Of a DNA stretch of 64,000 nt, positions 1-64,000 are shown in pieces. A program made the translations under genes and the position numbers. The notes under the pieces are model-generated. The model saw nothing but the letters and a program-made list of their open reading frames with translations. It had not been told where the DNA came from and searched no databases. The stretch is from an uncultured virus (IMG/VR IMGVR_UViG_3300049740_001611) (taxonomy: Duplodnaviria > Heunggongvirae > Uroviricota > Caudoviricetes). The stretch lies in IMG/VR virus record IMGVR_UViG_3300049740_001611. One strand, 5' to 3'. The number at the start of each line of letters is the position of its first letter. Position 1 is the stretch's first letter.

Positions 1-2532
1 AATTCAACTAATCCTAGAACAAACGACAGATATTGGGATTTTAATGGTGATGATGCAGTTCCTGGCAGCGTTTCTGACGTTCGCCAATGGGTAAAATACT
101 ACAACAAATATATTGCAGGTACTAGTTCAGTTGATGTAGATACTCCTACTGTTAAAGCAGCATGTGATGATTTATGGAACGAATTAAATAGAGTGTTTTC
201 AACGTTTTCATCAGAAACATTTGTAGATACAATTAATTATGACTCTGATACTGTTACTGATCCTGGCGGCGCCAGCACTTATGCCTTTAAACGTTCTGAA
301 CGTAATAATTCAACTGTAATGATAAAAACAGGAGTTTATAGTGAAGAACTTCCGATTAGTGTACCAGAAGGTTGTGCATTAGTAGGAGACGAATTAAGAA
401 GTACAGTTGTTCAACCAGAAATAGGATACGAGTCAACTAAGATGTTCTATGTTAGAGATGCTAGTGGCATTAGAAATTTAACAATGCAAGGATTGTTTGA
501 CATATTAACTGTTGATAATGAATACTTCACCAAACGCCCAGTTAATGATGCAGCATATGTAAGTTTGGATCCAGGCACTGGCCCAACTGATGAAAGTGTT
601 TGGATTAAAACTAGATCTCCTTATATTCAAAATGTAACTACAATCGGTACTGGATGTACAGGATTAAAAATTGACGGAGACCTGCACAACGGCGGCAACG
701 ATTCTATTGTTGCTAACGACTTTACACAGGTACTAAGTGACGGTATTGGTGTATGGTGTACAAATTTAGGTAGAACAGAGCTTGTTAGTGTGTTTACATA
801 CTACAACCACATTGGCTATCTTGCAGAGAATGGCGGAAAAATTAGAGGCACTAATGGTAACAACTCATACGGAAAATATGGTAGTGTTGCAGAAGGTGTT
901 GATAATACTGAAACACCAATCACTGCTTCATTAAATAATAGATCAGGACAAGCAATTGTTAACAATGTAGTTACTGATGGTAATGAAGTACTAACTGTAG
1001 AATATGCAAATGCAGGCGAAGGGTATGATACAAATACAACTTATACTGTTACTGGAGCAGGAAGCGGCGCTGCTGCTTCAACTTCTAGTACTAGAGATGG
1101 CGGAATATTCCAAGTTAGATTAACAGGAATCGGTGAATTATCATTAGGTACTGGATATTTACAATTACAAGGTAATGCACAAGATGGCGGAGATTTAGGC
1201 CTTGGTACTATGAAATTGTCAGGTGCAGATATTAATACCTTTGCAAACTACAACGGTATGAGAATAGTTATTATTAGTGGCGCAGGAGCAGGACAATACG
1301 GCTATATTACAGCGTTTGATGACTCCTCAAAAATAGCTACAGTAGCTAAAGAATTAGATGATTCGGCTGGCTGGGAACACTTTACTGGAGCGACTATCGT
1401 TCAACCCGATAGTACAAGTAGATATCAAATCGAACCAAGAGTTATTGTAGACGATCCGACTAGCGGTACAACAGCGTTTATAAGACTTGCTATCTCCGGC
1501 GGAGGATTAAACGTGTTCAAAATTATTGAACCAGGTTCAGGTTATGTTTCATCTACACCGCCAACCATTACAATTATAGACCCAAACGCTACCTCTCCCG
1601 GAGCATGGGAAGTAAGAATCGGAGATGGTGTATTAGCACAACCTACATGGACAAGCAGAGGTTCAAATTATGTGTCTGCGTTTGTTGCAACTGTATCAGG
1701 AGCTGGTTATGCAGACCAGTATCCAGTTGGATCAACTATTGATGTTACAGGATTGTCATTGATTCCAGGACCAGGAGCAAACTTAGAATTTACAGGAACT
1801 GATACAATTTATGCTGTAGTTGATATTTCAAATATTACCGGAACTGCTCCAAACTTTACAGCAACATTAGCAATAACACCGTATTTAAAATCAAATACGA
1901 CACAAGCACATGCAACAGGTATTACTATTAGAGAAAGTTACAGTCAGGTACGTTTAACAGGACACGATTTCTTAGATATTGGTACAGGAAATATTGGATC
2001 TACCGAATATCCTCAAAGATATATAACTGGCTTTGATTCTGCAAACGAACCTAGCCAACCTAACGAAGCAGTTGACAGTGGAGGTGGTAGAGTGTTCTAC
2101 ACAAGTACTGACCAAGACGGCAACTTTAGAGTTGGTGAATTGTTTAAGGTTGAACAGGCTACTGGTGTTATTACACTGAACGCTGATGACTTCCAGCTGT
2201 CTGGATTAACTGAATTAAGATTAGGCGGCGTGTCATTAGGCGGCACTAGTGCAGTTGTTAGAGAATTTAGTACAGATGGTGTACTAGCTGCTAACAGTGA
2301 TAATATTGTACCAACACAAAAAGCACTAAAAACATTTATTGAAGCACAAATCGGCGGCGGTGGCGCAGATGTTGTAGTCAGTGGATTATTAGCAGGACAA
2401 ACAAATATACTAAATCAAGACGAAATAAGCTCTCCAACTGGAGTAGTTAATTTTGAAGATCAAATAAATTTCACCGACGGCGTATTAGGTGATATGTTGA
2501 AAGCTACGCTGTTCTTGAATGGGAATGGCTAA
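1..2532 (+). CDS. Large tail-fibre/virion structural protein, 5'-truncated by the window edge; paralogue of the 2569..8016 protein
   Basis: Frame 1 is open from base 1 (NSTNPRTNDRYWDFNGDD...), so the track start at 193 is internal. Gly/Thr/Ser-rich; shares long blocks with the next ORF (GDELRST, RSPYIQNVT, DSIVANDFTQVLSDGIG, YSQVRLTGHDFLDIGTGN, GGGRVFYTSTDQDGNFRVGELF). Confidence 0.75.
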   Translation, partial: NSTNPRTNDRYWDFNGDDAVPGSVSDVRQWVKYYNKYIAGTSSVDVDTPTVKAACDDLWNELNRVFSTFSSETFVDTINYDSDTVTDPGGASTYAFKRSERNNSTVMIKTGVYSEELPISVPEGCALVGDELRSTVVQPEIGYESTKMFYVRDASGIRNLTMQGLFDILTVDNEYFTKRPVNDAAYVSLDPGTGPTDESVWIKTRSPYIQNVTTIGTGCTGLKIDGDLHNGGNDSIVANDFTQVLSDGIGVWCTNLGRTELVSVFTYYNHIGYLAENGGKIRGTNGNNSYGKYGSVAEGVDNTETPITASLNNRSGQAIVNNVVTDGNEVLTVEYANAGEGYDTNTTYTVTGAGSGAAASTSSTRDGGIFQVRLTGIGELSLGTGYLQLQGNAQDGGDLGLGTMKLSGADINTFANYNGMRIVIISGAGAGQYGYITAFDDSSKIATVAKELDDSAGWEHFTGATIVQPDSTSRYQIEPRVIVDDPTSGTTAFIRLAISGGGLNVFKIIEPGSGYVSSTPPTITIIDPNATSPGAWEVRIGDGVLAQPTWTSRGSNYVSAFVATVSGAGYADQYPVGSTIDVTGLSLIPGPGANLEFTGTDTIYAVVDISNITGTAPNFTATLAITPYLKSNTTQAHATGITIRESYSQVRLTGHDFLDIGTGNIGSTEYPQRYITGFDSANEPSQPNEAVDSGGGRVFYTSTDQDGNFRVGELFKVEQATGVITLNADDFQLSGLTELRLGGVSLGGTSAVVREFSTDGVLAANSDNIVPTQKALKTFIEAQIGGGGADVVVSGLLAGQTNILNQDEISSPTGVVNFEDQINFTDGVLGDMLKATLFLNGNG

Positions 2533-2568
2533 ATATGTATAAGAAGACACAAAATTTTGGAGTAAGCA

Positions 2569-5500
2569 ATGGCTGAGTTTAAATTAGGTAGAATTAGATT
2601 TGTTTGGAAAAACAATTGGGTAACTTCTACAACTTACTATGTCGATGACGTAGTTTTAGTAAACGGTAAAACATATCTATGTGTTACCGGACATACTTCT
2701 TTATCAGACTTTAACCTAGATTTAGGAACTAATAAATGGGAACTAATGACAGATGGTCAAAAATGGAGAAGTGACTGGCAAGCTAGTACACAGTATGAAT
2801 TAAATGACCTTGTAAAATATGGTTCAACTGTATATATTTGTACTACTGGGCACATGTCGCAAGCACTACTTGAAAGTGATCAATCTAAATGGGATACATT
2901 TGCTCAGCCATCCTTTGATTGGAAATCAAGTTGGGCTATCGACACTTATTACAAAGTTGGTGATTTAGTTAAGTACGGCGCTGGACTTTATCGTTGTATT
3001 ACTGGCCATACTAGTGCAGCTACTTTAGCCTTAGGCTTAGAAGCAAACGTTGTTAATTGGGATAGTTTAAATACAGGTTTTGATTATAAAAATAATTGGG
3101 CAACTGATACACGATATAAGTTAAATGACGTTGTTAAACGCGGCGGCGGACTGTGGTTGTGCCTACAAGGACACACTTCAGATTCAACAGCATTTGTAAC
3201 CGACGCAGCTTACTGGGTACAATTTGTAGAAGGTTTAGAATTTGAAGATACATGGAGTAACTCTACTGCTTACCAAAGAGGCGATATTGTAAACTATGGC
3301 GGCTATCAGTATGTTGCTGTAGAAAATCATACTGGCACAACTCCTACAACTACAGCACAAACAGATTGGGACGTGTTTTCAACAGGCTTTAAATTTATTG
3401 GAGATTATGACAATGCCGTTGCGTATAAAACGGGAGACGTTGTCCGCGTTGGTGGTTACACATACTTGTGTACAGCTGATAGTACTGGCAACCGTCCACC
3501 TAATGATACATATTGGAATCGCTTAAACCAAGGTCAAGAATGGAACGGTGATTGGACAGATGCAACATACTATGATGCTGGCGACCTGGTTAGATATGAT
3601 AACTCAAGTTATGTTTGTGTTGCAGAACACACAGCAGATGAAACAGTTACACAAAACAGACCAGACCAAGATTTAGTAGGTTCTTATTGGAACCAAATGG
3701 TAGGTGGTGCTGAAACTACAGTATTAACAACTGACGGAGATATTGTTTATTACTCCGGAGCAGGTCCTGCAAGATTACCACTTGGTACAGATGGTCAAGT
3801 ATTAAAAGTTAATGATTCAAACTTAGAATGGGCCGATTTTGGTATTATCAACAATGTATTTTATGTTGCTGATAATGGTACAGATAGTATTGATTATGGA
3901 TATACATTAGATAAACCTTTCAAAACTGTACGTTATGGTTTAGAAAGAATTGATATTGGACATAACAGTACTGGCGCACAAAAATTACTAGAACTTAATA
4001 GAAGTTTTATTGCTGCAGAAGCAACTGAGTGGGTAGATTGGCAAATTGCTAATGCTGCTGGCGGAAGTATTTGGGATGGATTTACTCAAGATGATAAAGT
4101 AAAATGTGCAAGAGACATTGGTCAAATTGTTGATGCACTTATTTGGGACTTAGGACACGGTGGCAATGCAAGAACTAGAGCTGCTACACTAACTTATTTT
4201 GATAGTGGTGCATTAATTGCTAGTATACAAGATGAATACCAACAATTATCAGCAACGTTAGACTACATGGAAGAAGTGGTCGATGCTGTTATTAGTAATG
4301 CAGCACCAGCAGCAAATTATCAAACACTAAACAGTGTTGGTAGTCCAATTACACAACAAATTGACGCAACATTGGTAGAATTACCTAGCGATCAACTCAC
4401 ACTAACTAGATTAATTAACATAATTACAGCAGCACTTGATGCAACAGTGCCTACAGATATTCCTGTAGAACTTAAACCTAATACTTCGTTGTTTGTTAAA
4501 ACAGGCGAGTTTAAAGAAGTACTTCCAATGATTGTTCCAGAAAGATGTGCAATTATAGGCGATGAGCTACGTTCAACTAGAATTGCACCGATGGGAGCTA
4601 TTACACCTTCGGGTGATGTATCATATAGCTTAGATGCAATATCAAGACTACAGGCTATTATGAGCGATATTGCAACAAACGGTTCAGTTACAAAAACATC
4701 TGGAAATGCAGAGACACAAGTAACAACAAGACCTTCAGGCGCAGCAGTAGCAGGCGCGGCGGCAGCAAACATAATGCAGCAAGTTTATGACTACATTGAT
4801 TACGGTATCAATGGTGCAACAGGAGATTCAACTGTTCCAGTTATTGCTGGTACAAACACTCCGCAAACTCATACTGATTATACTTTTGCTGTAGAATGTA
4901 TTGAAGCAAACAGAGCATTCTTAGTAGCAGAAGTCCACGCATATATTGCAGCAACATATCCTTCATATACATACGATATTGCTAAGTGTTCAAGAGATGT
5001 AAACAGATATTTAGATGCAGTAAAATACGATTTGATTTATACTGGTAACTATAAAGCATTATTAGCTGGTAGATACTATGTAAACGCTGTACTTGGATCA
5101 GTAGAAGAAGATATGTTCTATGTAAGAGACGCATCAGGTATTAGAAACTGTACAGTAACAGGCTTAACAGGCACATTGGGCAGTGATAATGCATACGGTA
5201 CTAAGCGTCCAAGTGCAGGAGCATATGTAAGTTTAGACGCAGGATGGGGTCCAGCAGATACTAGAGTTTGGATTGCAAGTAGATCTCCTTATATACAAAA
5301 CGTAACTTCTTTAGGAACAGCATGTATTGGTCTTAAAGTTGACGGAGCACTACACGACGGTGGAAATGATTCAATTGTTGCTAACGACTTTACACAAGTA
5401 TTAAGCGATGGCATTGGATATTGGGTTACAAACTTAGGTAGATCAGAACTTGTTAGTGTGTTTACATACTACAACCACATTGGCTACCTTGCAGAAAACG

Positions 5501-8016
5501 GCGGCAAGATTCGTGCTACCAACGGTAACAACTCATATGGTGCATTTGGATCAGTAGCAGAAGGTGTAGATGATACAGAAACTGCTGTAACTGCTACAGT
5601 AAACAACAGATATTACGAAGCACAAATTGGCAGAGTATATACTGATGCTACTGAAATATTAGCATTAGAATATAATAATGCAGGTACTAATTACACTACA
5701 GAAAATAATACATACACGTTTAGCGGTATTGGATATGATCAAGTATTAGTAGGTGATGAAATTAGAGATAACGGAATTTTTGAAGTTAGATTATTAACAG
5801 AAGGCGAAGATTACAGAGCTTCAGCTAACACTGCACAGGCAGGTACTACTTCACAAATTACATTAGCTGGTTCAGAAACTGCACCATCTTCAGCATATGT
5901 CGGAATGATGATATTCATTAAGACAGGTAACGGTGCTGGACAATATGGATATGTTGACACATACAATTCAGGAACAAAAGTTGCTACAATATTAAAACCA
6001 AGCACTGGTACAGCCGGCTGGGATCATTTGATTCCTGGAACAACTATTGTTGCTCCAAACGCAGTATCAACATACAGTGTTGAACCTAGAGTTGTTGTAG
6101 CTGCGCCAACCCAAACTATTACAGGAAATACAAACTATAGTAGTTCAAGAGCAGTTGATGACATTGCATATAACGGAAATGTTTTTGCAACGGTAACTGC
6201 TGGAAGCGCAGTTGTTGATACATCAACAGACGGAATAGCATGGTCAGCAGGAGGAGGAATCAGCACTAATAACCTAGGTAAGATTAAAGGCGGCAAAATA
6301 GGCGGAACTGCCTACTTTGCTGCAACTCATTCAGGAAATGTTTTTGCATTTTCAACAGATGACGGAGCATCTTGGGCAGGTTATGGACTTGGCGGAAATA
6401 CAGCAGATGTATTAGAAATAGCTAAAGATGTAATTGTTCATATCGATAATACTACAAGAGTAACAGGCGTATATGACGGTACAACCTATACTGTAGGCGG
6501 TTCAGTTGCTGGCAGCGATGCATTTTTAGATGTAGTGTATAGCTCAGCAGCAAATACATGGTTAGCAATAGCAGCAAATGGTGTAACTTCTTACTCGTTG
6601 AATGATGGTACAACATGGAGTGCAGGAGCACTTCCAACATTAGGTGCAGGAACATATAGTGCAATTGCATACGGTAATGGACGTTTTGTTGCAACAGCAA
6701 TTGGCACAGACGAAGCAGCTATTAGTTTTGACGGTGTTAACTGGACAGCAACAACTATGAGTTCAAGTGCAGACTGGAGTACAGTTAAGTACGGTCAAGG
6801 AACATTCCTAAGTGTTGCAAAAGACACCGGCGGAACTACAAAAGCAGCTACATCACCAGACGGAATTGTTTGGACAGCACAAGTTATGCCATCACAAAAC
6901 TTATGGCAAGCAGTCGGATACGGTACTGGCACTTGGGCATACGGTTGTGAAGATGCAAATGCAGTAGGCGCATCAAGTGGAAACTTTACACAAGCTATAC
7001 TAAGAGCAGCATCTGCAAGTGGAGCAATTTCTAATATTAGGGTTATTGAACCAGGTTCAGGATATGCAACACCACCAACAGTAACACTAACTGATCCAAG
7101 TAATACAGTAGACTCAACATGGACTGTTAGAGTAGGCGATGGCGCACTTGCACAACCTAGTTTCCAAAACAGAGGCGTTGACTGGGAAAGTGCAGATGGT
7201 TTTGTAACTGGCGACGGTTATGGAGATATCTATCAAAATGGTAAATTTGTAAACTTAGAAGGTTTAACAGAAATACCACAAGAAGGTGCTAACGTAACAT
7301 TTGCAGGAGATAGTAACTATTATAAACTTGTTAATGTAACAAACTTACTAGGTACAGGACCTTATACTGCTACACTTCAAGTGTCACCAGAAGTTACAAT
7401 TACAGATGCACCAGAACATGCTGTAGCAGCAGAAGTAAGAATACGTTATTCACAGGTGCGTTTAACAGGACACGATTTCTTAGATATCGGCACTGGTAAC
7501 TTTACAGATACTAACTATCCAGGTACTCCAAGTACAGCACCTGATGCAGCTGACGAAACAAAAGAAGGCGGCGGCGGCAGAGTGTTCTACACAAGTACTG
7601 ACCAAGACGGCAACTTTAGAGTTGGTGAACTGTTTAGTGTTGAACAGTCAACAGGTAAATCAACACTTAATGCTGATGCGTTTAACTTAGCAGGTCTACA
7701 AGAATTGCAACTTGGTGTTATTACACTAGGAAGCTCAAATACTGCTATTAACGAATTTAGCACAGACGGCACATTTGCTGCAAATAGCGATAGCATTGTG
7801 CCAACACAAAAAGCAATTAGAACTTACATCCAGTCACAAATTGGTGGCGGTGGCAGTAATCTAAATGTTAACAGTATACAAGCAGGTAATGTGAAAATAC
7901 AACTAAATACTATTAATCACGTAACTGATGGTACGATAAATATAACAAGCAGAGCGAATTTTACCGGTGGTATTTCTGGTAGTCCGTTAGCACTAAACTA
8001 CTTTTTACAGAGATAA
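2569..8016 (+). CDS. 1815-aa multidomain tail-fibre/virion protein: N-terminal CBM5/12-like repeats, two phycobiliprotein-like helical repeats, conserved core, Asp-box propeller
   Basis: SD GGAG upstream. About 8 repeats of W-x(3-5)-Y-x3-D-x-V-x-YG-x3-Y-x-C-x3-H-T-S; KCARDIG and KCSRDVN motifs; Asp-box motifs STDGIAW, STDDGASW, SLNDGTTW, SFDGVNW, SPDGIVW. Confidence 0.75.
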   Translation: MAEFKLGRIRFVWKNNWVTSTTYYVDDVVLVNGKTYLCVTGHTSLSDFNLDLGTNKWELMTDGQKWRSDWQASTQYELNDLVKYGSTVYICTTGHMSQALLESDQSKWDTFAQPSFDWKSSWAIDTYYKVGDLVKYGAGLYRCITGHTSAATLALGLEANVVNWDSLNTGFDYKNNWATDTRYKLNDVVKRGGGLWLCLQGHTSDSTAFVTDAAYWVQFVEGLEFEDTWSNSTAYQRGDIVNYGGYQYVAVENHTGTTPTTTAQTDWDVFSTGFKFIGDYDNAVAYKTGDVVRVGGYTYLCTADSTGNRPPNDTYWNRLNQGQEWNGDWTDATYYDAGDLVRYDNSSYVCVAEHTADETVTQNRPDQDLVGSYWNQMVGGAETTVLTTDGDIVYYSGAGPARLPLGTDGQVLKVNDSNLEWADFGIINNVFYVADNGTDSIDYGYTLDKPFKTVRYGLERIDIGHNSTGAQKLLELNRSFIAAEATEWVDWQIANAAGGSIWDGFTQDDKVKCARDIGQIVDALIWDLGHGGNARTRAATLTYFDSGALIASIQDEYQQLSATLDYMEEVVDAVISNAAPAANYQTLNSVGSPITQQIDATLVELPSDQLTLTRLINIITAALDATVPTDIPVELKPNTSLFVKTGEFKEVLPMIVPERCAIIGDELRSTRIAPMGAITPSGDVSYSLDAISRLQAIMSDIATNGSVTKTSGNAETQVTTRPSGAAVAGAAAANIMQQVYDYIDYGINGATGDSTVPVIAGTNTPQTHTDYTFAVECIEANRAFLVAEVHAYIAATYPSYTYDIAKCSRDVNRYLDAVKYDLIYTGNYKALLAGRYYVNAVLGSVEEDMFYVRDASGIRNCTVTGLTGTLGSDNAYGTKRPSAGAYVSLDAGWGPADTRVWIASRSPYIQNVTSLGTACIGLKVDGALHDGGNDSIVANDFTQVLSDGIGYWVTNLGRSELVSVFTYYNHIGYLAENGGKIRATNGNNSYGAFGSVAEGVDDTETAVTATVNNRYYEAQIGRVYTDATEILALEYNNAGTNYTTENNTYTFSGIGYDQVLVGDEIRDNGIFEVRLLTEGEDYRASANTAQAGTTSQITLAGSETAPSSAYVGMMIFIKTGNGAGQYGYVDTYNSGTKVATILKPSTGTAGWDHLIPGTTIVAPNAVSTYSVEPRVVVAAPTQTITGNTNYSSSRAVDDIAYNGNVFATVTAGSAVVDTSTDGIAWSAGGGISTNNLGKIKGGKIGGTAYFAATHSGNVFAFSTDDGASWAGYGLGGNTADVLEIAKDVIVHIDNTTRVTGVYDGTTYTVGGSVAGSDAFLDVVYSSAANTWLAIAANGVTSYSLNDGTTWSAGALPTLGAGTYSAIAYGNGRFVATAIGTDEAAISFDGVNWTATTMSSSADWSTVKYGQGTFLSVAKDTGGTTKAATSPDGIVWTAQVMPSQNLWQAVGYGTGTWAYGCEDANAVGASSGNFTQAILRAASASGAISNIRVIEPGSGYATPPTVTLTDPSNTVDSTWTVRVGDGALAQPSFQNRGVDWESADGFVTGDGYGDIYQNGKFVNLEGLTEIPQEGANVTFAGDSNYYKLVNVTNLLGTGPYTATLQVSPEVTITDAPEHAVAAEVRIRYSQVRLTGHDFLDIGTGNFTDTNYPGTPSTAPDAADETKEGGGGRVFYTSTDQDGNFRVGELFSVEQSTGKSTLNADAFNLAGLQELQLGVITLGSSNTAINEFSTDGTFAANSDSIVPTQKAIRTYIQSQIGGGGSNLNVNSIQAGNVKIQLNTINHVTDGTINITSRANFTGGISGSPLALNYFLQR

Positions 8017-8029
8017 TGGAGATTAAAAA

Positions 8030-8347
8030 ATGTCAGGAAAATTAGGAGCACAGAACTTATCAGCAAATGCTGACACAGTTTTATACACAGCACCGGCAAG
8101 CACATTTGCTATAGCAACAGTTAACATTGTTAACCGCAGTGGCAGTACTGTTACTGCTAGAATAGCAATAGCAGATGCTGATGTACCAACTAACGCAGAA
8201 TACATTGAATACGATGTTGGTGTACCACCAAAAGGTGTGATAGAAAGAACCGGTGTTGTAGTAGGAGCAGATCAGCGTATTGTAGTAAGATCGAGTGCTG
8301 TAGATGTAAATGCAATTGCATACGGCATAGTAACCTCAACAGCGTAA
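8030..8347 (+). CDS. Small beta-rich virion-associated protein (105 aa)
   Basis: SD GGAG; co-oriented between the fibre genes; alternating hydrophobic beta pattern. Confidence 0.55.
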   Translation: MSGKLGAQNLSANADTVLYTAPASTFAIATVNIVNRSGSTVTARIAIADADVPTNAEYIEYDVGVPPKGVIERTGVVVGADQRIVVRSSAVDVNAIAYGIVTSTA

Positions 8348-8359
8348 GGAAATAATATT

Positions 8360-9871
8360 ATGGGAAGATTTATATCAGGAAGTAGTGGTGTTGAACAAGG
8401 CTATACAAGAGCCGAAGTTTTTACATCACCAGGAACATCATCATGGTCAGTCCCGGCAGGGGTAAGCAAAGCTAAAGTTTTTGTTATTGGTGCAGGTAGT
8501 AACTATAGAAATACAGAATTCTGTTTTGAAAGTAGCTCAGCTTGTTGTTCAGGAGTAGCAACTCCAGGAACTGAATACTGTTTAAACTTTGTAGGGCACC
8601 TTGTAGGAGCCGGCGGTGGCTATGCAGAAAAAACATTTGATGGCGTAGCACCTGGTTCGTCAATGACTATTAACATTGGCTCTGTAGGCGGGTTGTCAGC
8701 AAGTAGTGCATCAATTGGAGGCACCACAGTAACAGCAAATAACGCAACAGATACAACAATATCATGGAATTGTACATCGAATTCAACTGCAAGAGATAAC
8801 ACCCTCGATAATGAAGTTAGTTTAGGATTTGATCTTCCAGTTTGTGGTTATAGAAATTGTATTAATGGTTACTTTAACGCAGGCGGAACAGCAGCAGGCG
8901 GTGATATTAATAGAACTGGCGGCGCAGGCGTGTTTATTCCGTACTTTAGAGAAGACAGTGAAGTTGACGGATCACTTACATCTAATTATACCGACACTGG
9001 TACGGTATCTAGTAGCGTTGGTGAAGGCTGTACTCAAACATATTGGACAGCCCGTGGTTATGATTATACATTCGGCGGCTGCAGATGTAATTGCACTTGT
9101 ACACGAGCATATTTAAAACCAACTCAGGGAATAAACAGTAATCAATGCGGTTGTTGCTTCTACTGGGGCGGCGAAAGTAATTTTAACTGCCTATGTATGG
9201 TAACATATCATAACGTGTTCGGCGGAAGATGTTACTATAACATGCCGTGGTCACAGTGTATTTGCCAAAGAATGTGTAACGGCGTATACTTGTGTGTCAG
9301 CGGCGGCGGCGGCGGCAGCTCGTCCGGTGTAACTAACTTTGCTAAGTCAGCAGGCGGCGGAGCCGGTGGACAAATGTATCCATCAAACGACGATACTTTC
9401 CAAGTAACAAACTGTCCGGTAGGCATTGGTTCAGAAGCAGGTAGTTCGCATGCCGACGGATATAATGGTGTAAGTGATGCAACATTGTTAACACCATCAG
9501 CAGGCGGAGGCGGCAGTGCCTCAGGAACTTCTGATACAACTGTGTGTTATATTGGATTTGGCCAAGATCACTTTAGCTTTATTTACGGCAGTGGTGCATG
9601 TGGTGCATGTGCTGCTATGGAAAACCTTTACGGTGGAGGCGGCGGTGGCGCTCTATATTATTCATTAGGTTATTCTAAGGATATAGATTCTAATAGACCG
9701 TCAAGTAACAGTATTATTCCATTATCAACAATGAAATCTAGAGACGGAACTAATGTAGCAGACTTTAAATTTGGTTTTGGAGCAACATCAAAAGAAGCAG
9801 CAGGCGCTGGCGGTGGCGGTAACAGACTTTACCCGACTGGCGGATCCGGAGCTGTTGTAGTAGTATACTAA
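8360..9871 (+). CDS. Gly-rich, Cys-rich tail-fibre-tip-like protein (503 aa)
   Basis: Begins FTSPGTSSWSVPAGVSKAKVFVIGAG and ends GGSGAVVVVY, termini typical of phage glycine-rich domains; 26 Cys by my count; SD AAGGA. Confidence 0.65.
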   Translation: MGRFISGSSGVEQGYTRAEVFTSPGTSSWSVPAGVSKAKVFVIGAGSNYRNTEFCFESSSACCSGVATPGTEYCLNFVGHLVGAGGGYAEKTFDGVAPGSSMTINIGSVGGLSASSASIGGTTVTANNATDTTISWNCTSNSTARDNTLDNEVSLGFDLPVCGYRNCINGYFNAGGTAAGGDINRTGGAGVFIPYFREDSEVDGSLTSNYTDTGTVSSSVGEGCTQTYWTARGYDYTFGGCRCNCTCTRAYLKPTQGINSNQCGCCFYWGGESNFNCLCMVTYHNVFGGRCYYNMPWSQCICQRMCNGVYLCVSGGGGGSSSGVTNFAKSAGGGAGGQMYPSNDDTFQVTNCPVGIGSEAGSSHADGYNGVSDATLLTPSAGGGGSASGTSDTTVCYIGFGQDHFSFIYGSGACGACAAMENLYGGGGGGALYYSLGYSKDIDSNRPSSNSIIPLSTMKSRDGTNVADFKFGFGATSKEAAGAGGGGNRLYPTGGSGAVVVVY

Positions 9872-9883
9872 GGAGTAACATTA

Positions 9884-10585
9884 ATGTATTTTAGAACAAA
9901 AACAAATAAAATAGGCATTGCCGTAGTAATTGCTACTGAATCAGAGAATTTATTAGTTAATAACGACAATAACACTTGGTTAGAATCAGATGATGAACTA
10001 TGTGTTGCTGGAAACTATTGGCATAATTCTAAATTTTATGTGCCGGGAAGTGACGATTATAACGATGATATTGGACCATTGTTAGCAGCAGATCGAGAAG
10101 AGAGTGATGCTGCTGCAGTTGCAAAAGAAGAAGCAATTAGAGCACAAATTAAAGCTGAACAGGATGCAACGGATTATACACCGGACAATTCAGACGCAGA
10201 TGCTAATTTAGAAGCTGCTGCACGTAACGGATCGTTAGAAGCACGTAAAAAAATAGCAAAAACTTTTCCAAAGCCAGTTTATACCCCAATAAGAGAGCTA
10301 TTAGAAATTCCAGAAATTAATGCTGAAAATTTAGCATTTTATGAAGAAGTATTAGCTGATACGAAGCGTGTAATTGCTGGAGTAAAAGCAGATGTAAATG
10401 ATGATCCGGATGTTGTTGAATTTCCAGAACCGATTACGTTCTTAGAAGGAACTGATCAAGAACATACATTATCTGAAATTGTTTTACCAGACGAAGACAA
10501 AGCATCTTACCTTGCACATATGGAAACTGTCGAAGCAGATCAAACAGCTTGGATCGCCCATATGAAAACAGTGTTAGGCGTATAA
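9884..10585 (+). CDS. Acidic hypothetical protein (233 aa), possible fibre chaperone or partner
   Basis: SD AAGGAG; strongly Asp/Glu-rich; lies directly after the Gly/Cys-rich gene. The function is inferred from position only. Confidence 0.5.
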   Translation: MYFRTKTNKIGIAVVIATESENLLVNNDNNTWLESDDELCVAGNYWHNSKFYVPGSDDYNDDIGPLLAADREESDAAAVAKEEAIRAQIKAEQDATDYTPDNSDADANLEAAARNGSLEARKKIAKTFPKPVYTPIRELLEIPEINAENLAFYEEVLADTKRVIAGVKADVNDDPDVVEFPEPITFLEGTDQEHTLSEIVLPDEDKASYLAHMETVEADQTAWIAHMKTVLGV

Positions 10586-10599
10586 ATTAGCCACATTTA

Positions 10600-10658
10600 G
10601 CTTCCTAGCTAACAGACAACATATAATTAATTATATAACTAACTGTTAGCTAGGAAGC
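10600..10658 (+). promoter_or_regulatory. Long inverted repeat whose 3' arm contains the SD of the GT9-like gene, with promoter-like motifs in the loop
   Basis: GCTTCCTAGCTAACAG (10600-10615) and CTGTTAGCTAGGAAGC (10643-10658) are a perfect 16-bp inverted pair; inner palindrome ATATAATTAATTATAT (10621-10636); AGGAAG lies 7 nt before ATG 10665. Confidence 0.7.
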
Positions 10659-10664
10659 ATTTTC

Positions 10665-11591
10665 ATGAAAAAAGTATTTAGTATCAATGGAGGAGCAGGT
10701 CGAGTACTATGCTCCATCCCAGCATTATTAAAGTATCACAAAAAACACGGCCCTAACTTTTATATACTATCCGGAAGCGGTTTAGATTTTTTTGTAGGTA
10801 TTCCTGAGCTTGTAGATTTAACTTTTACCCCTGAACATAAAGGCGTATTTAAAGATATTATTCAGCCTAATATTTTAATACAGCCTGAACCTTATCAAGA
10901 TCACGGTTACTATAATCAAACAAGACACCTAACTGAAGCATTTGATCATATTATTAACGAAACTGACGATCATAGCGATTTACCAAATATTAAAATTTGT
11001 TTAAATAAACAAGAAGAATTAAATGCATTAGATGCATTAGAGAATGCTTCTAAACAACAAAATAAATTAAAGACAATAGTAATACAACCATTTGGCAGAT
11101 CTGCCACACCAGCTCCTATTGCAAATGAAATGATTGATCCAATGAGCAGATCATTAAGTGTAAAAGATTATAACACAATTATAAAAGAACTACATAAGAA
11201 ATATAATGTAATCTACATGGGAGAGAACAACGAAGTAGATGATACGACCTTTAAAATACAAACAGGACTGCGGCAATGGGCAGGCATTATTGAAGGATGT
11301 GATTATTTTATTGGATGTGACAGTGTTGGTCAACATATGGCAAAAGCATTTAATAAACCTGGTACAGTAATATTAGGAAGTACATTTGCAGAAAATGTTA
11401 CATATAAAGATCATTTTCAGATACTTCAAAAACCAAATACGAAAATTGAATATTTTCCAATTAGGTTGTGTGAACAAGGCGTTGATGCAGATATAGCAAA
11501 TAGAAAAAATGATAGCACAATGGACTTTAATGACAAAGAACTTGCTGATATTATTAAAAAAATAATTAAAGATATTGAGGACAAAACTTAA
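10665..11591 (+). CDS. GT9-like (heptosyltransferase-fold) glycosyltransferase
   Basis: N-terminal GGAGRVLCSIPAL and C-terminal LRQWAGIIEGCDYFIGCDSVGQHMAKAFNKPGTVILGST match the WaaC/WaaF-type signature DS-x3-H-x-A-x-A-x3-P-x5-G-x-T. Confidence 0.7.
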   Translation: MKKVFSINGGAGRVLCSIPALLKYHKKHGPNFYILSGSGLDFFVGIPELVDLTFTPEHKGVFKDIIQPNILIQPEPYQDHGYYNQTRHLTEAFDHIINETDDHSDLPNIKICLNKQEELNALDALENASKQQNKLKTIVIQPFGRSATPAPIANEMIDPMSRSLSVKDYNTIIKELHKKYNVIYMGENNEVDDTTFKIQTGLRQWAGIIEGCDYFIGCDSVGQHMAKAFNKPGTVILGSTFAENVTYKDHFQILQKPNTKIEYFPIRLCEQGVDADIANRKNDSTMDFNDKELADIIKKIIKDIEDKT

Positions 11592-13426
11592 TGACGAACA
11601 AAAGAGATATTTGGATTGCAGGCATAACACGTGGACATAATGCAAGTGTATGTCTTTTAAAAAACGGTGAAGTAGTTTTTGCCATAGAAGAAGAACGCTT
11701 ATCAAGACGTAAGTACGACGGCACTCCAACAACAGCTATGATGAAAATATTAGAATATACTGATACATTAGAATATCTTGTTATTTGTCATACAACAGAA
11801 GACTTAAAAACAATACAAGCCGATTTTTCAGGGGAGGATATATATACTGCTTTTGCTAGGAAGACAGGACTAATTTCTAGGGATGATAGTCAAAATAATT
11901 TTGACGGAAGCCATCCTCAGGTAATTAACTTAGGTAAAATACATCATAAACTACATGCTGCATGTGCGTTTTATAGAAGTGGATTTGAATCTGCTGTTGC
12001 AGTAATTGTAGATGGTGCAGGATCTGTAATGGCGGTTGCTAAACAAGATCACAATGGCACTGGAATGCCATCAGTACCAGGTTGGGAAACTGAATCAATT
12101 TTTTCTTGTAACTACCCAAATGATATTCGTACATTATATAAGCATGTTGCTACTGCTTCTTCAGCATTGTCAACAGTTGAAGAATCTTCGGGTGAGGCAT
12201 TTATGGACCCAGAAGGACATACTTTTGAGTGTGTAATTTCAGATACGGCAGGAATTGTAAAAACATATGAAGCAGTAACATACTTTTGTGGCTGGCACTT
12301 TATTGAAGCAGGCAAAACAATGGGATTATTTCCTTATGGCAAGGAAAATCCTAATATTCCTAAACTGTTTGGCCATACTTCATTTAATCTAACTAATAGA
12401 AACTTTGTCGTTCCGTCATATCCAAACGGTGCATATATAAATGCTGATGCATATGAATTTACACAGAATGAAGAAGAAATGCCAACTGTAGAAAATTTAA
12501 CATTTTTAGAAAATAGAAGAGATCTTGCATATGCTGTACAAACACAATCGCAAGACGAAATCGTAAGACTAATTAGAAAAGCTGTTGATCTATCTGGTAA
12601 TAAAAATGTGGTTATAAGTGGAGGTTATGGATTAAATTGTGTTGCAAACTATCACTACTTAGAAGCACTTAAAGATGAAGGTATCAACATCTATGTTGAG
12701 CCAGTGTCAAATGATGCTGGAACTTCTATAGGGGCAGCAATGTTAGTATACAAAGATCTTGAAGGAGAATTTGATAAAGTCGATAATTCAACTGACGGAT
12801 TATATCTTGGATTTGAATACAATTATACTGATGATGAAATAGAAGAAACAGCACAAAAATATAATGCAACAGTTAGTGATGCAACAAATGAAGATGTTAT
12901 AAAACTAATTACATCAAAAAACATTGTTAGCTTATTTCAAGGACGTTCTGAAGCAGGACCACGTGCTTTAGGTAATAGAAGTATTTTGTATGATCCAACA
13001 GACCCTAACGGCAAAGACTTTGTTAATAGTGTAAAACATAGGGAATACTTCCGTCCATTTGCAGGCAGTATTTTACAAGATGATGTACACGAATGGTTTG
13101 ATCTTCGTGGCATGGAAGATAGCCCTAGTATGATGTATGCTGTAAATTGCCAGCCAGGCATTGAAGAAAAGATTCCAGCGATTATTCATGTCGACGGAAC
13201 GTGTCGTATTCAAACTGTTACTAGAGAACAGAATCAACATTACTATGATATTATTAAAGCATTTAAGGATGCAACAGGTTGTCCAATTATCTTTAATACA
13301 AGTTTTAACTTAGGTGGTGAACCTCTTGTAGAAACACTTGATGATGCAATACGTACACTAGCAAGTTGTGATATTGAATATTTGTATCTTCCTGAATACG
13401 GAAAACTAATTACAGTTACAAATTAA
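11591..13426 (+). CDS. Carbamoyltransferase, NodU/CmcH/TobZ family
   Basis: Motifs IEEERLSRRK, HHKLHA, VDGAG, GKTMGL, SGGYGLNCVAN, NDAGTSIG, EAGPRALGNRS, KHREYFRPFA, HVDGTCRIQTV, NTSFN. Confidence 0.92.
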   Translation: MTNKRDIWIAGITRGHNASVCLLKNGEVVFAIEEERLSRRKYDGTPTTAMMKILEYTDTLEYLVICHTTEDLKTIQADFSGEDIYTAFARKTGLISRDDSQNNFDGSHPQVINLGKIHHKLHAACAFYRSGFESAVAVIVDGAGSVMAVAKQDHNGTGMPSVPGWETESIFSCNYPNDIRTLYKHVATASSALSTVEESSGEAFMDPEGHTFECVISDTAGIVKTYEAVTYFCGWHFIEAGKTMGLFPYGKENPNIPKLFGHTSFNLTNRNFVVPSYPNGAYINADAYEFTQNEEEMPTVENLTFLENRRDLAYAVQTQSQDEIVRLIRKAVDLSGNKNVVISGGYGLNCVANYHYLEALKDEGINIYVEPVSNDAGTSIGAAMLVYKDLEGEFDKVDNSTDGLYLGFEYNYTDDEIEETAQKYNATVSDATNEDVIKLITSKNIVSLFQGRSEAGPRALGNRSILYDPTDPNGKDFVNSVKHREYFRPFAGSILQDDVHEWFDLRGMEDSPSMMYAVNCQPGIEEKIPAIIHVDGTCRIQTVTREQNQHYYDIIKAFKDATGCPIIFNTSFNLGGEPLVETLDDAIRTLASCDIEYLYLPEYGKLITVTN

Positions 13427-14015
13427 CATCTGTAAATGAACGTTGAGGGTAACTAATTGCACCAGTTCCTTCAACGTTTCCTACAACAATAATTCTTTCA
13501 TTATCGCTTTGATGTTGTTGTACTTGGTGTGATAACCAACCGGGAAAAATTATCCCATCCCCAGATTTAGGCTTATAATACATTCCGGGTTCGTGTGGGA
13601 AATGAAGCGGAGCAGCATCGTCGTCTACTTTTACATAATACACCCAACTATACAAAGCAGGCACATGCGCATGTAGTTCACTGTAGTCTCCTCGATTATA
13701 TATTGATCCCCAACATGTTGTCATAAATGTTTTTAAATCTAGGTCACTTTTTTCTTTGTGCCATTGCTGTATTAAAGATTCGACATGATCGCAAATATAT
13801 TTAAATGGCTTGTGATCGGTCATAAGCCAATCGGTCATTATAGTAGCCTTTACATTTGTTTCTTTATTTCTAGCATCGCCTACTTCTTTAATAACACGCT
13901 CTACATCATTGTGTAATTCTTCTACAGAGTACTCGTCGGTATCCTCAAAACTAAACTCCCAAAAATGTATTGGAACGCTAAGCCATTGGATAGATTCTCT
14001 AAAATTTTTATCCAT
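13416..14015 (-). CDS. Putative 2OG-Fe(II) oxygenase (TIGR02466-like)
   Basis: HAH-x5-SWVYYV, IIFPGWLSHQV and terminal RIIVVGN: HxH...H metal triad plus 2OG-binding Arg. Confidence 0.8.
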   Translation of the reverse strand: MDKNFRESIQWLSVPIHFWEFSFEDTDEYSVEELHNDVERVIKEVGDARNKETNVKATIMTDWLMTDHKPFKYICDHVESLIQQWHKEKSDLDLKTFMTTCWGSIYNRGDYSELHAHVPALYSWVYYVKVDDDAAPLHFPHEPGMYYKPKSGDGIIFPGWLSHQVQQHQSDNERIIVVGNVEGTGAISYPQRSFTDVNL

Positions 14016-14023
14016 TATGTTTC

Positions 14024-14599
14024 CTAAATATTAAACGTAAAACTTTTACGAGGATTATCGTTTGTTTTTGTATACACCTCATGTTCTAACCAGTGATCCC
14101 ATATCAACATCATTCCTTGTCGCGGCGGAATAGTAACAACAGGATTAGTACAGTATTTACTAGATTCAAATTTAGTATACGGTCTAGGATCATGAAATAC
14201 TAAAGGAGGAACATTATCGCCTACTTCTAAATATATAATTCCACTAAATTTACAATCCAAATGTGCATGTCTACGTAAATGTCCATTGTTTTTCATATCA
14301 CTAAAAAACCCAAACGGGTGTTGCATATCTTCTTCAAAATATGGTTGGTTTCTTTGATTTAAAAAATCTTGTATAGATTCTTTAATAAGTTTAAATGTTT
14401 CAATAACTATAGGAATATTATTAATAACATTTGACTCATCAGGTGCCGAGTGTAATGTACTATTCCAACCTTCTATATTCAGTAAATGATCTTCACCTAC
14501 ATCTGTCAACACGCTATTACATGCGTCTAACAACTCGAGTCGCATTGTATCAGCAATCTGTATATTGTATACGGTAGTTGGAAATAAACTGTGTATCAT
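14024..14599 (-). CDS. Putative 2OG-Fe(II) oxygenase (TIGR02466-like)
   Basis: Starts LFPT; HAHLDCKFSGIIYL, FHDPRP, WLEHEV, RKSFTFNI. Confidence 0.82.
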   Translation of the reverse strand: MIHSLFPTTVYNIQIADTMRLELLDACNSVLTDVGEDHLLNIEGWNSTLHSAPDESNVINNIPIVIETFKLIKESIQDFLNQRNQPYFEEDMQHPFGFFSDMKNNGHLRRHAHLDCKFSGIIYLEVGDNVPPLVFHDPRPYTKFESSKYCTNPVVTIPPRQGMMLIWDHWLEHEVYTKTNDNPRKSFTFNI

Positions 14600-15319
14600 T
14601 TATATTAAATTTTCTTTGATTTTTTTTATTAATTGATTTTTTATTTTTGAACCTTTAAAAATATCGTATAATTTATTTAAATTTCTCTGCTTCCAAGTAT
14701 TTTTTAATCTTACGCAACTCATTGACAACGATAATAATTCTTCGGTTAGAAAAAACTTTTGTAATTTTACTTTTTCATTAGTTTTAAAATTAACATACAT
14801 TAAAGGATCACCTTGACCCACTTTAAAATTTGTGTTACCTTCGTGCATTTGAAATGCATATTCTAATGGCCTAAACCACTGTGAGATATCAAATCTTCCG
14901 GGAACATAAAATCCTGCATCAGAAACTGGTGTTTTGTGCATATACGGATGCATGGATTCTATTTCTAATTCTTCCTCACAAAAAAATATCCATGAGCCTG
15001 CAGATCTTACAGTATAAGCATTTAATAAAGACGGCTGTTTTAAAATAAAATTTCTTTCATTAAATGGTATATTATCGCTAAGATTATTTCTTAGATGGTC
15101 AGGAAAAATATCAACATCTATATTAACAGGACTGTTTAGCATAAAAAGATTTTTACTACTGTTTACAAAAGCTGGACAATTTAAAAAGTTATCTTGATTA
15201 TTTTCTTTATTTTGTCTTTTTTGTAAATCTTCAAGTACATTTACTGGTTCAGTAAATCCTAAATACATAGGTTCTAATAAATCTATTCTATCCCACGGCG
15301 CCCAATACACTGTTTTCAT
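14600..15319 (-). CDS. Hypothetical protein (239 aa), likely distant paralogue of 15316..16041
   Basis: CPAF motif, VPGRFDISQWFRP, GDPLMYVNF; overlaps the neighbouring gene by 4 nt. Confidence 0.55.
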   Translation of the reverse strand: MKTVYWAPWDRIDLLEPMYLGFTEPVNVLEDLQKRQNKENNQDNFLNCPAFVNSSKNLFMLNSPVNIDVDIFPDHLRNNLSDNIPFNERNFILKQPSLLNAYTVRSAGSWIFFCEEELEIESMHPYMHKTPVSDAGFYVPGRFDISQWFRPLEYAFQMHEGNTNFKVGQGDPLMYVNFKTNEKVKLQKFFLTEELLSLSMSCVRLKNTWKQRNLNKLYDIFKGSKIKNQLIKKIKENLI

Positions 15320-16041
15320 TTTTTAAATCCAGGCTGTTTATAATATTTTCCAAATCTAACTTTAGGAAAATGTTCACCAAGTTCTGCCCATGGATTAAAA
15401 TCCATTTTTTCAACTTGTAAATCAATTTCTCTTTCTGTTAATGGAAATAGTGATATTAATGGCATTCCGTGTTTTAGTGTAATAACATAAGGTTGATCCT
15501 TTACTGGACAATTTAAATGAATATTAGTAGCATATTGCCATTTAAAATTAGTATATCCTGGAGATAACCATATGCCTTTTTCTCTAAAATATGATGTACT
15601 ATAGTGCGATTCTGTAAACAAAAACCCAACGTCTTGGTTACATGTAAATTTCCACGGGCTAGACAATTTAAGGGCGATCCGTTTTCCAGGATACAGACCT
15701 CTCCATTGATCTTCAGGATGTTCTGAAATATCTATTGGAATAGCGCCTCCAGATACAGACGGAGTATTCGACCAACTTCCGTCAGGGTTAATTCTTATAT
15801 CAACATCTTCCCACATGTTAATGTGTATCGGATTTGATAAATATTCTCTAATACCAGGACATACTGCAACAGTTCCAGATTTTTCATGTAGTCCAATTCG
15901 TTCATTCCAGTGGGACACAGTACTTTTTATAGTCTTAAGCCAACTGGGTTTTTCTTTCTTTTCACCGAATGCTACAGGAACAGTCTGTAATACACTAATA
16001 TCAGGAGTTAGCGCCTTGAGTACAATCTTCTTATTAAACAT
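15316..16041 (-). CDS. Hypothetical protein (241 aa)
   Basis: SD GGAGA; CPGI motif, KLSSPW, SPG, HGMPLISLFP in the same order as the neighbour's motifs. Confidence 0.55.
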   Translation of the reverse strand: MFNKKIVLKALTPDISVLQTVPVAFGEKKEKPSWLKTIKSTVSHWNERIGLHEKSGTVAVCPGIREYLSNPIHINMWEDVDIRINPDGSWSNTPSVSGGAIPIDISEHPEDQWRGLYPGKRIALKLSSPWKFTCNQDVGFLFTESHYSTSYFREKGIWLSPGYTNFKWQYATNIHLNCPVKDQPYVITLKHGMPLISLFPLTEREIDLQVEKMDFNPWAELGEHFPKVRFGKYYKQPGFKK

Positions 16042-16060
16042 GTAGTCTCCTATTATATTT

Positions 16061-16084
16061 TACTTATAGATATATTGATAAATA
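16061..16084. promoter_or_regulatory. Divergent late-type promoters: ATAAGTA on - (16061-16067) and ATAAATA on + (16078-16084)
   Basis: Resemble the T4 gp55 late promoter TATAAATA; located in the divergent intergenic gap. Confidence 0.55.
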
Positions 16085-16113
16085 ATACTAGAAACTGAAC
16101 TTTAGGATACAGC

Positions 16114-16506
16114 ATGGACTTCAAAGATTTTTTTATTAAAGGTGCCCACAACACACTAAGGCTAAAAAACAATACGCAATTCTCGTACAAGAATCATTGG
16201 AAATCCCTCCATTCAAATATTGTATTAGATAAATGGCACATTGGTGAAATTATGAGTGCTAATTATACTATCATTGCTGATAACGGACGCGATGATAAAG
16301 AAACTATACAAGTACTAGCAGTTGCAGGTCCTGATAACGCAGCTATTACAATTACTGGAAGAGCAGGGTTAAGTACTGACATCTTATCTGTTAGTGCATC
16401 TGTTGATAAATCATCATTTCAGTTAATTGTAAGCCCGGCTGCTGTAGGCAAAGAAGGAGCTAGGGTAATGTACACAGCAACGTACTTCCAGACCCTTGCA
16501 GATTAA
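16114..16506 (+). CDS. Hypothetical virion-associated protein (130 aa)
   Basis: SD AGGA; late-type promoter upstream; beta-rich C-terminal half. Confidence 0.55.
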   Translation: MDFKDFFIKGAHNTLRLKNNTQFSYKNHWKSLHSNIVLDKWHIGEIMSANYTIIADNGRDDKETIQVLAVAGPDNAAITITGRAGLSTDILSVSASVDKSSFQLIVSPAAVGKEGARVMYTATYFQTLAD

Positions 16507-16538
16507 TATTTGCATAAATATATTAAACGGAGATATCG

Positions 16539-17459
16539 ATGCCTGTAGTAAATAAACCTTTTAGTTCCCAGTTTGGATTTACAAGTCCAAACTTTACTGT
16601 CGACGAGCAAGGTAATATAATTGCTACTAGCATACAAGCTGCCGGCGCAGGCGGCAGCGGCGGTACACAGGTAACTGATTATTCATTCACTGACGAAATA
16701 GGCTACTACCAACTTAACGGAGAAGCTGCACAAAACCCTTCCTTAGCACTTACTAGAGTTACACGATTTACATTTAATTTAGAATTAACTGAAAATACAT
16801 TTAGTATTTTTAGTGACGACCTGGGCACACTATATAATACGGGATTACAACATACGCATGACGACGGTGTAATAACTACAGGAGCAGCGGCACAGGGTAA
16901 TACTGATGGTGTACTACAGTTTACAGTACCTGCAGATGCTCCAGACACATTATATTACGGTGATGTAGCTACAGGCCTTTACAATATAATTACAATTACT
17001 GATGCTGCAGGACAGTTTGGTGATTTAGTACTTACATCTACAACCGCCGCCACAAGTGGTGATACTGGCGCATTAGTTGTTAAGGGAGGCGCCGGGATTG
17101 GCGGCGATATATTTGTTGACGGTAAAATAACAACTAATGGTGTTGCTTATAATGGTGTTGGAATTAGTAATATTACGTCAAACACAAACTTAGAATTAGA
17201 CGCTGCAAATAAAATTGTTATTAAAAACAACAGTTCTTTTGTAGGAGAAATTAATAGTACAGGGTTGTCGATTCCTATAAATACTAGTAACATAACAGAA
17301 AGTACTATTAACAATACGACAATTGGTGCAACAACACCTTCGACTGCTACATTTACATCAGCTGATGTTAATAATGTTTTAACAACAAAGAAAAGTGTAG
17401 CAAATAAAGGATATGTTGATAAAACAGCAGTAGCATTTTCAGTAGCATTTGGATTATAA
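16539..17459 (+). CDS. Virion structural/fibre-like protein (306 aa)
   Basis: ATAAATA at 16514-16520; SD GGAG; fibre-shaft motifs TGALVVKGGAGIGGDIFV and INNTTIGATTPSTATFT; module FTVPADAPDTLYY. Confidence 0.65.
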   Translation: MPVVNKPFSSQFGFTSPNFTVDEQGNIIATSIQAAGAGGSGGTQVTDYSFTDEIGYYQLNGEAAQNPSLALTRVTRFTFNLELTENTFSIFSDDLGTLYNTGLQHTHDDGVITTGAAAQGNTDGVLQFTVPADAPDTLYYGDVATGLYNIITITDAAGQFGDLVLTSTTAATSGDTGALVVKGGAGIGGDIFVDGKITTNGVAYNGVGISNITSNTNLELDAANKIVIKNNSSFVGEINSTGLSIPINTSNITESTINNTTIGATTPSTATFTSADVNNVLTTKKSVANKGYVDKTAVAFSVAFGL

Positions 17460-17462
17460 AAC

Positions 17463-20400
17463 ATGGCAAAAACACAAGTAAAAAACTATAAATTTACCCC
17501 AGGATTAGGTTCAGAAGGAAATCTGTACCCGAATGCATATGCTCTACTAAATGCTAATAAAGCATTTTTGCAAGCAGAAAGCACAGCATACATTAATAAA
17601 GAAATTGCTGACACGGCTAAATGTAAAAGAGATATTGGTCTTATAATTGAAGGTACAGCATTTGATGTTGCATTTGGATCAAACTATAATGCTTTATTTT
17701 TAGGAAGAGCAGAAAGTTATTCAATTGACAATTCAGAAACTGTTTTTAGAACAATTGATAGAGCATTAAATCATATGTTATTGATACCTCAAGTTGCTGT
17801 TGATTCAACAGCAAAAGCTAGGGTTAAAGATACAATTAATGAAATTAAAAACAATATGCGAACAGGTGCATATAGCGCACTATCGCTTCCTAATCCAACT
17901 AATGCAACAGCAAGTAGAATTTCTGCAAAAGATAGACTTTTAGCTAACGAAACATTTTTAAGAGATGAAGTTTTAGCATGGACGATTGTAAATTATCCTT
18001 CATACGATATTAATCAATCATACGGACTAACAAAAGGATCGTGTGATGTAAAGTATGCAATACGAGCTGCAGCATACGATATACTATATGGTGGTAATTC
18101 AGCAAGTTTTGATGTTGCAAAATTATTTCCAAACTCAGCTGATCCAGCAGTAGGATTAACTGGCGATCATCAAGACGCAGTAGTTGCGGGTTATGGTAGA
18201 TTAAAAACAATTATTGCTGAAGTAGCAACAGGTGCTGCTGTAACAGTTAGTGCCGGGAACAGTACAGCGCAAGTAACATCAGGTACAAATGCTTCTGCAT
18301 CAGAGGGAACAACATTAACTGGATTAATTGATATTACATCAGATGTTATTGAAACAGGAGTAGCAACTTTAGATGCATTAACTAGAACAACCGGTAGTAT
18401 TGGATGGACTTCTAATGTAATACAACAAGCAAAAAATTCTATAGTTAATAATAAATCTAAAATTGTTAGCGAAGTAACATGGGAAACTGGATACACATAT
18501 AATCAAGCAAAGTGTGAAAGAGATGTAGGTTATATTATTGATTCTTATTTGCACGATATCCGTTATGGCGGCAATCAAAGCATTACTAAATCAATAAGTT
18601 ACTATTGGGATCAAGGTGTTGCACAAGTTGACGGAAATAGAATACCAGAAATTGACACACATGCATTTTTGCAAGATTTAATTAGAGATTATATCCTTTA
18701 TAACGCACCGTGGAATGCGCAAAATCAAGTAGGTGTAACACAAACTATAGATACATCGACTCCGGCAGAAACAACACATTATACGCCTACTGATGCTACA
18801 TATACGCCTTCAACAGGCATTATGACTTTAGAGATTGGTACGCACACGCTTCAAGCTGATGATAAAATTATTATTAGACCGGATGGAATAACGTTTACTT
18901 GTGCATTAGACAGTAATGCTACATTACATCCTTATCCACGCAGAGCAGGCGTTCCTAATGCATTACAGCGCGATCCATATTTTAATAAACCAATTACTAT
19001 TACTGGTGTCACTGCAACATCTATTACAATGAATGTAGGTATAAGTTCTGATACTTCATTACATACATTTTCAAGTGCTATAACAGGAGCAGTGATTGCT
19101 GGCGCAAGTATGCGAGCTGTAACGCTTTCACAAAACACTGTTGATGTTCTTACTAACGGAATTACTAGCCTTCCTACAGCAGAAACAACAGGTTTAGGCA
19201 ATATCAAAATCCAAGGAAGATATACTTCAGACGAATTACTGCTTGTCACTAACACATCCAAAAATGAAATAATTTATAATTTTAGTGACCCCGAAGCCGG
19301 TGCAGAATGTGTTATTAAAGATCACGGCGCAGACGAAGATTTTCCAAAGTATCTACAGACAACTGATGCTGTAACTACTATTAATTTAACATACAACACA
19401 ACTACACATTCATCAACTGACGATCTACAAATTTTTGTAGAAAAAATGGAAAATGGAAAAAGTGTAGTAACGCAACGACCATATGATTTTGGAACAGACG
19501 CAATTGAACGTATGCGTATTGCTCCTCCATTAAGTATGCTTGATGCTGACTTTGAGTACGGTTTACAGCCTACTAAATGGTCTGCAATTTCTATGATGCG
19601 TGGATATCCAAGTGTATACGAAATTCCAGGAACAGATACACAGGTATTAAGTGTTGAAACTGATGCAAGTGACGGAACAGATGGTATTGGTGCTTCATTA
19701 ATTACAGTTACAACAGTATCAGCACACGGATTTGAAGTAGGTACACCTATTACAATTAAAGCTCTTGAAACATCTATTGCAGGCGCAGCACGAGCTGAAG
19801 GTTCGTTTGTTATTATTAGTGTACCAACTAATTTAAGTTTCCAGTACTATGCTAAATCAAAAGTAGGAACAGCAGATGGTGAGCAATTAGCAGCCGGTTA
19901 TACTCAACTAAGAAAAGGTGGTTTTTATACCGGAGCAGGAATTGACGGCGCAGAATTTGATGTATTAAGTAACGGTTCTTCGGGTGCAATGGTGTCTGAG
20001 CTAATAGTCCAAACCGGAGCAAATACTATTCCGTTTGACGGTAATTCACCTGAAGTTGGCTCACCTTTAATAAGTCCTCTTATTCCAGTAGGTTCACAGG
20101 TTACTAATATTATTGATAACAGTGCAGGCGGCGGCGAGTACTTAACATTAAATATTGGATCCAATGCTAATATTGGAGATACAGATATACAATTATTTGA
20201 TGCAACCGGTGTTGTTCCAAACCTAGCATTAGATAGAGGCGACGGTGTAGCAACATTTATTAACAATGTTGTAGGAAGTACAGTTTCATTAAGCAGTGGA
20301 TTAACTTCATCACTTGTATCAAATACAAAAACATATCCAATATTAACTCCAACAACAGTTCAGCCTGCTGGTTCCGGCGCACTGCTTAATATACAAAGAT

Positions 20401-23400
20401 CCGGCGGATCCTATTCTCTATCAGCAATTGACCTAGCAGGTCTTAATTATGAAGTAGGTGATAAATTTCTAATAGACGGTACTCAACTTGGCGGCGTAAC
20501 TGCCACTAATGATATGTTTGGTACAGTTGCTAGTATTACAGCGACTGGCGGCATTGCAACAGTAACACTTACAGGTACGGCAGTTGCAGGTACAGAAAAT
20601 TATACTGGTATTGCGGCACCATTAGCTGGAGGCATTGGTATTAATCCGCCCCAGTTTAATGTAACTATGGCTAATAACGCATTTACAAGCGTTGGTGTTG
20701 AAGGATCACCGCCAAATGTTTCAGAAGACTTCGTAGTTAACGATAGATTATTAATATCAGGTGATCAGTTTCCAGGAGGCACAAGTCCTGCTAACGATTT
20801 AATTATAAAAGTTACAGGAATCCAAACTGCTGTCTCTGGCGAAACCGGAAATATTAATACTGTAGTAATTGAGAGCGGCACTGCTCCAAACGCAGATGTG
20901 TTATTTCCTAATGTAAGTTTTACAACGTCTAGTGCTGGAACCACTGCTGAAGTAGATGTTAGAATGCAAGGCACGTCTTATGCTGTGATTGTTACAGTAC
21001 CGGGCACTGGATATAGTATCGGTGATACACTGCTAGTATCAGGTACAAATTTAAACGGCGCATCTCCTACAAACGATGCAACAATTACAATTGATAACGT
21101 TGGTGGCAGTGGAGATATTACAGCTGCAAGCATATCAGGTACCGCAACTAACCAACAGATTGTTACACCACTAACAGGAACAATCCTTGCAGGTACTGGA
21201 GCATTGTTTGACATTGCTCTTACTCCTAATAACTATGCAGTTACACTTAACGTTGGCGGATTAAACTTCTTTGTAGATCAAGAACTTAAAATATTAGGTA
21301 CAGAACTACAAGGTCAAACACCAGCAAATGACATTACTATTACAATAACAAGTGTAAGTGGTACTGGCGCAATCACAGGATTTAGTAGTGCAGGTACAGC
21401 AACAAGTGGAACAGAAACTTATTTAGGTTTATTACTAACAAATGTTAATAGACCGGGTTCTGGTGCAGAATTTAGTGTTCAGCGAATAAACGGTGGCTAC
21501 CAAGAAATAGACGGCGACGGCGGAACACAATATGAAATAGGTGATGTATTAACACTTAATGGTAGTGATATGGACGGTGTAAATGGCGACAATGATATTA
21601 CTATCACAGTTACAGGTGTCGATACACTTAACAATAATGCATTAACAACATTTACAACAACACAACAGCCGGCAAATCCAGGCACACAAGTTCCGTTAAT
21701 ATCAACATTTACAATGACAGAAGCAACAACAGGACAGATGGCTGCAAATACAGCAATTACGTTTAGTGCTATTGCAACATTAGAAGTTACATTCCCTGCT
21801 GCACACGGACTTGTGCCAGGTGATACGTTTATTACAGCAACATCGACAGATGACGGAACAAACAATCATGATCTTGCAGACGGAGCATTCCTTGTTACTA
21901 ATATTCCGGCAATAGATAAACTAAGATATACTGCTAGAGCAGCAGGAACAATTACAACAGATGCTGCTACTGATCCGATCAATGGCGTACTATATGCAAG
22001 GCCAGACAGCTTCTTTGTTCATAGACCATTTGATGGCGGTGTGCAGTTAGGAACAGGCGGTCCACAGCATGGCGCACAAGCAATACGTCAAAGTAAAAAA
22101 TATATTCGTTACCAATCAGGTAAGGGTATTATGTATACAACTGGTGCGCTATTTGCTCCAAGTTACGATCTTTCAACTATATCAGCAGCTGGAACAGAAC
22201 TTAATTCGTTAATTACTATTACAACAGATGATAACGATCACGGCGTACAAGCAGGCGGCATAATTAGATTGTTAGGTGTAGAAACACCGGGATATAATTC
22301 AGGAGTTAATCCGGAAGTACCTCCAGGATTTGATTACACAGTTGAAGAAGTATTAAGTGAACGTTCATTTACAGTTAGATCAAAACGCAGATTAGGCGAC
22401 ACTACAGAAATTGTTTTAAACTCGCCGACTAATACGTCACCACTAGTTGTTGCATTTGATGAAGCAGCAAGTGGAACTAACACTCATGACATACACAACT
22501 TCTTTATCAACGAGACTGCACCAGATGGATATGCGTGGGGCGATATTAACAACTCAGGAAGCTTCACTGTAGATGATACTACTGATCTTATAAATTATTT
22601 AGACGGTGTTTCACAAGCTGAATCGTTATCTACAAGAATTGCAGATACTCTTGCAGAACTTAAGAAAAGAAGAAATACAGCCGTAGTTGAAGATACTATT
22701 GGAGCATTTAAACAAGAAGCCAACATTGGTTTTGGCGCACAAATGAGTGTTGTTGCATGGCACGGCGCAACTGTACGTTCAGGCATCTTTGATGATCAAA
22801 ACGGCATTTTTTGGGAATTCGACGGTACTAACGTTAGTGTTAATCAACGTACTGGTACTCAGCAGGTAGCTGGAACTATTGCAATTGAAGTTGACGGGAA
22901 TCTAGTAACAGGAACAAACACAAGATTCCGCGATCAGTTAACAGCAGGTGATAGAGTTATTATCAAAGGTATGACACACGTGGTAACAAATGTTACTAGC
23001 CAAACATCTTGTACTGTTACGCCTGACTTTAGAGGTGTAACTCCTGCTACTGGTGCAAAAATGAATCTAGTTATTGATAAGAAAGTTAAGTCAGCTGACT
23101 TTAATCTAGACACATTGGATGGCAATGGTCCTAGTGGATACGACATTGATATTGCTAAAATGCAAATGATTGGTATTCAATACAGTTGGTATGGTGCTGG
23201 ATTTATTGACTTTATGCTTCGCGGACAAGATGGTAACTTTATATTCTGTCACAGAATGCGTAACTCAAACGTAAACACAGAAGCATTTATGCGTTCAGGT
23301 AACTTGCCTGTGCGTTATGAAGTTACTAACGAAGGACCTCCGGGTAAACTAGCAGCAGATTTGGATGCAAGTGCAACTACTTTAGAACTAGTGGACGGAA

Positions 23401-24773
23401 GTTTCTTCCCAGAATACGGCACTGTTTATATTGATAATGAAATTATTACGTTTAGTGGACGTTCTTCAAATCATCTAACTGGTTTAACAAGAGGAACAAC
23501 ATTAACTAACTTCCAAGCAGGCGCCGAACGTACTTATAGCGCAGGCGGAGCTGTCCCACATGATGCAAGAACTGGCGTAATATTAATTAGTAATACAATT
23601 ACTCCTTTAATTAGTCACTGGGGTTCGGCGTTCTTAACAGACGGCGGATTTGATGAAGATAGAGGATATATCTTCTCATATGCAGAACCAGGAATTGATG
23701 TTAGTACAACTAAACAAACAGCGTTTATGATTAGACTAGCACCCAGTGTTTCAAACGCAATTATTGGAGACTTAGGTGAAAGAGAACTACTAAACAGAGC
23801 ACAATTGTTGCTACAAGGTCTTGAAGTTACATCAGACGGTGTTGATACTGGAAATAGTAATGCACCAATAACTGGCGGTATTGTTGTTGAAGGTGTACTT
23901 AACCCACAAAACTATCCAATCAATCCAAACGATGTTGGTTGGACAACATTGAGCGGTGTTGCGCAAGGTGGTCAGCCTAGCTTTGCACAAGTTGCTGCTG
24001 GTGGTTCTGTTGTATGGTCAACAGGCGAGGCTGCTACTACAGCAACAGCTACAGCACTTGGTAGTGTAGTGGCTACTATGAATAATGATGATTATCCAAC
24101 TTGGAGGAGGAATACTACACTATATTACTCTACAAGCATGTATGAAGCTAACGGACCAATTGTTGTTGGATCAACAGTAACAGGCACTAATATTAGATCT
24201 GATACTACTGTTACTAGTGTTAACGTGTACACTAGCTATGTTGCAATAAGAATAAGCCGAGGCGTGAGCAACACCATTGATAATCAACAGCAGACATTTA
24301 CGTTTAATGAATCACTTGTAGGCAGAAACTATGCATATCTTAGTAAATCAGAAATTGATACTGCAGGAGTTAAGCAAGGTACAAATCTAAGTAACGGCGG
24401 CTCAGTAACTTTCCCTGCTAACACACAGGTTAACAGTGTAACTGCTAAACAACACGGATCTACTCAATTTTATGAAGTACAGTTTAACAATTCGTTTAGT
24501 GGAACACTAACAGCAGGTAGTGGTACAGTAGAATTTACATTCGTTCAACCACCCTATGCACAACCAGGTGAAACTGTGTTCTCCTTTATTGCAACACCAG
24601 GAGAACGTGCAACTGTTGACTTTAGTGAATTGAAAGAGCTTACAAATACTACGCTAGGTGGACGAGGAACATTCCCAAATGGTCCAGACGTACTTGCTAT
24701 TAATGTGTATAAAGTGGGCGGTACAAATGTTGAAGCTAACTTGATTCTTAAATGGGGTGAAGCGCAAGCCTAA
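17463..24773 (+). CDS. Giant virion structural protein (2436 aa) with three N-terminal phycobiliprotein-like repeats, tandem beta repeats and a dockerin-like motif
   Basis: Uninterrupted ORF. KCKRDIG, KGSCDVK and KCERDVG motifs; about 5 repeats of G-x-x-[YF]-x-[VI]-[GD]-D-x-L-x-I-x-G-x-x-L-x-G-x-x-P-x-ND-x-x-I-x-V; WGDINNSGSFTVDDTTDLINYL. Confidence 0.75.
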   Translation: MAKTQVKNYKFTPGLGSEGNLYPNAYALLNANKAFLQAESTAYINKEIADTAKCKRDIGLIIEGTAFDVAFGSNYNALFLGRAESYSIDNSETVFRTIDRALNHMLLIPQVAVDSTAKARVKDTINEIKNNMRTGAYSALSLPNPTNATASRISAKDRLLANETFLRDEVLAWTIVNYPSYDINQSYGLTKGSCDVKYAIRAAAYDILYGGNSASFDVAKLFPNSADPAVGLTGDHQDAVVAGYGRLKTIIAEVATGAAVTVSAGNSTAQVTSGTNASASEGTTLTGLIDITSDVIETGVATLDALTRTTGSIGWTSNVIQQAKNSIVNNKSKIVSEVTWETGYTYNQAKCERDVGYIIDSYLHDIRYGGNQSITKSISYYWDQGVAQVDGNRIPEIDTHAFLQDLIRDYILYNAPWNAQNQVGVTQTIDTSTPAETTHYTPTDATYTPSTGIMTLEIGTHTLQADDKIIIRPDGITFTCALDSNATLHPYPRRAGVPNALQRDPYFNKPITITGVTATSITMNVGISSDTSLHTFSSAITGAVIAGASMRAVTLSQNTVDVLTNGITSLPTAETTGLGNIKIQGRYTSDELLLVTNTSKNEIIYNFSDPEAGAECVIKDHGADEDFPKYLQTTDAVTTINLTYNTTTHSSTDDLQIFVEKMENGKSVVTQRPYDFGTDAIERMRIAPPLSMLDADFEYGLQPTKWSAISMMRGYPSVYEIPGTDTQVLSVETDASDGTDGIGASLITVTTVSAHGFEVGTPITIKALETSIAGAARAEGSFVIISVPTNLSFQYYAKSKVGTADGEQLAAGYTQLRKGGFYTGAGIDGAEFDVLSNGSSGAMVSELIVQTGANTIPFDGNSPEVGSPLISPLIPVGSQVTNIIDNSAGGGEYLTLNIGSNANIGDTDIQLFDATGVVPNLALDRGDGVATFINNVVGSTVSLSSGLTSSLVSNTKTYPILTPTTVQPAGSGALLNIQRSGGSYSLSAIDLAGLNYEVGDKFLIDGTQLGGVTATNDMFGTVASITATGGIATVTLTGTAVAGTENYTGIAAPLAGGIGINPPQFNVTMANNAFTSVGVEGSPPNVSEDFVVNDRLLISGDQFPGGTSPANDLIIKVTGIQTAVSGETGNINTVVIESGTAPNADVLFPNVSFTTSSAGTTAEVDVRMQGTSYAVIVTVPGTGYSIGDTLLVSGTNLNGASPTNDATITIDNVGGSGDITAASISGTATNQQIVTPLTGTILAGTGALFDIALTPNNYAVTLNVGGLNFFVDQELKILGTELQGQTPANDITITITSVSGTGAITGFSSAGTATSGTETYLGLLLTNVNRPGSGAEFSVQRINGGYQEIDGDGGTQYEIGDVLTLNGSDMDGVNGDNDITITVTGVDTLNNNALTTFTTTQQPANPGTQVPLISTFTMTEATTGQMAANTAITFSAIATLEVTFPAAHGLVPGDTFITATSTDDGTNNHDLADGAFLVTNIPAIDKLRYTARAAGTITTDAATDPINGVLYARPDSFFVHRPFDGGVQLGTGGPQHGAQAIRQSKKYIRYQSGKGIMYTTGALFAPSYDLSTISAAGTELNSLITITTDDNDHGVQAGGIIRLLGVETPGYNSGVNPEVPPGFDYTVEEVLSERSFTVRSKRRLGDTTEIVLNSPTNTSPLVVAFDEAASGTNTHDIHNFFINETAPDGYAWGDINNSGSFTVDDTTDLINYLDGVSQAESLSTRIADTLAELKKRRNTAVVEDTIGAFKQEANIGFGAQMSVVAWHGATVRSGIFDDQNGIFWEFDGTNVSVNQRTGTQQVAGTIAIEVDGNLVTGTNTRFRDQLTAGDRVIIKGMTHVVTNVTSQTSCTVTPDFRGVTPATGAKMNLVIDKKVKSADFNLDTLDGNGPSGYDIDIAKMQMIGIQYSWYGAGFIDFMLRGQDGNFIFCHRMRNSNVNTEAFMRSGNLPVRYEVTNEGPPGKLAADLDASATTLELVDGSFFPEYGTVYIDNEIITFSGRSSNHLTGLTRGTTLTNFQAGAERTYSAGGAVPHDARTGVILISNTITPLISHWGSAFLTDGGFDEDRGYIFSYAEPGIDVSTTKQTAFMIRLAPSVSNAIIGDLGERELLNRAQLLLQGLEVTSDGVDTGNSNAPITGGIVVEGVLNPQNYPINPNDVGWTTLSGVAQGGQPSFAQVAAGGSVVWSTGEAATTATATALGSVVATMNNDDYPTWRRNTTLYYSTSMYEANGPIVVGSTVTGTNIRSDTTVTSVNVYTSYVAIRISRGVSNTIDNQQQTFTFNESLVGRNYAYLSKSEIDTAGVKQGTNLSNGGSVTFPANTQVNSVTAKQHGSTQFYEVQFNNSFSGTLTAGSGTVEFTFVQPPYAQPGETVFSFIATPGERATVDFSELKELTNTTLGGRGTFPNGPDVLAINVYKVGGTNVEANLILKWGEAQA

Positions 24774-25369
24774 AGGGCTTGTGCAACGTCCCAAAGACTA
24801 TCAAATATTCGAGTTTTCTTTTTAAGTTTGTTATAAGTAAAACGAGTATTAAGCAATTTTTCAGTTTCTAATCCATGTCCGGTACGCACTAGTATAGGCT
24901 TTGCGCCTATTTTATCTGCTGCTTTTAGATCGCTAAGTTTGTCGCCAATATATATGCCTTTAGAAAATTTTATATTAGGTATTTCATCTTGGGCACGTTC
25001 AAACATTCCTATGTTTGGCTTAGCATAGAAATCTTGTTTTAAACTACTAGAGCTATAATATAGTCCGTCAATACTTGGGCATCCTGCTTTTCCTAAAAGA
25101 TCAAACATGTGTTTATGAATATCATTTAGCTGTGTTTCTGTAACAATGCCTTTTTGTATACCACCTTGATTTGTAATAATTACAATTGGGTGACCCTTAG
25201 ATCGTATTAGTGCTACCGCTTCTAAACTTTTTTCTATAGGAATAAAATCGTTAACACTAGTAACATATGTTCCAATATCTTTATTAATTACGCCGTCGCG
25301 ATCAAGACCAACAACATATTTGTTATATCTATTTAACTGTTGTGTACTAGCTTTTTGGAACCGGCTCAT
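24770..25369 (-). CDS. gmhB: D-glycero-D-manno-heptose 1,7-bisphosphate phosphatase (HAD family)
   Basis: LDRDGVIN, ITNQGGI, KPNIGM, IGDKLSD, LVRTGHG. Start taken at ATG 25369 (MSRFQK). Confidence 0.88.
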   Translation of the reverse strand: MSRFQKASTQQLNRYNKYVVGLDRDGVINKDIGTYVTSVNDFIPIEKSLEAVALIRSKGHPIVIITNQGGIQKGIVTETQLNDIHKHMFDLLGKAGCPSIDGLYYSSSSLKQDFYAKPNIGMFERAQDEIPNIKFSKGIYIGDKLSDLKAADKIGAKPILVRTGHGLETEKLLNTRFTYNKLKKKTRIFDSLWDVAQAL

Positions 25370-25751
25370 TGTTTTCTCTTTGACTGTCACCTGGGGCAAC
25401 TCGGTAATTATCTTCAACACTATCAGGTGTGCTTACTTCTGTAATACTACTTCCTGATGTAATAGCAATTAGTTGGTGCGGCTGCAATGGAGGATTATGC
25501 CATGTATCACCTGCTTTAAGCTCTTGCTCGTTCCATTTAGCAGTTTTAGTGTCAATCCATTTTACTAAAAATCTACCGTTATTTACAAACCAAGTTTCGT
25601 CTTTTTCTTGATGAAAATGCATACTAAATTGAGCGCCTGCTTTTTGAAACACCATAAGTTTTCCGCAATACTTGTCATTAGTTGCCCAAATTAATTCGTA
25701 GCCCCAACCTTTTTCTACAACACCGTTTAACCGAGTAGTTTCACTTTCCAT
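25347..25751 (-). CDS. Cupin-fold sugar isomerase-like protein
   Basis: KGWGYELIW, FSMHFHQEKDETW, PPLQPHQL, EVSTPDSVEDNYRV. Confidence 0.75.
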   Translation of the reverse strand: MESETTRLNGVVEKGWGYELIWATNDKYCGKLMVFQKAGAQFSMHFHQEKDETWFVNNGRFLVKWIDTKTAKWNEQELKAGDTWHNPPLQPHQLIAITSGSSITEVSTPDSVEDNYRVAPGDSQRENNEPVPKS

Positions 25752-26559
25752 TAATATAATCCTCTATATTTGTCCAATTCATGTCTATTACAGAATTTAA
25801 TTTATCTATATTAGCACATGTATAACTTTGGTATTGCGACTTTAAATTTTCTGGCATTGGAATATATTCAATGTCACCGCCGTGTTTGTTAACAATAGAT
25901 TGTGCTACTGTTTCAAAACTTACAGGGCGTCCTGTGCCTACATTGTAAATGTCTGTAGCATCTACATTTAACATTAGTTCGTGTACTTTACATATGTCTT
26001 CTACACATACAAAATCTCTAAGATAGTTATTACTATCTTCAAATAATTTAATTACACCGTTGTCTTTAGCTTGATATGCAAATTTAGTATAAGGACTTGC
26101 TTGATCACCTTTGTGTTCTTCGCCTTCTCCATACACATTAAAGTAACGGAAGCCTTGCACTAAGATACCGAATTCGTCCTTGTATTGTGTAATATATCTA
26201 TCAAACAAATATTTTGACCATGCATATGGGCTTTGCGGCAATAAAGGACCATCTTCGGTAAAATGTGTAGTAGGTCCGTATACACTTGCACTAGATGCAT
26301 ATTGTAAATTAGTACCAAAGTTTTCACACACTTGTGCAAGCCTAATACTAAATTCAAAATTTTGTTCTAGTATTTGATTTACATCAGTAAAAGTAGTTGA
26401 ACTAATTGCACCTAAATGTATACACCAATCGTAGTCTTCTGTACTAGGAATGATACCAGGTTGCCATTCCCATCCTTCTACATCATGTCCTTGACGCTGC
26501 AAATACATTGCTAGATTTCTTCCAATAAATCCTTTATATCCAGTTATTAATATTCTCAT
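25741..26559 (-). CDS. hldD: ADP-L-glycero-D-manno-heptose 6-epimerase (extended SDR)
   Basis: ITGYKGFIG, HLGAISSTT, YASSASVYG, YAWSK, RYFNVYG, EEHKG, RDFVCVED, YQSYTCA. Confidence 0.9.
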   Translation of the reverse strand: MRILITGYKGFIGRNLAMYLQRQGHDVEGWEWQPGIIPSTEDYDWCIHLGAISSTTFTDVNQILEQNFEFSIRLAQVCENFGTNLQYASSASVYGPTTHFTEDGPLLPQSPYAWSKYLFDRYITQYKDEFGILVQGFRYFNVYGEGEEHKGDQASPYTKFAYQAKDNGVIKLFEDSNNYLRDFVCVEDICKVHELMLNVDATDIYNVGTGRPVSFETVAQSIVNKHGGDIEYIPMPENLKSQYQSYTCANIDKLNSVIDMNWTNIEDYINGK

Positions 26560-27695
26560 TTGCTATTCTCTATAATTTGTGTTGTTGAGTATCCGTCTAC
26601 TGTAGGTATAATATGCACATCAGTTAAATCATGTCCTACTACAGTTTCAACAGTATAATCTCCGCCTTTTACAATTAAGTTAGGCTGTATATGTTTAATT
26701 AACTCATAAGGAGTATCTTGATCAAAAACGTGAACTTCGTCTACCCATGGTAGTATAGATATTTGTTCAACACGTTTTTCTATATTGTTTACTGGACGAT
26801 CGTTACCTTTTAGACGTTTTACACTTGCATCTGAGTTAATACCAACTACAAGTTTGTCGCCTAAACTACGTGCTTCTTTTAGTAAATTAAAATGTCCTGT
26901 ATGCATAATATCAAATACACCGTTTGTAAAGATTACATGTTCTTCAATATCATTATGTGTAAGTATATGGGTGCCTACATGCTGTACTGCACGTTTAGAT
27001 CCTTTTATAGCAAGTTCTAAACATTGCGTATAGTCATAATTCTTAGTTAATCCATATACAAATGCAGCCAAGAAACAATCACCTGCACCGGTGACATCTG
27101 ATACTTCTACTTGTGCAACAGGCAGGTTATAATCAACACCGTCTATGCTGGCAACTACGTTTTCGCCTGCGTTTGTTGTGATAATATTACCTTGCCATTC
27201 GTTAAATCCAAACTTAGTAAATTCAACATTATTAGGTTTTACTAACCATGCGCCTTTGTATTGGGTTGCATGTTCTTTAGGATCTACAATTACTTTGCAT
27301 CCAAATGTGTTTAGATGTTCGATAATTCTTAGAGATTCGTCAAGTACGCCTTTGTTGTAATCGCTTAGTATTACATAATCCCATTGAGAAAAATCACTAC
27401 GCAATACATTTCTTAGTACAGCAGTACTATCGGCCACTTTGTCATCGTCTATTCGTGTAATGTAATGCCCGTCACAAATAACTCGCGTCTTGATACTACG
27501 CGGTTGTTCAGTTTGTAATAGTGTAACATCTACACCTAGACTTTTAAGATTTTCGTATACTAGTCCTGCTCCGCCTAGTGTTTCAACTTCACGCTGATAT
27601 TTGACCACAGGTACAGGTGCTTCAGGACTTATGCGTTCTGAAGTACCATAGATATATTTGTCGATTATTACATCACCAAAAACTAATACTTTCAT
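26556..27695 (-). CDS. hldE: Bifunctional heptose-7-phosphate kinase / heptose-1-phosphate nucleotidyltransferase (compact, 379 aa)
   Basis: Kinase domain GDVIID, RISPEAPVPV, SDYNKG, DVTGAGD; transferase domain FTNGVFDIMHTGH, GINSDASVKRLKG, VKGGDY, GYSTT. Confidence 0.93.
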   Translation of the reverse strand: MKVLVFGDVIIDKYIYGTSERISPEAPVPVVKYQREVETLGGAGLVYENLKSLGVDVTLLQTEQPRSIKTRVICDGHYITRIDDDKVADSTAVLRNVLRSDFSQWDYVILSDYNKGVLDESLRIIEHLNTFGCKVIVDPKEHATQYKGAWLVKPNNVEFTKFGFNEWQGNIITTNAGENVVASIDGVDYNLPVAQVEVSDVTGAGDCFLAAFVYGLTKNYDYTQCLELAIKGSKRAVQHVGTHILTHNDIEEHVIFTNGVFDIMHTGHFNLLKEARSLGDKLVVGINSDASVKRLKGNDRPVNNIEKRVEQISILPWVDEVHVFDQDTPYELIKHIQPNLIVKGGDYTVETVVGHDLTDVHIIPTVDGYSTTQIIENSK

Positions 27696-27701
27696 AGTCT
27701 T

Positions 27702-27730
27702 ATTATACTTTCTTTTGTATTATTTGTCAA
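27702..27730 (-). promoter_or_regulatory. Consensus sigma70-type promoter for the heptose operon
   Basis: TTGACA (27730-27725), 17-bp spacer, TATAAT (27707-27702); ATG follows 6 nt later. Confidence 0.85.
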
Positions 27731-28160
27731 GAAGATTTATAGTTTGGAATACAGTTTCTAATTTAGATAAGTTGACTTTACTTTGAAGTGTATTGCGCAA
27801 ACCGTGATGTAACGGTTTTGGCCATTTGGTAAAACTACACCAAGCATATCCGTTATGCTCGTCATTTAATATAGGAATAAATTCAGATTGTACTACACAC
27901 AGGTATGTGTGAAAGTGAAACTTACTATCTGCACTAATGAAACTTTCTAGAGGAAGAGTTTTTTTAATGTCTGGGAAACTACCTATTTCTTCGGAAATTT
28001 CTCTTTTAAGGCCTTCCCAAGGAGTTTCTAAACCTTCGTTAGTACCGCCAACTAATCCCCACATATTATTGCGTTTACCTTTGGCTCTGTGCAAAAAAAG
28101 AAATCTATTAGTATCTAGTGTGTAGAATAGTGCTCCACTACATGTAATCATATCGGTCAT
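27720..28160 (-). CDS. Nudix hydrolase
   Basis: Nudix box GGTNEGLETPWEGLKREISEEIG. Start taken at ATG 28160 (MTDMITCSG), which avoids overlap with the gp15-like gene. Confidence 0.85.
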   Translation of the reverse strand: MTDMITCSGALFYTLDTNRFLFLHRAKGKRNNMWGLVGGTNEGLETPWEGLKREISEEIGSFPDIKKTLPLESFISADSKFHFHTYLCVVQSEFIPILNDEHNGYAWCSFTKWPKPLHHGLRNTLQSKVNLSKLETVFQTINLLDK

Positions 28161-28168
28161 ACATATAG

Positions 28169-29587
28169 TTAGCCAGCCAAGTCTATTCTCCATGTCCCAA
28201 CTGGATAATCCCCGTCTACAGATTTTAGCCACTCACCGTCTTTAAATTTGTATTGAGTGTTAGTATTAAGGTTAGTGGTATATACTGTGTCTGTAGCAGA
28301 ACTTGCATTAAACACAATTATCCATTTAGTGCCGTCCCACTCAACAATATCATTTGCACTTGCTACTATTCCACTGCCGTCGTTGTTTTGCCAAGCAACT
28401 GGAAATTCTGTAGCAGTACTACTAGGATCACCTATGTCGTCTAATAATAATAAGCGTAATCCAGAAGTCTTAATACTTGTTGGATTAAAACTTAAAGGAT
28501 TAATAATATAATCAATACTAGTTCTGTCACTTATGATAGTGTCAGTTGGAAAACTGTCCGCATCCCAATTAACATTAATTATAGTTTCATCAAACGGATT
28601 AAGGGTAAACGTTCCAGTTGCCGTACTATCATTATCAATGCTTCTAAAGAATACTCTAGCTACATCAGCAGCATATGTTCCTGGAAGTGCTATAAATATC
28701 TCTCTCCAATTTTTCATACCAACAGCACCGTTTGATATTAATCTTACTGTGTCACCGTCTACATATGCTCCGAATGTATTAAAATTAACATTGGCAGTTT
28801 CGCCTGCAATGTCTGTACTTGCTTTACGTCCGCCACCAGTTTCAACAGTACCGGGTTGGGCGTAATCGTCGTATTGATTTAATTGCGGAGAACTTATACC
28901 AGAATCGATATCGCCTCTAGACTCATCAAACATTGAAGTAATAATATTTGTAATAACACCCATCTTTTTAACTTTAGTGGGAGGACTAATATATATAGGA
29001 ATGCTAAATGTAAGAGTTGCAATATCAATTTCACTATCAACACCTACAGGAATACTTCGATTAGACCATGTTACATTTTCTAAATTTACAACAGTTATAC
29101 TAGTCCAGTCGATAAAGTTATCAGTAGTTTGCATTTCTAAACTAGGATTAAATAATACTAGTATTTGCTCTAGTAGTTGTAGTTTTTGATCAGTATTACT
29201 TGCCCAAATGTCTGCATTTAATCGCATCATATAAGGAGTTGGAATTAATCTTTCAACTGTATAGTTTTTGCCTTGATAGTTTAAATATTCATTATTTTCT
29301 TCGTCATATGCACGTTCTCTTATATTTGTTTTGCGTGTATAAGTAGCATCAGCTAAACGATCTTTATCAAGCTCTAATCCAGTTAGGTATACAGCTATTC
29401 TAGGAACAGTTGGAAGTTTGTTTTCACTATTTTCTCTAATAATACTTGCTACTTGCCTAGTTAAGTCTCCGTAAGTAACCGGTACGTCTTTAATTGTACC
29501 CTTACCATCTTTCACTGGAAAGTTACTAAGTATGCGCATCATCTGTGTAGTATATCTTCTTATTTGTCCGTCATAAAAATGTAGCAT
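28169..29587 (-). CDS. Tail completion/terminator protein, T4 gp15-like, with C-terminal extension
   Basis: N-terminus HFYDGQIRRY resembles the gp15 start; PRIAV, PTPY, QLLEQILVLFNP; adjacent to the neck genes. Confidence 0.75.
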   Translation of the reverse strand: MLHFYDGQIRRYTTQMMRILSNFPVKDGKGTIKDVPVTYGDLTRQVASIIRENSENKLPTVPRIAVYLTGLELDKDRLADATYTRKTNIRERAYDEENNEYLNYQGKNYTVERLIPTPYMMRLNADIWASNTDQKLQLLEQILVLFNPSLEMQTTDNFIDWTSITVVNLENVTWSNRSIPVGVDSEIDIATLTFSIPIYISPPTKVKKMGVITNIITSMFDESRGDIDSGISSPQLNQYDDYAQPGTVETGGGRKASTDIAGETANVNFNTFGAYVDGDTVRLISNGAVGMKNWREIFIALPGTYAADVARVFFRSIDNDSTATGTFTLNPFDETIINVNWDADSFPTDTIISDRTSIDYIINPLSFNPTSIKTSGLRLLLLDDIGDPSSTATEFPVAWQNNDGSGIVASANDIVEWDGTKWIIVFNASSATDTVYTTNLNTNTQYKFKDGEWLKSVDGDYPVGTWRIDLAG

Positions 29588-30759
29588 TAATTATCTGCCT
29601 CTGGCTTACGTGGACGCAATGCTTTTGACAAACTCTGTCTTTCAGGCACTGCTTCGCCGTCAATTGTATTTGATGCAGTATTATTAATAAACGATGATTT
29701 ATAAGTTCTGCGTTCTAGTGTGTTACTTAGGTCCATTCTTAATCCGTCTTCTACTTTTATCCAACGCAAACCGTCATACCTAAACATTCTATTAGGAAAA
29801 AAGTCAGTGCGTAAATAATAATCACCGTTTTGATTAGTTCTAGGAAACTGTATACCAAAGCCAAATGGAGCACCATTTGGAGCAGTTCCGTCACCGTAAT
29901 TAACAAGATATCCTGAATAGCCTTCACGCTCCGGCCTGTCAGCTATTTCGTCGGAAGTAACATTGATATTACTAGCATCTAAATCAGTTTCGTCTGCTGT
30001 TTGTAATGCAATATTGCCGTTATCGTCGGTTGCTATAGAATAATAATGACTAGTGTCAAAACCACTTTTAGGAGCGTCTGCTTCTGCTTGTGCAACTACT
30101 GCACTATTAATTTGCATTTCTTTTTCATAGGTAGATAATACATCTCTTAGTGTTGTATCAGAATCTTCTGATACAGGAAGATCAAGTATTTCTGCATATT
30201 CTTGTCCATCATAAATTTGTTTTAATTTTAGTCTATATAAATGTGGATACCATGTTTGACTAAATCCTTCTGCGGCTCTGTTTACATCCTCTACAACATA
30301 AAACCGTTTAAGTGAAACATCGTAGTCATTTAATGCATATTCGTCTTTTAAATGCGGCAATTCAATTACATCGCCACTCATAATTTTTCTGCCTAATGTC
30401 TTTACACTACTGTTAATCGGTATAGTCATAAACAGCGTATCATTACTTAAAAATAATCCAAATTGTGATAGATCAAAATCAATATCTTGTACATTATAAA
30501 TTCCGCGCATTTCATAAACATCTGGATCGTATTTACGATCTCTGTTTTCTAAAAATAACAAGTCTTGGATGTTTGTTTCTTTTACTACATCGTACTCTGG
30601 CTGTACAGCACTCCGGTCATCTTCTGCCGGTGCGTCGGGTCCTAAATATTTGTGTATATTAATATCAGTGCCGCCAATGGTAAACATTTCTTGGATTTGC
30701 TTATCCAAAAAGTAATAATCATTGCCGCGTTCGGGTTTATATAGAGATAGTCTTGGCAT
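29587..30759 (-). CDS. Neck protein, T4 gp14-like
   Basis: DLLFLENRDRKY, LSQFGLFLSNDTLFMT, GDVIELP; lies between the gp13-like and gp15-like genes. Start taken at ATG 30759 (MPRLSLYKP). Confidence 0.65.
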   Translation of the reverse strand: MPRLSLYKPERGNDYYFLDKQIQEMFTIGGTDINIHKYLGPDAPAEDDRSAVQPEYDVVKETNIQDLLFLENRDRKYDPDVYEMRGIYNVQDIDFDLSQFGLFLSNDTLFMTIPINSSVKTLGRKIMSGDVIELPHLKDEYALNDYDVSLKRFYVVEDVNRAAEGFSQTWYPHLYRLKLKQIYDGQEYAEILDLPVSEDSDTTLRDVLSTYEKEMQINSAVVAQAEADAPKSGFDTSHYYSIATDDNGNIALQTADETDLDASNINVTSDEIADRPEREGYSGYLVNYGDGTAPNGAPFGFGIQFPRTNQNGDYYLRTDFFPNRMFRYDGLRWIKVEDGLRMDLSNTLERRTYKSSFINNTASNTIDGEAVPERQSLSKALRPRKPEADN

Positions 30760-30764
30760 ATGTA

Positions 30765-30779
30765 TATTTAGCATAAATA
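30765..30779. promoter_or_regulatory. Back-to-back late-type promoters (CTAAATA on -, ATAAATA on +)
   Basis: TATTTAG-C-ATAAATA sits in the 36-bp gap between the divergent gp14-like and gp13-like genes. Confidence 0.7.
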
Positions 30780-30795
30780 CTAGTGGAGACAAACT

Positions 30796-31554
30796 ATGGC
30801 AGACTTAGCAACACAAAAACAAGAAATATTTGATTACGTTAATACGTTCCTAGGTGGTGGGATGGTTGATGTTGAACTTGATCCTATACATTATCAAACT
30901 GCACTTAATAAAGCACTAAGTCGTTTTAGGCAGCGTAGTGATAATAGTGTTGAAGAATCTTATATATTTTTAACTACAGTTATAGATCAAAATGAATATA
31001 CATTACCTAATGAAGTTATAGAAGTACGTAAACTATTTCGTAGAAGTATTGGATCACGTTCGGGAGGCGGTGACGGCGGAAGTATGTTTGAGCCGTTTAA
31101 TCTAGCGTACACAAACACTTATTTGTTATCAGGTTCTAAGATGGGCGGACTAGCAACATATGATTTGTTTTCACAACACCAAGAACTAGTAGGCAGAATG
31201 TTTGGGTCATTTATTGAATTTAAATGGAATACTACAAGTAAAAAACTTACACTACTACAGCGTCCTAGAGCAGAAGAAGAACTATTACTTTATTGCTATA
31301 ATTATCGTCCAGATAGTCAGCTACTAGAAGATTATTTAGCAAGCCAATGGATTAAAGACTATACTCTTGCAAGTTGTAAGTATATGCTAGGCGAAGCACG
31401 TTCAAAGTTTGCTACTATCGCAGGCCCTCAAGGCGGCTCAACACTAAACGGCGATGCGCTCAAAGCAGAGGCTCAACAAGAAATGGATAAACTTGATGCT
31501 GAACTAACTTTACAAGTATCCGGCGGCGTTGGCTACGGCTTTACTATTGGCTAA
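30796..31554 (+). CDS. Neck protein, T4 gp13-like
   Basis: LGGGMVDVELD, WIKDYTLA, LGEARSKF, GPQGGSTLNG; SD GGAG. Confidence 0.8.
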   Translation: MADLATQKQEIFDYVNTFLGGGMVDVELDPIHYQTALNKALSRFRQRSDNSVEESYIFLTTVIDQNEYTLPNEVIEVRKLFRRSIGSRSGGGDGGSMFEPFNLAYTNTYLLSGSKMGGLATYDLFSQHQELVGRMFGSFIEFKWNTTSKKLTLLQRPRAEEELLLYCYNYRPDSQLLEDYLASQWIKDYTLASCKYMLGEARSKFATIAGPQGGSTLNGDALKAEAQQEMDKLDAELTLQVSGGVGYGFTIG

Positions 31555-31560
31555 AAACAC

Positions 31561-31589
31561 TTGACAAACCCTTAAAATTAAGTTATACT
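31561..31589 (+). promoter_or_regulatory. Sigma70-type promoter
   Basis: TTGACA (31561-31566), 17-bp spacer, TATACT (31584-31589); SD AAGGAG downstream. Confidence 0.8.
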
Positions 31590-31615
31590 ACATAGTATAC
31601 TTTAAGGAGAATTGT

Positions 31616-32176
31616 ATGTTACCTAAATTACTTGTTGTTGGCCACGGTCGTCATGGCAAAGATACTGTTTGTGAACTGCTTGAACAATACGGATATACAT
31701 TTCAGTCTAGTTCAAAATTTTGTTCACAATTGTTTATCTTTGATGATCTAAAAGACAAGTACGGATACGCTGATGAGGAAGAGTGCTATACTGATAGGCA
31801 CAATCGTCGCACCGAATGGTATAATATGATACATAACTATTGTAGTGATGACTTAGCAAGATTGGGACGTAACTTATTCTCCGAACATGATATCTACTGT
31901 GGTCTACGTAACAAGCGTGAATTCTTTGCAATGCAAAATGAAGAAATATTTGACTACGCTATTTGGGTAGATAGATCAGATCATTTACCTCCTGAATCAA
32001 AAGACTCAATGAGCATTGAGCAATGGATGTGTAATTATACTATTGATAACAACGGCGACTTACAGCGACTAAAAAAGAATGTACATGTTCTAATGCAAAC
32101 AGTATTTAAAAATCAGGGGTTAAATCTCCCTGCCGCCAGCGAATACCTTCTTTCTGAAGTGTTCGTTGACAGTTAG
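31616..32176 (+). CDS. Deoxynucleoside monophosphate kinase-like P-loop protein
   Basis: N-terminal VVGHGRHGKDT P-loop; GLRNKRE; YTIDNNGDL. Confidence 0.65.
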   Translation: MLPKLLVVGHGRHGKDTVCELLEQYGYTFQSSSKFCSQLFIFDDLKDKYGYADEEECYTDRHNRRTEWYNMIHNYCSDDLARLGRNLFSEHDIYCGLRNKREFFAMQNEEIFDYAIWVDRSDHLPPESKDSMSIEQWMCNYTIDNNGDLQRLKKNVHVLMQTVFKNQGLNLPAASEYLLSEVFVDS

Positions 32177-32441
32177 CACAAATAGTTTTTAAATTATTAG
32201 GACGACAATTATTTAAATCGCCGTCTACATGAAACACATTAAACTGTTCAGAATGTTTTGATTTAAAACCACACTTTTCACATATATCTTTTTTCACATA
32301 TCCTTTTTGTTGCCACATAGGTATACCGTGGCCAACACCATTACGCAAGCACGATTCGCACTTTTTACGGTAGTACGTTCTGCCGTCTTTTTTATAATTA
32401 ATAGCAGCAGGCCGTTGTCCACAAACACATAAAGGTCTCAT
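32106..32441 (-). CDS. Small Zn-binding HNH-like protein
   Basis: CxC, CESC and CEKC motifs; HVDGDLNNCRPNNLKTICANC. Confidence 0.7.
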   Translation of the reverse strand: MRPLCVCGQRPAAINYKKDGRTYYRKKCESCLRNGVGHGIPMWQQKGYVKKDICEKCGFKSKHSEQFNVFHVDGDLNNCRPNNLKTICANCQRTLQKEGIRWRQGDLTPDF

Positions 32442-32556
32442 ATTGTATTTAGCTCACCTTTTCTACCCCTTTTTTAGGTGTCTATTATAGGTGATTTATT
32501 AATTAAATGGTAAATATACATATAGAACAACTAATAATTCCAACAGGAGAAATAAC

Positions 32557-35500
32557 ATGGCATTAGTATCACCAGGCGTAGAAGTCAACGTAATTGACGA
32601 ATCGTTCTACACCCCAGCAGCTGGCGGAACTGTACCTATGATTTTTGTAGCAACTGCTAGTAACAAACTTTCAAGCAGCGGCGCAGGAACAGCGGTAGGT
32701 ACAACTAAAGCAAACGCTGGTCAACCTTACTTACTCACCAGTCAGCGAGAGCTTGGTGAAACATTTGGCGACCCATTATTTTATAGTGACACATCAGGTA
32801 ATATGGTCCACGGCGGAGAGCTTAACGAATATGGCTTGCAAGCTGCTTATTCTGCATTAGGCGTTTCAAATCGTGCTTATGTAGTAAGAGCAGACATTGA
32901 CTTAGCTGAACTAGAAGCAAGTGCATCAGCACCGGGTGGAGCACCTGCAAATGGCGCATGGTGGTTAGACACTCTTGCAAGTGAGTTTGGTATTTTAGAA
33001 TGGAACGGCGATGCAATAACAACTGTAGGCGGACAAGCATTTACTGGTGCATCACACATTGCTATTACATCAAGTGATGACTTAGATGATAGTGATATGC
33101 CTAAAGAGTCAATTGGTGCTATCGGCAACTATGCTATTGATCATTCAAGCAATGATAATAGAGTATTTTATAAGTCACCAGGTTACGGTGCATCACAAGC
33201 AACAAGAACAGCAAATGCAGGCAAATGGGTTCTACTTGGAAGTAACGAATGGGCAGATAGTTATCCAGCAGCAACAGGTTCAAATGCTCCAGCAACAGTT
33301 GATGCTACACATACAATTGTACTAAATGGTGTTTCAGTCGTTGCTGGCGGCACAACATTTACTGATGTAGTTGCAGCAATTAATGCAGCAGCAGTAACAG
33401 GCGTAAATGCTGCACTAGTTGATAGTAGAATTAAAATTTATGTAGATGCTACAGCAATTGATGATGAAGGCGGTTCGGGCACTACAGCTACAGGAACAGT
33501 TAGTATTGCAGAAGGCAGCGGAACACTAGTAGCAAACTTAGGTTTAACAGCTGGAACATACTCTGCACCAAGAGTGCAAATTGCTCCACATACAAGTGTA
33601 CCTGAATTTAAGTCTTCAGACACATCACCTGCACCAACAGGCAGTGTTTGGATTAAAACTACACAACCAAATGGCGGCGCAAATATTAACATTAAAAAAT
33701 ATTCAGCAGCAGCTAGTGTTTGGAATAAAGTTTCAGCACCAATTTTTAATACACCTCAGCAAGCAATTTACAGTTTAGATCCAACTGGCGGCGGCTTAAA
33801 TATTAATGTCGATGCATTATATGCAGACGTTAATGTTAGAGGAACAACAACGCCACTTGCTGACTTTAAAGTATTCCGTAGAAGTACAATTGGAGCAACA
33901 ATAATTACCAGTGCTAGAGTTTCGTCAACAGGTGTTACAGCAGCTACATATACATTTACTGTAGCAGAAACAACAGCGGCAACAGCCAGTAAAGCAAGCC
34001 CAGTTACAGTAAGCGTTACAACTGCTGCTGACATTGCTGATGCAGATACATTAGCTGGTCAAATTAACGCAGCAGGATTAACGAATGTTATTGCTGTAGT
34101 TGATGCACAAAATCGAGTACAGATTTCACACAAACTAGGCGGTGAAATTGACTTAGTTGATACTGACGGTGGTTTAGCACTATTTGGCTTTAGTGCAAGT
34201 GCTGGCGGAACAACTAACTTGTATTTTGCTCCAGGCACAACAGCAGCTACATCACCAAAGCAGTTTGTAGCGTCAAATTGGGAACCACTTGTATATTCAG
34301 CTTCAAATAACGCACCATTGAGCTTAACAGCACAGGGCGCACTATGGTATAATTCAATTGTCGACGAAGTTGACATGATGGTACACAATGGTGAGACTTG
34401 GGTAGGTTTAGCATATGACGGAGCGGCCGGCGAAAGCTCAATTGCAAGCCCTTACAGTGGTACAGATATAGAAGGACCGATTGTTTCAGCAACTGAGCCA
34501 ACTACACAAGCTAATTTGTCAGCACTAGTAACAGGTGATATTTGGGTTAGCACATCAAGCGTAGAAGACTATCCGGTAATTTACAAATATAATGCAACTA
34601 TTGCTGCAACAGGAGCAAATGGTTGGATTTTAGTTAACAATACAGACCAAACTACTGAAGAAGGTATTTTGTTCGCTGATGCACGTTATGGCGACAGCGG
34701 TGGCACAACACTAGCAGCTCCAGATGCTACTATTTCAGAAATGCTTACTAGTGATTACTTAGATCCAGATGCTCCAGACCCAGCATTATATCCAAAAGGT
34801 ATGTTGTTATGGAACACACGTAGAAGTGGCTTCAATGTTAAGCGTTTTGAGCGTAACTATATAGATACTAACGGAACTAACGGACGTTACGGAGACCTAA
34901 GTACAACTAGTTACTATCCACATCGTTGGGTAACAGACTCAGGCAATAATGAAGACGGTTCAGGAACATTTGGTCGTCATGCACAACGCAAGAGTGTTGT
35001 ACAAGCGTTACAAGCACTAGTAAACAGTAACCAAGAAATACGTGACGAAGAATCACGTCAGTTTAACTTAATGGCAGCGCCAGGTTATCCTGAACTAATT
35101 GGTGAAATGGTTACACTAAACACAGATAGACGTTTAACATCGTTTGTAGTTGGTGACACACCATTCCGTTTAACACCAGATGCAACTTCATTAAATGAAT
35201 GGGCATCAAACGTTAAACTTGCTGTTGAAGATAACGACAATGGTGCAGTGAGCTTTGACGAGTATATGGCTATGTATTACGGTGCAGGCTTTACAAGTGA
35301 CAACTTTGGTAACAACATTGTTGTTCCTCCAAGTCATATGGCACTACGTACTATTATACTTAACGACCAAGTTGCGTTCCCCTGGTTTGCTCCAGCAGGT
35401 ACAAGACGAGGCGGCGTAAGCAACGCAACAAGCTCAGGTTATATTAATAACGAAGGAGAGTTTGTTTCAGTAGCACTAAACACAGGACAGCGTGATACAC

Positions 35501-35916
35501 TATATTCAAATAAAATTAATCCAATTACATTCTTAAGTGGTGCAGGATTAGTAGTATTTGGACAAAAGACTCGTGCAAGAAACGCAAGTGCATTGGATAG
35601 AGTTAACGTAGCACGTTTAACTGTTTACTTACGTGGACAGCTTGAATTATTGGCAAAACCATACTTGTTTGAACCAAATGACAAGATTACACGTGATCAA
35701 ATTAAAGCATCAGCAGATGCATTGTTATTAGAATTAGTAGCACTACGTGCATTATATGATTTCTTAGTTGTATGTGACGAATCTAATAATACAGCAGCTA
35801 GAATTGATCGTAATGAGCTTTACTTAGACGTAGCTATTGAACCAGTTAAGGCGATTGAATTTATTTACATTCCGCTAAGACTTAAGAATACTGGGGAGAT
35901 TGCTGCACTAGGTTAA
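32557..35916 (+). CDS. Contractile tail sheath protein, gp18-like (1119 aa)
   Basis: MALVSPGVEVNVIDES; FPWFAPAGTRRG, INPI, FGQKT, SALDRVNVARL, LFEPND, VVCDESNNT, IEPVKAIEFIYI. Confidence 0.95.
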   Translation: MALVSPGVEVNVIDESFYTPAAGGTVPMIFVATASNKLSSSGAGTAVGTTKANAGQPYLLTSQRELGETFGDPLFYSDTSGNMVHGGELNEYGLQAAYSALGVSNRAYVVRADIDLAELEASASAPGGAPANGAWWLDTLASEFGILEWNGDAITTVGGQAFTGASHIAITSSDDLDDSDMPKESIGAIGNYAIDHSSNDNRVFYKSPGYGASQATRTANAGKWVLLGSNEWADSYPAATGSNAPATVDATHTIVLNGVSVVAGGTTFTDVVAAINAAAVTGVNAALVDSRIKIYVDATAIDDEGGSGTTATGTVSIAEGSGTLVANLGLTAGTYSAPRVQIAPHTSVPEFKSSDTSPAPTGSVWIKTTQPNGGANINIKKYSAAASVWNKVSAPIFNTPQQAIYSLDPTGGGLNINVDALYADVNVRGTTTPLADFKVFRRSTIGATIITSARVSSTGVTAATYTFTVAETTAATASKASPVTVSVTTAADIADADTLAGQINAAGLTNVIAVVDAQNRVQISHKLGGEIDLVDTDGGLALFGFSASAGGTTNLYFAPGTTAATSPKQFVASNWEPLVYSASNNAPLSLTAQGALWYNSIVDEVDMMVHNGETWVGLAYDGAAGESSIASPYSGTDIEGPIVSATEPTTQANLSALVTGDIWVSTSSVEDYPVIYKYNATIAATGANGWILVNNTDQTTEEGILFADARYGDSGGTTLAAPDATISEMLTSDYLDPDAPDPALYPKGMLLWNTRRSGFNVKRFERNYIDTNGTNGRYGDLSTTSYYPHRWVTDSGNNEDGSGTFGRHAQRKSVVQALQALVNSNQEIRDEESRQFNLMAAPGYPELIGEMVTLNTDRRLTSFVVGDTPFRLTPDATSLNEWASNVKLAVEDNDNGAVSFDEYMAMYYGAGFTSDNFGNNIVVPPSHMALRTIILNDQVAFPWFAPAGTRRGGVSNATSSGYINNEGEFVSVALNTGQRDTLYSNKINPITFLSGAGLVVFGQKTRARNASALDRVNVARLTVYLRGQLELLAKPYLFEPNDKITRDQIKASADALLLELVALRALYDFLVVCDESNNTAARIDRNELYLDVAIEPVKAIEFIYIPLRLKNTGEIAALG

Positions 35917-35929
35917 TATGCGCACTTAA

Positions 35930-35953
35930 TGGGTGGATGAAATACTCCACCCA
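35930..35953. terminator. Hairpin between the sheath and tube genes
   Basis: TGGGTGGA-tgaaatac-TCCACCCA; no U-tract on +, so it may be a processing or stability element. ATAAATA follows at 35961-35967. Confidence 0.45.
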
Positions 35954-35992
35954 AAATAGCATAAATACATGTGTAACAGGAGATTATAAAAA

Positions 35993-36634
35993 ATGCCAAT
36001 CACAACACTACAAAACATTAGTATACCTACAGAAGGTTCTGGATCTAATTCATCTTTATTGATGCCTAAGTTACAGTATCGTTTTAGAGTATTACTTGAT
36101 AGTTTCGGTACTACAGGCGGTGCTGACGGAACAAGAGAAATTTCAAGACAAGTAGTAGACGTAACCCGTCCTAACTTATCTTTTGAACAAATGACAATCG
36201 ATGCTTATAACTCAAGAACATATCTTGCAGGTAAGCATACATGGGAACCAATTACACTTACATTGCGTGAAGATGCTAATAATAATGTACAAAAAATTAT
36301 TGGTCAGCAACTACAAAGACAGTTTGATTTCTTTGAACAACAAAGTGCTATATCAAGTGGAACATATAAATTCCAAACTAGAATTGAAATCTTAGACGGC
36401 GGCAACGGCGTAGACGGAGCTAACGTAATCGACAGATTCCAACTAGTAGGGTGCTATATTGAATCAGCAAACTACAATACATTGGCATATGCTACAAGTG
36501 ACGCAGTAACTACATCATTAACTATCCGTTATGATAATGCGATACAATTTGGCGGCGATGATATTTCAGGTATTGGCGAGTCTATTGCAAGAGCCACAGC
36601 TGGAAGTATTGGCGGAACAACAGCCCCCGGCTAA
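35993..36634 (+). CDS. Tail tube protein, gp19-like
   Basis: Follows the sheath gene; PKLQYRFRV, YLAGKHTWEPITLTLRED, LTIRYDNA; SD AGGAG. Confidence 0.85.
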   Translation: MPITTLQNISIPTEGSGSNSSLLMPKLQYRFRVLLDSFGTTGGADGTREISRQVVDVTRPNLSFEQMTIDAYNSRTYLAGKHTWEPITLTLREDANNNVQKIIGQQLQRQFDFFEQQSAISSGTYKFQTRIEILDGGNGVDGANVIDRFQLVGCYIESANYNTLAYATSDAVTTSLTIRYDNAIQFGGDDISGIGESIARATAGSIGGTTAPG

Positions 36635-36658
36635 CTAGCTTTAAAGATTGGCGTTACA

Positions 36659-36698
36659 AAAAGCGGAGGTTGATTGCTATCAATCTTCGCTTTTCTTT
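36659..36698 (+). terminator. Rho-independent terminator after the tail tube gene
   Basis: AAAAGCGGAGGTTGAT-tgct-ATCAATCTTCGCTTTT followed by CTTT. Confidence 0.7.
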
Positions 36699-36733
36699 AT
36701 ATGCGCATATAATAGTTAAGGATAAATATTAGT

Positions 36734-38014
36734 ATGAGCATCAAAGATCAATTCATGTTTAATTTAACTGCTGGTACACACCTGCGTGATGCTAGGCATG
36801 CACATCAGATTTATACCCAAAATAATTTTACTTTTGCACCCAAACAAAAGTATATGTACCATGTGGTATTTCAACCAAATCCAGAGGTTGGAAATAATGC
36901 AACTTCTAATTCTTTTCAGTTCCAGAAAGAACTAGGTATACTTGTGAAATCAACAGACTTGCCTAGTTTTAGAGCAAGTGTAGAAAATAAACAACAGTAC
37001 AATAGAAAGAAAAATATTCAAACAAGATTAGATTATCAAGACGTTAGAATGACATTGCATGATGATAATCTAGGTGCAGTCCGATCAATGCTTGAAGAAT
37101 ATTACAAATACTACTTTGCAGATGGTAATAGATCTGCAACTGGTTCTCAAGCAGCATACTTGCCAAGAGACAAATATTTTGGCGATGTACCAAACTACGG
37201 TTTAAACAACAAAAAAAGAACTCCATTTTTTAGTTACATAACAATATACCAATTAGCAAGACGAGAATGGTTTGCATATACTTTAGTAAATCCGTTACTA
37301 TCGGCATGGGACCACGGAGGTGTAGATAGTACCGATGGAGGATTTAACGAAGCATCAATGATTGTTGCTTACGAAGGAGTACTATATACTAAAGGAAAAG
37401 TAAGTCAAAATCCTCCTGTAGGCTTTGGTGACGCAGACGTTGGCTATGATGCAGAACCTAGTCCGTTGGGTATAATAGATCAAGGATTTATTGGTGAAGG
37501 CGGCAACGGACTTATTCCTTCACTTATAGGGCTCGCTACTAATACAATTACAGACAAATTGTTTGGCAACAGTAGTAGTAAACTTGTTCAAGCTGCAGGC
37601 GGCGCCTTAGTTGGCAGTCTTCTTGGAACAGTAGCTAATACAGTAATAGCCGGTCAATCGCGATCTGTTGCAGAGGCTGCAGCAGGTGCTAGTGTAGCAC
37701 CGGGTAGCAATAATATTCCAACGGTTGACGGCCAATCAAATGTAACATCAGCTAATCAACCAATTGCAAGAGATCTACCTATTTTATCATCAGCAGAAGT
37801 AGTAGCAGCACTGTCAAACCCTGCTCAAATGTCACAACTTATTGCCCCAGTACTTAACTCCGGAGTATTGCCTGGCATTACAATGAGTACATACAATAAT
37901 AGTACAGCAGCCCAAGCACTTGCAATTGAAAAAAATGTAATAGACTTAGCTAGGTCCGAAAATATCAAAGTGATACAATTAGTATCAAATGCATTAATTA
38001 CAGTTACAGGATAA
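36734..38014 (+). CDS. Tube-fold baseplate/tube-initiator-like protein with low-complexity C-terminus (426 aa)
   Basis: LVKSTDLPSF, QYNRK, MTLHDDN, YTLVNP, IVAYEGV parallel the tube-protein pattern; position directly after the tube gene. Confidence 0.55.
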   Translation: MSIKDQFMFNLTAGTHLRDARHAHQIYTQNNFTFAPKQKYMYHVVFQPNPEVGNNATSNSFQFQKELGILVKSTDLPSFRASVENKQQYNRKKNIQTRLDYQDVRMTLHDDNLGAVRSMLEEYYKYYFADGNRSATGSQAAYLPRDKYFGDVPNYGLNNKKRTPFFSYITIYQLARREWFAYTLVNPLLSAWDHGGVDSTDGGFNEASMIVAYEGVLYTKGKVSQNPPVGFGDADVGYDAEPSPLGIIDQGFIGEGGNGLIPSLIGLATNTITDKLFGNSSSKLVQAAGGALVGSLLGTVANTVIAGQSRSVAEAAAGASVAPGSNNIPTVDGQSNVTSANQPIARDLPILSSAEVVAALSNPAQMSQLIAPVLNSGVLPGITMSTYNNSTAAQALAIEKNVIDLARSENIKVIQLVSNALITVTG

Positions 38015-38020
38015 CACAAA

Positions 38021-38401
38021 ATGAGTAGAACTAAAAGTACATCCACTTCAGATTCAAGAACAATATCTACAGAGCCAACTACGGAATACTATAAAAACTT
38101 CTTTGAGACTGACATTTCATATAATCCTGAAGAAATAGATGCAACTATTGGTTATTTCTTAAAAAGAGGTTTTGATAAAGTAGCAGCAATAAACACCGCA
38201 AGTGTTATATTACAACAAGCAAAAATAGATAACTTAAATGTTCAGCAATTATTAGATACATTGACAGGAGTAACCGATGTGCAACTAAGTGTTATTGTTG
38301 CACAAATTTTAAATATAAATAGATCTAAAACTAGTGCAATTGGATTTGCAAAAAAAGAAGTAGACTTAGATTTGTTTGATCAAAGAAATGTTGTAATATG
38401 A
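38021..38401 (+). CDS. Hypothetical protein (126 aa) in the tail module
   Basis: Co-oriented ORF that fills the gap between neighbours; no recognisable motif. Confidence 0.55.
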   Translation: MSRTKSTSTSDSRTISTEPTTEYYKNFFETDISYNPEEIDATIGYFLKRGFDKVAAINTASVILQQAKIDNLNVQQLLDTLTGVTDVQLSVIVAQILNINRSKTSAIGFAKKEVDLDLFDQRNVVI

Positions 38402-38402
38402 T

Positions 38403-38840
38403 ATGGCACATTTTGCACAAGGCAAATTCACTCTAAAAAATCCTAAAAAATATATGGGTAATAAAACACCAACGTATAGATCAGGTTGGGAGTTTACCTT
38501 CATGAAGTTTTGTGACGAACATCCTAGTGTTAGTCAATGGGCTAGTGAATCAATACGTATCCCTTACAGAAACCCATTTACTGGTAAACAAACTATATAT
38601 GTGCCAGACTTTTTTATTGTATATGCTGATAAGAATGGAAAACAACGTGTTGAACTAGTTGAAGTTAAACCTAGTAGTCAAGCAGTAAAAGAAAAGTTAG
38701 GAAGATCTAAACATAATCAAGCACATTATGTTGTTAATCAAGCAAAGTGGGAAGCAGCTAGAGCCTGGTGTAAACAAAAAGGTGTATATTTCCGTATTGT
38801 TACTGAACAAGATATTTTTCATAACGGACGTAGACGATAA
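38403..38840 (+). CDS. Head completion nuclease, T4 gp4-like (TnsA/PD-(D/E)xK fold)
   Basis: YRSGWE, WASE, IPY, YVPDF, LVEVKP, NQAKWEAA, FRIVTE. Confidence 0.88.
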   Translation: MAHFAQGKFTLKNPKKYMGNKTPTYRSGWEFTFMKFCDEHPSVSQWASESIRIPYRNPFTGKQTIYVPDFFIVYADKNGKQRVELVEVKPSSQAVKEKLGRSKHNQAHYVVNQAKWEAARAWCKQKGVYFRIVTEQDIFHNGRRR

Positions 38841-38869
38841 ATAATAGTAGCATATAATGGACTGGACGC

Positions 38870-39373
38870 ATGACAAAAAAATTAGAAGATCTTCTTAACT
38901 TACCTGACGCAAAAGAAATTATACAAGAAGCAGAAGCCCAAGAAGAAGAACAACAAAAATATCAAATAGAAGAAACTAATAAAACTATGCGTGACATTGC
39001 AGAGTTTGATAAAATTAGTTCGGCACTTCCGCAAGTAAAAGGCCTAGGCGAAATGGCTGATAAAGAACTTAATGAAGTTGCAGATAAAGCTATGACAGCA
39101 TATGAAGACTTAATGGATTTAGGTATGAATGTTGAACAACGCTATAGTGGTAGAGTGTTTGAAGTAGCTGGCACTTTTCTTAAAACAGGACTTGATGCTA
39201 AAATTGCTAAATTAGACAAAAAATTAAAAATGGTAGACTTACAACTTAAAAAAGAAAAGTTAGATAAAGACAATTCTAAAATAGACGGCGAAATGGTAAA
39301 CGGAGAAGGTTACGTAGTTACTGATAGGAACAGTCTATTAGAGAAGTTAAAAGGTCTTGATAAAGATAAATAA
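38870..39373 (+). CDS. Putative terminase small subunit, gp16-like
   Basis: Helical, 167 aa; GRVFEVAG resembles the RxxEV motif of gp16; upstream of the large terminase; ATAAATA at 38837-38843. Confidence 0.5.
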   Translation: MTKKLEDLLNLPDAKEIIQEAEAQEEEQQKYQIEETNKTMRDIAEFDKISSALPQVKGLGEMADKELNEVADKAMTAYEDLMDLGMNVEQRYSGRVFEVAGTFLKTGLDAKIAKLDKKLKMVDLQLKKEKLDKDNSKIDGEMVNGEGYVVTDRNSLLEKLKGLDKDK

Positions 39374-39399
39374 TACATATAGAACAGGATCATTGCGCA

Positions 39400-39960
39400 A
39401 TGAGATCATTTAAAGAAATACTAACTGAATCAAAAAAGACATACGAATTTAAAATTGGTATTGCTGGACCAGATTGTACACCCGAGTGTGTAGAAAAAAT
39501 GGAAACTTGCCTTAAGAAATACAGTGTTGTAAATATTACTCCAGGTAAGAAAACACCAATCCAAGAACGTCCTTTAGATTTTCCACAGTTACAAAACACA
39601 GAAGTTACTTACTTCGAAGCAGAAGTTGAATATCCAACTACTAGTCAAGTGCTACAAGAATACATAGCACGTTGTTGTGGACTTGATCAATCGTATATTA
39701 TTGTACGTAATGCAAATGACCCAAGAGAAGAGTATCAAGAAACTAAAGATGATACTCCATATGAAGCAATGCTAGGCAAAGAAGATATGGGCGGCGAAAG
39801 CGCACAAGATTCAGTAGCAGGTAGTCGCGTAATGGACTTACTTAAAGAATTAGAAATTGCTCGCAAAGAAAACGAACACAGTGGTGCAGAAGGCGCACCA
39901 GTTGGAGAGTCGTCGGATATTGGCGATGCAGAAAACACTAAAGCAGTTGTAGGAGGCTGA
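39400..39960 (+). CDS. Putative head-internal/prohead protein (186 aa)
   Basis: N-terminus MRSFKEILTE resembles T4 internal-protein capsid-targeting sequences ending in a gp21 site; ATAAATA at 39366-39372. Confidence 0.5.
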   Translation: MRSFKEILTESKKTYEFKIGIAGPDCTPECVEKMETCLKKYSVVNITPGKKTPIQERPLDFPQLQNTEVTYFEAEVEYPTTSQVLQEYIARCCGLDQSYIIVRNANDPREEYQETKDDTPYEAMLGKEDMGGESAQDSVAGSRVMDLLKELEIARKENEHSGAEGAPVGESSDIGDAENTKAVVGG

Positions 39961-39964
39961 TATT

Positions 39965-40807
39965 ATGAATATGAAAAAATTAATTGAATCAATGGATCAC
40001 ATTGAAGAATGTGGAATGACTGAAGATCCTATGCCAACTGCGATGCCAGGTGCAGATGCAGGACAACCAGTGTCAATGAATGTAAGCATTAATGCTAGTG
40101 GTAAAGATCATGTAGCTGACCTTATTGATATGATGAAAAACGCAGGCATGTCAGCAGCAGAACCAGTTGGTGCTCCAAGTTTAGGTATGCGTGGCGATAT
40201 GGAAAAGTTCCGTTCAGCAATGGATGATGATCCAGAAATTCCAGGCGATGATGATAATCCAGATGATACAGATTTAAAAGCAGGAACGTTAGGTGCTATT
40301 GGAGGCGGCGCTTTAGGAATGGCTCTAGGCGGACCACTAGGAGCATTGACAGGTGCAGCAGCAGGCGATTCATTAACTGATGAAGAACTTGCTACAGAAG
40401 ACGATCTTGAAGAATATGCAAACGAACCTGATCCACAGTACGGCGATATGAGCGATGCTATTCCAGATGGCAATGATTTAAATCGTAAGAAGAAAGCATA
40501 CGCCGCTACACAAGATGGCGATAACCCAATGGCTGTTGAAGCAATCAAAGCAACACTAATGGCAGCACTTGCTGAAAAGAAAAAACCAGACGCAAATAAG
40601 AATGGTATTCCTGATTATGCAGAAGACGGCAAAGGTCCAAACGATCTTGCTAAAGGCAAAAAAGGTAGCAAGCCTAAAAAAGGCGAAGTACCTCCACAGT
40701 TTAAGAAAAAAGGTACTGACGAAGGCGGCCAAACAAAAGACTGTCCAAAGTGCGGCGCACCAGGTAAAAAAGAATTAATGGCGTGTTCAAGCTGCGGTTG
40801 TAGTTAA
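39965..40807 (+). CDS. Putative modular head-internal protein (280 aa) with a glycine-zipper segment and C-terminal CxxC...CxxC
   Basis: SD AGGAGG; acidic/basic low-complexity blocks separated by [ILM]-x-E sites; AGTLGAIGGGALGMALGGPLGALTGAAAG; CPKC...CSSC. Confidence 0.5.
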   Translation: MNMKKLIESMDHIEECGMTEDPMPTAMPGADAGQPVSMNVSINASGKDHVADLIDMMKNAGMSAAEPVGAPSLGMRGDMEKFRSAMDDDPEIPGDDDNPDDTDLKAGTLGAIGGGALGMALGGPLGALTGAAAGDSLTDEELATEDDLEEYANEPDPQYGDMSDAIPDGNDLNRKKKAYAATQDGDNPMAVEAIKATLMAALAEKKKPDANKNGIPDYAEDGKGPNDLAKGKKGSKPKKGEVPPQFKKKGTDEGGQTKDCPKCGAPGKKELMACSSCGCS

Positions 40808-40820
40808 TAAGGAAAGATAA

Positions 40821-41216
40821 ATGGTAGCAGTAACAAGAGTAAACGGATCAGGACTATCAACAGCAGGAAATGTTTTCAGCAATGGCGCTGTATTCGCTTT
40901 TAAAATTTTAGTAAAAATTGCAAACGGTACAGCAGTTGATCTGAGAGCAGAAGATGATGCTATTGACGAAGTAGTAGAAGCAATTTGCAAAGAACTTAAT
41001 CCTTTAATTTATCATACTACTGACGATGCCAGTGGTACAATGACTGTAGTATGTGATACATTTGATAATCACTTAGACTTACAACATAGAATTAGATTAA
41101 TAGGTGGCGATTGGACTAGATCTACCAATACATACGCTGTTTCAGCAGTTGGACCAAATAACATTGATACAAGCGGTACATTAGTTACTCATGCGGCAAC
41201 ATTAGTAGCCACATAA
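40821..41216 (+). CDS. Hypothetical virion protein (131 aa)
   Basis: SD AAGGA; followed by a strong terminator. Confidence 0.55.
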   Translation: MVAVTRVNGSGLSTAGNVFSNGAVFAFKILVKIANGTAVDLRAEDDAIDEVVEAICKELNPLIYHTTDDASGTMTVVCDTFDNHLDLQHRIRLIGGDWTRSTNTYAVSAVGPNNIDTSGTLVTHAATLVAT

Positions 41217-41248
41217 TATAATATAAAAAACATCCCCCCAGCAAACTC

Positions 41249-41275
41249 AATAGGCTCTTCGGAGCCTATTTTTTT
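41249..41275 (+). terminator. Rho-independent terminator with C(UUCG)G tetraloop
   Basis: AATAGGCTC-TTCG-GAGCCTATT followed by TTTTT. Confidence 0.9.
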
Positions 41276-41289
41276 CAATAAATATACGT

Positions 41290-42870
41290 ATGGCAGCATC
41301 ATTAGACGGCGTCTTAATTAAAAAGGCGAACAAACAAGAAACATATACTAACGAGCAAGTTGAAGAACTGCTAAAGTGTATGGATCCTGACGAAGGTTAT
41401 TTACACTTTGCAAAACACTTTGCTTTTATTCAACATCCTGTAAAAGGTAAGTTGCTGTTTGATCCTTATGAGTATCAGTTGCGTTTGATGCACTCATATC
41501 ACAATTATCGCTTTAACATTAACATGATGCCTAGACAAACAGGCAAAACTACATGTGCTAGTATCTATCTAGCATGGTATGCTATGTTTAAACCTGATCA
41601 AACTATTCTTGTAGCAGCGCACAAATATACAGGTGCGCAAGAAATTATGTCACGCATACGCTTTGTATACGAAACTTGTCCAGATCATATTAGAGCAGGT
41701 GTTGTAAGCTATAACAAACAATCAATTGAATTTGAAAATGGATCACGTATTGTAGCGCAGACTACAACAGGTAATACAGGACGTGGTATGAGTATCTCGT
41801 TACTATACTGTGACGAGTTTGCATTTGTGCAACCTAATATTGCTGAAGAGTTTTGGACATCAATATCACCTACACTAGCAACAGGTGGTCGTGCTATTAT
41901 TACTAGTACACCTAACTCAGATGAAGATACATTTGCTACTATTTGGAAACAAGCAGAACAAAAGTTTGATACACATGGTAATGAGCAAGAGCTAGGTATA
42001 AATGGATTTCATAGTTTTGTTGCACAATGGGAAGAACATCCTGATCGTGACGAAAAATGGAAAGTAGAAGAAATTGGTCGTATTGGTGAAGAAAAGTTTA
42101 GACGCGAATACGGTTGTGAGTTCTTAGTATTTGACGAAACATTAATTAATTCAATTAAACTTTCTGCACTTGAAGGTACTAATCCTGTACTTAATATGGG
42201 ACAAACACGTTGGTACAAAAAGCCAACTAATCAGTATACATATGCTGTTGCACTTGACCCGAGTATGGGCACTGGTGGCGACTATGCTGCAATACAGATA
42301 TTTGAACTACCCAGCTACGAACAAGTAGGCGAATGGCAACATAATACTACTGCTATACCAGGACAAGTTCGGGTACTTGCAGATATATGCAAATACTTAG
42401 AACAAGAAACTAACAATCCTCAAGGCATATACTGGAGTGTTGAAAACAACGGTATTGGCGAAGCATGTCTAATTGTTATTAATGATTTTGGCGAAGAGAA
42501 CATACCTGGACTTTTTGTAAGCGAACCAATGCGCAAAGGACATGTAAGAAAGTTCCGCAAAGGCTTTAATACTACACACAGTTCAAAAGTTACTGCATGT
42601 AGTAGATTAAAGACTATGATAGAAAACGATAAAATGTCTGTTAATTCAAAACCTTTTATTAGCGAATTAAAGGGTTTTATTGCAACAGGATCGAGTTATC
42701 AAGCAAAACCCGGCATGTCAGATGATCTTGTTAGTGCAACACTATTAGCAATAAGAATGATGGATGTACTAAAAGACTGGGATCCTAGAGTATACAGCAC
42801 TTTTACACAAGCAGAAGATTTAGAAGATTACGAAGCACCAATGCCGATCTTCATTAGCAGTAACTATTGA
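41290..42870 (+). CDS. Terminase large subunit, T4 gp17-like
   Basis: YEYQ, Walker A PRQTGKT, Walker B LLYCDEFAFV, ITSTPN, FRREYGCEF, nuclease motifs ALDPSMGTGGD, VENN, DDLV. Confidence 0.95.
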   Translation: MAASLDGVLIKKANKQETYTNEQVEELLKCMDPDEGYLHFAKHFAFIQHPVKGKLLFDPYEYQLRLMHSYHNYRFNINMMPRQTGKTTCASIYLAWYAMFKPDQTILVAAHKYTGAQEIMSRIRFVYETCPDHIRAGVVSYNKQSIEFENGSRIVAQTTTGNTGRGMSISLLYCDEFAFVQPNIAEEFWTSISPTLATGGRAIITSTPNSDEDTFATIWKQAEQKFDTHGNEQELGINGFHSFVAQWEEHPDRDEKWKVEEIGRIGEEKFRREYGCEFLVFDETLINSIKLSALEGTNPVLNMGQTRWYKKPTNQYTYAVALDPSMGTGGDYAAIQIFELPSYEQVGEWQHNTTAIPGQVRVLADICKYLEQETNNPQGIYWSVENNGIGEACLIVINDFGEENIPGLFVSEPMRKGHVRKFRKGFNTTHSSKVTACSRLKTMIENDKMSVNSKPFISELKGFIATGSSYQAKPGMSDDLVSATLLAIRMMDVLKDWDPRVYSTFTQAEDLEDYEAPMPIFISSNY

Positions 42871-42880
42871 TAAATACAAT

Positions 42881-45451
42881 ATGAACGAGTTTGACAAAAT
42901 AAGTGAAGATCTTTTCAATAAGATACGTGGACGTTTTCCAAATGTTACAATCGGCGCTGCCGACGGTAAAGTAACTAATCAACCTAACCTAGCAAGATTT
43001 TTTGATTTTGATTATAACGGATTGGGCAAAGTAAGTGTTGCTATTGACGAAGACGACGGATTGACAATTATATATAGTAAAGACTTTATGCAAAACGAAG
43101 ATGAGCTAACTAAAGAAGCCTGGTATGATTTCCTAAAAGAATTACGTGTTTTTAGTAAGAAACGTATGTTAGATTATAGCGTAAGAGATATTACAAAGTC
43201 AAATTTAAATAAAAGAGATTATAACTTCTTAGCAAAAACCCCTGAGGACGGACAAATGACAGAATCAAAACTTTATGGCACAAGCCGTATTAGCTATCAA
43301 AAAGTAGGCGAAGCACGTATTGTAATTAAACACACTGAAGGTGTTAATCAAGAAAGTGCAACAGGACGTACACAAAAAATTGGTAAAATTTATATTGAAA
43401 GTGCTGATGGCGAAAGATTCCGTTATCCATTCAAACACCTAAGTGGTGCTAGAGCAATGGCAAGACACGTTGCAGAAGGTGGAAACACATATGATGACTT
43501 TGGTAAACATATTGTAGGTTTATCAGAAGAGATGGCAAAATTACGCAAGTTTAAAAACTACATGGGCCGTTCAGCTGTAATGGCAGAAAGCCTAGCAGGG
43601 TATGTAGATGTTGTTAAAGAGCGTATTAGTACAGTTAAGAAAACAATTGCATCACTTCAAAAGCCAGCATACTATGCAGAAGCATTTGCAGCATTTGAAA
43701 CACCAATAATGGAAGATGTACCAGCAGACGTAAAAGAAAACTGGATTGACCAATTAACTATCAAACAGTTTAACGAAGAACTATCAGATGTATTTCCGTA
43801 CATTTATAAACTAGTAAGTGAAGCTACTAAAGCAACAGAACTAGGGCCAGAAGAATTGGTTGACGAAGCAAGCAAAGGCATTGAAGCAATGAAAAAAGCA
43901 GGCAATGCAAAAGCAGATGCAGAGGCAAAGGAACGGGCGAAAAAAGACAAGTCGGTAGAAGAAGGTCCATTTAAAGGTGTCGGTAAAACTTTAATGAAAA
44001 GAAAACTTGACAAACAATATAAAAAATCAGACCTTGCAAATTTTGATAAATCAGGAATTGACACAAGTGGAAAAACGCCTGATGAGATTGGACAAATGAA
44101 GTCAGATTATTATCATAGCCATATGGACAAGGCGGATAAAGCAAAAAAAGCTAAAAACCGTTTATCAAGAGAAGAAATTGAAATAGAGCAAGGCTTTGAA
44201 GAAATGATGGGTCAGTTTGGTGAAGAACGTACAGACGAATTTTTTCCAGCATTAGCTATTCCTGCATTAATAACTGCGGCAAGAATAGCAGCACCAAAAC
44301 TTATACAGATAGGCGCAAAGATACTTACTAAAGGAGCGCAAGGCGCAGGCACAGTTGCTAAAGGCGCAGGCAAAGTAGCAATTAAAAATCCAGGAACTAC
44401 AGCAGCAGTAGGCGGTGGCGCATATGTTGGCAAAAAAGCAGGCGATGCTATTGATGCAGTAGGCGACATGGCAAGCGACCTTGCAACTTCAGCAAGTGAT
44501 TTAATTGCAAAAGCTGAAGGCGGAGTTGAAGCTATTCAGGGTGAGATTTCAGCATTTTTAGGCGGTAATGCAGTTAAACAAGTTGCAGCAATGGCAGCAA
44601 AATACGCACTACCTGCACTAGCAGTAGTTGCATTATTATATGGCGGCAAAAAAGTAATTGACATGCTTAAAAGCAAAGACGATGACAACATGCAAACTGC
44701 TTCTATGGAAGAAGACGATCTTGAAGAAGCATACATTAACACAAGTAAAGATGCAGTTGAAGTACTAGGCGCACTACGTGGCAAAGGAAAAGCAATCGAA
44801 CGTGGACAAGATGACGATCAAGGCAACTTAGCAAATCAGTACGTAAGCGATGTATGGGATGTGTATTCATTTATTGAAGCAAGAACAAATGGATTTAGCG
44901 GACTAGACAAAAATGCCAAAGCTGCAATTGAAGGAATGATGAAACTACGTGGCGAAGCAAAGAAATTAGAAACTAAGCCAGGTTCGGGTAAGAACGCACG
45001 TTTCGGTAATGCTATTGTAACTGCATTGTATCCTGTAATGGAATATCTATATACAACAGACTTTGATAGAAACAAAAAAGAAGACGACACTGACGAAGGC
45101 AATGCATACGCACACGCTGTAAAGAAAGCCAAAATGAACGGCAAGAAAAAAGGCGATAAAATTGATGGTCCAGACGGTGACGAGATTACACTTGAAAAGG
45201 ACGATAAGACACCATTAGGCGAATTTATACTGAGTTATTTTGATAAAGAATCAGGCGAATTTCCAAAAGGCGAAACAGCAGTATTAACAATGGTAGAAAA
45301 AGATTACGGCGAGCAGTTCATAGAACCTGCTAAGGCGTTTATTGAACAAATACAAGCAAAGTTTGAAGAGTTCCAAATGCATACACAACCACAGCAAATG
45401 GAAGCACCAGACGAATATGAAAGAATGAGAGAGTTAGCTGGTTTAAGATAA
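42881..45451 (+). CDS. 856-aa modular protein, putative head-internal/ejection polyprotein
   Basis: Globular-looking N-terminal 320 aa, then charged and hydrophobic modules separated by x-x-E junctions (LVDE, SVEE, RTDE, DLEE, DTDE); ends RMRELAGL. Confidence 0.55.
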   Translation: MNEFDKISEDLFNKIRGRFPNVTIGAADGKVTNQPNLARFFDFDYNGLGKVSVAIDEDDGLTIIYSKDFMQNEDELTKEAWYDFLKELRVFSKKRMLDYSVRDITKSNLNKRDYNFLAKTPEDGQMTESKLYGTSRISYQKVGEARIVIKHTEGVNQESATGRTQKIGKIYIESADGERFRYPFKHLSGARAMARHVAEGGNTYDDFGKHIVGLSEEMAKLRKFKNYMGRSAVMAESLAGYVDVVKERISTVKKTIASLQKPAYYAEAFAAFETPIMEDVPADVKENWIDQLTIKQFNEELSDVFPYIYKLVSEATKATELGPEELVDEASKGIEAMKKAGNAKADAEAKERAKKDKSVEEGPFKGVGKTLMKRKLDKQYKKSDLANFDKSGIDTSGKTPDEIGQMKSDYYHSHMDKADKAKKAKNRLSREEIEIEQGFEEMMGQFGEERTDEFFPALAIPALITAARIAAPKLIQIGAKILTKGAQGAGTVAKGAGKVAIKNPGTTAAVGGGAYVGKKAGDAIDAVGDMASDLATSASDLIAKAEGGVEAIQGEISAFLGGNAVKQVAAMAAKYALPALAVVALLYGGKKVIDMLKSKDDDNMQTASMEEDDLEEAYINTSKDAVEVLGALRGKGKAIERGQDDDQGNLANQYVSDVWDVYSFIEARTNGFSGLDKNAKAAIEGMMKLRGEAKKLETKPGSGKNARFGNAIVTALYPVMEYLYTTDFDRNKKEDDTDEGNAYAHAVKKAKMNGKKKGDKIDGPDGDEITLEKDDKTPLGEFILSYFDKESGEFPKGETAVLTMVEKDYGEQFIEPAKAFIEQIQAKFEEFQMHTQPQQMEAPDEYERMRELAGLR

Positions 45452-45498
45452 CTAGCTAACCCACTTATAAGTTTTATTTCTTTTTCTTTAAAAAAGAC

Positions 45499-45526
45499 TT
45501 GACAAATATTGTAGCGATGTTATACT
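45499..45526 (+). promoter_or_regulatory. Sigma70-type promoter for gp32-uvsX-uvsY
   Basis: TTGACA (45499-45504), 16-bp spacer, TATACT (45521-45526) with an extended -10 TG. Confidence 0.75.
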
Positions 45527-45610
45527 AATAACTGTGCTACAAACTTAATAGGCACAACGTAGCAATGTAGCTACATAACACGACATAGGCATTTATAGGA
45601 GGCATTAACT

Positions 45611-46600
45611 ATGGCATCATTAGCAGAAATTCGAGCTAAACTAAAAGAACAAGAAAGCCGTGCATCAGGCGGCGGAAGCGGATCAAACGGTCCAAACCCA
45701 ATTTACCCATTTTGGAATATTAAAGAAGGCGAGAGTTGTACTCTACGTTTCCTTCCTGATGGAGACGCAGATAATACTTTCTTTTGGAAAGAACGTTTGA
45801 TGATCAAACTTCCTTTCGCAGGTATTAAAGGTGAAACTGATTCACGTCCAGTACAAGTACAAATTCCATGTATGGAAATGTACGGCGAGACATGTAACAT
45901 TCTTAATGAAGTGCGTGGCTGGTTTAAAGATTCAAGTCTTGAAGACATGGGTCGTAAGTATTGGAAGAAGCGTTCATATGTATTTCAAGGCTTCGTAACA
46001 GATAATCCAATTGCTGATGATCAAGCACCTGATAATCCTATTAGGCGTTTCATTATTGGTCCACAAATCTTCCAGATCATTAAGACAGCATTAATGGATC
46101 CAGACATGGAAGAAATGCCAACTGACTATACAGCAGGTGTAGACTTCCGTCTTAACAAGACAAGCAAAGGCGGCTATGCAGACTATGGCACATCAAACTG
46201 GGCACGTAGAGATCGTCCATTAGGTGATGCAGAAATGTCTGCAATTGATACACACGGTCTGTTTACGTTGTCAGATTTCCTACCTAAACAGCCAGACGCA
46301 ACTGCACAAAAAGTGATGCAGGAGATGTTTGAAGCGTCAGTAGACGGCGAAGCATACGATCCTGATCGATGGAGCAACTATTTCCGTCCTGCAGGTATGC
46401 AAGCACGTACTGGTGATCCCCAAGTAGCAGCAAGCCCACAAGCAACTGCTGTAAGTCAAAGTGCGCCAGTAGCACCGACACCAGTAGTAGAAACTGCACC
46501 AGCGCCAGAAGCAACTCCAGCGCCAGCGGCTGAAGCAGCGCCTACAGAAGGTGGCAATGCTCAAGATATCTTGGCAATGATTAGGTCACGTCAACAGTAA
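45611..46600 (+). CDS. Single-stranded DNA-binding protein, T4 gp32-like
   Basis: LRFLPDGD, KYWKKRSY, GVDFRLNKTSKGGYADY; Ala/Pro-rich tail; SD AGGAGG; upstream of uvsX. Confidence 0.85.
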   Translation: MASLAEIRAKLKEQESRASGGGSGSNGPNPIYPFWNIKEGESCTLRFLPDGDADNTFFWKERLMIKLPFAGIKGETDSRPVQVQIPCMEMYGETCNILNEVRGWFKDSSLEDMGRKYWKKRSYVFQGFVTDNPIADDQAPDNPIRRFIIGPQIFQIIKTALMDPDMEEMPTDYTAGVDFRLNKTSKGGYADYGTSNWARRDRPLGDAEMSAIDTHGLFTLSDFLPKQPDATAQKVMQEMFEASVDGEAYDPDRWSNYFRPAGMQARTGDPQVAASPQATAVSQSAPVAPTPVVETAPAPEATPAPAAEAAPTEGGNAQDILAMIRSRQQ

Positions 46601-46605
46601 TAATT

Positions 46606-46627
46606 TATGGGGGAGAAGTCCCCCATA
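46606..46627 (+). terminator. Hairpin between gp32 and uvsX (attenuator or terminator)
   Basis: TATGGGGGA-gaag-TCCCCCATA, with a T-tract a few nt downstream. Confidence 0.55.
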
Positions 46628-46652
46628 TAGCTTTTTAGATTAGGAGAATAAT

Positions 46653-47747
46653 ATGGCTAATAAGGCATTTGATCCGACTAAGTTTCGGACGGCACTAACT
46701 AAGTCCATATCAGGTATGAGTGCAGGATTTAACGATCCTACTGATTGGATTAGTACAGGTAACTTCGCACTCAACTATCTTATTTCAGGAGACTTCAACA
46801 GAGGTGTTCCGATGGGTAAGGTAACGGTGTTTGCAGGAGAGTCAGGCGCAGGTAAAAGTTATATCTGTGCAGGCAACATTGTAAAAGCAGCACAAGAACA
46901 AGGCATCTTTGTAGTACTAATTGACTCAGAGAACGCACTTGACGAATCGTGGCTACATGCTCTTAATGTAGACACATCAGAGGACAAACTACTAAAACTC
47001 AACATGTCAATGATTGATGACGTTGCTAAAACTATTAGTACGTTTATGATAGACTACAAAGCAATGAACGAAGAAGACCGTCCTAAGGTGTTGTTCGTTA
47101 TTGATAGTTTAGGTATGTTGCTAACACCTACAGATGTTGATCAGTTTAACAAAGGTGACATGAAAGGTGATATGGGTCGTAAGCCTAAGGCATTAACTTC
47201 ACTTGTTCGTAACACAGTTAACATGATTGGTTCACATAACGTAGGACTTGTATGTACTAATCACACATATGCATCACAAGATATGTTTGATCCAGATGAC
47301 AAGATCAGTGGTGGACAAGGCTTCATTTATGCATCAAGTATTGTTGTTGCTATGAAGAAACTTAAACTAAAAGAAGACGAAGATGGTAACAAGATCAGTC
47401 AAGTTATGGGTATCCGTGCTGGCTGTAAAGTTATGAAGACTCGTTACGCTAAACCTTTTGAAGGTGTACAAGTTAAGATTCCATACGAAACTGGTATGAA
47501 TCCGTATAGTGGCTTGCTTGAACTGTTTGAAGCAAAAGACATTATTAAAAAGCAAGGAAACAGACTTGCGTACACTACACTTGATGGTGAAGAGATCCTT
47601 GACTATCGTAAAAAGTGGGTAGGCGAAAACCTCGATAAAGTTATGTCAGACTACTTAGTAAAAGAGTCACAAGTGGTAAATACCGCTGAAGTTGACGACG
47701 AAGAAGCAACTGACGATAATCTTATTGAGGAAGCGTTTAATGAATGA
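46653..47747 (+). CDS. uvsX: RecA-like recombinase
   Basis: Walker A GESGAGKS, LIDSENA, VIDSLGML, TNHTY, SGGQG, KTRYAKP. Confidence 0.92.
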   Translation: MANKAFDPTKFRTALTKSISGMSAGFNDPTDWISTGNFALNYLISGDFNRGVPMGKVTVFAGESGAGKSYICAGNIVKAAQEQGIFVVLIDSENALDESWLHALNVDTSEDKLLKLNMSMIDDVAKTISTFMIDYKAMNEEDRPKVLFVIDSLGMLLTPTDVDQFNKGDMKGDMGRKPKALTSLVRNTVNMIGSHNVGLVCTNHTYASQDMFDPDDKISGGQGFIYASSIVVAMKKLKLKEDEDGNKISQVMGIRAGCKVMKTRYAKPFEGVQVKIPYETGMNPYSGLLELFEAKDIIKKQGNRLAYTTLDGEEILDYRKKWVGENLDKVMSDYLVKESQVVNTAEVDDEEATDDNLIEEAFNE

Positions 47748-47967
47748 AGAGAACATTGCCGACATTTGGACTTTGTTTAAGGAATATCTAGACAAAAAAC
47801 AAATAGAAATTGTAGCTGAAAAATTTATTGATCTTATGGCCGATTACGGAGTTTCAGATGAAATGTTGAAAGAAGTAATGGGTCATGATGCAACATTAGA
47901 TGAAGCTATTCATTATTATCTAGACCTAGATAATATAGATGACGATGAAGAAGAATGGGATGAATAA
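47740..47967 (+). CDS. Small acidic hypothetical protein (75 aa)
   Basis: ATG 47740 with SD GAGG; coupled to both neighbours. Confidence 0.6.
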   Translation: MNEENIADIWTLFKEYLDKKQIEIVAEKFIDLMADYGVSDEMLKEVMGHDATLDEAIHYYLDLDNIDDDEEEWDE

Positions 47968-48422
47968 TGGGATGGTATAGCGAAGTAAGTCGCGACATAA
48001 GTAGAATACCTGATGCAATAGCACACTTCGAGCAAGAATTAATCCAAGCTCGTGCAGAATGCAAACTTGTAGGTAATGTTGAAAAGTCTGCGGCTGCTAT
48101 GCCAGGCCTTGTTGAACACCGTTTTAATCAGTTACAAGAAATTGAAGCAATCTTAAACTACTTAAATATCGAACTGCGTAGATTGCGCAGTTCGTTCTTT
48201 AAGAAATATCTCGAAAATTATCAACGAGCTCTGTCAAGCCGTGACGTTGAAAAATACGTAGACGGTGAGGCAGACGTTGTTGACTACGAAAAAATTATCA
48301 ACGAGTTTGCACTTGTACGAAACAAATGGTTAGGTGTTCTTAAAGCACTGGATCAAAAACAATGGCAAATTACTAATGTAGTTAAGCTAAGAGTTGCAGG
48401 CATGGAAGATGCCTCAATATAG
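47967..48422 (+). CDS. uvsY: Recombination mediator
   Basis: Helical 151 aa; KYVDGEADV and LDQKQWQITNVVKLRVAG; located after uvsX. Confidence 0.75.
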   Translation: MGWYSEVSRDISRIPDAIAHFEQELIQARAECKLVGNVEKSAAAMPGLVEHRFNQLQEIEAILNYLNIELRRLRSSFFKKYLENYQRALSSRDVEKYVDGEADVVDYEKIINEFALVRNKWLGVLKALDQKQWQITNVVKLRVAGMEDASI

Positions 48423-49041
48423 TATATTAATTGCATGTGATCAAAAATATTATAACGACTGGGCAGAAAATTTACTTAAAAGTATACACTACCACTGCCC
48501 TAAGTTAACACTCCGCTGTCACGTAGTAAATCATAATAAACTAATACAACTTCCTTATGTAAAGTATACACTTGAAACTAAAACTTTTAAAAATGACGAA
48601 TCAAGGATTGCATATTTACAAGCTGTAAGATTTTTGTGCGCATCAAAAATACCAATAGAAGAACAATTTATTACACTTGATGCAGACACTATATGTGCAA
48701 GGCCGTTTAGTATAGATGAATTTGCATCTATATTCTCACATCAACATGTACTAAAACATCATAAGGCAGACAGATGGTTAGCCGGATTAGTTGCGTTTAA
48801 GAGTGACGACTTTAGGAATGTATATGCTAGTAGATTACTAGAAGAACCTGTTGATGATTGGCTGTGGGGCCGAGACCAAGATATATTATGTAGTCTAGCA
48901 GATAAGTACAACTATACGCCAATTGATAATAAATGGATAAGGATAGCAAAGCCCAAACCTGACACTGTATTTTTAACTCTCAAAGGTGAACAAAAAGTTA
49001 CAGAAAAGTATTTGGTGCCATTTAAGGGATTCATAAAATGA
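48409..49041 (+). CDS. Putative GT-A glycosyltransferase (210 aa)
   Basis: ILIACD start, VRF, DxD motif in TLDADT, WGRDQDIL. Confidence 0.6.
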   Translation: MPQYSILIACDQKYYNDWAENLLKSIHYHCPKLTLRCHVVNHNKLIQLPYVKYTLETKTFKNDESRIAYLQAVRFLCASKIPIEEQFITLDADTICARPFSIDEFASIFSHQHVLKHHKADRWLAGLVAFKSDDFRNVYASRLLEEPVDDWLWGRDQDILCSLADKYNYTPIDNKWIRIAKPKPDTVFLTLKGEQKVTEKYLVPFKGFIK

Positions 49042-49661
49042 AAGAAGTATTTAATTATTGGATGCCTGACAGTGATATCCATTTTAGTAGATTAATTCAA
49101 AAGCAAGTAAACAATGGCGGATTGCCACAATATCAAAATGATGTTAGAGATGAAGCATACAAATATGTTGTAGACTTTAACCTAGCAATTGATGTTGGAG
49201 CAAACGTAGGTTTATGGGCAAAGCCTTTAACAGAAAAATTTAATAGTGTAATTGCATTTGAGCCTATGAATCAAGTACTCGAATGTTTAAAACTTAACGT
49301 AAAAGGTTTACCTGTTACAATACACGAACATGCATTAGGTAACGTTAATAGTAATATAGAAATGCAATTCAATCAAGTAAATACCGGAGCGAGTCATGTT
49401 TCTAACATAGGCACAGGACCAATAGAAATTAAAAAATTAGACGACTTAAACCTATCTAAATTTGGATTACTAAAAGTTGATTGTGAACGCCACGACATGC
49501 AAGTGTTACAGGGTGCTGAAAAAACTATTATGAAATACAAACCTGTAATTGTAGTTGAGCAACATCCTGATACTGAATACTGTGCTGGCGAATACCTAAA
49601 GTCATTAGGTGCTATTGAAATGTCAAACGTTAGAAAAGATTATATATTTGCATGGAATTAG
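49038..49661 (+). CDS. FkbM-family SAM methyltransferase
   Basis: AIDVGANVGLW, AFEP, ALG, LLKVDCE, VLQGAEKTIMKYKPVIVVE. Confidence 0.88.
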   Translation: MKEVFNYWMPDSDIHFSRLIQKQVNNGGLPQYQNDVRDEAYKYVVDFNLAIDVGANVGLWAKPLTEKFNSVIAFEPMNQVLECLKLNVKGLPVTIHEHALGNVNSNIEMQFNQVNTGASHVSNIGTGPIEIKKLDDLNLSKFGLLKVDCERHDMQVLQGAEKTIMKYKPVIVVEQHPDTEYCAGEYLKSLGAIEMSNVRKDYIFAWN

Positions 49662-50551
49662 TAATTGGCATTGAAGAAATGTATAGGAATCATCCTATAC
49701 CAAATCTTCCTAATTTTAAAATAGTCCCATGGGCAGATCAAGATACAATACAATCTGCAGATGTTTATATACAAAATAATATTTTAGGACAAAAGCGTAA
49801 AAAACTTAATCAATATTATCAATTTATATTAGACAGTAACAAACCATTTTTAGTTGTTGAAAGTGCTGTGTTTAGACGCAACATGATACAACCTCCAAAT
49901 CCTATGTCCTATCATAGGTATAGTTGGACAAGTTATTATCAAGACGATGGCAACTATTGTAATGCTAATAGTCCTTCAGATCGCTGGCTACGTATACAAA
50001 AAGAACAATCAATAGAAATAAAAGATTGGCGCACAACTGGCGATTATATATTATTAGTATTACAACGTCCTGGCGACAGTAGTTTAAAAAAACTTATAGA
50101 CAAACATGGATCGTATCAACAGTTTATAAAATATACTATACAAGAAATTAAAAAGTATACAGATAGGCCAATACGTGTACGTATGCATCCTTTACGTCAA
50201 GATAGGCAACTAGAAGCTCTAAAAGATTTTGATGTAGACATTAGTAAAAATACACACGGTGCAGCATTGTTAGAAGGCGGAGATGGGCTGTATGCTGACT
50301 TTGGTAATGCTTGGGCAGTAGTAGGATTCAACTCAAATGCACTGACAGAAAGTATATGTGAAGGTATACCAACTTTTAGTATGTGTGCTAGTTCAATGGC
50401 ATGGGACTGTAGCAACAAGGATTTAAAAGATTTAGAAAATCCTATAATGTTTGATCGCAATCAATGGCTTTATAATTTAGGATATTGCCAGTGGCGAGAA
50501 GATGAAATAGCTAGAGGTGATCCGTGGTTTCATTTATCAAAACACACATAA
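49652..50551 (+). CDS. KpsS/KpsC-like (capsule-synthesis family) glycosyltransferase 1
   Basis: LQRPGDSS, RPIRVRMHP, VVGFNSNALTESICEGIPTF. Confidence 0.65.
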   Translation: MELVIGIEEMYRNHPIPNLPNFKIVPWADQDTIQSADVYIQNNILGQKRKKLNQYYQFILDSNKPFLVVESAVFRRNMIQPPNPMSYHRYSWTSYYQDDGNYCNANSPSDRWLRIQKEQSIEIKDWRTTGDYILLVLQRPGDSSLKKLIDKHGSYQQFIKYTIQEIKKYTDRPIRVRMHPLRQDRQLEALKDFDVDISKNTHGAALLEGGDGLYADFGNAWAVVGFNSNALTESICEGIPTFSMCASSMAWDCSNKDLKDLENPIMFDRNQWLYNLGYCQWREDEIARGDPWFHLSKHT

Positions 50552-50572
50552 ACTGCGTACATAAATATCTAC

Positions 50573-51349
50573 ATGAGCAATGTTGTATTAGTAACAGGCG
50601 GCTTTGATCCCTTACACTCAGGGCACATAGCCTATTTTAAAGAAGCAAAAAAATTAGGTACAAAGTTAATTGTTGGAGTGAATTCAGACGATTGGCTAAC
50701 ACGCAAGAAAGGTAGACCGTTTATGCCTTTTGAAGAACGTGCTGCTATCATTAAAGAACTTAGTGTTGTAGACAAAGTTATAGGATTTGATGATAGCGAT
50801 GATAGCGCATGCCAAGCAATTTTTCAAACACTAAGCACACACAGTAGTGGAACAAAACTTATTTTTGCTAACGGCGGCGATAGAACTAACACAACTACGC
50901 CTGAGTATGCAACATACGGTAACATGCCTTATGTAGATTTTGCGTTTGGCATCGGCGGTGAGAACAAAGCCAATAGTAGCAGTTGGATACTTGACGAATG
51001 GAAAACACAAAAGACAGAACGTGACTGGGGTTACTGGCGTGTGTTAGATCATAAACCTGAAAAAGGTTATAAAGTAAAAGAACTTGTAATTTATCCTGGC
51101 AAAAGTTTAAGTGATCAAAAACATTTTAAACGTTCTGAACAATGGATGATATTAGAAGGTGTTGTAGATATGAAAACTGAATGGAAATCTACAACTAGCA
51201 CAGTATTATTAGAACCGCACAGATTGCCTTATGAAATTGGCAAAGAAGTTTGGCACAAGCCAAGTAACCCCGGAACAGAAAACGCACACATACTAGAAAT
51301 ACAATGGGGTAGTGAGTGCATTGAAGAAGATATCGAAAGAAGAGACTAA
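50573..51349 (+). CDS. Cytidylyltransferase-like (HIGH) domain fused to a mannose-6-phosphate-isomerase-type cupin
   Basis: TGGFDPLHSGH, GVNSD, FANGGDR, NSSS; then TERDWGYWRVL, SLSDQKHFKRSEQW, LEIQWG, EEDIER. Confidence 0.8.
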   Translation: MSNVVLVTGGFDPLHSGHIAYFKEAKKLGTKLIVGVNSDDWLTRKKGRPFMPFEERAAIIKELSVVDKVIGFDDSDDSACQAIFQTLSTHSSGTKLIFANGGDRTNTTTPEYATYGNMPYVDFAFGIGGENKANSSSWILDEWKTQKTERDWGYWRVLDHKPEKGYKVKELVIYPGKSLSDQKHFKRSEQWMILEGVVDMKTEWKSTTSTVLLEPHRLPYEIGKEVWHKPSNPGTENAHILEIQWGSECIEEDIERRD

Positions 51350-53034
51350 TGCAACCACTAAAAATTTTTGTAGGATACGACACGAGAGAGGATATTGCAT
51401 TTCAAGTATGTAAACAAAGTATTCTCGATACTGTTAGTGTACCTGTAGAAATTATTCCACTTAATCAACGAGTGTTAAGAAAAGAAAAACTATACAAACG
51501 TCCAGTAGACCCGTTAGCAAGTACTGAATTTACATTTACACGTTTCCTAGTTCCACACCTAACAGAGTACAACGGCTGGGCATTATTCATTGATTGCGAC
51601 TTCGTAGCCCTCACTGATATTAAAGAACTATTTGATCAAGCAGACGATCAGTATGCAGTAATGTGTGCGCACCATGATTATACTCCTAAGGAAGGTATAA
51701 AAATGGACGGGCAGAAGCAAACTGTATACCCACGTAAAAATTGGAGTTCGTGTGTATTGTTTAATTGTTCACATATATCTAATGCTAAATTAAACTTAGG
51801 GTTAATTAATAATCTAGATACTACAGGAGCCTACTTACATAGATTTAGCTGGTTAACAGACAATCAAATTGGAGAAATTTCACACGAATGGAATTGGTTA
51901 GTTGGCTGGTATAAAGAGCCAAAAGATGGCAAGCCTAAAATGCTACATTATACAGAAGGTGGTCCTTGGTTTGAACAATATCAAGACTGTGAATATGCAA
52001 ATGAATATTATAAAGTTGAACGCAAATATCAACAGCAACTTATAGACGACTACAAAGATACAGTAACATATCCAACACAGCTAACACTTAGCGATTCAAA
52101 AAAAAAATTAGTTGATGATTTATTAAAAACTTTAGTTGATCCCACTGGTCAATTTTATAATGTAAAGGCAGACAACGTAATTAGAGAGATAGACGATATG
52201 GTTAGAAATAAAAAGAAAAGCGGTTACAAAGTAGTAGCAATACATCCGGAAGATGTAAACATAGACAAAAAGCATTTATCATACGATCGTTTATTAGAAG
52301 CATTTTGTAGCGGTACTCACGGACGCCTTGGCGATTTTGATCAAGAATTAGATACCTCAATTCCGTTAGTTATTAGAGGGCTGGGTGGCAACAGTCAACG
52401 AGCAATTAATCATTGTTGGGATACTGGAAGAGACTTTTACGCAATAGACACTGGATACTTTGGCAATGAAAGAAGTAAAGCAAAAATTTGGCATAGAATA
52501 ACTAAAAATAATTTACAGCAACTTGAAATAATTGATCGTCCTACAGATAGATTACGTAGACATGCATGGAAGTATAGAAAATTTAAGCCAGGAAGTAAAA
52601 TTCTTATTTGTCCTCCTAGTGATAAAGTAATGAAAATATTTGGACAACCTGTAGCAGAAGAGTGGACAAAGAATGTATTAGCTGAACTAAAAAAATATAC
52701 AGATAGACCAATTGAAATAAGAATGAAGCCTATTAGATCAGAACGGATATCAACAGATACTATTGAAGATGCATTATCAGATGATGTACATTGTTTGATA
52801 ACCTACAACAGTATTGCCGCAGTAGAAGCATTAGTAAATGGCAAGCCAGCTATTACACTAGGTCCTAATGCTGCATCAAGTTTAGCCGGCAATGACTTGT
52901 CACAGGTAGAAAAACTTCCTGTACATGACAAAGATACTATGACGGCTTTTATGGCACATTTGTCATATTGCCAATTTACACATCAAGAGATGCTAGACGG
53001 AACAGCCTGGCGCATGATAAATGGTGATGATTGA
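51349..53034 (+). CDS. Fusion of a GT8-like GT-A domain and KpsS-like domain 2
   Basis: N-terminal FVGYDTRE, STEFTFTRF, DCD, YPRKNWSS, WNWL, HYTEGGPW; C-terminal IDTGYF, RPIEIRMKP, ITYNSIAAVEALVNGKP. Confidence 0.75.
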   Translation: MQPLKIFVGYDTREDIAFQVCKQSILDTVSVPVEIIPLNQRVLRKEKLYKRPVDPLASTEFTFTRFLVPHLTEYNGWALFIDCDFVALTDIKELFDQADDQYAVMCAHHDYTPKEGIKMDGQKQTVYPRKNWSSCVLFNCSHISNAKLNLGLINNLDTTGAYLHRFSWLTDNQIGEISHEWNWLVGWYKEPKDGKPKMLHYTEGGPWFEQYQDCEYANEYYKVERKYQQQLIDDYKDTVTYPTQLTLSDSKKKLVDDLLKTLVDPTGQFYNVKADNVIREIDDMVRNKKKSGYKVVAIHPEDVNIDKKHLSYDRLLEAFCSGTHGRLGDFDQELDTSIPLVIRGLGGNSQRAINHCWDTGRDFYAIDTGYFGNERSKAKIWHRITKNNLQQLEIIDRPTDRLRRHAWKYRKFKPGSKILICPPSDKVMKIFGQPVAEEWTKNVLAELKKYTDRPIEIRMKPIRSERISTDTIEDALSDDVHCLITYNSIAAVEALVNGKPAITLGPNAASSLAGNDLSQVEKLPVHDKDTMTAFMAHLSYCQFTHQEMLDGTAWRMINGDD

Positions 53035-53963
53035 TGTTAACTGTTGCTTCTTATCTAAAAGGTATTCCACCTAAAAATAGAAACCCAGAAAAGCCCGAAG
53101 TGTTAATAAACTTTATTAAGGGTGTAAATGCTGTAGGTGATATTGGTAAAGTTGTAGATGAGTGGAAAGTAATTGACAGCGATGTTGCTGTTGTACAAGG
53201 CTTTGTACATCCTGGAAGTAAAAATGTAACACATTTAAATTTAAGAAAGAATGTGTTTGATACACAACAAAAAAATAATAAACGTAGTATTATAATTGAT
53301 TCTAATTTGTTTTTATATGCTGATCCGGGAAATACTAAAAAATATTTAAGATATAGTTATGATGGAATTTTTCCTACTACAGGCGAATATTGTAATTCGC
53401 AACCTACTCTTAATCGTTGGGAGCAAATTAGTAAAGATCTTAATTTGTCATTAAAGCCGTGGAGTACTAATAAAGAAACTATTTTAATTTGTTGTCAACG
53501 TGATGGCGGCTGGAGTATGGACGGACAACAACTTATGCCATGGCTTGTAAAAACAATAATGGAAATTAAAAAACATTCAGATAGAAAAATAGTAGTTAGA
53601 TTTCATCCAGGCGACCGTCATTCATCTAATCATAGAGCCTCCTTACTCAAATATAAATTACAAAATGTTTTTGTTACAACTAATGAATCAATTCTTACTG
53701 ATTTTGAAATGGCACATGTTGTAGTAAATTATAATTCAAGTCCAGCTGTTGCAGCAGCAATTGAAGGCGTACCAGTATTTGTATTAGATCCAGAAAGAAG
53801 TCAAGCTAAAGATATTGCTAACACAGATATTAGTAAAATAGAAAATCCAATACTATACGATAGAAACGTATGGATACAGAAACTTGCTCAAATGCATTGG
53901 ACATCAAATGAGCTTACAGACGGAACAGCATGGAGGCATCTACGACAATGGGCCAAGAAATAA
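53034..53963 (+). CDS. KpsS/KpsC-like glycosyltransferase 3
   Basis: CQRDGGWS, RKIVVRFHP, VVNYNSSPAVAAAIEGVP. Confidence 0.65.
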   Translation: MLTVASYLKGIPPKNRNPEKPEVLINFIKGVNAVGDIGKVVDEWKVIDSDVAVVQGFVHPGSKNVTHLNLRKNVFDTQQKNNKRSIIIDSNLFLYADPGNTKKYLRYSYDGIFPTTGEYCNSQPTLNRWEQISKDLNLSLKPWSTNKETILICCQRDGGWSMDGQQLMPWLVKTIMEIKKHSDRKIVVRFHPGDRHSSNHRASLLKYKLQNVFVTTNESILTDFEMAHVVVNYNSSPAVAAAIEGVPVFVLDPERSQAKDIANTDISKIENPILYDRNVWIQKLAQMHWTSNELTDGTAWRHLRQWAKK

Positions 53964-54814
53964 TAGTAGTAACAACATTTCATCCGGAAGGTATGGAAGT
54001 ATACGGACAGCGTTTTATTGATAGCTTTGCACAAAATGTTGCCAAAGCAGTAAAATTAGTTGTATATGCAGAAGATTGCAATCCAGTTAATCCAGACCCA
54101 AATCAAATTACTATATTAGATGCAAAAGAAGCATTACCTAAGTTAAATGCATTTAAAGAGCGTTGGAAGGACGATCCGAAAGCAAATGGTATACCGCCTG
54201 CCGATATTAAAGCACGTAGACCAAGAGATTGGCATAAGGAATTTAAATGGCATGCTATTCGTTTTGCAAATAAAACTTATGCTGTGTTTGATGCTTGTGA
54301 AAAAAATTATGGTACTGGTAAATGGGTAGTATGGATGGATGCAGATACGTTTGTACATTCGCCTTGGAGTCTAAAACAGTTTGAAGAGCTACTGCCTTAT
54401 AATAATTGGATAACATATGTTGGTAGAGGCAAAGGGTCACAGACATGGCCAGAATGCGGGTTCTATGGTATTAATATGAATCATCCTGTAGGGTGCAGCT
54501 TTGTTGAAGAATTCGAACGCATGTATGAAGATGCAGACAACGGTATTTTTAAACTTGAAGAGTGGCACGACAGCTATGTGTTTGGAGAACTATTAAACAA
54601 TAAATTTTTAGATTTTAAAGATAAAGCACACGACTATAGTGCAAACATATATAATAAGACTGCAAAAACTGGAGGCGGCGGACATCCGTTAATTAATAGT
54701 GAATTAGGTAAATGGATGGACCATATGAAAGGCGCACGGAAGTTTGACGGTAAGTCAAAACGTAAAGACCTAATGACCGATAGAACAGAATCGTATTGGC
54801 AAACAGTAAAATGA
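53948..54814 (+). CDS. Putative GT-A glycosyltransferase
   Basis: VVTTF start, RFANKTYA, DxD motif in WMDADT, ECGF, EWHDSYVF, DHMKG. Confidence 0.65.
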   Translation: MGQEIIVVTTFHPEGMEVYGQRFIDSFAQNVAKAVKLVVYAEDCNPVNPDPNQITILDAKEALPKLNAFKERWKDDPKANGIPPADIKARRPRDWHKEFKWHAIRFANKTYAVFDACEKNYGTGKWVVWMDADTFVHSPWSLKQFEELLPYNNWITYVGRGKGSQTWPECGFYGINMNHPVGCSFVEEFERMYEDADNGIFKLEEWHDSYVFGELLNNKFLDFKDKAHDYSANIYNKTAKTGGGGHPLINSELGKWMDHMKGARKFDGKSKRKDLMTDRTESYWQTVK

Positions 54815-55689
54815 TTTTTTGTTTATATACAGATTATGGGGCATTAAATTCCAAGCCTGTATTTGAAGCGTTTGCAAAAAGTATAACCGATGCAGGGCAT
54901 ACCGTAATATATAACGAACCATACAGAGTAATGGATCATTATAGTAATTATGATGTTGCAGTCATATGGAGTGTTTTGTGGAACGGACGTATGACACGCA
55001 ATAAACAAGTGTGGGAGCAAAACCGCAAACTAAATCGACCAGTTATTGTTTTAGAAGTAGGTGGCATTGAACGCGGAACAACATGGAAGGTAGGATTAAA
55101 TGGAATCAACAGAGATGCTTACTTTGGTGACAAAGACAATGATAGGACTAGGGCTGATAGCTTGGGACTGGTTTGTAAGCCTTGGAGATCCAACGGCGAT
55201 TTTATTCTAGTATGCGGACAGCACGATAAAAGTTTACAGTGGCAAAACATGCCACGTATGAGTAATTGGTTCTTAAATACATACGATGAAATACGTAAAT
55301 ACACACAGCGTCCGATTGTATTTCGGCCACATCCTCGTTGTAGACTAGAACACATAGAACGTGGACTTAAAAATGTACACAGACAGGAACCACACCATGT
55401 TAACGGCACCTATGACGATTTTGATATGGGGTTTAGTAACGTGTGGGCTACTGTCAGTTACAGCTCAAATCCAGGGACACACTCTTGTATCAATGGTGTT
55501 CCTGCTTTTGTTAGCACCCATAGTCTTGCTTATGATGTTGGTAATGACATAGACTTTCTTTACGATATAGAAGATCCTCTAATGCCAGATAGGCAACAAT
55601 GGCTCAATGACTACGCACATACTGAATACACAATTGAAGAAATATCTCAAGGTACCCCACTTAAATACTTGACATCTATGCTATTATAA
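54811..55689 (+). CDS. KpsS/KpsC-like glycosyltransferase 4
   Basis: LEVG, GQHDKS, RPIVFRPHP, VSYSSNPGTHSCINGVP. Confidence 0.65.
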   Translation: MIFCLYTDYGALNSKPVFEAFAKSITDAGHTVIYNEPYRVMDHYSNYDVAVIWSVLWNGRMTRNKQVWEQNRKLNRPVIVLEVGGIERGTTWKVGLNGINRDAYFGDKDNDRTRADSLGLVCKPWRSNGDFILVCGQHDKSLQWQNMPRMSNWFLNTYDEIRKYTQRPIVFRPHPRCRLEHIERGLKNVHRQEPHHVNGTYDDFDMGFSNVWATVSYSSNPGTHSCINGVPAFVSTHSLAYDVGNDIDFLYDIEDPLMPDRQQWLNDYAHTEYTIEEISQGTPLKYLTSMLL

Positions 55690-55697
55690 GTTATAAT
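55669..55697 (+). promoter_or_regulatory. Consensus sigma70-type promoter
   Basis: TTGACA (55669-55674), 17-bp spacer, TATAAT (55692-55697); ATG follows 6 nt later. Confidence 0.85.
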
Positions 55698-55703
55698 AGT
55701 AAT

Positions 55704-56873
55704 ATGATAAACGTAACTACTATTGAAGATTTACTCGAATGCTCTGCTAATCTGCGGAAGGCACCTCCTATAAAACTCGATGTTTCTGACATGACTATTA
55801 TGCATAGTATTGCTAGACAAGTGTTTAAAGGTACAGCACTAACTGATAGACAACTTGCATTGATGCAAGAAAAGTTAACGCATTATAAAGATCAGTTTAT
55901 AAATTTAGAAATTGATTTTGATTTTGCTATTGATCAGTTGCGTCAACCATTGCGACACATTGATCGTAGCAAATATATTAAGATTGTAGAAGATTGGATT
56001 GTAGTTAGATTTCCATTTAGAAAAACAGAAATAGTGTTAGTTCAAGAAGCTGCAACTAGAGCAGGTGACGGATATCATCATCAAAAAGGTTCTCACAAAC
56101 ATTCTTTTGAATTTACTGAATGTAATGTAATAAATTTGTTAGATCGATTTACTAACAAAGAATTTGTAATTGACGAGGAACTATTAGAAGTATACAAGGA
56201 CATTAAGAATATACAGTTATCACCCCAAGATCATGTGCCCGGTATATTTGATGAATCGGCTACTAATATTAATGTTAGCAATAAATTAAAAACTATTATT
56301 GATGAAGAAATTAACAACGATCCTATAAAATTAATTGACAGAAAATTTAGATATGGACTAACTGACTTTGTAAAACGTGACGCTAACTCCTTAACACAAG
56401 ATATTGCATATAGAAAAGATATCTATGTACATTGTCGTCCAGCCGACGTAAGACTAAATGAGTTGTTAACCAGTTTATTTGATCTTGATAGATTTCCGAT
56501 GCTTGTAATTTTAGATAAAGAACAAGCAGAAGATCAACTACATTCTATGATTACATATTATAGAGATATTATCGATCCACAAGAACAAAGTGTTTTATTT
56601 AGACTAGAAGATAACAATGCAGGATTTAATCAATTAATTAAAGATAGAAAATTAAATAATTGGGTTGACAAATCAACAAAAATAGTGTATATTAGTAAAG
56701 ATAAGTTACCCAAATTATTAGTAAGCGGAGAGTGGAAACCGCAAACTGCGTTTGCTTTTAGCAGTAGTCTACATCGTATAATTAATACGTATATAGGCTT
56801 TAACTGTGATTTAGTTGTTTGGAGAGAAGATAGTATATCACCGTTTAGGGAGTATTCAAAGTTATATGGCTAG
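55704..56873 (+). CDS. Hypothetical protein (389 aa)
   Basis: Long ORF with its own promoter; overlaps the uvsW start; no family recognised. Confidence 0.65.
   Translation: MINVTTIEDLLECSANLRKAPPIKLDVSDMTIMHSIARQVFKGTALTDRQLALMQEKLTHYKDQFINLEIDFDFAIDQLRQPLRHIDRSKYIKIVEDWIVVRFPFRKTEIVLVQEAATRAGDGYHHQKGSHKHSFEFTECNVINLLDRFTNKEFVIDEELLEVYKDIKNIQLSPQDHVPGIFDESATNINVSNKLKTIIDEEINNDPIKLIDRKFRYGLTDFVKRDANSLTQDIAYRKDIYVHCRPADVRLNELLTSLFDLDRFPMLVILDKEQAEDQLHSMITYYRDIIDPQEQSVLFRLEDNNAGFNQLIKDRKLNNWVDKSTKIVYISKDKLPKLLVSGEWKPQTAFAFSSSLHRIINTYIGFNCDLVVWREDSISPFREYSKLYG
56665..56693 (+). promoter_or_regulatory. Internal sigma70-type promoter upstream of uvsW
   Basis: TTGACA (56665-56670), 17-bp spacer, TATATT (56688-56693). 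Confidence 0.55.
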
Positions 56874-58329
56874 TTGTAAATTAATAATTGAAGATGAAGT
56901 AAACATCAAAATAGAAGGACTAGAAATTGACGTACGAAGGAAGCTCGCGAACGCTCTCAAGTTTGAAGTGCCTTACGCAAAGTACATGCCACAATATAAA
57001 CTTGGTCGATGGGATGGAAAGGTTGCTTTTTTTGGTATTGGCGGCACTGGCTATGTCAATCATCTTGACGTTGTTAGTCAAGTGTTACAAAAAAATAATG
57101 TTGAAATAGTAGATATTGAAGATCGACGTCATCCAATTAAATTAGAATTTCAACCAGTAACAGAACGCTATTGGGCAGACCAAGGTGTTGTGTGGCCGGA
57201 AGGACACCCTGCAGAAGGTGAAGAAATTATTCTGCGAGATTACCAAGTTGATGCAATCAACAACTTTATTTCTAATCCACAGAGTCTACAGCAAATTGCT
57301 ACAGGCGCAGGCAAGACGATTACAACTGCTACGTTATCACACATCAGTGAACCTTACGGGCGTAGCCTTGTAATTGTGCCTAATAAGTCCTTAGTTGAGC
57401 AAACAGAGGAAGACTATATTAACTGTGGATTGGACGTAGGGGTGTACTTCGGCGACAGGAAACAATTAGGTAAGACTCACACTATTTGCACTTGGCAGAG
57501 TTTAAATATTCTCGACAAGAAGCACAAGGACGGCAGCGCAGTGTTATCACTTGCTGAGTTCCTAGAAGGTGTGAGCACGATCATTGTCGACGAAGTACAC
57601 CAAGCCAAAGCAGAAGTACTCAAGAATCTTCTCACTCGCAACCTACGCAACGCTCCAATACGCTGGGGACTAACCGGCACTGTTCCTAAAGAAAAGTTTG
57701 AGTTTGAAAGTATTCATGCTAGTCTAGGTCCTGTGATTGGGCAGATTAGTGCCAAGGAGTTACAAGATAAAGGAGTATTATCCAAATGTCATGTTAACGT
57801 AGTACAATTAATCGATACCGTAGCACATACTGGTTATCAAGAAGAATTAAAATATCTTGTTACAAATAAAGACAGAATTGAATACATAGGCAAGCTATTA
57901 AACACAGTAAAAGAATCAGGCAACACACTTATATTAGTAGACAGAATCTCCGCAGGAGAAATGTTAGCAGAACTAATACCCAATAGTACTTTCATTAGTG
58001 GAAGTGTTAAAGTAAAAGACCGTAAGGAAACATATGATACAATTAGAGAAGGTACCAATGAAGTCATTATCGCAACATATGGAGTTGCGGCAGTAGGACT
58101 TAATATACCTAGAATTTTTAATCTTGTACTTATTGAACCTGGAAAGTCTTTTGTTCGGGTAATCCAATCTATTGGTAGAGGCGTAAGAAAGGCAAAAGAC
58201 AAAGACTTCGTACAAATATGGGATCTTACATCAACATGTAAGTTCGCGAAGCGACATCTGACCCAACGTAAGAAATTTTACAAAGAAGCAGAGTACCCAT
58301 TTACAATAGAAAAAGTGGAATGGAATTAA
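56866..58329 (+). CDS. uvsW: Superfamily 2 DNA helicase
   Basis: WDGK, LRDYQ, ATGAGKT, VDEVH, GLTGT, GLNIP, QSIGRGVR. Start taken at ATG 56866 (MASCKL). Confidence 0.9.
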   Translation: MASCKLIIEDEVNIKIEGLEIDVRRKLANALKFEVPYAKYMPQYKLGRWDGKVAFFGIGGTGYVNHLDVVSQVLQKNNVEIVDIEDRRHPIKLEFQPVTERYWADQGVVWPEGHPAEGEEIILRDYQVDAINNFISNPQSLQQIATGAGKTITTATLSHISEPYGRSLVIVPNKSLVEQTEEDYINCGLDVGVYFGDRKQLGKTHTICTWQSLNILDKKHKDGSAVLSLAEFLEGVSTIIVDEVHQAKAEVLKNLLTRNLRNAPIRWGLTGTVPKEKFEFESIHASLGPVIGQISAKELQDKGVLSKCHVNVVQLIDTVAHTGYQEELKYLVTNKDRIEYIGKLLNTVKESGNTLILVDRISAGEMLAELIPNSTFISGSVKVKDRKETYDTIREGTNEVIIATYGVAAVGLNIPRIFNLVLIEPGKSFVRVIQSIGRGVRKAKDKDFVQIWDLTSTCKFAKRHLTQRKKFYKEAEYPFTIEKVEWN

Positions 58330-58835
58330 TGAAAATATTAACCTTAGAAAACCAATGCTTCAATTTAGACGAACTACCAGATACAATAGAAGACGATGTA
58401 CGCTTTAGTGTACTTGATAACAGTGATCCAAAAAACCCTGATTTCTTTTTTGTGCCTTTAATCTTTTTAGAATCGTTTAGTTCTCCGGCAATGGTATTAG
58501 AAATTGGCGGCAAAGAAATTACAATGCCAGTTGATTGGAGTATTGCTGTAGGCTGTTCAGAAAGCGGCAATGATCTAGAAATACTACCCTTAACAAGTAT
58601 TAATGATAGAGGATTTGAAGCATTCATATTTAATCCGTTATCAAGTTTTAAACCTAACTTTGCAGATATTAATATTGTAAATTTTTATACAGATGTAAAA
58701 TGGTATTTTCCAAAATTAAAAAATGGACAATTACTAAGTGTACCAATAGGAGACGGACATAAACCTGATTGTGCATTTTTTGTAAAAGATATTAGCAGAC
58801 AATGCGAAGTTATAGAATACAGTCTATTGATGTAA
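58329..58835 (+). CDS. Hypothetical beta-rich protein (168 aa)
   Basis: Translationally coupled (TAATG) to uvsW. Confidence 0.6.
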   Translation: MKILTLENQCFNLDELPDTIEDDVRFSVLDNSDPKNPDFFFVPLIFLESFSSPAMVLEIGGKEITMPVDWSIAVGCSESGNDLEILPLTSINDRGFEAFIFNPLSSFKPNFADINIVNFYTDVKWYFPKLKNGQLLSVPIGDGHKPDCAFFVKDISRQCEVIEYSLLM

Positions 58836-59083
58836 TGATACCCGGCGAGACACTGATATACGAACGAGTTGACGGAGTTGTCTATGCTCGTTATCGAGAT
58901 ATGCCTGATATTGATCGTTGGATTGTTGGAGGAGATCCGGGAGGAATGGCTAGAGCACAAGGTGATTTATTTGACTACAGTGAATGGCAAAACTTGTGTA
59001 AATTGGCAAAAACAAATACTACTCTTAAAAAATTAATGGATAAGTTAGTAACAACTTATTACATTGTAAAGGAAGAACAATGA
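58835..59083 (+). CDS. Hypothetical protein (82 aa)
   Basis: TAATG coupling upstream and ATGA overlap with kdsA. Confidence 0.6.
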   Translation: MIPGETLIYERVDGVVYARYRDMPDIDRWIVGGDPGGMARAQGDLFDYSEWQNLCKLAKTNTTLKKLMDKLVTTYYIVKEEQ

Positions 59084-59856
59084 GAATTATAGCAGGACCC
59101 TGCCAACATGAATCACTACAGCAAAGTTTAGAGATTGCAAAAGAATGCAAACGTGTATGCGACAAGTATGATATTGATTATTACTTTAAAGCAAGTTATG
59201 ATAAAGCTAATCGAAGTAGTTTACAGGGAGTGCGCGGTCTTGGAATAAATGCAACACTTAACCACTTCCTAGAACTAAAAGTAGAACTAGGTGTAAAAAC
59301 ACTTACTGATGTTCATGATCATGTACAAGTTGCACGTATCGAAAGAGAATTTAAATATGCAGTTGATGTCTATCAGATTCCTGCATTTTTGTGTAGACAA
59401 ACTGATCTACTAAAAGCAGTATGTGCTACAGATAAAATTGTTAATATTAAAAAAGGACAGTTTCTAGCACCCTGGGACATGAAAGGCATTTTGTCTAAAA
59501 CCGATGGTGCTAAGGAAGTTTGGATCACTGAACGAGGAACTAGTTTTGGATATAACAACTTGGTTGTTGATTTTACCGGCATTGATTATATGCTTTCTAC
59601 TTTTGATTGCCCTGTGGTTTTTGATGCCACACACAGCGTACAGAAGCCGGGTGGCCTTGGAGGTAGTAGCGGCGGCAATAGGGATTACGTTCCTGGTTTA
59701 CTTCGCGCGGCAAGTGCTTTGGGTGTTAGAGACTTCTTTATAGAGACACACCCTGACCCAGATAACGCACCCAGCGACGGACCAAATATGTTACGCTTAG
59801 ACGACTTTGAAAAGGTTGTTAAAGATATTATTGCAATTAGAAAGGCAGTAGAATGA
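59080..59856 (+). CDS. kdsA: 3-deoxy-D-manno-octulosonate 8-phosphate synthase
   Basis: IAGPC, KASYDKANRSS, QIPAFLCRQTDL, NIKKGQF, ERGTSFGY, DATHSVQ, ETHPDPDNAPSDG. Confidence 0.95.
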   Translation: MRIIAGPCQHESLQQSLEIAKECKRVCDKYDIDYYFKASYDKANRSSLQGVRGLGINATLNHFLELKVELGVKTLTDVHDHVQVARIEREFKYAVDVYQIPAFLCRQTDLLKAVCATDKIVNIKKGQFLAPWDMKGILSKTDGAKEVWITERGTSFGYNNLVVDFTGIDYMLSTFDCPVVFDATHSVQKPGGLGGSSGGNRDYVPGLLRAASALGVRDFFIETHPDPDNAPSDGPNMLRLDDFEKVVKDIIAIRKAVE

Positions 59857-60014
59857 AAAAAGAGAAGTCTCCGTATATGGAAATTATTAATCGCGAATGT
59901 AAAAAAGATGGCAAAGGCCGTTTTAAGACATTAGATGTATTACGTGTATCTAGACGATTATATGATGAGCAGCAAGAACTTATCAATTTGATTGCAACAC
60001 GGACACGTAAGTAG
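59853..60014 (+). CDS. Small basic hypothetical protein (53 aa), absent from the ORF track
   Basis: ATGA overlap with the kdsA stop; reads MKKEKSPYMEIINRECKKDGKGRF...RTRK; ends 1 nt before kdsB. Confidence 0.55.
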   Translation: MKKEKSPYMEIINRECKKDGKGRFKTLDVLRVSRRLYDEQQELINLIATRTRK

Positions 60015-60015
60015 A

Positions 60016-60699
60016 ATGAAGAAAACAGCAATACTAATTCCAGCACGTTACGCAAGCACACGCCTGCCCGGAAAGCCTTTAATACAGTTAGATGGCGTTC
60101 CTATGATAAAACGTGTGTATGACGCTTGTGTTGCGTCTAAGATACCAACATACGTGCTTACTGATGACGATCGTATTGCTGATAAATTTGATCCAGAACA
60201 TGTATTGTTAGATTCGGCAAAATACGAAAACGGTACAGAAAGATGCGCAGGCGCAATTAAGAATGCAATGTTTGACAAGTACGATCAGTTTATAAACGTA
60301 CAAGGCGACATGCCCGATGTAACTGTTGCATTGATTCAACAAGTACTTTGGCACCTTAAGAATTATTCAGTAACAACAATATTTACAGACATGCCTGAGG
60401 ATAAACAAAACGATCCAAACTCAGTTAAGATGGTACGCGGTGGTGATCAAGCACTATGGTTTGGTAGAGGCATGACTGGTTACGGCGACTGGCACTTAGG
60501 AGTATATGGATACAAACGTAATCCGTTAGAAATGTATAGTGGACTAGAAGTAACACAAGAAGAACAAGTAGAAAAATTAGAACAACTACGTTGGTTAAAA
60601 AACGGTTGGCAAATTGGTTGTTTGAGTGTACAATATAATGGAGTAGAAATAAATTCTCCAGAGGATGTAGAAGAATGGCACAGCAAGCATTTCCAGTAA
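60016..60699 (+). CDS. kdsB: CMP-Kdo synthetase
   Basis: IPARYASTRLPGKPL, NGTER, INVQGD, HLGVYGY, EKLEQLRWL. Start taken at ATG 60016. Confidence 0.92.
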   Translation: MKKTAILIPARYASTRLPGKPLIQLDGVPMIKRVYDACVASKIPTYVLTDDDRIADKFDPEHVLLDSAKYENGTERCAGAIKNAMFDKYDQFINVQGDMPDVTVALIQQVLWHLKNYSVTTIFTDMPEDKQNDPNSVKMVRGGDQALWFGRGMTGYGDWHLGVYGYKRNPLEMYSGLEVTQEEQVEKLEQLRWLKNGWQIGCLSVQYNGVEINSPEDVEEWHSKHFQ

Positions 60700-61133
60700 A
60701 AGATGTACTAGCATGTTTAGACAGCAATGCTAAAGGTGTTTGGGACGAACTTACAGACGAACAGAAAAAAGGTGTAAACTTTTGGCTGTTGAATAGATAT
60801 GCAAGTTCAGTTGCAGGCAGCAGAGAAGCACAAGAGCTTGCTGTTGTTATGACTAACCAAATCTATAACAAAAACTGGAATGAGCTAGGAGCACGACATC
60901 CTAAACTACAATGGCAGTTACTATGTTCTCTGCATAACGCAAACAGTGATATAAGACGACATGTATGGATTGGCTTTAAGAAAAAGTCAGGCGATAATAG
61001 TAAAGGCGTAAAACTGCTAGAAAAAATATATCCTAATATGAAAACAGATGAGGTAGAGTTACTTGCTAGATTATCTACAAAAAAAGAACTCAAAGAATTG
61101 GCTAAAGAATATGACATCGATGTCAAACTCTGA
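60675..61133 (+). CDS. Clamp-loader small subunit, T4 gp62-like
   Basis: FWLLNRYASS, HPKLQWQL and a W-x-x-KKK pattern; 152 aa. Confidence 0.55.
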   Translation: MAQQAFPVKDVLACLDSNAKGVWDELTDEQKKGVNFWLLNRYASSVAGSREAQELAVVMTNQIYNKNWNELGARHPKLQWQLLCSLHNANSDIRRHVWIGFKKKSGDNSKGVKLLEKIYPNMKTDEVELLARLSTKKELKELAKEYDIDVKL

Positions 61134-61809
61134 AAAGCCATACAAATGCGAATATTGCGGCAACGGTTATATGAAAGAAAAAACATTAGCCGCGCATATG
61201 TGTGAGCCAAAAAGACGTTGGCTACAAAAAGATGAAAAAAGAGTGAGGTACGGTTTATATGCATTCCAAAGATTCTACACCCTCTCAGCAGGGAACAAAA
61301 AAGAAAAAACGTATGAAGATTTTGTCGGGTCACCCTATTATAATGCTTTTGTTAAGTTTGGCTCCTTTATTAGCAATGTGCGTCCTTTATATCCTGAAAA
61401 ATATATTGACTACGTTGTAACTAGTGGAGTTAAATTAGATCACTGGGCCAGAGACGAATTATATGAAAAGTATGTATTAGAGTTCATACTTAAAGAAGAT
61501 GTGACTACAGCATTAGAAAGAAGTGTTAAAACAATGATGGAATGGGCAGAAGACAAAAGTGCTCCATGGAATCATTACTTTCATCATGTAAGTCTTAACA
61601 AAGCGGTATGGGATATTAAAGACGGAAAAATATCTCCATGGCTAATACTTAATTGTAAGAGCGGTAAAGACATGCTAAGTAAGTTTACTGATGAGCAGCT
61701 TAGCCTTGTATATCATGTTATTAATCCACAACATTGGGCCATGCGCTTCAAAAGGCTTCCAAATGATATGCAGTTAGTTAAAGATATAGCAAAGGAATCA
61801 AAGTTATGA
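61120..61809 (+). CDS. Hypothetical protein with an N-terminal classical-type zinc finger
   Basis: EKPYKCEYCGNGYMKEKTLAAHMC. Confidence 0.65.
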   Translation: MSNSEKPYKCEYCGNGYMKEKTLAAHMCEPKRRWLQKDEKRVRYGLYAFQRFYTLSAGNKKEKTYEDFVGSPYYNAFVKFGSFISNVRPLYPEKYIDYVVTSGVKLDHWARDELYEKYVLEFILKEDVTTALERSVKTMMEWAEDKSAPWNHYFHHVSLNKAVWDIKDGKISPWLILNCKSGKDMLSKFTDEQLSLVYHVINPQHWAMRFKRLPNDMQLVKDIAKESKL

Positions 61810-62159
61810 AAGCAGGAAAAATTTGGGGTCAGACAGAACTGATTCACGCAAACGGTGTGTTAGAATTTCACCGTATTGAATATAAAGCAGGATACAAGTG
61901 TTCAGAACACGAGCATCAGTTTAAATGGAATGGATTTTATGTAGAGTCAGGAAAAATGATTGTACGTGTTTGGCAAGATGATCAAGGACTAGTTGATGAA
62001 ACTATTCTTGAAGCTGGAGACTTTACACAAGTAAAGCCTGGCAAGGTACATCAGTTTGAAGGTTTAGAGGATGGTGTTGCTTTTGAACTGTACTGGGCAG
62101 AATTTAATCACGATGACATTGTTCGCCGCACTAGCGGCACATCCACAAAAAGGAAATAA
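61806..62159 (+). CDS. Cupin-fold protein (117 aa)
   Basis: GKIWG, CSEHEHQFKWNGFYVESG, PGKVHQF, FELYW. Confidence 0.75.
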   Translation: MKAGKIWGQTELIHANGVLEFHRIEYKAGYKCSEHEHQFKWNGFYVESGKMIVRVWQDDQGLVDETILEAGDFTQVKPGKVHQFEGLEDGVAFELYWAEFNHDDIVRRTSGTSTKRK

Positions 62160-62162
62160 ATT

Positions 62163-62660
62163 ATGGAATTAGTATATTATCCAGATCCTATTCTAAGTAA
62201 AGAATTACAAGATGTAAATATTGAAGAACCGCAGTTTGATCCTTTGCGCCTAAAAAAAGATATGGCTGTAGCTATGCTGTTAAACAACGGCATAGGATTA
62301 ACAGCATCACAAGTCGGCTTGGACTATAAAGTGTTTACAATGGGTGACAAAGCTGAAAATGTTACTTTACATATTAACCCAACTGTGCTACAATATACAG
62401 AAGAAGTTAGTACAGAGATTGAAGGTTGTTTAAGTTTTCCTGGTATGTTTGTAAAAGTAAAACGTCCAGCTGAAATACTTGCAGAATACTATGACGAATT
62501 TTTAAAGAAACAAACGGTTAAAATTACAGGATATAGTGCTAGAGTTTATCTACACGAATTGGATCATTGTTTGGGTATTACTATGAAAGATAGATGTAGT
62601 AAAATAAAATGGGATATGGCAAAGAAAAAAGCACGTAAGATGGAGAAGAAAGTTGCCTGA
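62163..62660 (+). CDS. def: Peptide deformylase
   Basis: The three canonical motifs GIGLTASQVG, EGCLSFP and HELDH. Confidence 0.93.
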   Translation: MELVYYPDPILSKELQDVNIEEPQFDPLRLKKDMAVAMLLNNGIGLTASQVGLDYKVFTMGDKAENVTLHINPTVLQYTEEVSTEIEGCLSFPGMFVKVKRPAEILAEYYDEFLKKQTVKITGYSARVYLHELDHCLGITMKDRCSKIKWDMAKKKARKMEKKVA

Positions 62661-63213
62661 TATTGATATAGATTTTGCTGATCGAGATGTAATACTATCT
62701 AAACTTACACATCGTGTGGCAAAATTAAACACGGGCAAAAAACATAATACTGGAGTATATGCTACTGAGATTCCGCACAACCCAGTAGATAATCTAAGTA
62801 CTATTGAACACAAGACTGCTGACGAACGTGGCTATTTTAAATTAGATTTTTTAAATGTAAGTATATACAAAGATGTTACAAATGAGGAACATCTTCAACA
62901 ACTAATGACTAAGGAACCACAATGGGAACTCCTCGAACACGACGATTTCAGCAGTCTAGTATTTCACGTCGCAGGACATGGAACTATATTAAAGACAATG
63001 CGTCCGAAAACAATAGAACAACTAGCGGCAGTACTAGCAATGATACGTCCAGCCAAAAGACACTTAGTCGGAGAAACTTGGGAAAAGGTGATGAAGGAAG
63101 TTTGGATTAAACCAACGGACAATAGTTATTACTTTAAGAAAGCACATGCTGTTTCTTATGCAATGGCTGTTGTAGTGCATATGAATTTAATATGCGAAAA
63201 GGTTAGTTCTTAG
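62653..63213 (+). CDS. Miniature DNA polymerase III alpha (DnaE)-like protein (186 aa)
   Basis: PDIDIDF, KHNTGV, FKLDFL, LAMIRP and YYFKKAHAVSYA appear in DnaE order; TTG start with SD GGAG. Confidence 0.8.
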   Translation: MPDIDIDFADRDVILSKLTHRVAKLNTGKKHNTGVYATEIPHNPVDNLSTIEHKTADERGYFKLDFLNVSIYKDVTNEEHLQQLMTKEPQWELLEHDDFSSLVFHVAGHGTILKTMRPKTIEQLAAVLAMIRPAKRHLVGETWEKVMKEVWIKPTDNSYYFKKAHAVSYAMAVVVHMNLICEKVSS

Positions 63214-63574
63214 GTTTACGTACTAGTTGTACACTACGTCTTTTTATTCGTTTGACTGTTAGATTATTTAAATTTACACAAGGTCCTAATGTTACTCTGA
63301 CATCTTTACTATTCATAGTAATAATAGAATACTTAAAAATGTCCATTTCTTTCTTTAGAAAGATGTTGATCGGAATCAAACGATTTGATTCCCACCACCA
63401 TACATCACCTAACTCTAAAAACTTTAGTTCATCTTCTCTAGTTTTCAAATCAGTATACACGTACATGCTTGTAACAGTAGCGTCTTGATTTATAACAATC
63501 CCGATATATTCGTTGCCGCCATAAGTTACAACGCTTAAAAAAGGAAAATTTTCTTGTATGTCTTTTGTTAACAT
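63203..63574 (-). CDS. Hypothetical protein (123 aa)
   Basis: ATG 63574; distinctive WWWESNRLIPI segment; CTAAATA on - at 63613-63619. Confidence 0.6.
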   Translation of the reverse strand: MLTKDIQENFPFLSVVTYGGNEYIGIVINQDATVTSMYVYTDLKTREDELKFLELGDVWWWESNRLIPINIFLKKEMDIFKYSIITMNSKDVRVTLGPCVNLNNLTVKRIKRRSVQLVRKPKN

Positions 63575-63594
63575 GTTTTTCCGATAAATATAAT

Positions 63595-64000
63595 ATGCAA
63601 TTAGTACCTAGATATTTAGTAAAAAATATAACCACCATAGTAGCAGATGTGGCTGGATTCGTAACGGAGTATAGACCAGTGTATAGCAAACAACTTCAAG
63701 TATATAAAGGCATCGATAATGTATTAGAATTTAGAACATATAATGCAGATCAAAGACCTATAAACATATCAACTTACACACCAAAATTTGTCGCATTTGA
63801 CGAAGCTAATAATATGGTATTAGAAAAAGATGCAACTATTTTAGACGACGGCAGCGTACCAAAACGCGGCAAGTTTAGTGTAACTGTTACTGAAAATGAT
63901 CTACTTAATATTAAACAACAGTATTTAAGTTACAACATATACTTACAAGAAGCAGATGGTGATAAGGTTCTTACTTACTCGCACAGTAACTTTGACAATG
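63595..64000 (+). CDS. Probable virion protein, 3'-truncated by the window edge and absent from the ORF track
   Basis: ATAAATA (63584-63590), 4 nt, ATG; reads MQLVPRYLVKN...VYKGIDNVLEFR... open to the window end. Confidence 0.65.
   Translation, partial: MQLVPRYLVKNITTIVADVAGFVTEYRPVYSKQLQVYKGIDNVLEFRTYNADQRPINISTYTPKFVAFDEANNMVLEKDATILDDGSVPKRGKFSVTVTENDLLNIKQQYLSYNIYLQEADGDKVLTYSHSNFDN

What the first reader, a model, noticed from the sequence alone, without database searches (positions are those of the whole stretch)
17520..18720. Three more phycobiliprotein-like repeats at the N-terminus of the 2436-aa virion protein, one with a shifted Cys
Seen: KCKRDIGLIIEGTAFDVAFGSN (17619-17684), KGSCDVKYAIRAAAYDILYGGN (18033-18098) and KCERDVGYIIDSYLHDIRYGGN (18510-18575). 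They are preceded by LNANKAFLQAE, LLANETFLRDE...NYPSY and IVNNKSKIVSEV. KCKRDI resembles the phycoerythrin alpha chromophore site as I recall it. In repeat 2 the Cys has moved two positions and replaces the Arg while the Asp is kept. The same module therefore occurs five times in two otherwise different giant virion proteins, which points to a mobile domain under selection at C-x-R-D.
Basis: partly seen in the sequence, partly recalled or inferred. Interest (0 to 1): 0.85.

Follow-up and report, generated by a model that had tools for sequence, protein, structure and literature searches.

The report
Phycobiliprotein-fold repeats in phage fibre proteins
Two giant fibre-type virion proteins of an uncultured large aquatic phage contain copies of a helical domain distantly related to the pigment-carrying antenna proteins of cyanobacteria, and the copies still keep the pigment-attachment residues, so phage particles might carry light-absorbing pigments, though this is untested.

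Summary
The three 22-residue strings lie exactly where stated, and two more lie in the 1815-aa fibre protein upstream. They mark 110-160-aa helical modules, not bare motifs.

The phycobiliprotein (PBP) reading holds on four independent tests:
- 7 of 8 giant relatives pass Pfam's PF00502 cut-off.
- A profile of 81 modules hits PDB phycocyanin alpha chains at E 1.8e-6, with the phage Cys on Cys-84.
- hhalign against 10 host PBPs gives E 2.6e-6 over 101 columns.
- AlphaFold models superpose on PBPs: Z 15.6 at 2.3 A over 138 residues for module 2, and Z 9.3 for module 3.

Across 1859 modules in 121 relatives, the C-x-R-D triad is intact in 97.3%. Two thirds of all cysteines in these proteins are this one.

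The "shifted Cys" is not supported. That position reads C, L or T among orthologues, so module 2 is a decayed copy.

The phage is not a classical cyanomyovirus. Its core genes resemble those of PA5oct-like jumbo phages, its host is unknown, and no bilin genes were found.

Bilin binding is plausible (about 0.3) but untested. My literature searches found no description of this.

The parts
17463..24773 (+). P0001, a 2436-aa giant virion structural protein. It has three PBP-fold modules at the N-terminus, followed by beta-rich repeats and a conserved C-terminal part.
   Evidence: ORF list and translation. phrog_5838 'virion structural protein' at E 5e-236, and phrog_701. No Pfam family at E<=0.01.
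17472..17876 (+). Module 1 (aa 4-138), the short type with a G-S-N-Y-N tail. Its C-x-R-D site is intact.
   Evidence: HMM envelope. i-E 9e-23 with a model that excludes the window. Predicted helices 25-31, 33-46, 51-71, 75-82, 92-106, 115-134.
17619..17684 (+). Motif 1: K-C-K-R-D-I-G...F-G-S-N (Cys54, Arg56, Asp57).
   Evidence: K-C-x-R-D is invariant at this module in 14 of 14 orthologues.
17868..18338 (+). Module 2 (aa 136-292), the long type with a G-G-N-S-A-S tail. It gives the best PBP-like model. Its site is degenerate.
   Evidence: i-E 1e-26. Model residues 148-297 superpose on PBP beta residues 34-172, Z 13.5-15.6, rmsd 2.2-3.0 A.
18033..18098 (+). Motif 2: K-G-S-C-D-V-K...Y-G-G-N. Cys is replaced by Gly and Arg by Cys, while Asp is kept. 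This is a decayed site.
   Evidence: The position holding this Cys reads C/L/T among orthologues. Three orthologues and L102 keep K-C-[ST]-R-D.
18381..18806 (+). Module 3 (aa 307-448). Its C-x-R-D site is intact. This is the ancestral N-terminal module, present in all orthologues.
   Evidence: i-E 2e-36. K-C-E-R-D is invariant in 11 of 11 aligned orthologues. In the single-module model, the top 7 of 48,161 chains are PBP or ApcE, Z 9.3-8.1.
18510..18575 (+). Motif 3: K-C-E-R-D-V-G-Y...Y-G-G-N (Cys351, Arg353, Asp354).
2569..8016 (+). P0002, a 1815-aa tail-fibre-type protein. It has six CBM_5_12 repeats, then two PBP-fold modules flanking a partial one, then a beta-helix-like part.
   Evidence: CBM_5_12 at E 2e-30 in 6 stretches. 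phrog_9851 'tail fiber protein' at E 7e-192.
3958..4347 (+). P0002 module A (aa 464-593). Motif K-C-A-R-D-I-G at 4102-4167.
   Evidence: i-E 1e-27. The first seven motif residues equal those of the host-type CpcA chain read.
4612..4791 (+). Partial module (aa 682-741). Only the C-terminal half of the profile matches (positions 100-159).
   Evidence: i-E 1e-4 to 2e-4. Weak.
4831..5298 (+). P0002 module B (aa 755-910). Motif K-C-S-R-D-V at 4984-5049.
   Evidence: i-E 7e-28.

Best explanation
The repeats are domains of the phycobiliprotein / bilin-binding-globin superfamily, recruited as serial building blocks of phage fibre and baseplate-associated virion proteins.

Shown:
- Each module is a helical, globin-like domain of about 110-160 aa. 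Its central helix carries K-C-x-R-D...D-[LIV]-x-Y-G-G-N, aligned residue for residue with the Cys-84 / Arg-86 / Asp-87 chromophore site of phycocyanin alpha.
- The same module is strung 3 to 37 times in giant proteins of aquatic myoviruses.
- The window's P0001 carries one ancestral module (module 3) plus a pair (modules 1 and 2) gained by a sub-lineage.
- Module 2 has since lost Cys and Arg.

Inferred:
- The modules form the proximal, bead-like shaft of the fibre.
- The conserved triad marks a working pocket rather than a fossil. It stays intact while the rest of the domain has drifted to about 16% column identity. Cys and Arg are usually lost together. These proteins are otherwise Cys-poor.

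My commitment: the single most likely ligand is a linear tetrapyrrole (bilin) thioether-linked to the Cys during assembly in the host. Attachment could be self-catalysed or lyase-assisted. I give this about 0.3. A ligand-free scaffold (0.35) and other Cys chemistry (0.15) share most of the rest.

The confidence given below (0.8) is for the homology, fold and building-block part only.
For: Sequence evidence:
- 35 of the 120 listed relatives carry a precomputed PF00502 hit (my count).
- On rescanning, 7 of 8 pass the 22.2-bit cut-off at 29-50 bits, covering profile positions 33-152 of 155.
- A profile of 15 window and orthologue modules against PDB sequences gave 36 hits at E<=10. Of these, 35 are PBP chains, the best at 0.0023.
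- A profile of 81 diverse modules gave 39 hits at E<=1. Of these, 38 are PBPs and 30 are below 1e-3. The best is 6jpr_A at 1.8e-6, aligned to residues 29-103 including Cys-84.
- hhalign against 10 PBPs of a Synechococcus genome: probability 88.6%, E 2.6e-6, 101 columns, module 21-126 on PBP 34-147.

Fold evidence:
- AF2 of aa 1-446: pLDDT 74.5, pTM 0.71, all helical.
- VIA second look at that model: 49 of the top 50 entries are PBPs and one is a 'bacterial fluorescent protein'. Z is 13.5-15.6, and 105 chains have Z>=8.
- Module 3 alone against 48,161 representative chains: the top 7 are all PBP or ApcE.

Site evidence:
- The C-R-D triad is intact in 1809 of 1859 HMM-defined modules.
- Of the 50 exceptions, 36 lose C and R together.
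- Where C is lost, it is replaced by Y, F or W in 29 of 43 cases.
- 1809 of 2709 cysteines (67%) in 121 relatives sit in C-x-R-D.

Literature (passages read): C-X-R-D is the PBP bilin-attachment motif, and CXRD-bearing BBAG globins attach bilins without lyases (PMC10151467).
Against: - The window's own proteins give no PF00502 hit even at E<=10.
- Single-sequence phmmer against PDB finds no PBP.
- Foldseek E-values are not significant, with the best at 0.14 for module 3 and 0.43 for the first PBP row of the whole model.
- Z 9.3 for module 3 lies inside the range the tool warns is common for helical bundles.
- The AF2 models have middling confidence, and the first rests on only 14 sequences.
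- hhalign probability is 88.6%, not above 95%.
- The profile alignments start at PBP residue 29-34, so the N-terminal X-Y hairpin is not matched.

Against the bilin part specifically:
- No haem oxygenase, bilin reductase, CpeT or reaction-centre family was found in the 56 window ORFs scanned, in the nearest held record, or in 5 large module-bearing viral records, one of them 93% complete.
- Core genes of the window phage and of 3 of those records resemble jumbo phages of heterotrophs.
- Two further near-invariant residues (Asp at motif position 16, Asn at 22) are absent from PBPs.
- I recall no report of pigmented phage particles, and my searches found none.
Confidence: 0.8

Rival explanations
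1. Ligand-free scaffold. The PBP-like fold was borrowed only as a compact helical bead for building long fibres. On this view C, R and D (with the extra Asp and Asn) are kept because they hold the helices together or mediate contacts between chains, and no chromophore is bound.
For: The modules occur in shaft-like tandem arrays of up to 37 copies. Two additional near-invariant residues not found in PBPs (Asp16 in 1846 of 1860, Asn22 in 1567 of 1858) suggest a phage-specific structural network. No bilin genes were found in the window or in 5 large module-bearing records. Modules 1 and 3 are shorter than a PBP core. Module 2 works without the site in a whole sub-lineage.
Against: A buried structural Cys is normally replaceable, yet it is kept in 1816 of 1859 modules while the rest of the domain averages about 16% column identity. 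In PBPs these three residues are described only as chromophore contacts (PMC10151467, passages read). Joint loss of C and R (36 of 50 exceptions) looks like the loss of one functional unit.
Confidence: 0.35
2. Other cysteine chemistry. The conserved Cys makes inter-chain or inter-module disulfides, a thioester-type cross-link or a metal site, hardening the fibre in oxidising water.
For: These are extracellular proteins with one conserved Cys per module. The language-model look-up for module 2 listed thioester-domain clusters at 0.90 (below the tool's recognition level, so only a lead).
Against: Only about 275 other cysteines lie inside 1924 module envelopes (2084 minus 1809), so disulfides within a module are excluded for most modules. 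No thioester-domain Pfam hit was found at E<=10. The atlas hit concerns the module that lacks the canonical Cys. Nothing in this idea explains why Arg and Asp at the PBP positions are kept.
Confidence: 0.15
3. No common ancestry. A helical hairpin converged by chance on a C-x-R-D-like string.
For: Sequence similarity is concentrated in about 70-100 residues. The window's own modules fail Pfam. Foldseek E-values are weak.
Against: Four independent lines agree on the same family and the same register: Pfam on relatives, a profile against PDB, profile against profile, and two fold searches. The match includes the upstream helix and loop, not just the motif.
Confidence: 0.04

Closest known systems
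Phycocyanin alpha subunit (CpcA) and the phycobiliprotein family, Pfam PF00502
   Same: Globin-like helical core. K-C-x-R-D on the central helix, followed about 15 residues later by G-G. An upstream helix and an aromatic-Pro loop align as well. P0002 module A shares K-C-A-R-D-I-G with the CpcA-type chain read from a Synechococcus genome.
   Different: The phage modules are not free 160-180-aa subunits. They are 3-37 tandem modules inside proteins of 1,800-6,400 aa. No X-Y N-terminal hairpin is matched. Extra invariant Asp and Asn are present. The window copies fall below Pfam's cut-off. They occur in virion proteins, not in an antenna. Bilin attachment is unknown.
Bilin-binding (PB) domain of the phycobilisome core-membrane linker ApcE
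   Same: A PBP-fold domain embedded in a very large multidomain protein. It is among the top structural matches of module 3 (4xxi_A Z 9.0; 7eyd_19, 7sc7_BD, 9wg7_N2).
   Different: ApcE has one PB domain followed by linker REP domains, whereas the phage proteins repeat the PBP-like domain itself. That ApcE attaches its bilin without a lyase is my recollection and comes from no call.
BBAGs, bilin biosynthesis-associated globins (Rockwell, Martin and Lagarias 2023, PMC10151467)
   Same: They are PBP paralogues outside the antenna. Some carry C-X-R-D. They bind bilins without lyases, and they occur in non-photosynthetic bacteria (passages read). This shows that the fold plus C-X-R-D can bind bilin outside cyanobacteria.
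   Different: BBAGs are single-domain cellular proteins encoded beside haem oxygenase and pre-PcyA genes. No such neighbours occur here. I did not place the phage modules on a tree with BBAGs.
Giant 'structural', 'tail fiber-like', 'short tail fiber' and 'baseplate wedge' proteins of Synechococcus and Prochlorococcus myoviruses (e.g. S-ShM2, S-PM2, S-CAM1, S-WAM2, S-H9-1)
   Same: They carry the same module by tblastn and by predicted structure. A module-only query hits 391 phage records. Of these, 379 are named Synechococcus, Cyanophage or Prochlorococcus, 12 are uncultured marine viruses, and none is an isolate from a heterotroph.
   Different: The records I saw annotate them only generically. 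None of the annotations or papers I searched names a phycobiliprotein-like domain. The window's phage has a different core-gene backbone.

Membership tests
Phycobiliprotein family (Pfam PF00502, Phycobilisome protein) | Score above Pfam's gathering cut-off (22.2 bits) | tested here: not met
   P0001, P0002 and their module pieces give no PF00502 row even at E<=10. Of 8 giant relatives, 7 do pass at 29-50 bits. So the superfamily link is transitive and not direct for the window's copies.
Phycobiliprotein family (Pfam PF00502, Phycobilisome protein) | Globin-like helical core superposable on solved PBPs | tested here: met
   Module 2: Z 13.5-15.6, rmsd 2.2-3.0 A over 122-152 residues, with 49 of the top 50 entries being PBPs. 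Module 3: the top 7 of 48,161 chains are PBP or ApcE, Z 9.3-8.1. These are predicted models at pLDDT about 75.
Phycobiliprotein family (Pfam PF00502, Phycobilisome protein) | C-x-R-D chromophore motif on helix E, in register with Cys-84 | tested here: met
   Met for modules 1 and 3 of P0001 and for both full modules of P0002. Not met for module 2, which reads K-G-S-C-D.
Phycobiliprotein family (Pfam PF00502, Phycobilisome protein) | N-terminal X-Y helical hairpin used for alpha-beta pairing | tested here: inconclusive
   The profile alignments begin at PBP residues 29-34. Some structural alignments extend over helices of the preceding module (model 64-297 on chain 4-177), but mostly at rmsd 5-8 A.
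Phycobiliprotein family (Pfam PF00502, Phycobilisome protein) | Covalently bound bilin | not testable with these tools
   No coordinates or bilin ligand were available to me. This needs spectroscopy or mass spectrometry.
Phycobiliprotein family (Pfam PF00502, Phycobilisome protein) | Free subunit of about 160-180 aa that assembles into (alpha-beta)3 rings | tested here: not met
   The modules are internal parts of proteins of 1815 and 2436 aa here, and up to 6382 aa elsewhere.
BBAG (bilin biosynthesis-associated globins) | Encoded beside haem oxygenase and a pre-PcyA-type bilin reductase | tested here: not met
   No Heme_oxygenase or Fe_bilin_red family was found among the 56 window ORFs scanned against Pfam. 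None was found in the nearest held record or in 5 large module-bearing records. Those records are partly incomplete.
BBAG (bilin biosynthesis-associated globins) | Lyase-independent bilin attachment | not testable with these tools
   This is an experimental property (PMC10151467, passages read).
Phage fibre / baseplate-associated virion proteins (PHROG 5838, 701, 9851) | Significant match to families annotated as virion structural or tail-fibre proteins, and a place in a tail-gene neighbourhood | tested here: met
   phrog_5838 at E 5e-236 and phrog_701 at E 2e-24 (covering aa 316-568, which includes module 3) for P0001. phrog_9851 at E 7e-192 for P0002. Neighbours include a baseplate-wedge/fibre connector, sheath, tube and sheath stabiliser. 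Presence in virions of this phage is not shown.

The most novel reading that the evidence does not exclude
The fibres of these phages, including the common marine cyanomyoviruses that carry up to dozens of the modules, may be biliproteins. On this reading, bilins from the infected cell are thioether-linked to the module cysteines during assembly, so the free virion carries tens to hundreds of chromophores. That would make the particle itself light-responsive or light-protected. It would also give a direct substrate for the unexplained phage cpeT, pebS, pcyA and ho1 genes, and a candidate basis for the light-dependent adsorption reported for several cyanomyoviruses. Standard virion proteomics would have missed it, because trypsin cuts after the Lys and after the Arg and so frees the Cys as a tripeptide.
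Probability: 0.3. Interest if true: 0.95.

Novelty: new variant of a known kind. Interest (0 to 1): 0.8.

Why it matters
Phycobiliproteins and their BBAG paralogues are known as small cellular bilin carriers. Here the same fold, with the attachment triad intact in 97% of copies, is the repeating unit of giant virion proteins.

- **Abundance:** the family has 1720 representative clusters. It is present in 379 named cyanophage records, so it concerns some of the most abundant viruses in the sea.
- **Open questions it could address:** reviews state that the benefit of phage bilin-synthesis genes is unclear for Prochlorococcus phages (PMC2984593, passages). They state that the role of phage cpeT is unresolved; it is present in 12 of 16 genomes (PMC3037559, passages). 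They also report that adsorption of several cyanomyoviruses depends on light (PMC2984593).
- **Testability:** a bilin-binding fibre would tie these together, and it can be tested with a spectrophotometer and a zinc blot.
- **If no pigment is bound:** the finding still gives a fold and a domain boundary map for a large class of unannotated phage giant proteins. It also warns that PF00502 hits in viromes need not be antenna genes.

Tried and rejected
- **Pfam on the window's own modules:** nothing at E<=10.
- **phmmer against PDB sequences:** P0001 aa 1-446, P0009 and P0002 gave no PBP. The only hits were cyanovirin at 0.23 and carbohydrate-binding repeats.
- **Foldseek against PDB:** no row at E<=0.001 for either model. 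The PBP signal came from TM-score and probability values and from VIA-align.
- **The search for related loci on genome contigs with alignment A3:** the tool said there was no stretch conserved enough. I then used a degenerate DNA pattern. It gave 18 loci, all on metagenome-assembled contigs. Two of them, at 70% G+C, look like chance matches. So there is no evidence for a cellular, chromosomal copy.
- **Own genome:** not held. The nearest record is a 19% fragment, so absence of bilin genes from this phage cannot be concluded.
- **Complex prediction:** The oligomer state is untested.
- **ESM Atlas:** thioester-domain clusters for module 2 (0.90) and generic phage tail families for module 3 (0.93). 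Both are below the tool's recognition level, so I treated them as noise.
- **Earlier scan notes:** nothing relevant.
- **My first label, 'T4-like cyanomyovirus':** withdrawn.
- **A relocated functional Cys in module 2:** rejected.
- **Disulfides within a module:** rejected on cysteine counts.
- **Literature:** six searches found no paper describing a PBP-like domain in phage virion proteins. Subscription journals and supplements were not covered.
Full report
**1. The observation**

The ORF 17463..24773 (+) encodes 2436 aa. The three 22-residue strings lie exactly at the stated coordinates:
- 17619-17684, reading K-C-K-R-D-I-G...
- 18033-18098, reading K-G-S-C-D-V-K...
- 18510-18575, reading K-C-E-R-D-V-G...

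The upstream 1815-aa ORF 2569..8016 holds two more copies, at aa 512 and aa 806.

I built an HMM from 76 modules of other loci, with the window's rows removed. It finds the three P0001 modules at i-E 9e-23, 1e-26 and 2e-36. It finds the two P0002 modules at 1e-27 and 7e-28, plus a partial one at 2e-4. It finds nothing in the other 206 of 208 six-frame segments. So the repeats are real, and they are modules of about 135-157 aligned residues.

**2. The family**

A search with aa 1-446 found 1072 proteins at E<=0.001 among 7998 scored candidates. All were giants of 1,339-4,263 aa, which was the length band searched.

A motif-agnostic HMM finds 3 to 24 modules in each of the 121 relatives held, 1924 instances in all. 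Against 1.84 billion representative proteins the module profile hits 1720 at E<=1e-3, 1370 at <=1e-10 and 772 at <=1e-30. One 6382-aa protein has up to 37 modules. Spacing between motifs peaks at 100-119 aa and at 130-169 aa, so there is a short and a long module type.

**3. Likeness to phycobiliproteins by sequence**

- 35 of the 120 listed relatives carry a precomputed PF00502 hit (my count).
- On rescanning, 7 of 8 pass Pfam's 22.2-bit cut-off at 29-50 bits over profile positions 33-152 of 155. One fails at 18.9 bits.
- The window's own proteins give no PF00502 row even at E<=10.
- Single-sequence phmmer against PDB finds no PBP.
- A profile of 15 window and orthologue modules gave 36 PDB hits at E<=10. 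Of these, 35 are PBP chains and the best is at 0.0023.
- A profile of 81 diverse modules gave 39 hits at E<=1. Of these, 38 are PBPs and 30 are below 1e-3. The best is phycocyanin alpha 6jpr_A at 1.8e-6. The alignment runs over residues 29-103 and puts the phage Cys on Cys-84.
- I fetched ten PBP genes from a Synechococcus genome. hhalign of modules against them gave probability 88.6%, E 2.6e-6 and 101 columns, with module 21-126 on PBP 34-147.
- In that genome the CpcA-type chain reads K-C-A-R-D-I-G, as does P0002 module A. An alpha-type phycoerythrin chain reads K-C-K-R-D, as does module 1.

**4. Likeness by predicted fold**

AlphaFold2 of aa 1-446 used 14 sequences. It gave pLDDT 74.5 and pTM 0.71, and the model is all helical.

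Foldseek against PDB gave nothing at E<=0.001. The first PBP row was rank 50, with probability 1.00 and TM 0.61 on the target.

VIA-align on Foldseek's top 999 chains gave 105 with Z>=8. Of the top 50 entries, 49 are PBPs and one is a 'bacterial fluorescent protein'. Z is 13.5-15.6 and rmsd 2.2-3.0 A over 122-152 residues. Model residues 148-297 (module 2) align on PBP beta residues 34-172.

Module 3 was folded alone with 81 sequences (pLDDT 75.6). I compared it with 48,161 representative chains without Foldseek. The top 7 are all PBP or ApcE, at Z 9.3-8.1. Next come photocobilins at 7.7, and then colicins and RsbR-type globins. The tool warns that Z below about 13 is common for helical bundles. 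Module 3's score is therefore supportive only, while module 2's is above that range.

**5. The site**

- In 1859 HMM-defined modules that cover the site, C-R-D is intact in 1809 (97.3%). Individually, C is kept in 1816 of 1859, R in 1816 of 1860 and D in 1845 of 1860.
- Two further positions not conserved in PBPs are also near-invariant: Asp at motif position 16 (1846 of 1860) and Asn at position 22 (1567 of 1858).
- Of the 50 exceptions, 36 lose C and R together, 7 lose only C and 7 lose only R.
- A lost Cys is replaced by Tyr, Phe or Trp in 29 of 43 cases.
- The proteins are Cys-poor (0.65% of residues). 1809 of their 2709 cysteines (67%) are the motif Cys.
- Mean column identity of the 81-module alignment is 16%.

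Together this looks like a functional pocket, not a fossil.

**6. Module 2 and the 'shifted Cys'**

Eight orthologues from viral contigs have only one N-terminal module. It equals module 3, and K-C-E-R-D is invariant in 11 of 11 aligned sequences. Modules 1 and 2 are an insertion shared by the window's sub-lineage.

Among 14 three-module orthologues, modules 1 and 3 keep K-C-x-R-D in all 14. Module 2 varies:
- K-C-[ST]-R-D in 3 orthologues, and also in locus L102.
- x-G-[SA]-C-D in 4.
- x-G-[SV]-L-D in 6.
- K-G-S-T-D in 1, and also in loci L002 and L004.

**7. Who carries the module**

- A module-only query (2963 aa from L077) hit 391 of 50,697 phage records. Of these, 379 are named Synechococcus, Cyanophage or Prochlorococcus, 12 are uncultured marine viruses, and none is an isolate from a heterotroph (similar).
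- BFVD gave 15 structural matches at E<=1e-3. The named ones are Synechococcus phage structural or tail proteins.
- The window's phage, however, is not a classical cyanomyovirus. Its terminase is 54% identical to the Pseudomonas PA5oct group. Its sheath is 43-49% identical to Phosso, Atu_ph07 and PA5oct. The nearest held record is a 67-kb piece rated 19% complete.
- Three of five large module-bearing viral records have capsid proteins 67-76% identical to the same jumbo-phage group.
- None of the five has a reaction-centre, CpeT, bilin-reductase or haem-oxygenase match.
- None of the 56 window ORFs scanned has such a match either.
- In contrast, the window's carbamoyltransferase is 60% identical to that of Synechococcus phages Sf-FS3 and S-SSM7.
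- The host is unknown.
- In genome collections the module appears only on low-GC contigs of metagenome-assembled genomes from many phyla. I read these as binned phage contigs.

**8. Mechanism**

Shown: PBP-superfamily modules are strung along fibre-type virion proteins, and the bilin-attachment triad is under strong constraint.

Inferred: the modules form the proximal shaft, and the triad marks a working pocket.

Rockwell et al. state that C-X-R-D is the PBP chromophore motif: Cys makes the covalent link, and Arg and Asp hydrogen-bond the bilin. They also state that CXRD-bearing BBAGs bind bilins without lyases (PMC10151467, passages read). On that basis the most likely single ligand is a bilin, at about 0.3. 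A ligand-free scaffold (0.35), other Cys chemistry (0.15) and other possibilities remain.

Three published points would fit:
- The benefit of phage bilin genes in Prochlorococcus phages is 'unclear', and adsorption of several cyanomyoviruses is light-dependent (PMC2984593, passages).
- cpeT occurs in 12 of 16 cyanomyovirus genomes with its role 'unresolved' (PMC3037559, passages).
- T-type lyases are common in T4-like cyanophage clusters A and B (PMC10665884, passages).

Against this stands the lack of bilin genes in the module-bearing jumbo-type records. Published counts are also low across sequenced cyanophages: CpeT 31, PcyA 16, PebS 9 and HO 8 of 153 (PMC10452541, table passage). In addition, T-type lyases serve Cys-153 rather than Cys-84 (same review).

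A practical point follows from the sequence. Trypsin cuts after the Lys and after the Arg of K-C-x-R, so the Cys ends up on a tripeptide. Ordinary virion proteomics would not see an adduct there.

**9. Novelty**

Six full-text searches found no paper that describes a PBP-like domain in phage virion proteins. A preprint on AlphaFold modelling of freshwater cyanophage proteins does not mention phycobiliproteins or globins. Subscription journals and supplements were not searched. The PF00502 hits exist silently in precomputed annotations.

I file this as a new variant of a known kind: the PBP / bilin-binding-globin superfamily in a new architecture and setting.

**10. Limits**

- I had no atomic coordinates, so no pocket analysis was possible.
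- The oligomer state is untested.
- The models have middling confidence.
- The phage genome is incomplete and its host is unknown.
- No phylogeny was built to place the modules relative to PBP alpha, PBP beta or BBAG sequences.

Noticed in passing
window 41290-42870, 32557-35916, 11591-13426: The phage is a mosaic. Its large terminase (54%) and tail sheath (43-49%) are closest to jumbo phages of heterotrophs (PA5oct group, Phosso, Atu_ph07). Its carbamoyltransferase is 60% identical to that of Synechococcus phages Sf-FS3 and S-SSM7. This may be an uncultured jumbo phage that shares an accessory and fibre gene pool with cyanomyoviruses. The host is unknown.
   Followed up: partly
window 2569-3800 (P0002 aa 1-400): Six CBM_5_12 carbohydrate-binding repeats (E 2e-30) sit at the N-terminus of the 1815-aa fibre protein, ahead of the PBP-fold modules. 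A beta-helix-like stretch follows module B.
   Followed up: partly
window about 20340-21960 (P0001 aa about 960-1500): Five tandem repeats of about 95 aa share G-D-x-[LF]-x-[ILV]-x-G-x-x-L-x-G-x-x-P-x-N-D-x-x-I-T-[VI]. I saw this by eye in the translation. There is no Pfam match.
   Followed up: no
window about 22380-22710 (P0001 aa about 1640-1750): A stretch of about 110 aa is absent from the orthologue consensus. It contains a calcium-loop or dockerin-like D-x-N-x-S-G-x-x-x-x-D-D string. No Pfam hit at E<=0.01. The resemblance is my impression only.
   Followed up: no
window 25741-27695, 50573-53034, 59080-60699: Sugar-nucleotide and LPS-type genes are scattered among tail and replication genes. 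They include an epimerase, a PfkB kinase plus cytidylyltransferase (HldE-like), a mannose-6-P isomerase plus cytidylyltransferase, a glycosyltransferase-8-like protein, a KdsA-like DAHP_synth_1 and a KdsB-like CTP_transf_3.
   Followed up: no
window 13416-14599 (minus strand); 25347-25751 and 61806-62159: There are two adjacent 2OG-Fe(II) oxygenase genes and two small cupins (PHROG name 'cysteine dioxygenase'). A peptide deformylase lies at 62163-62660. This accessory set is typical of marine cyanophages.
   Followed up: no
window 38403-38840: A 145-aa ORF matches both a PHROG 'head closure' family (E 2e-44) and Pfam's TnsA-like endonuclease N-terminal domain (E 2e-24). The two names conflict.
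   Followed up: no
L077 (viral contig of 331,570 bases, rated 93% complete), locus positions 5520-14408: One ORF carries at least 11 intact C-x-R-D modules and lies just downstream of the gp23-type capsid gene. The record has no reaction-centre, CpeT, bilin-reductase or haem-oxygenase match.
   Followed up: partly
modules of giant relatives: In the 43 modules that have lost the Cys, the replacement is Tyr, Phe or Trp in 29 and Gly in 11. The aromatic replacements look like side chains filling a pocket.
   Followed up: no
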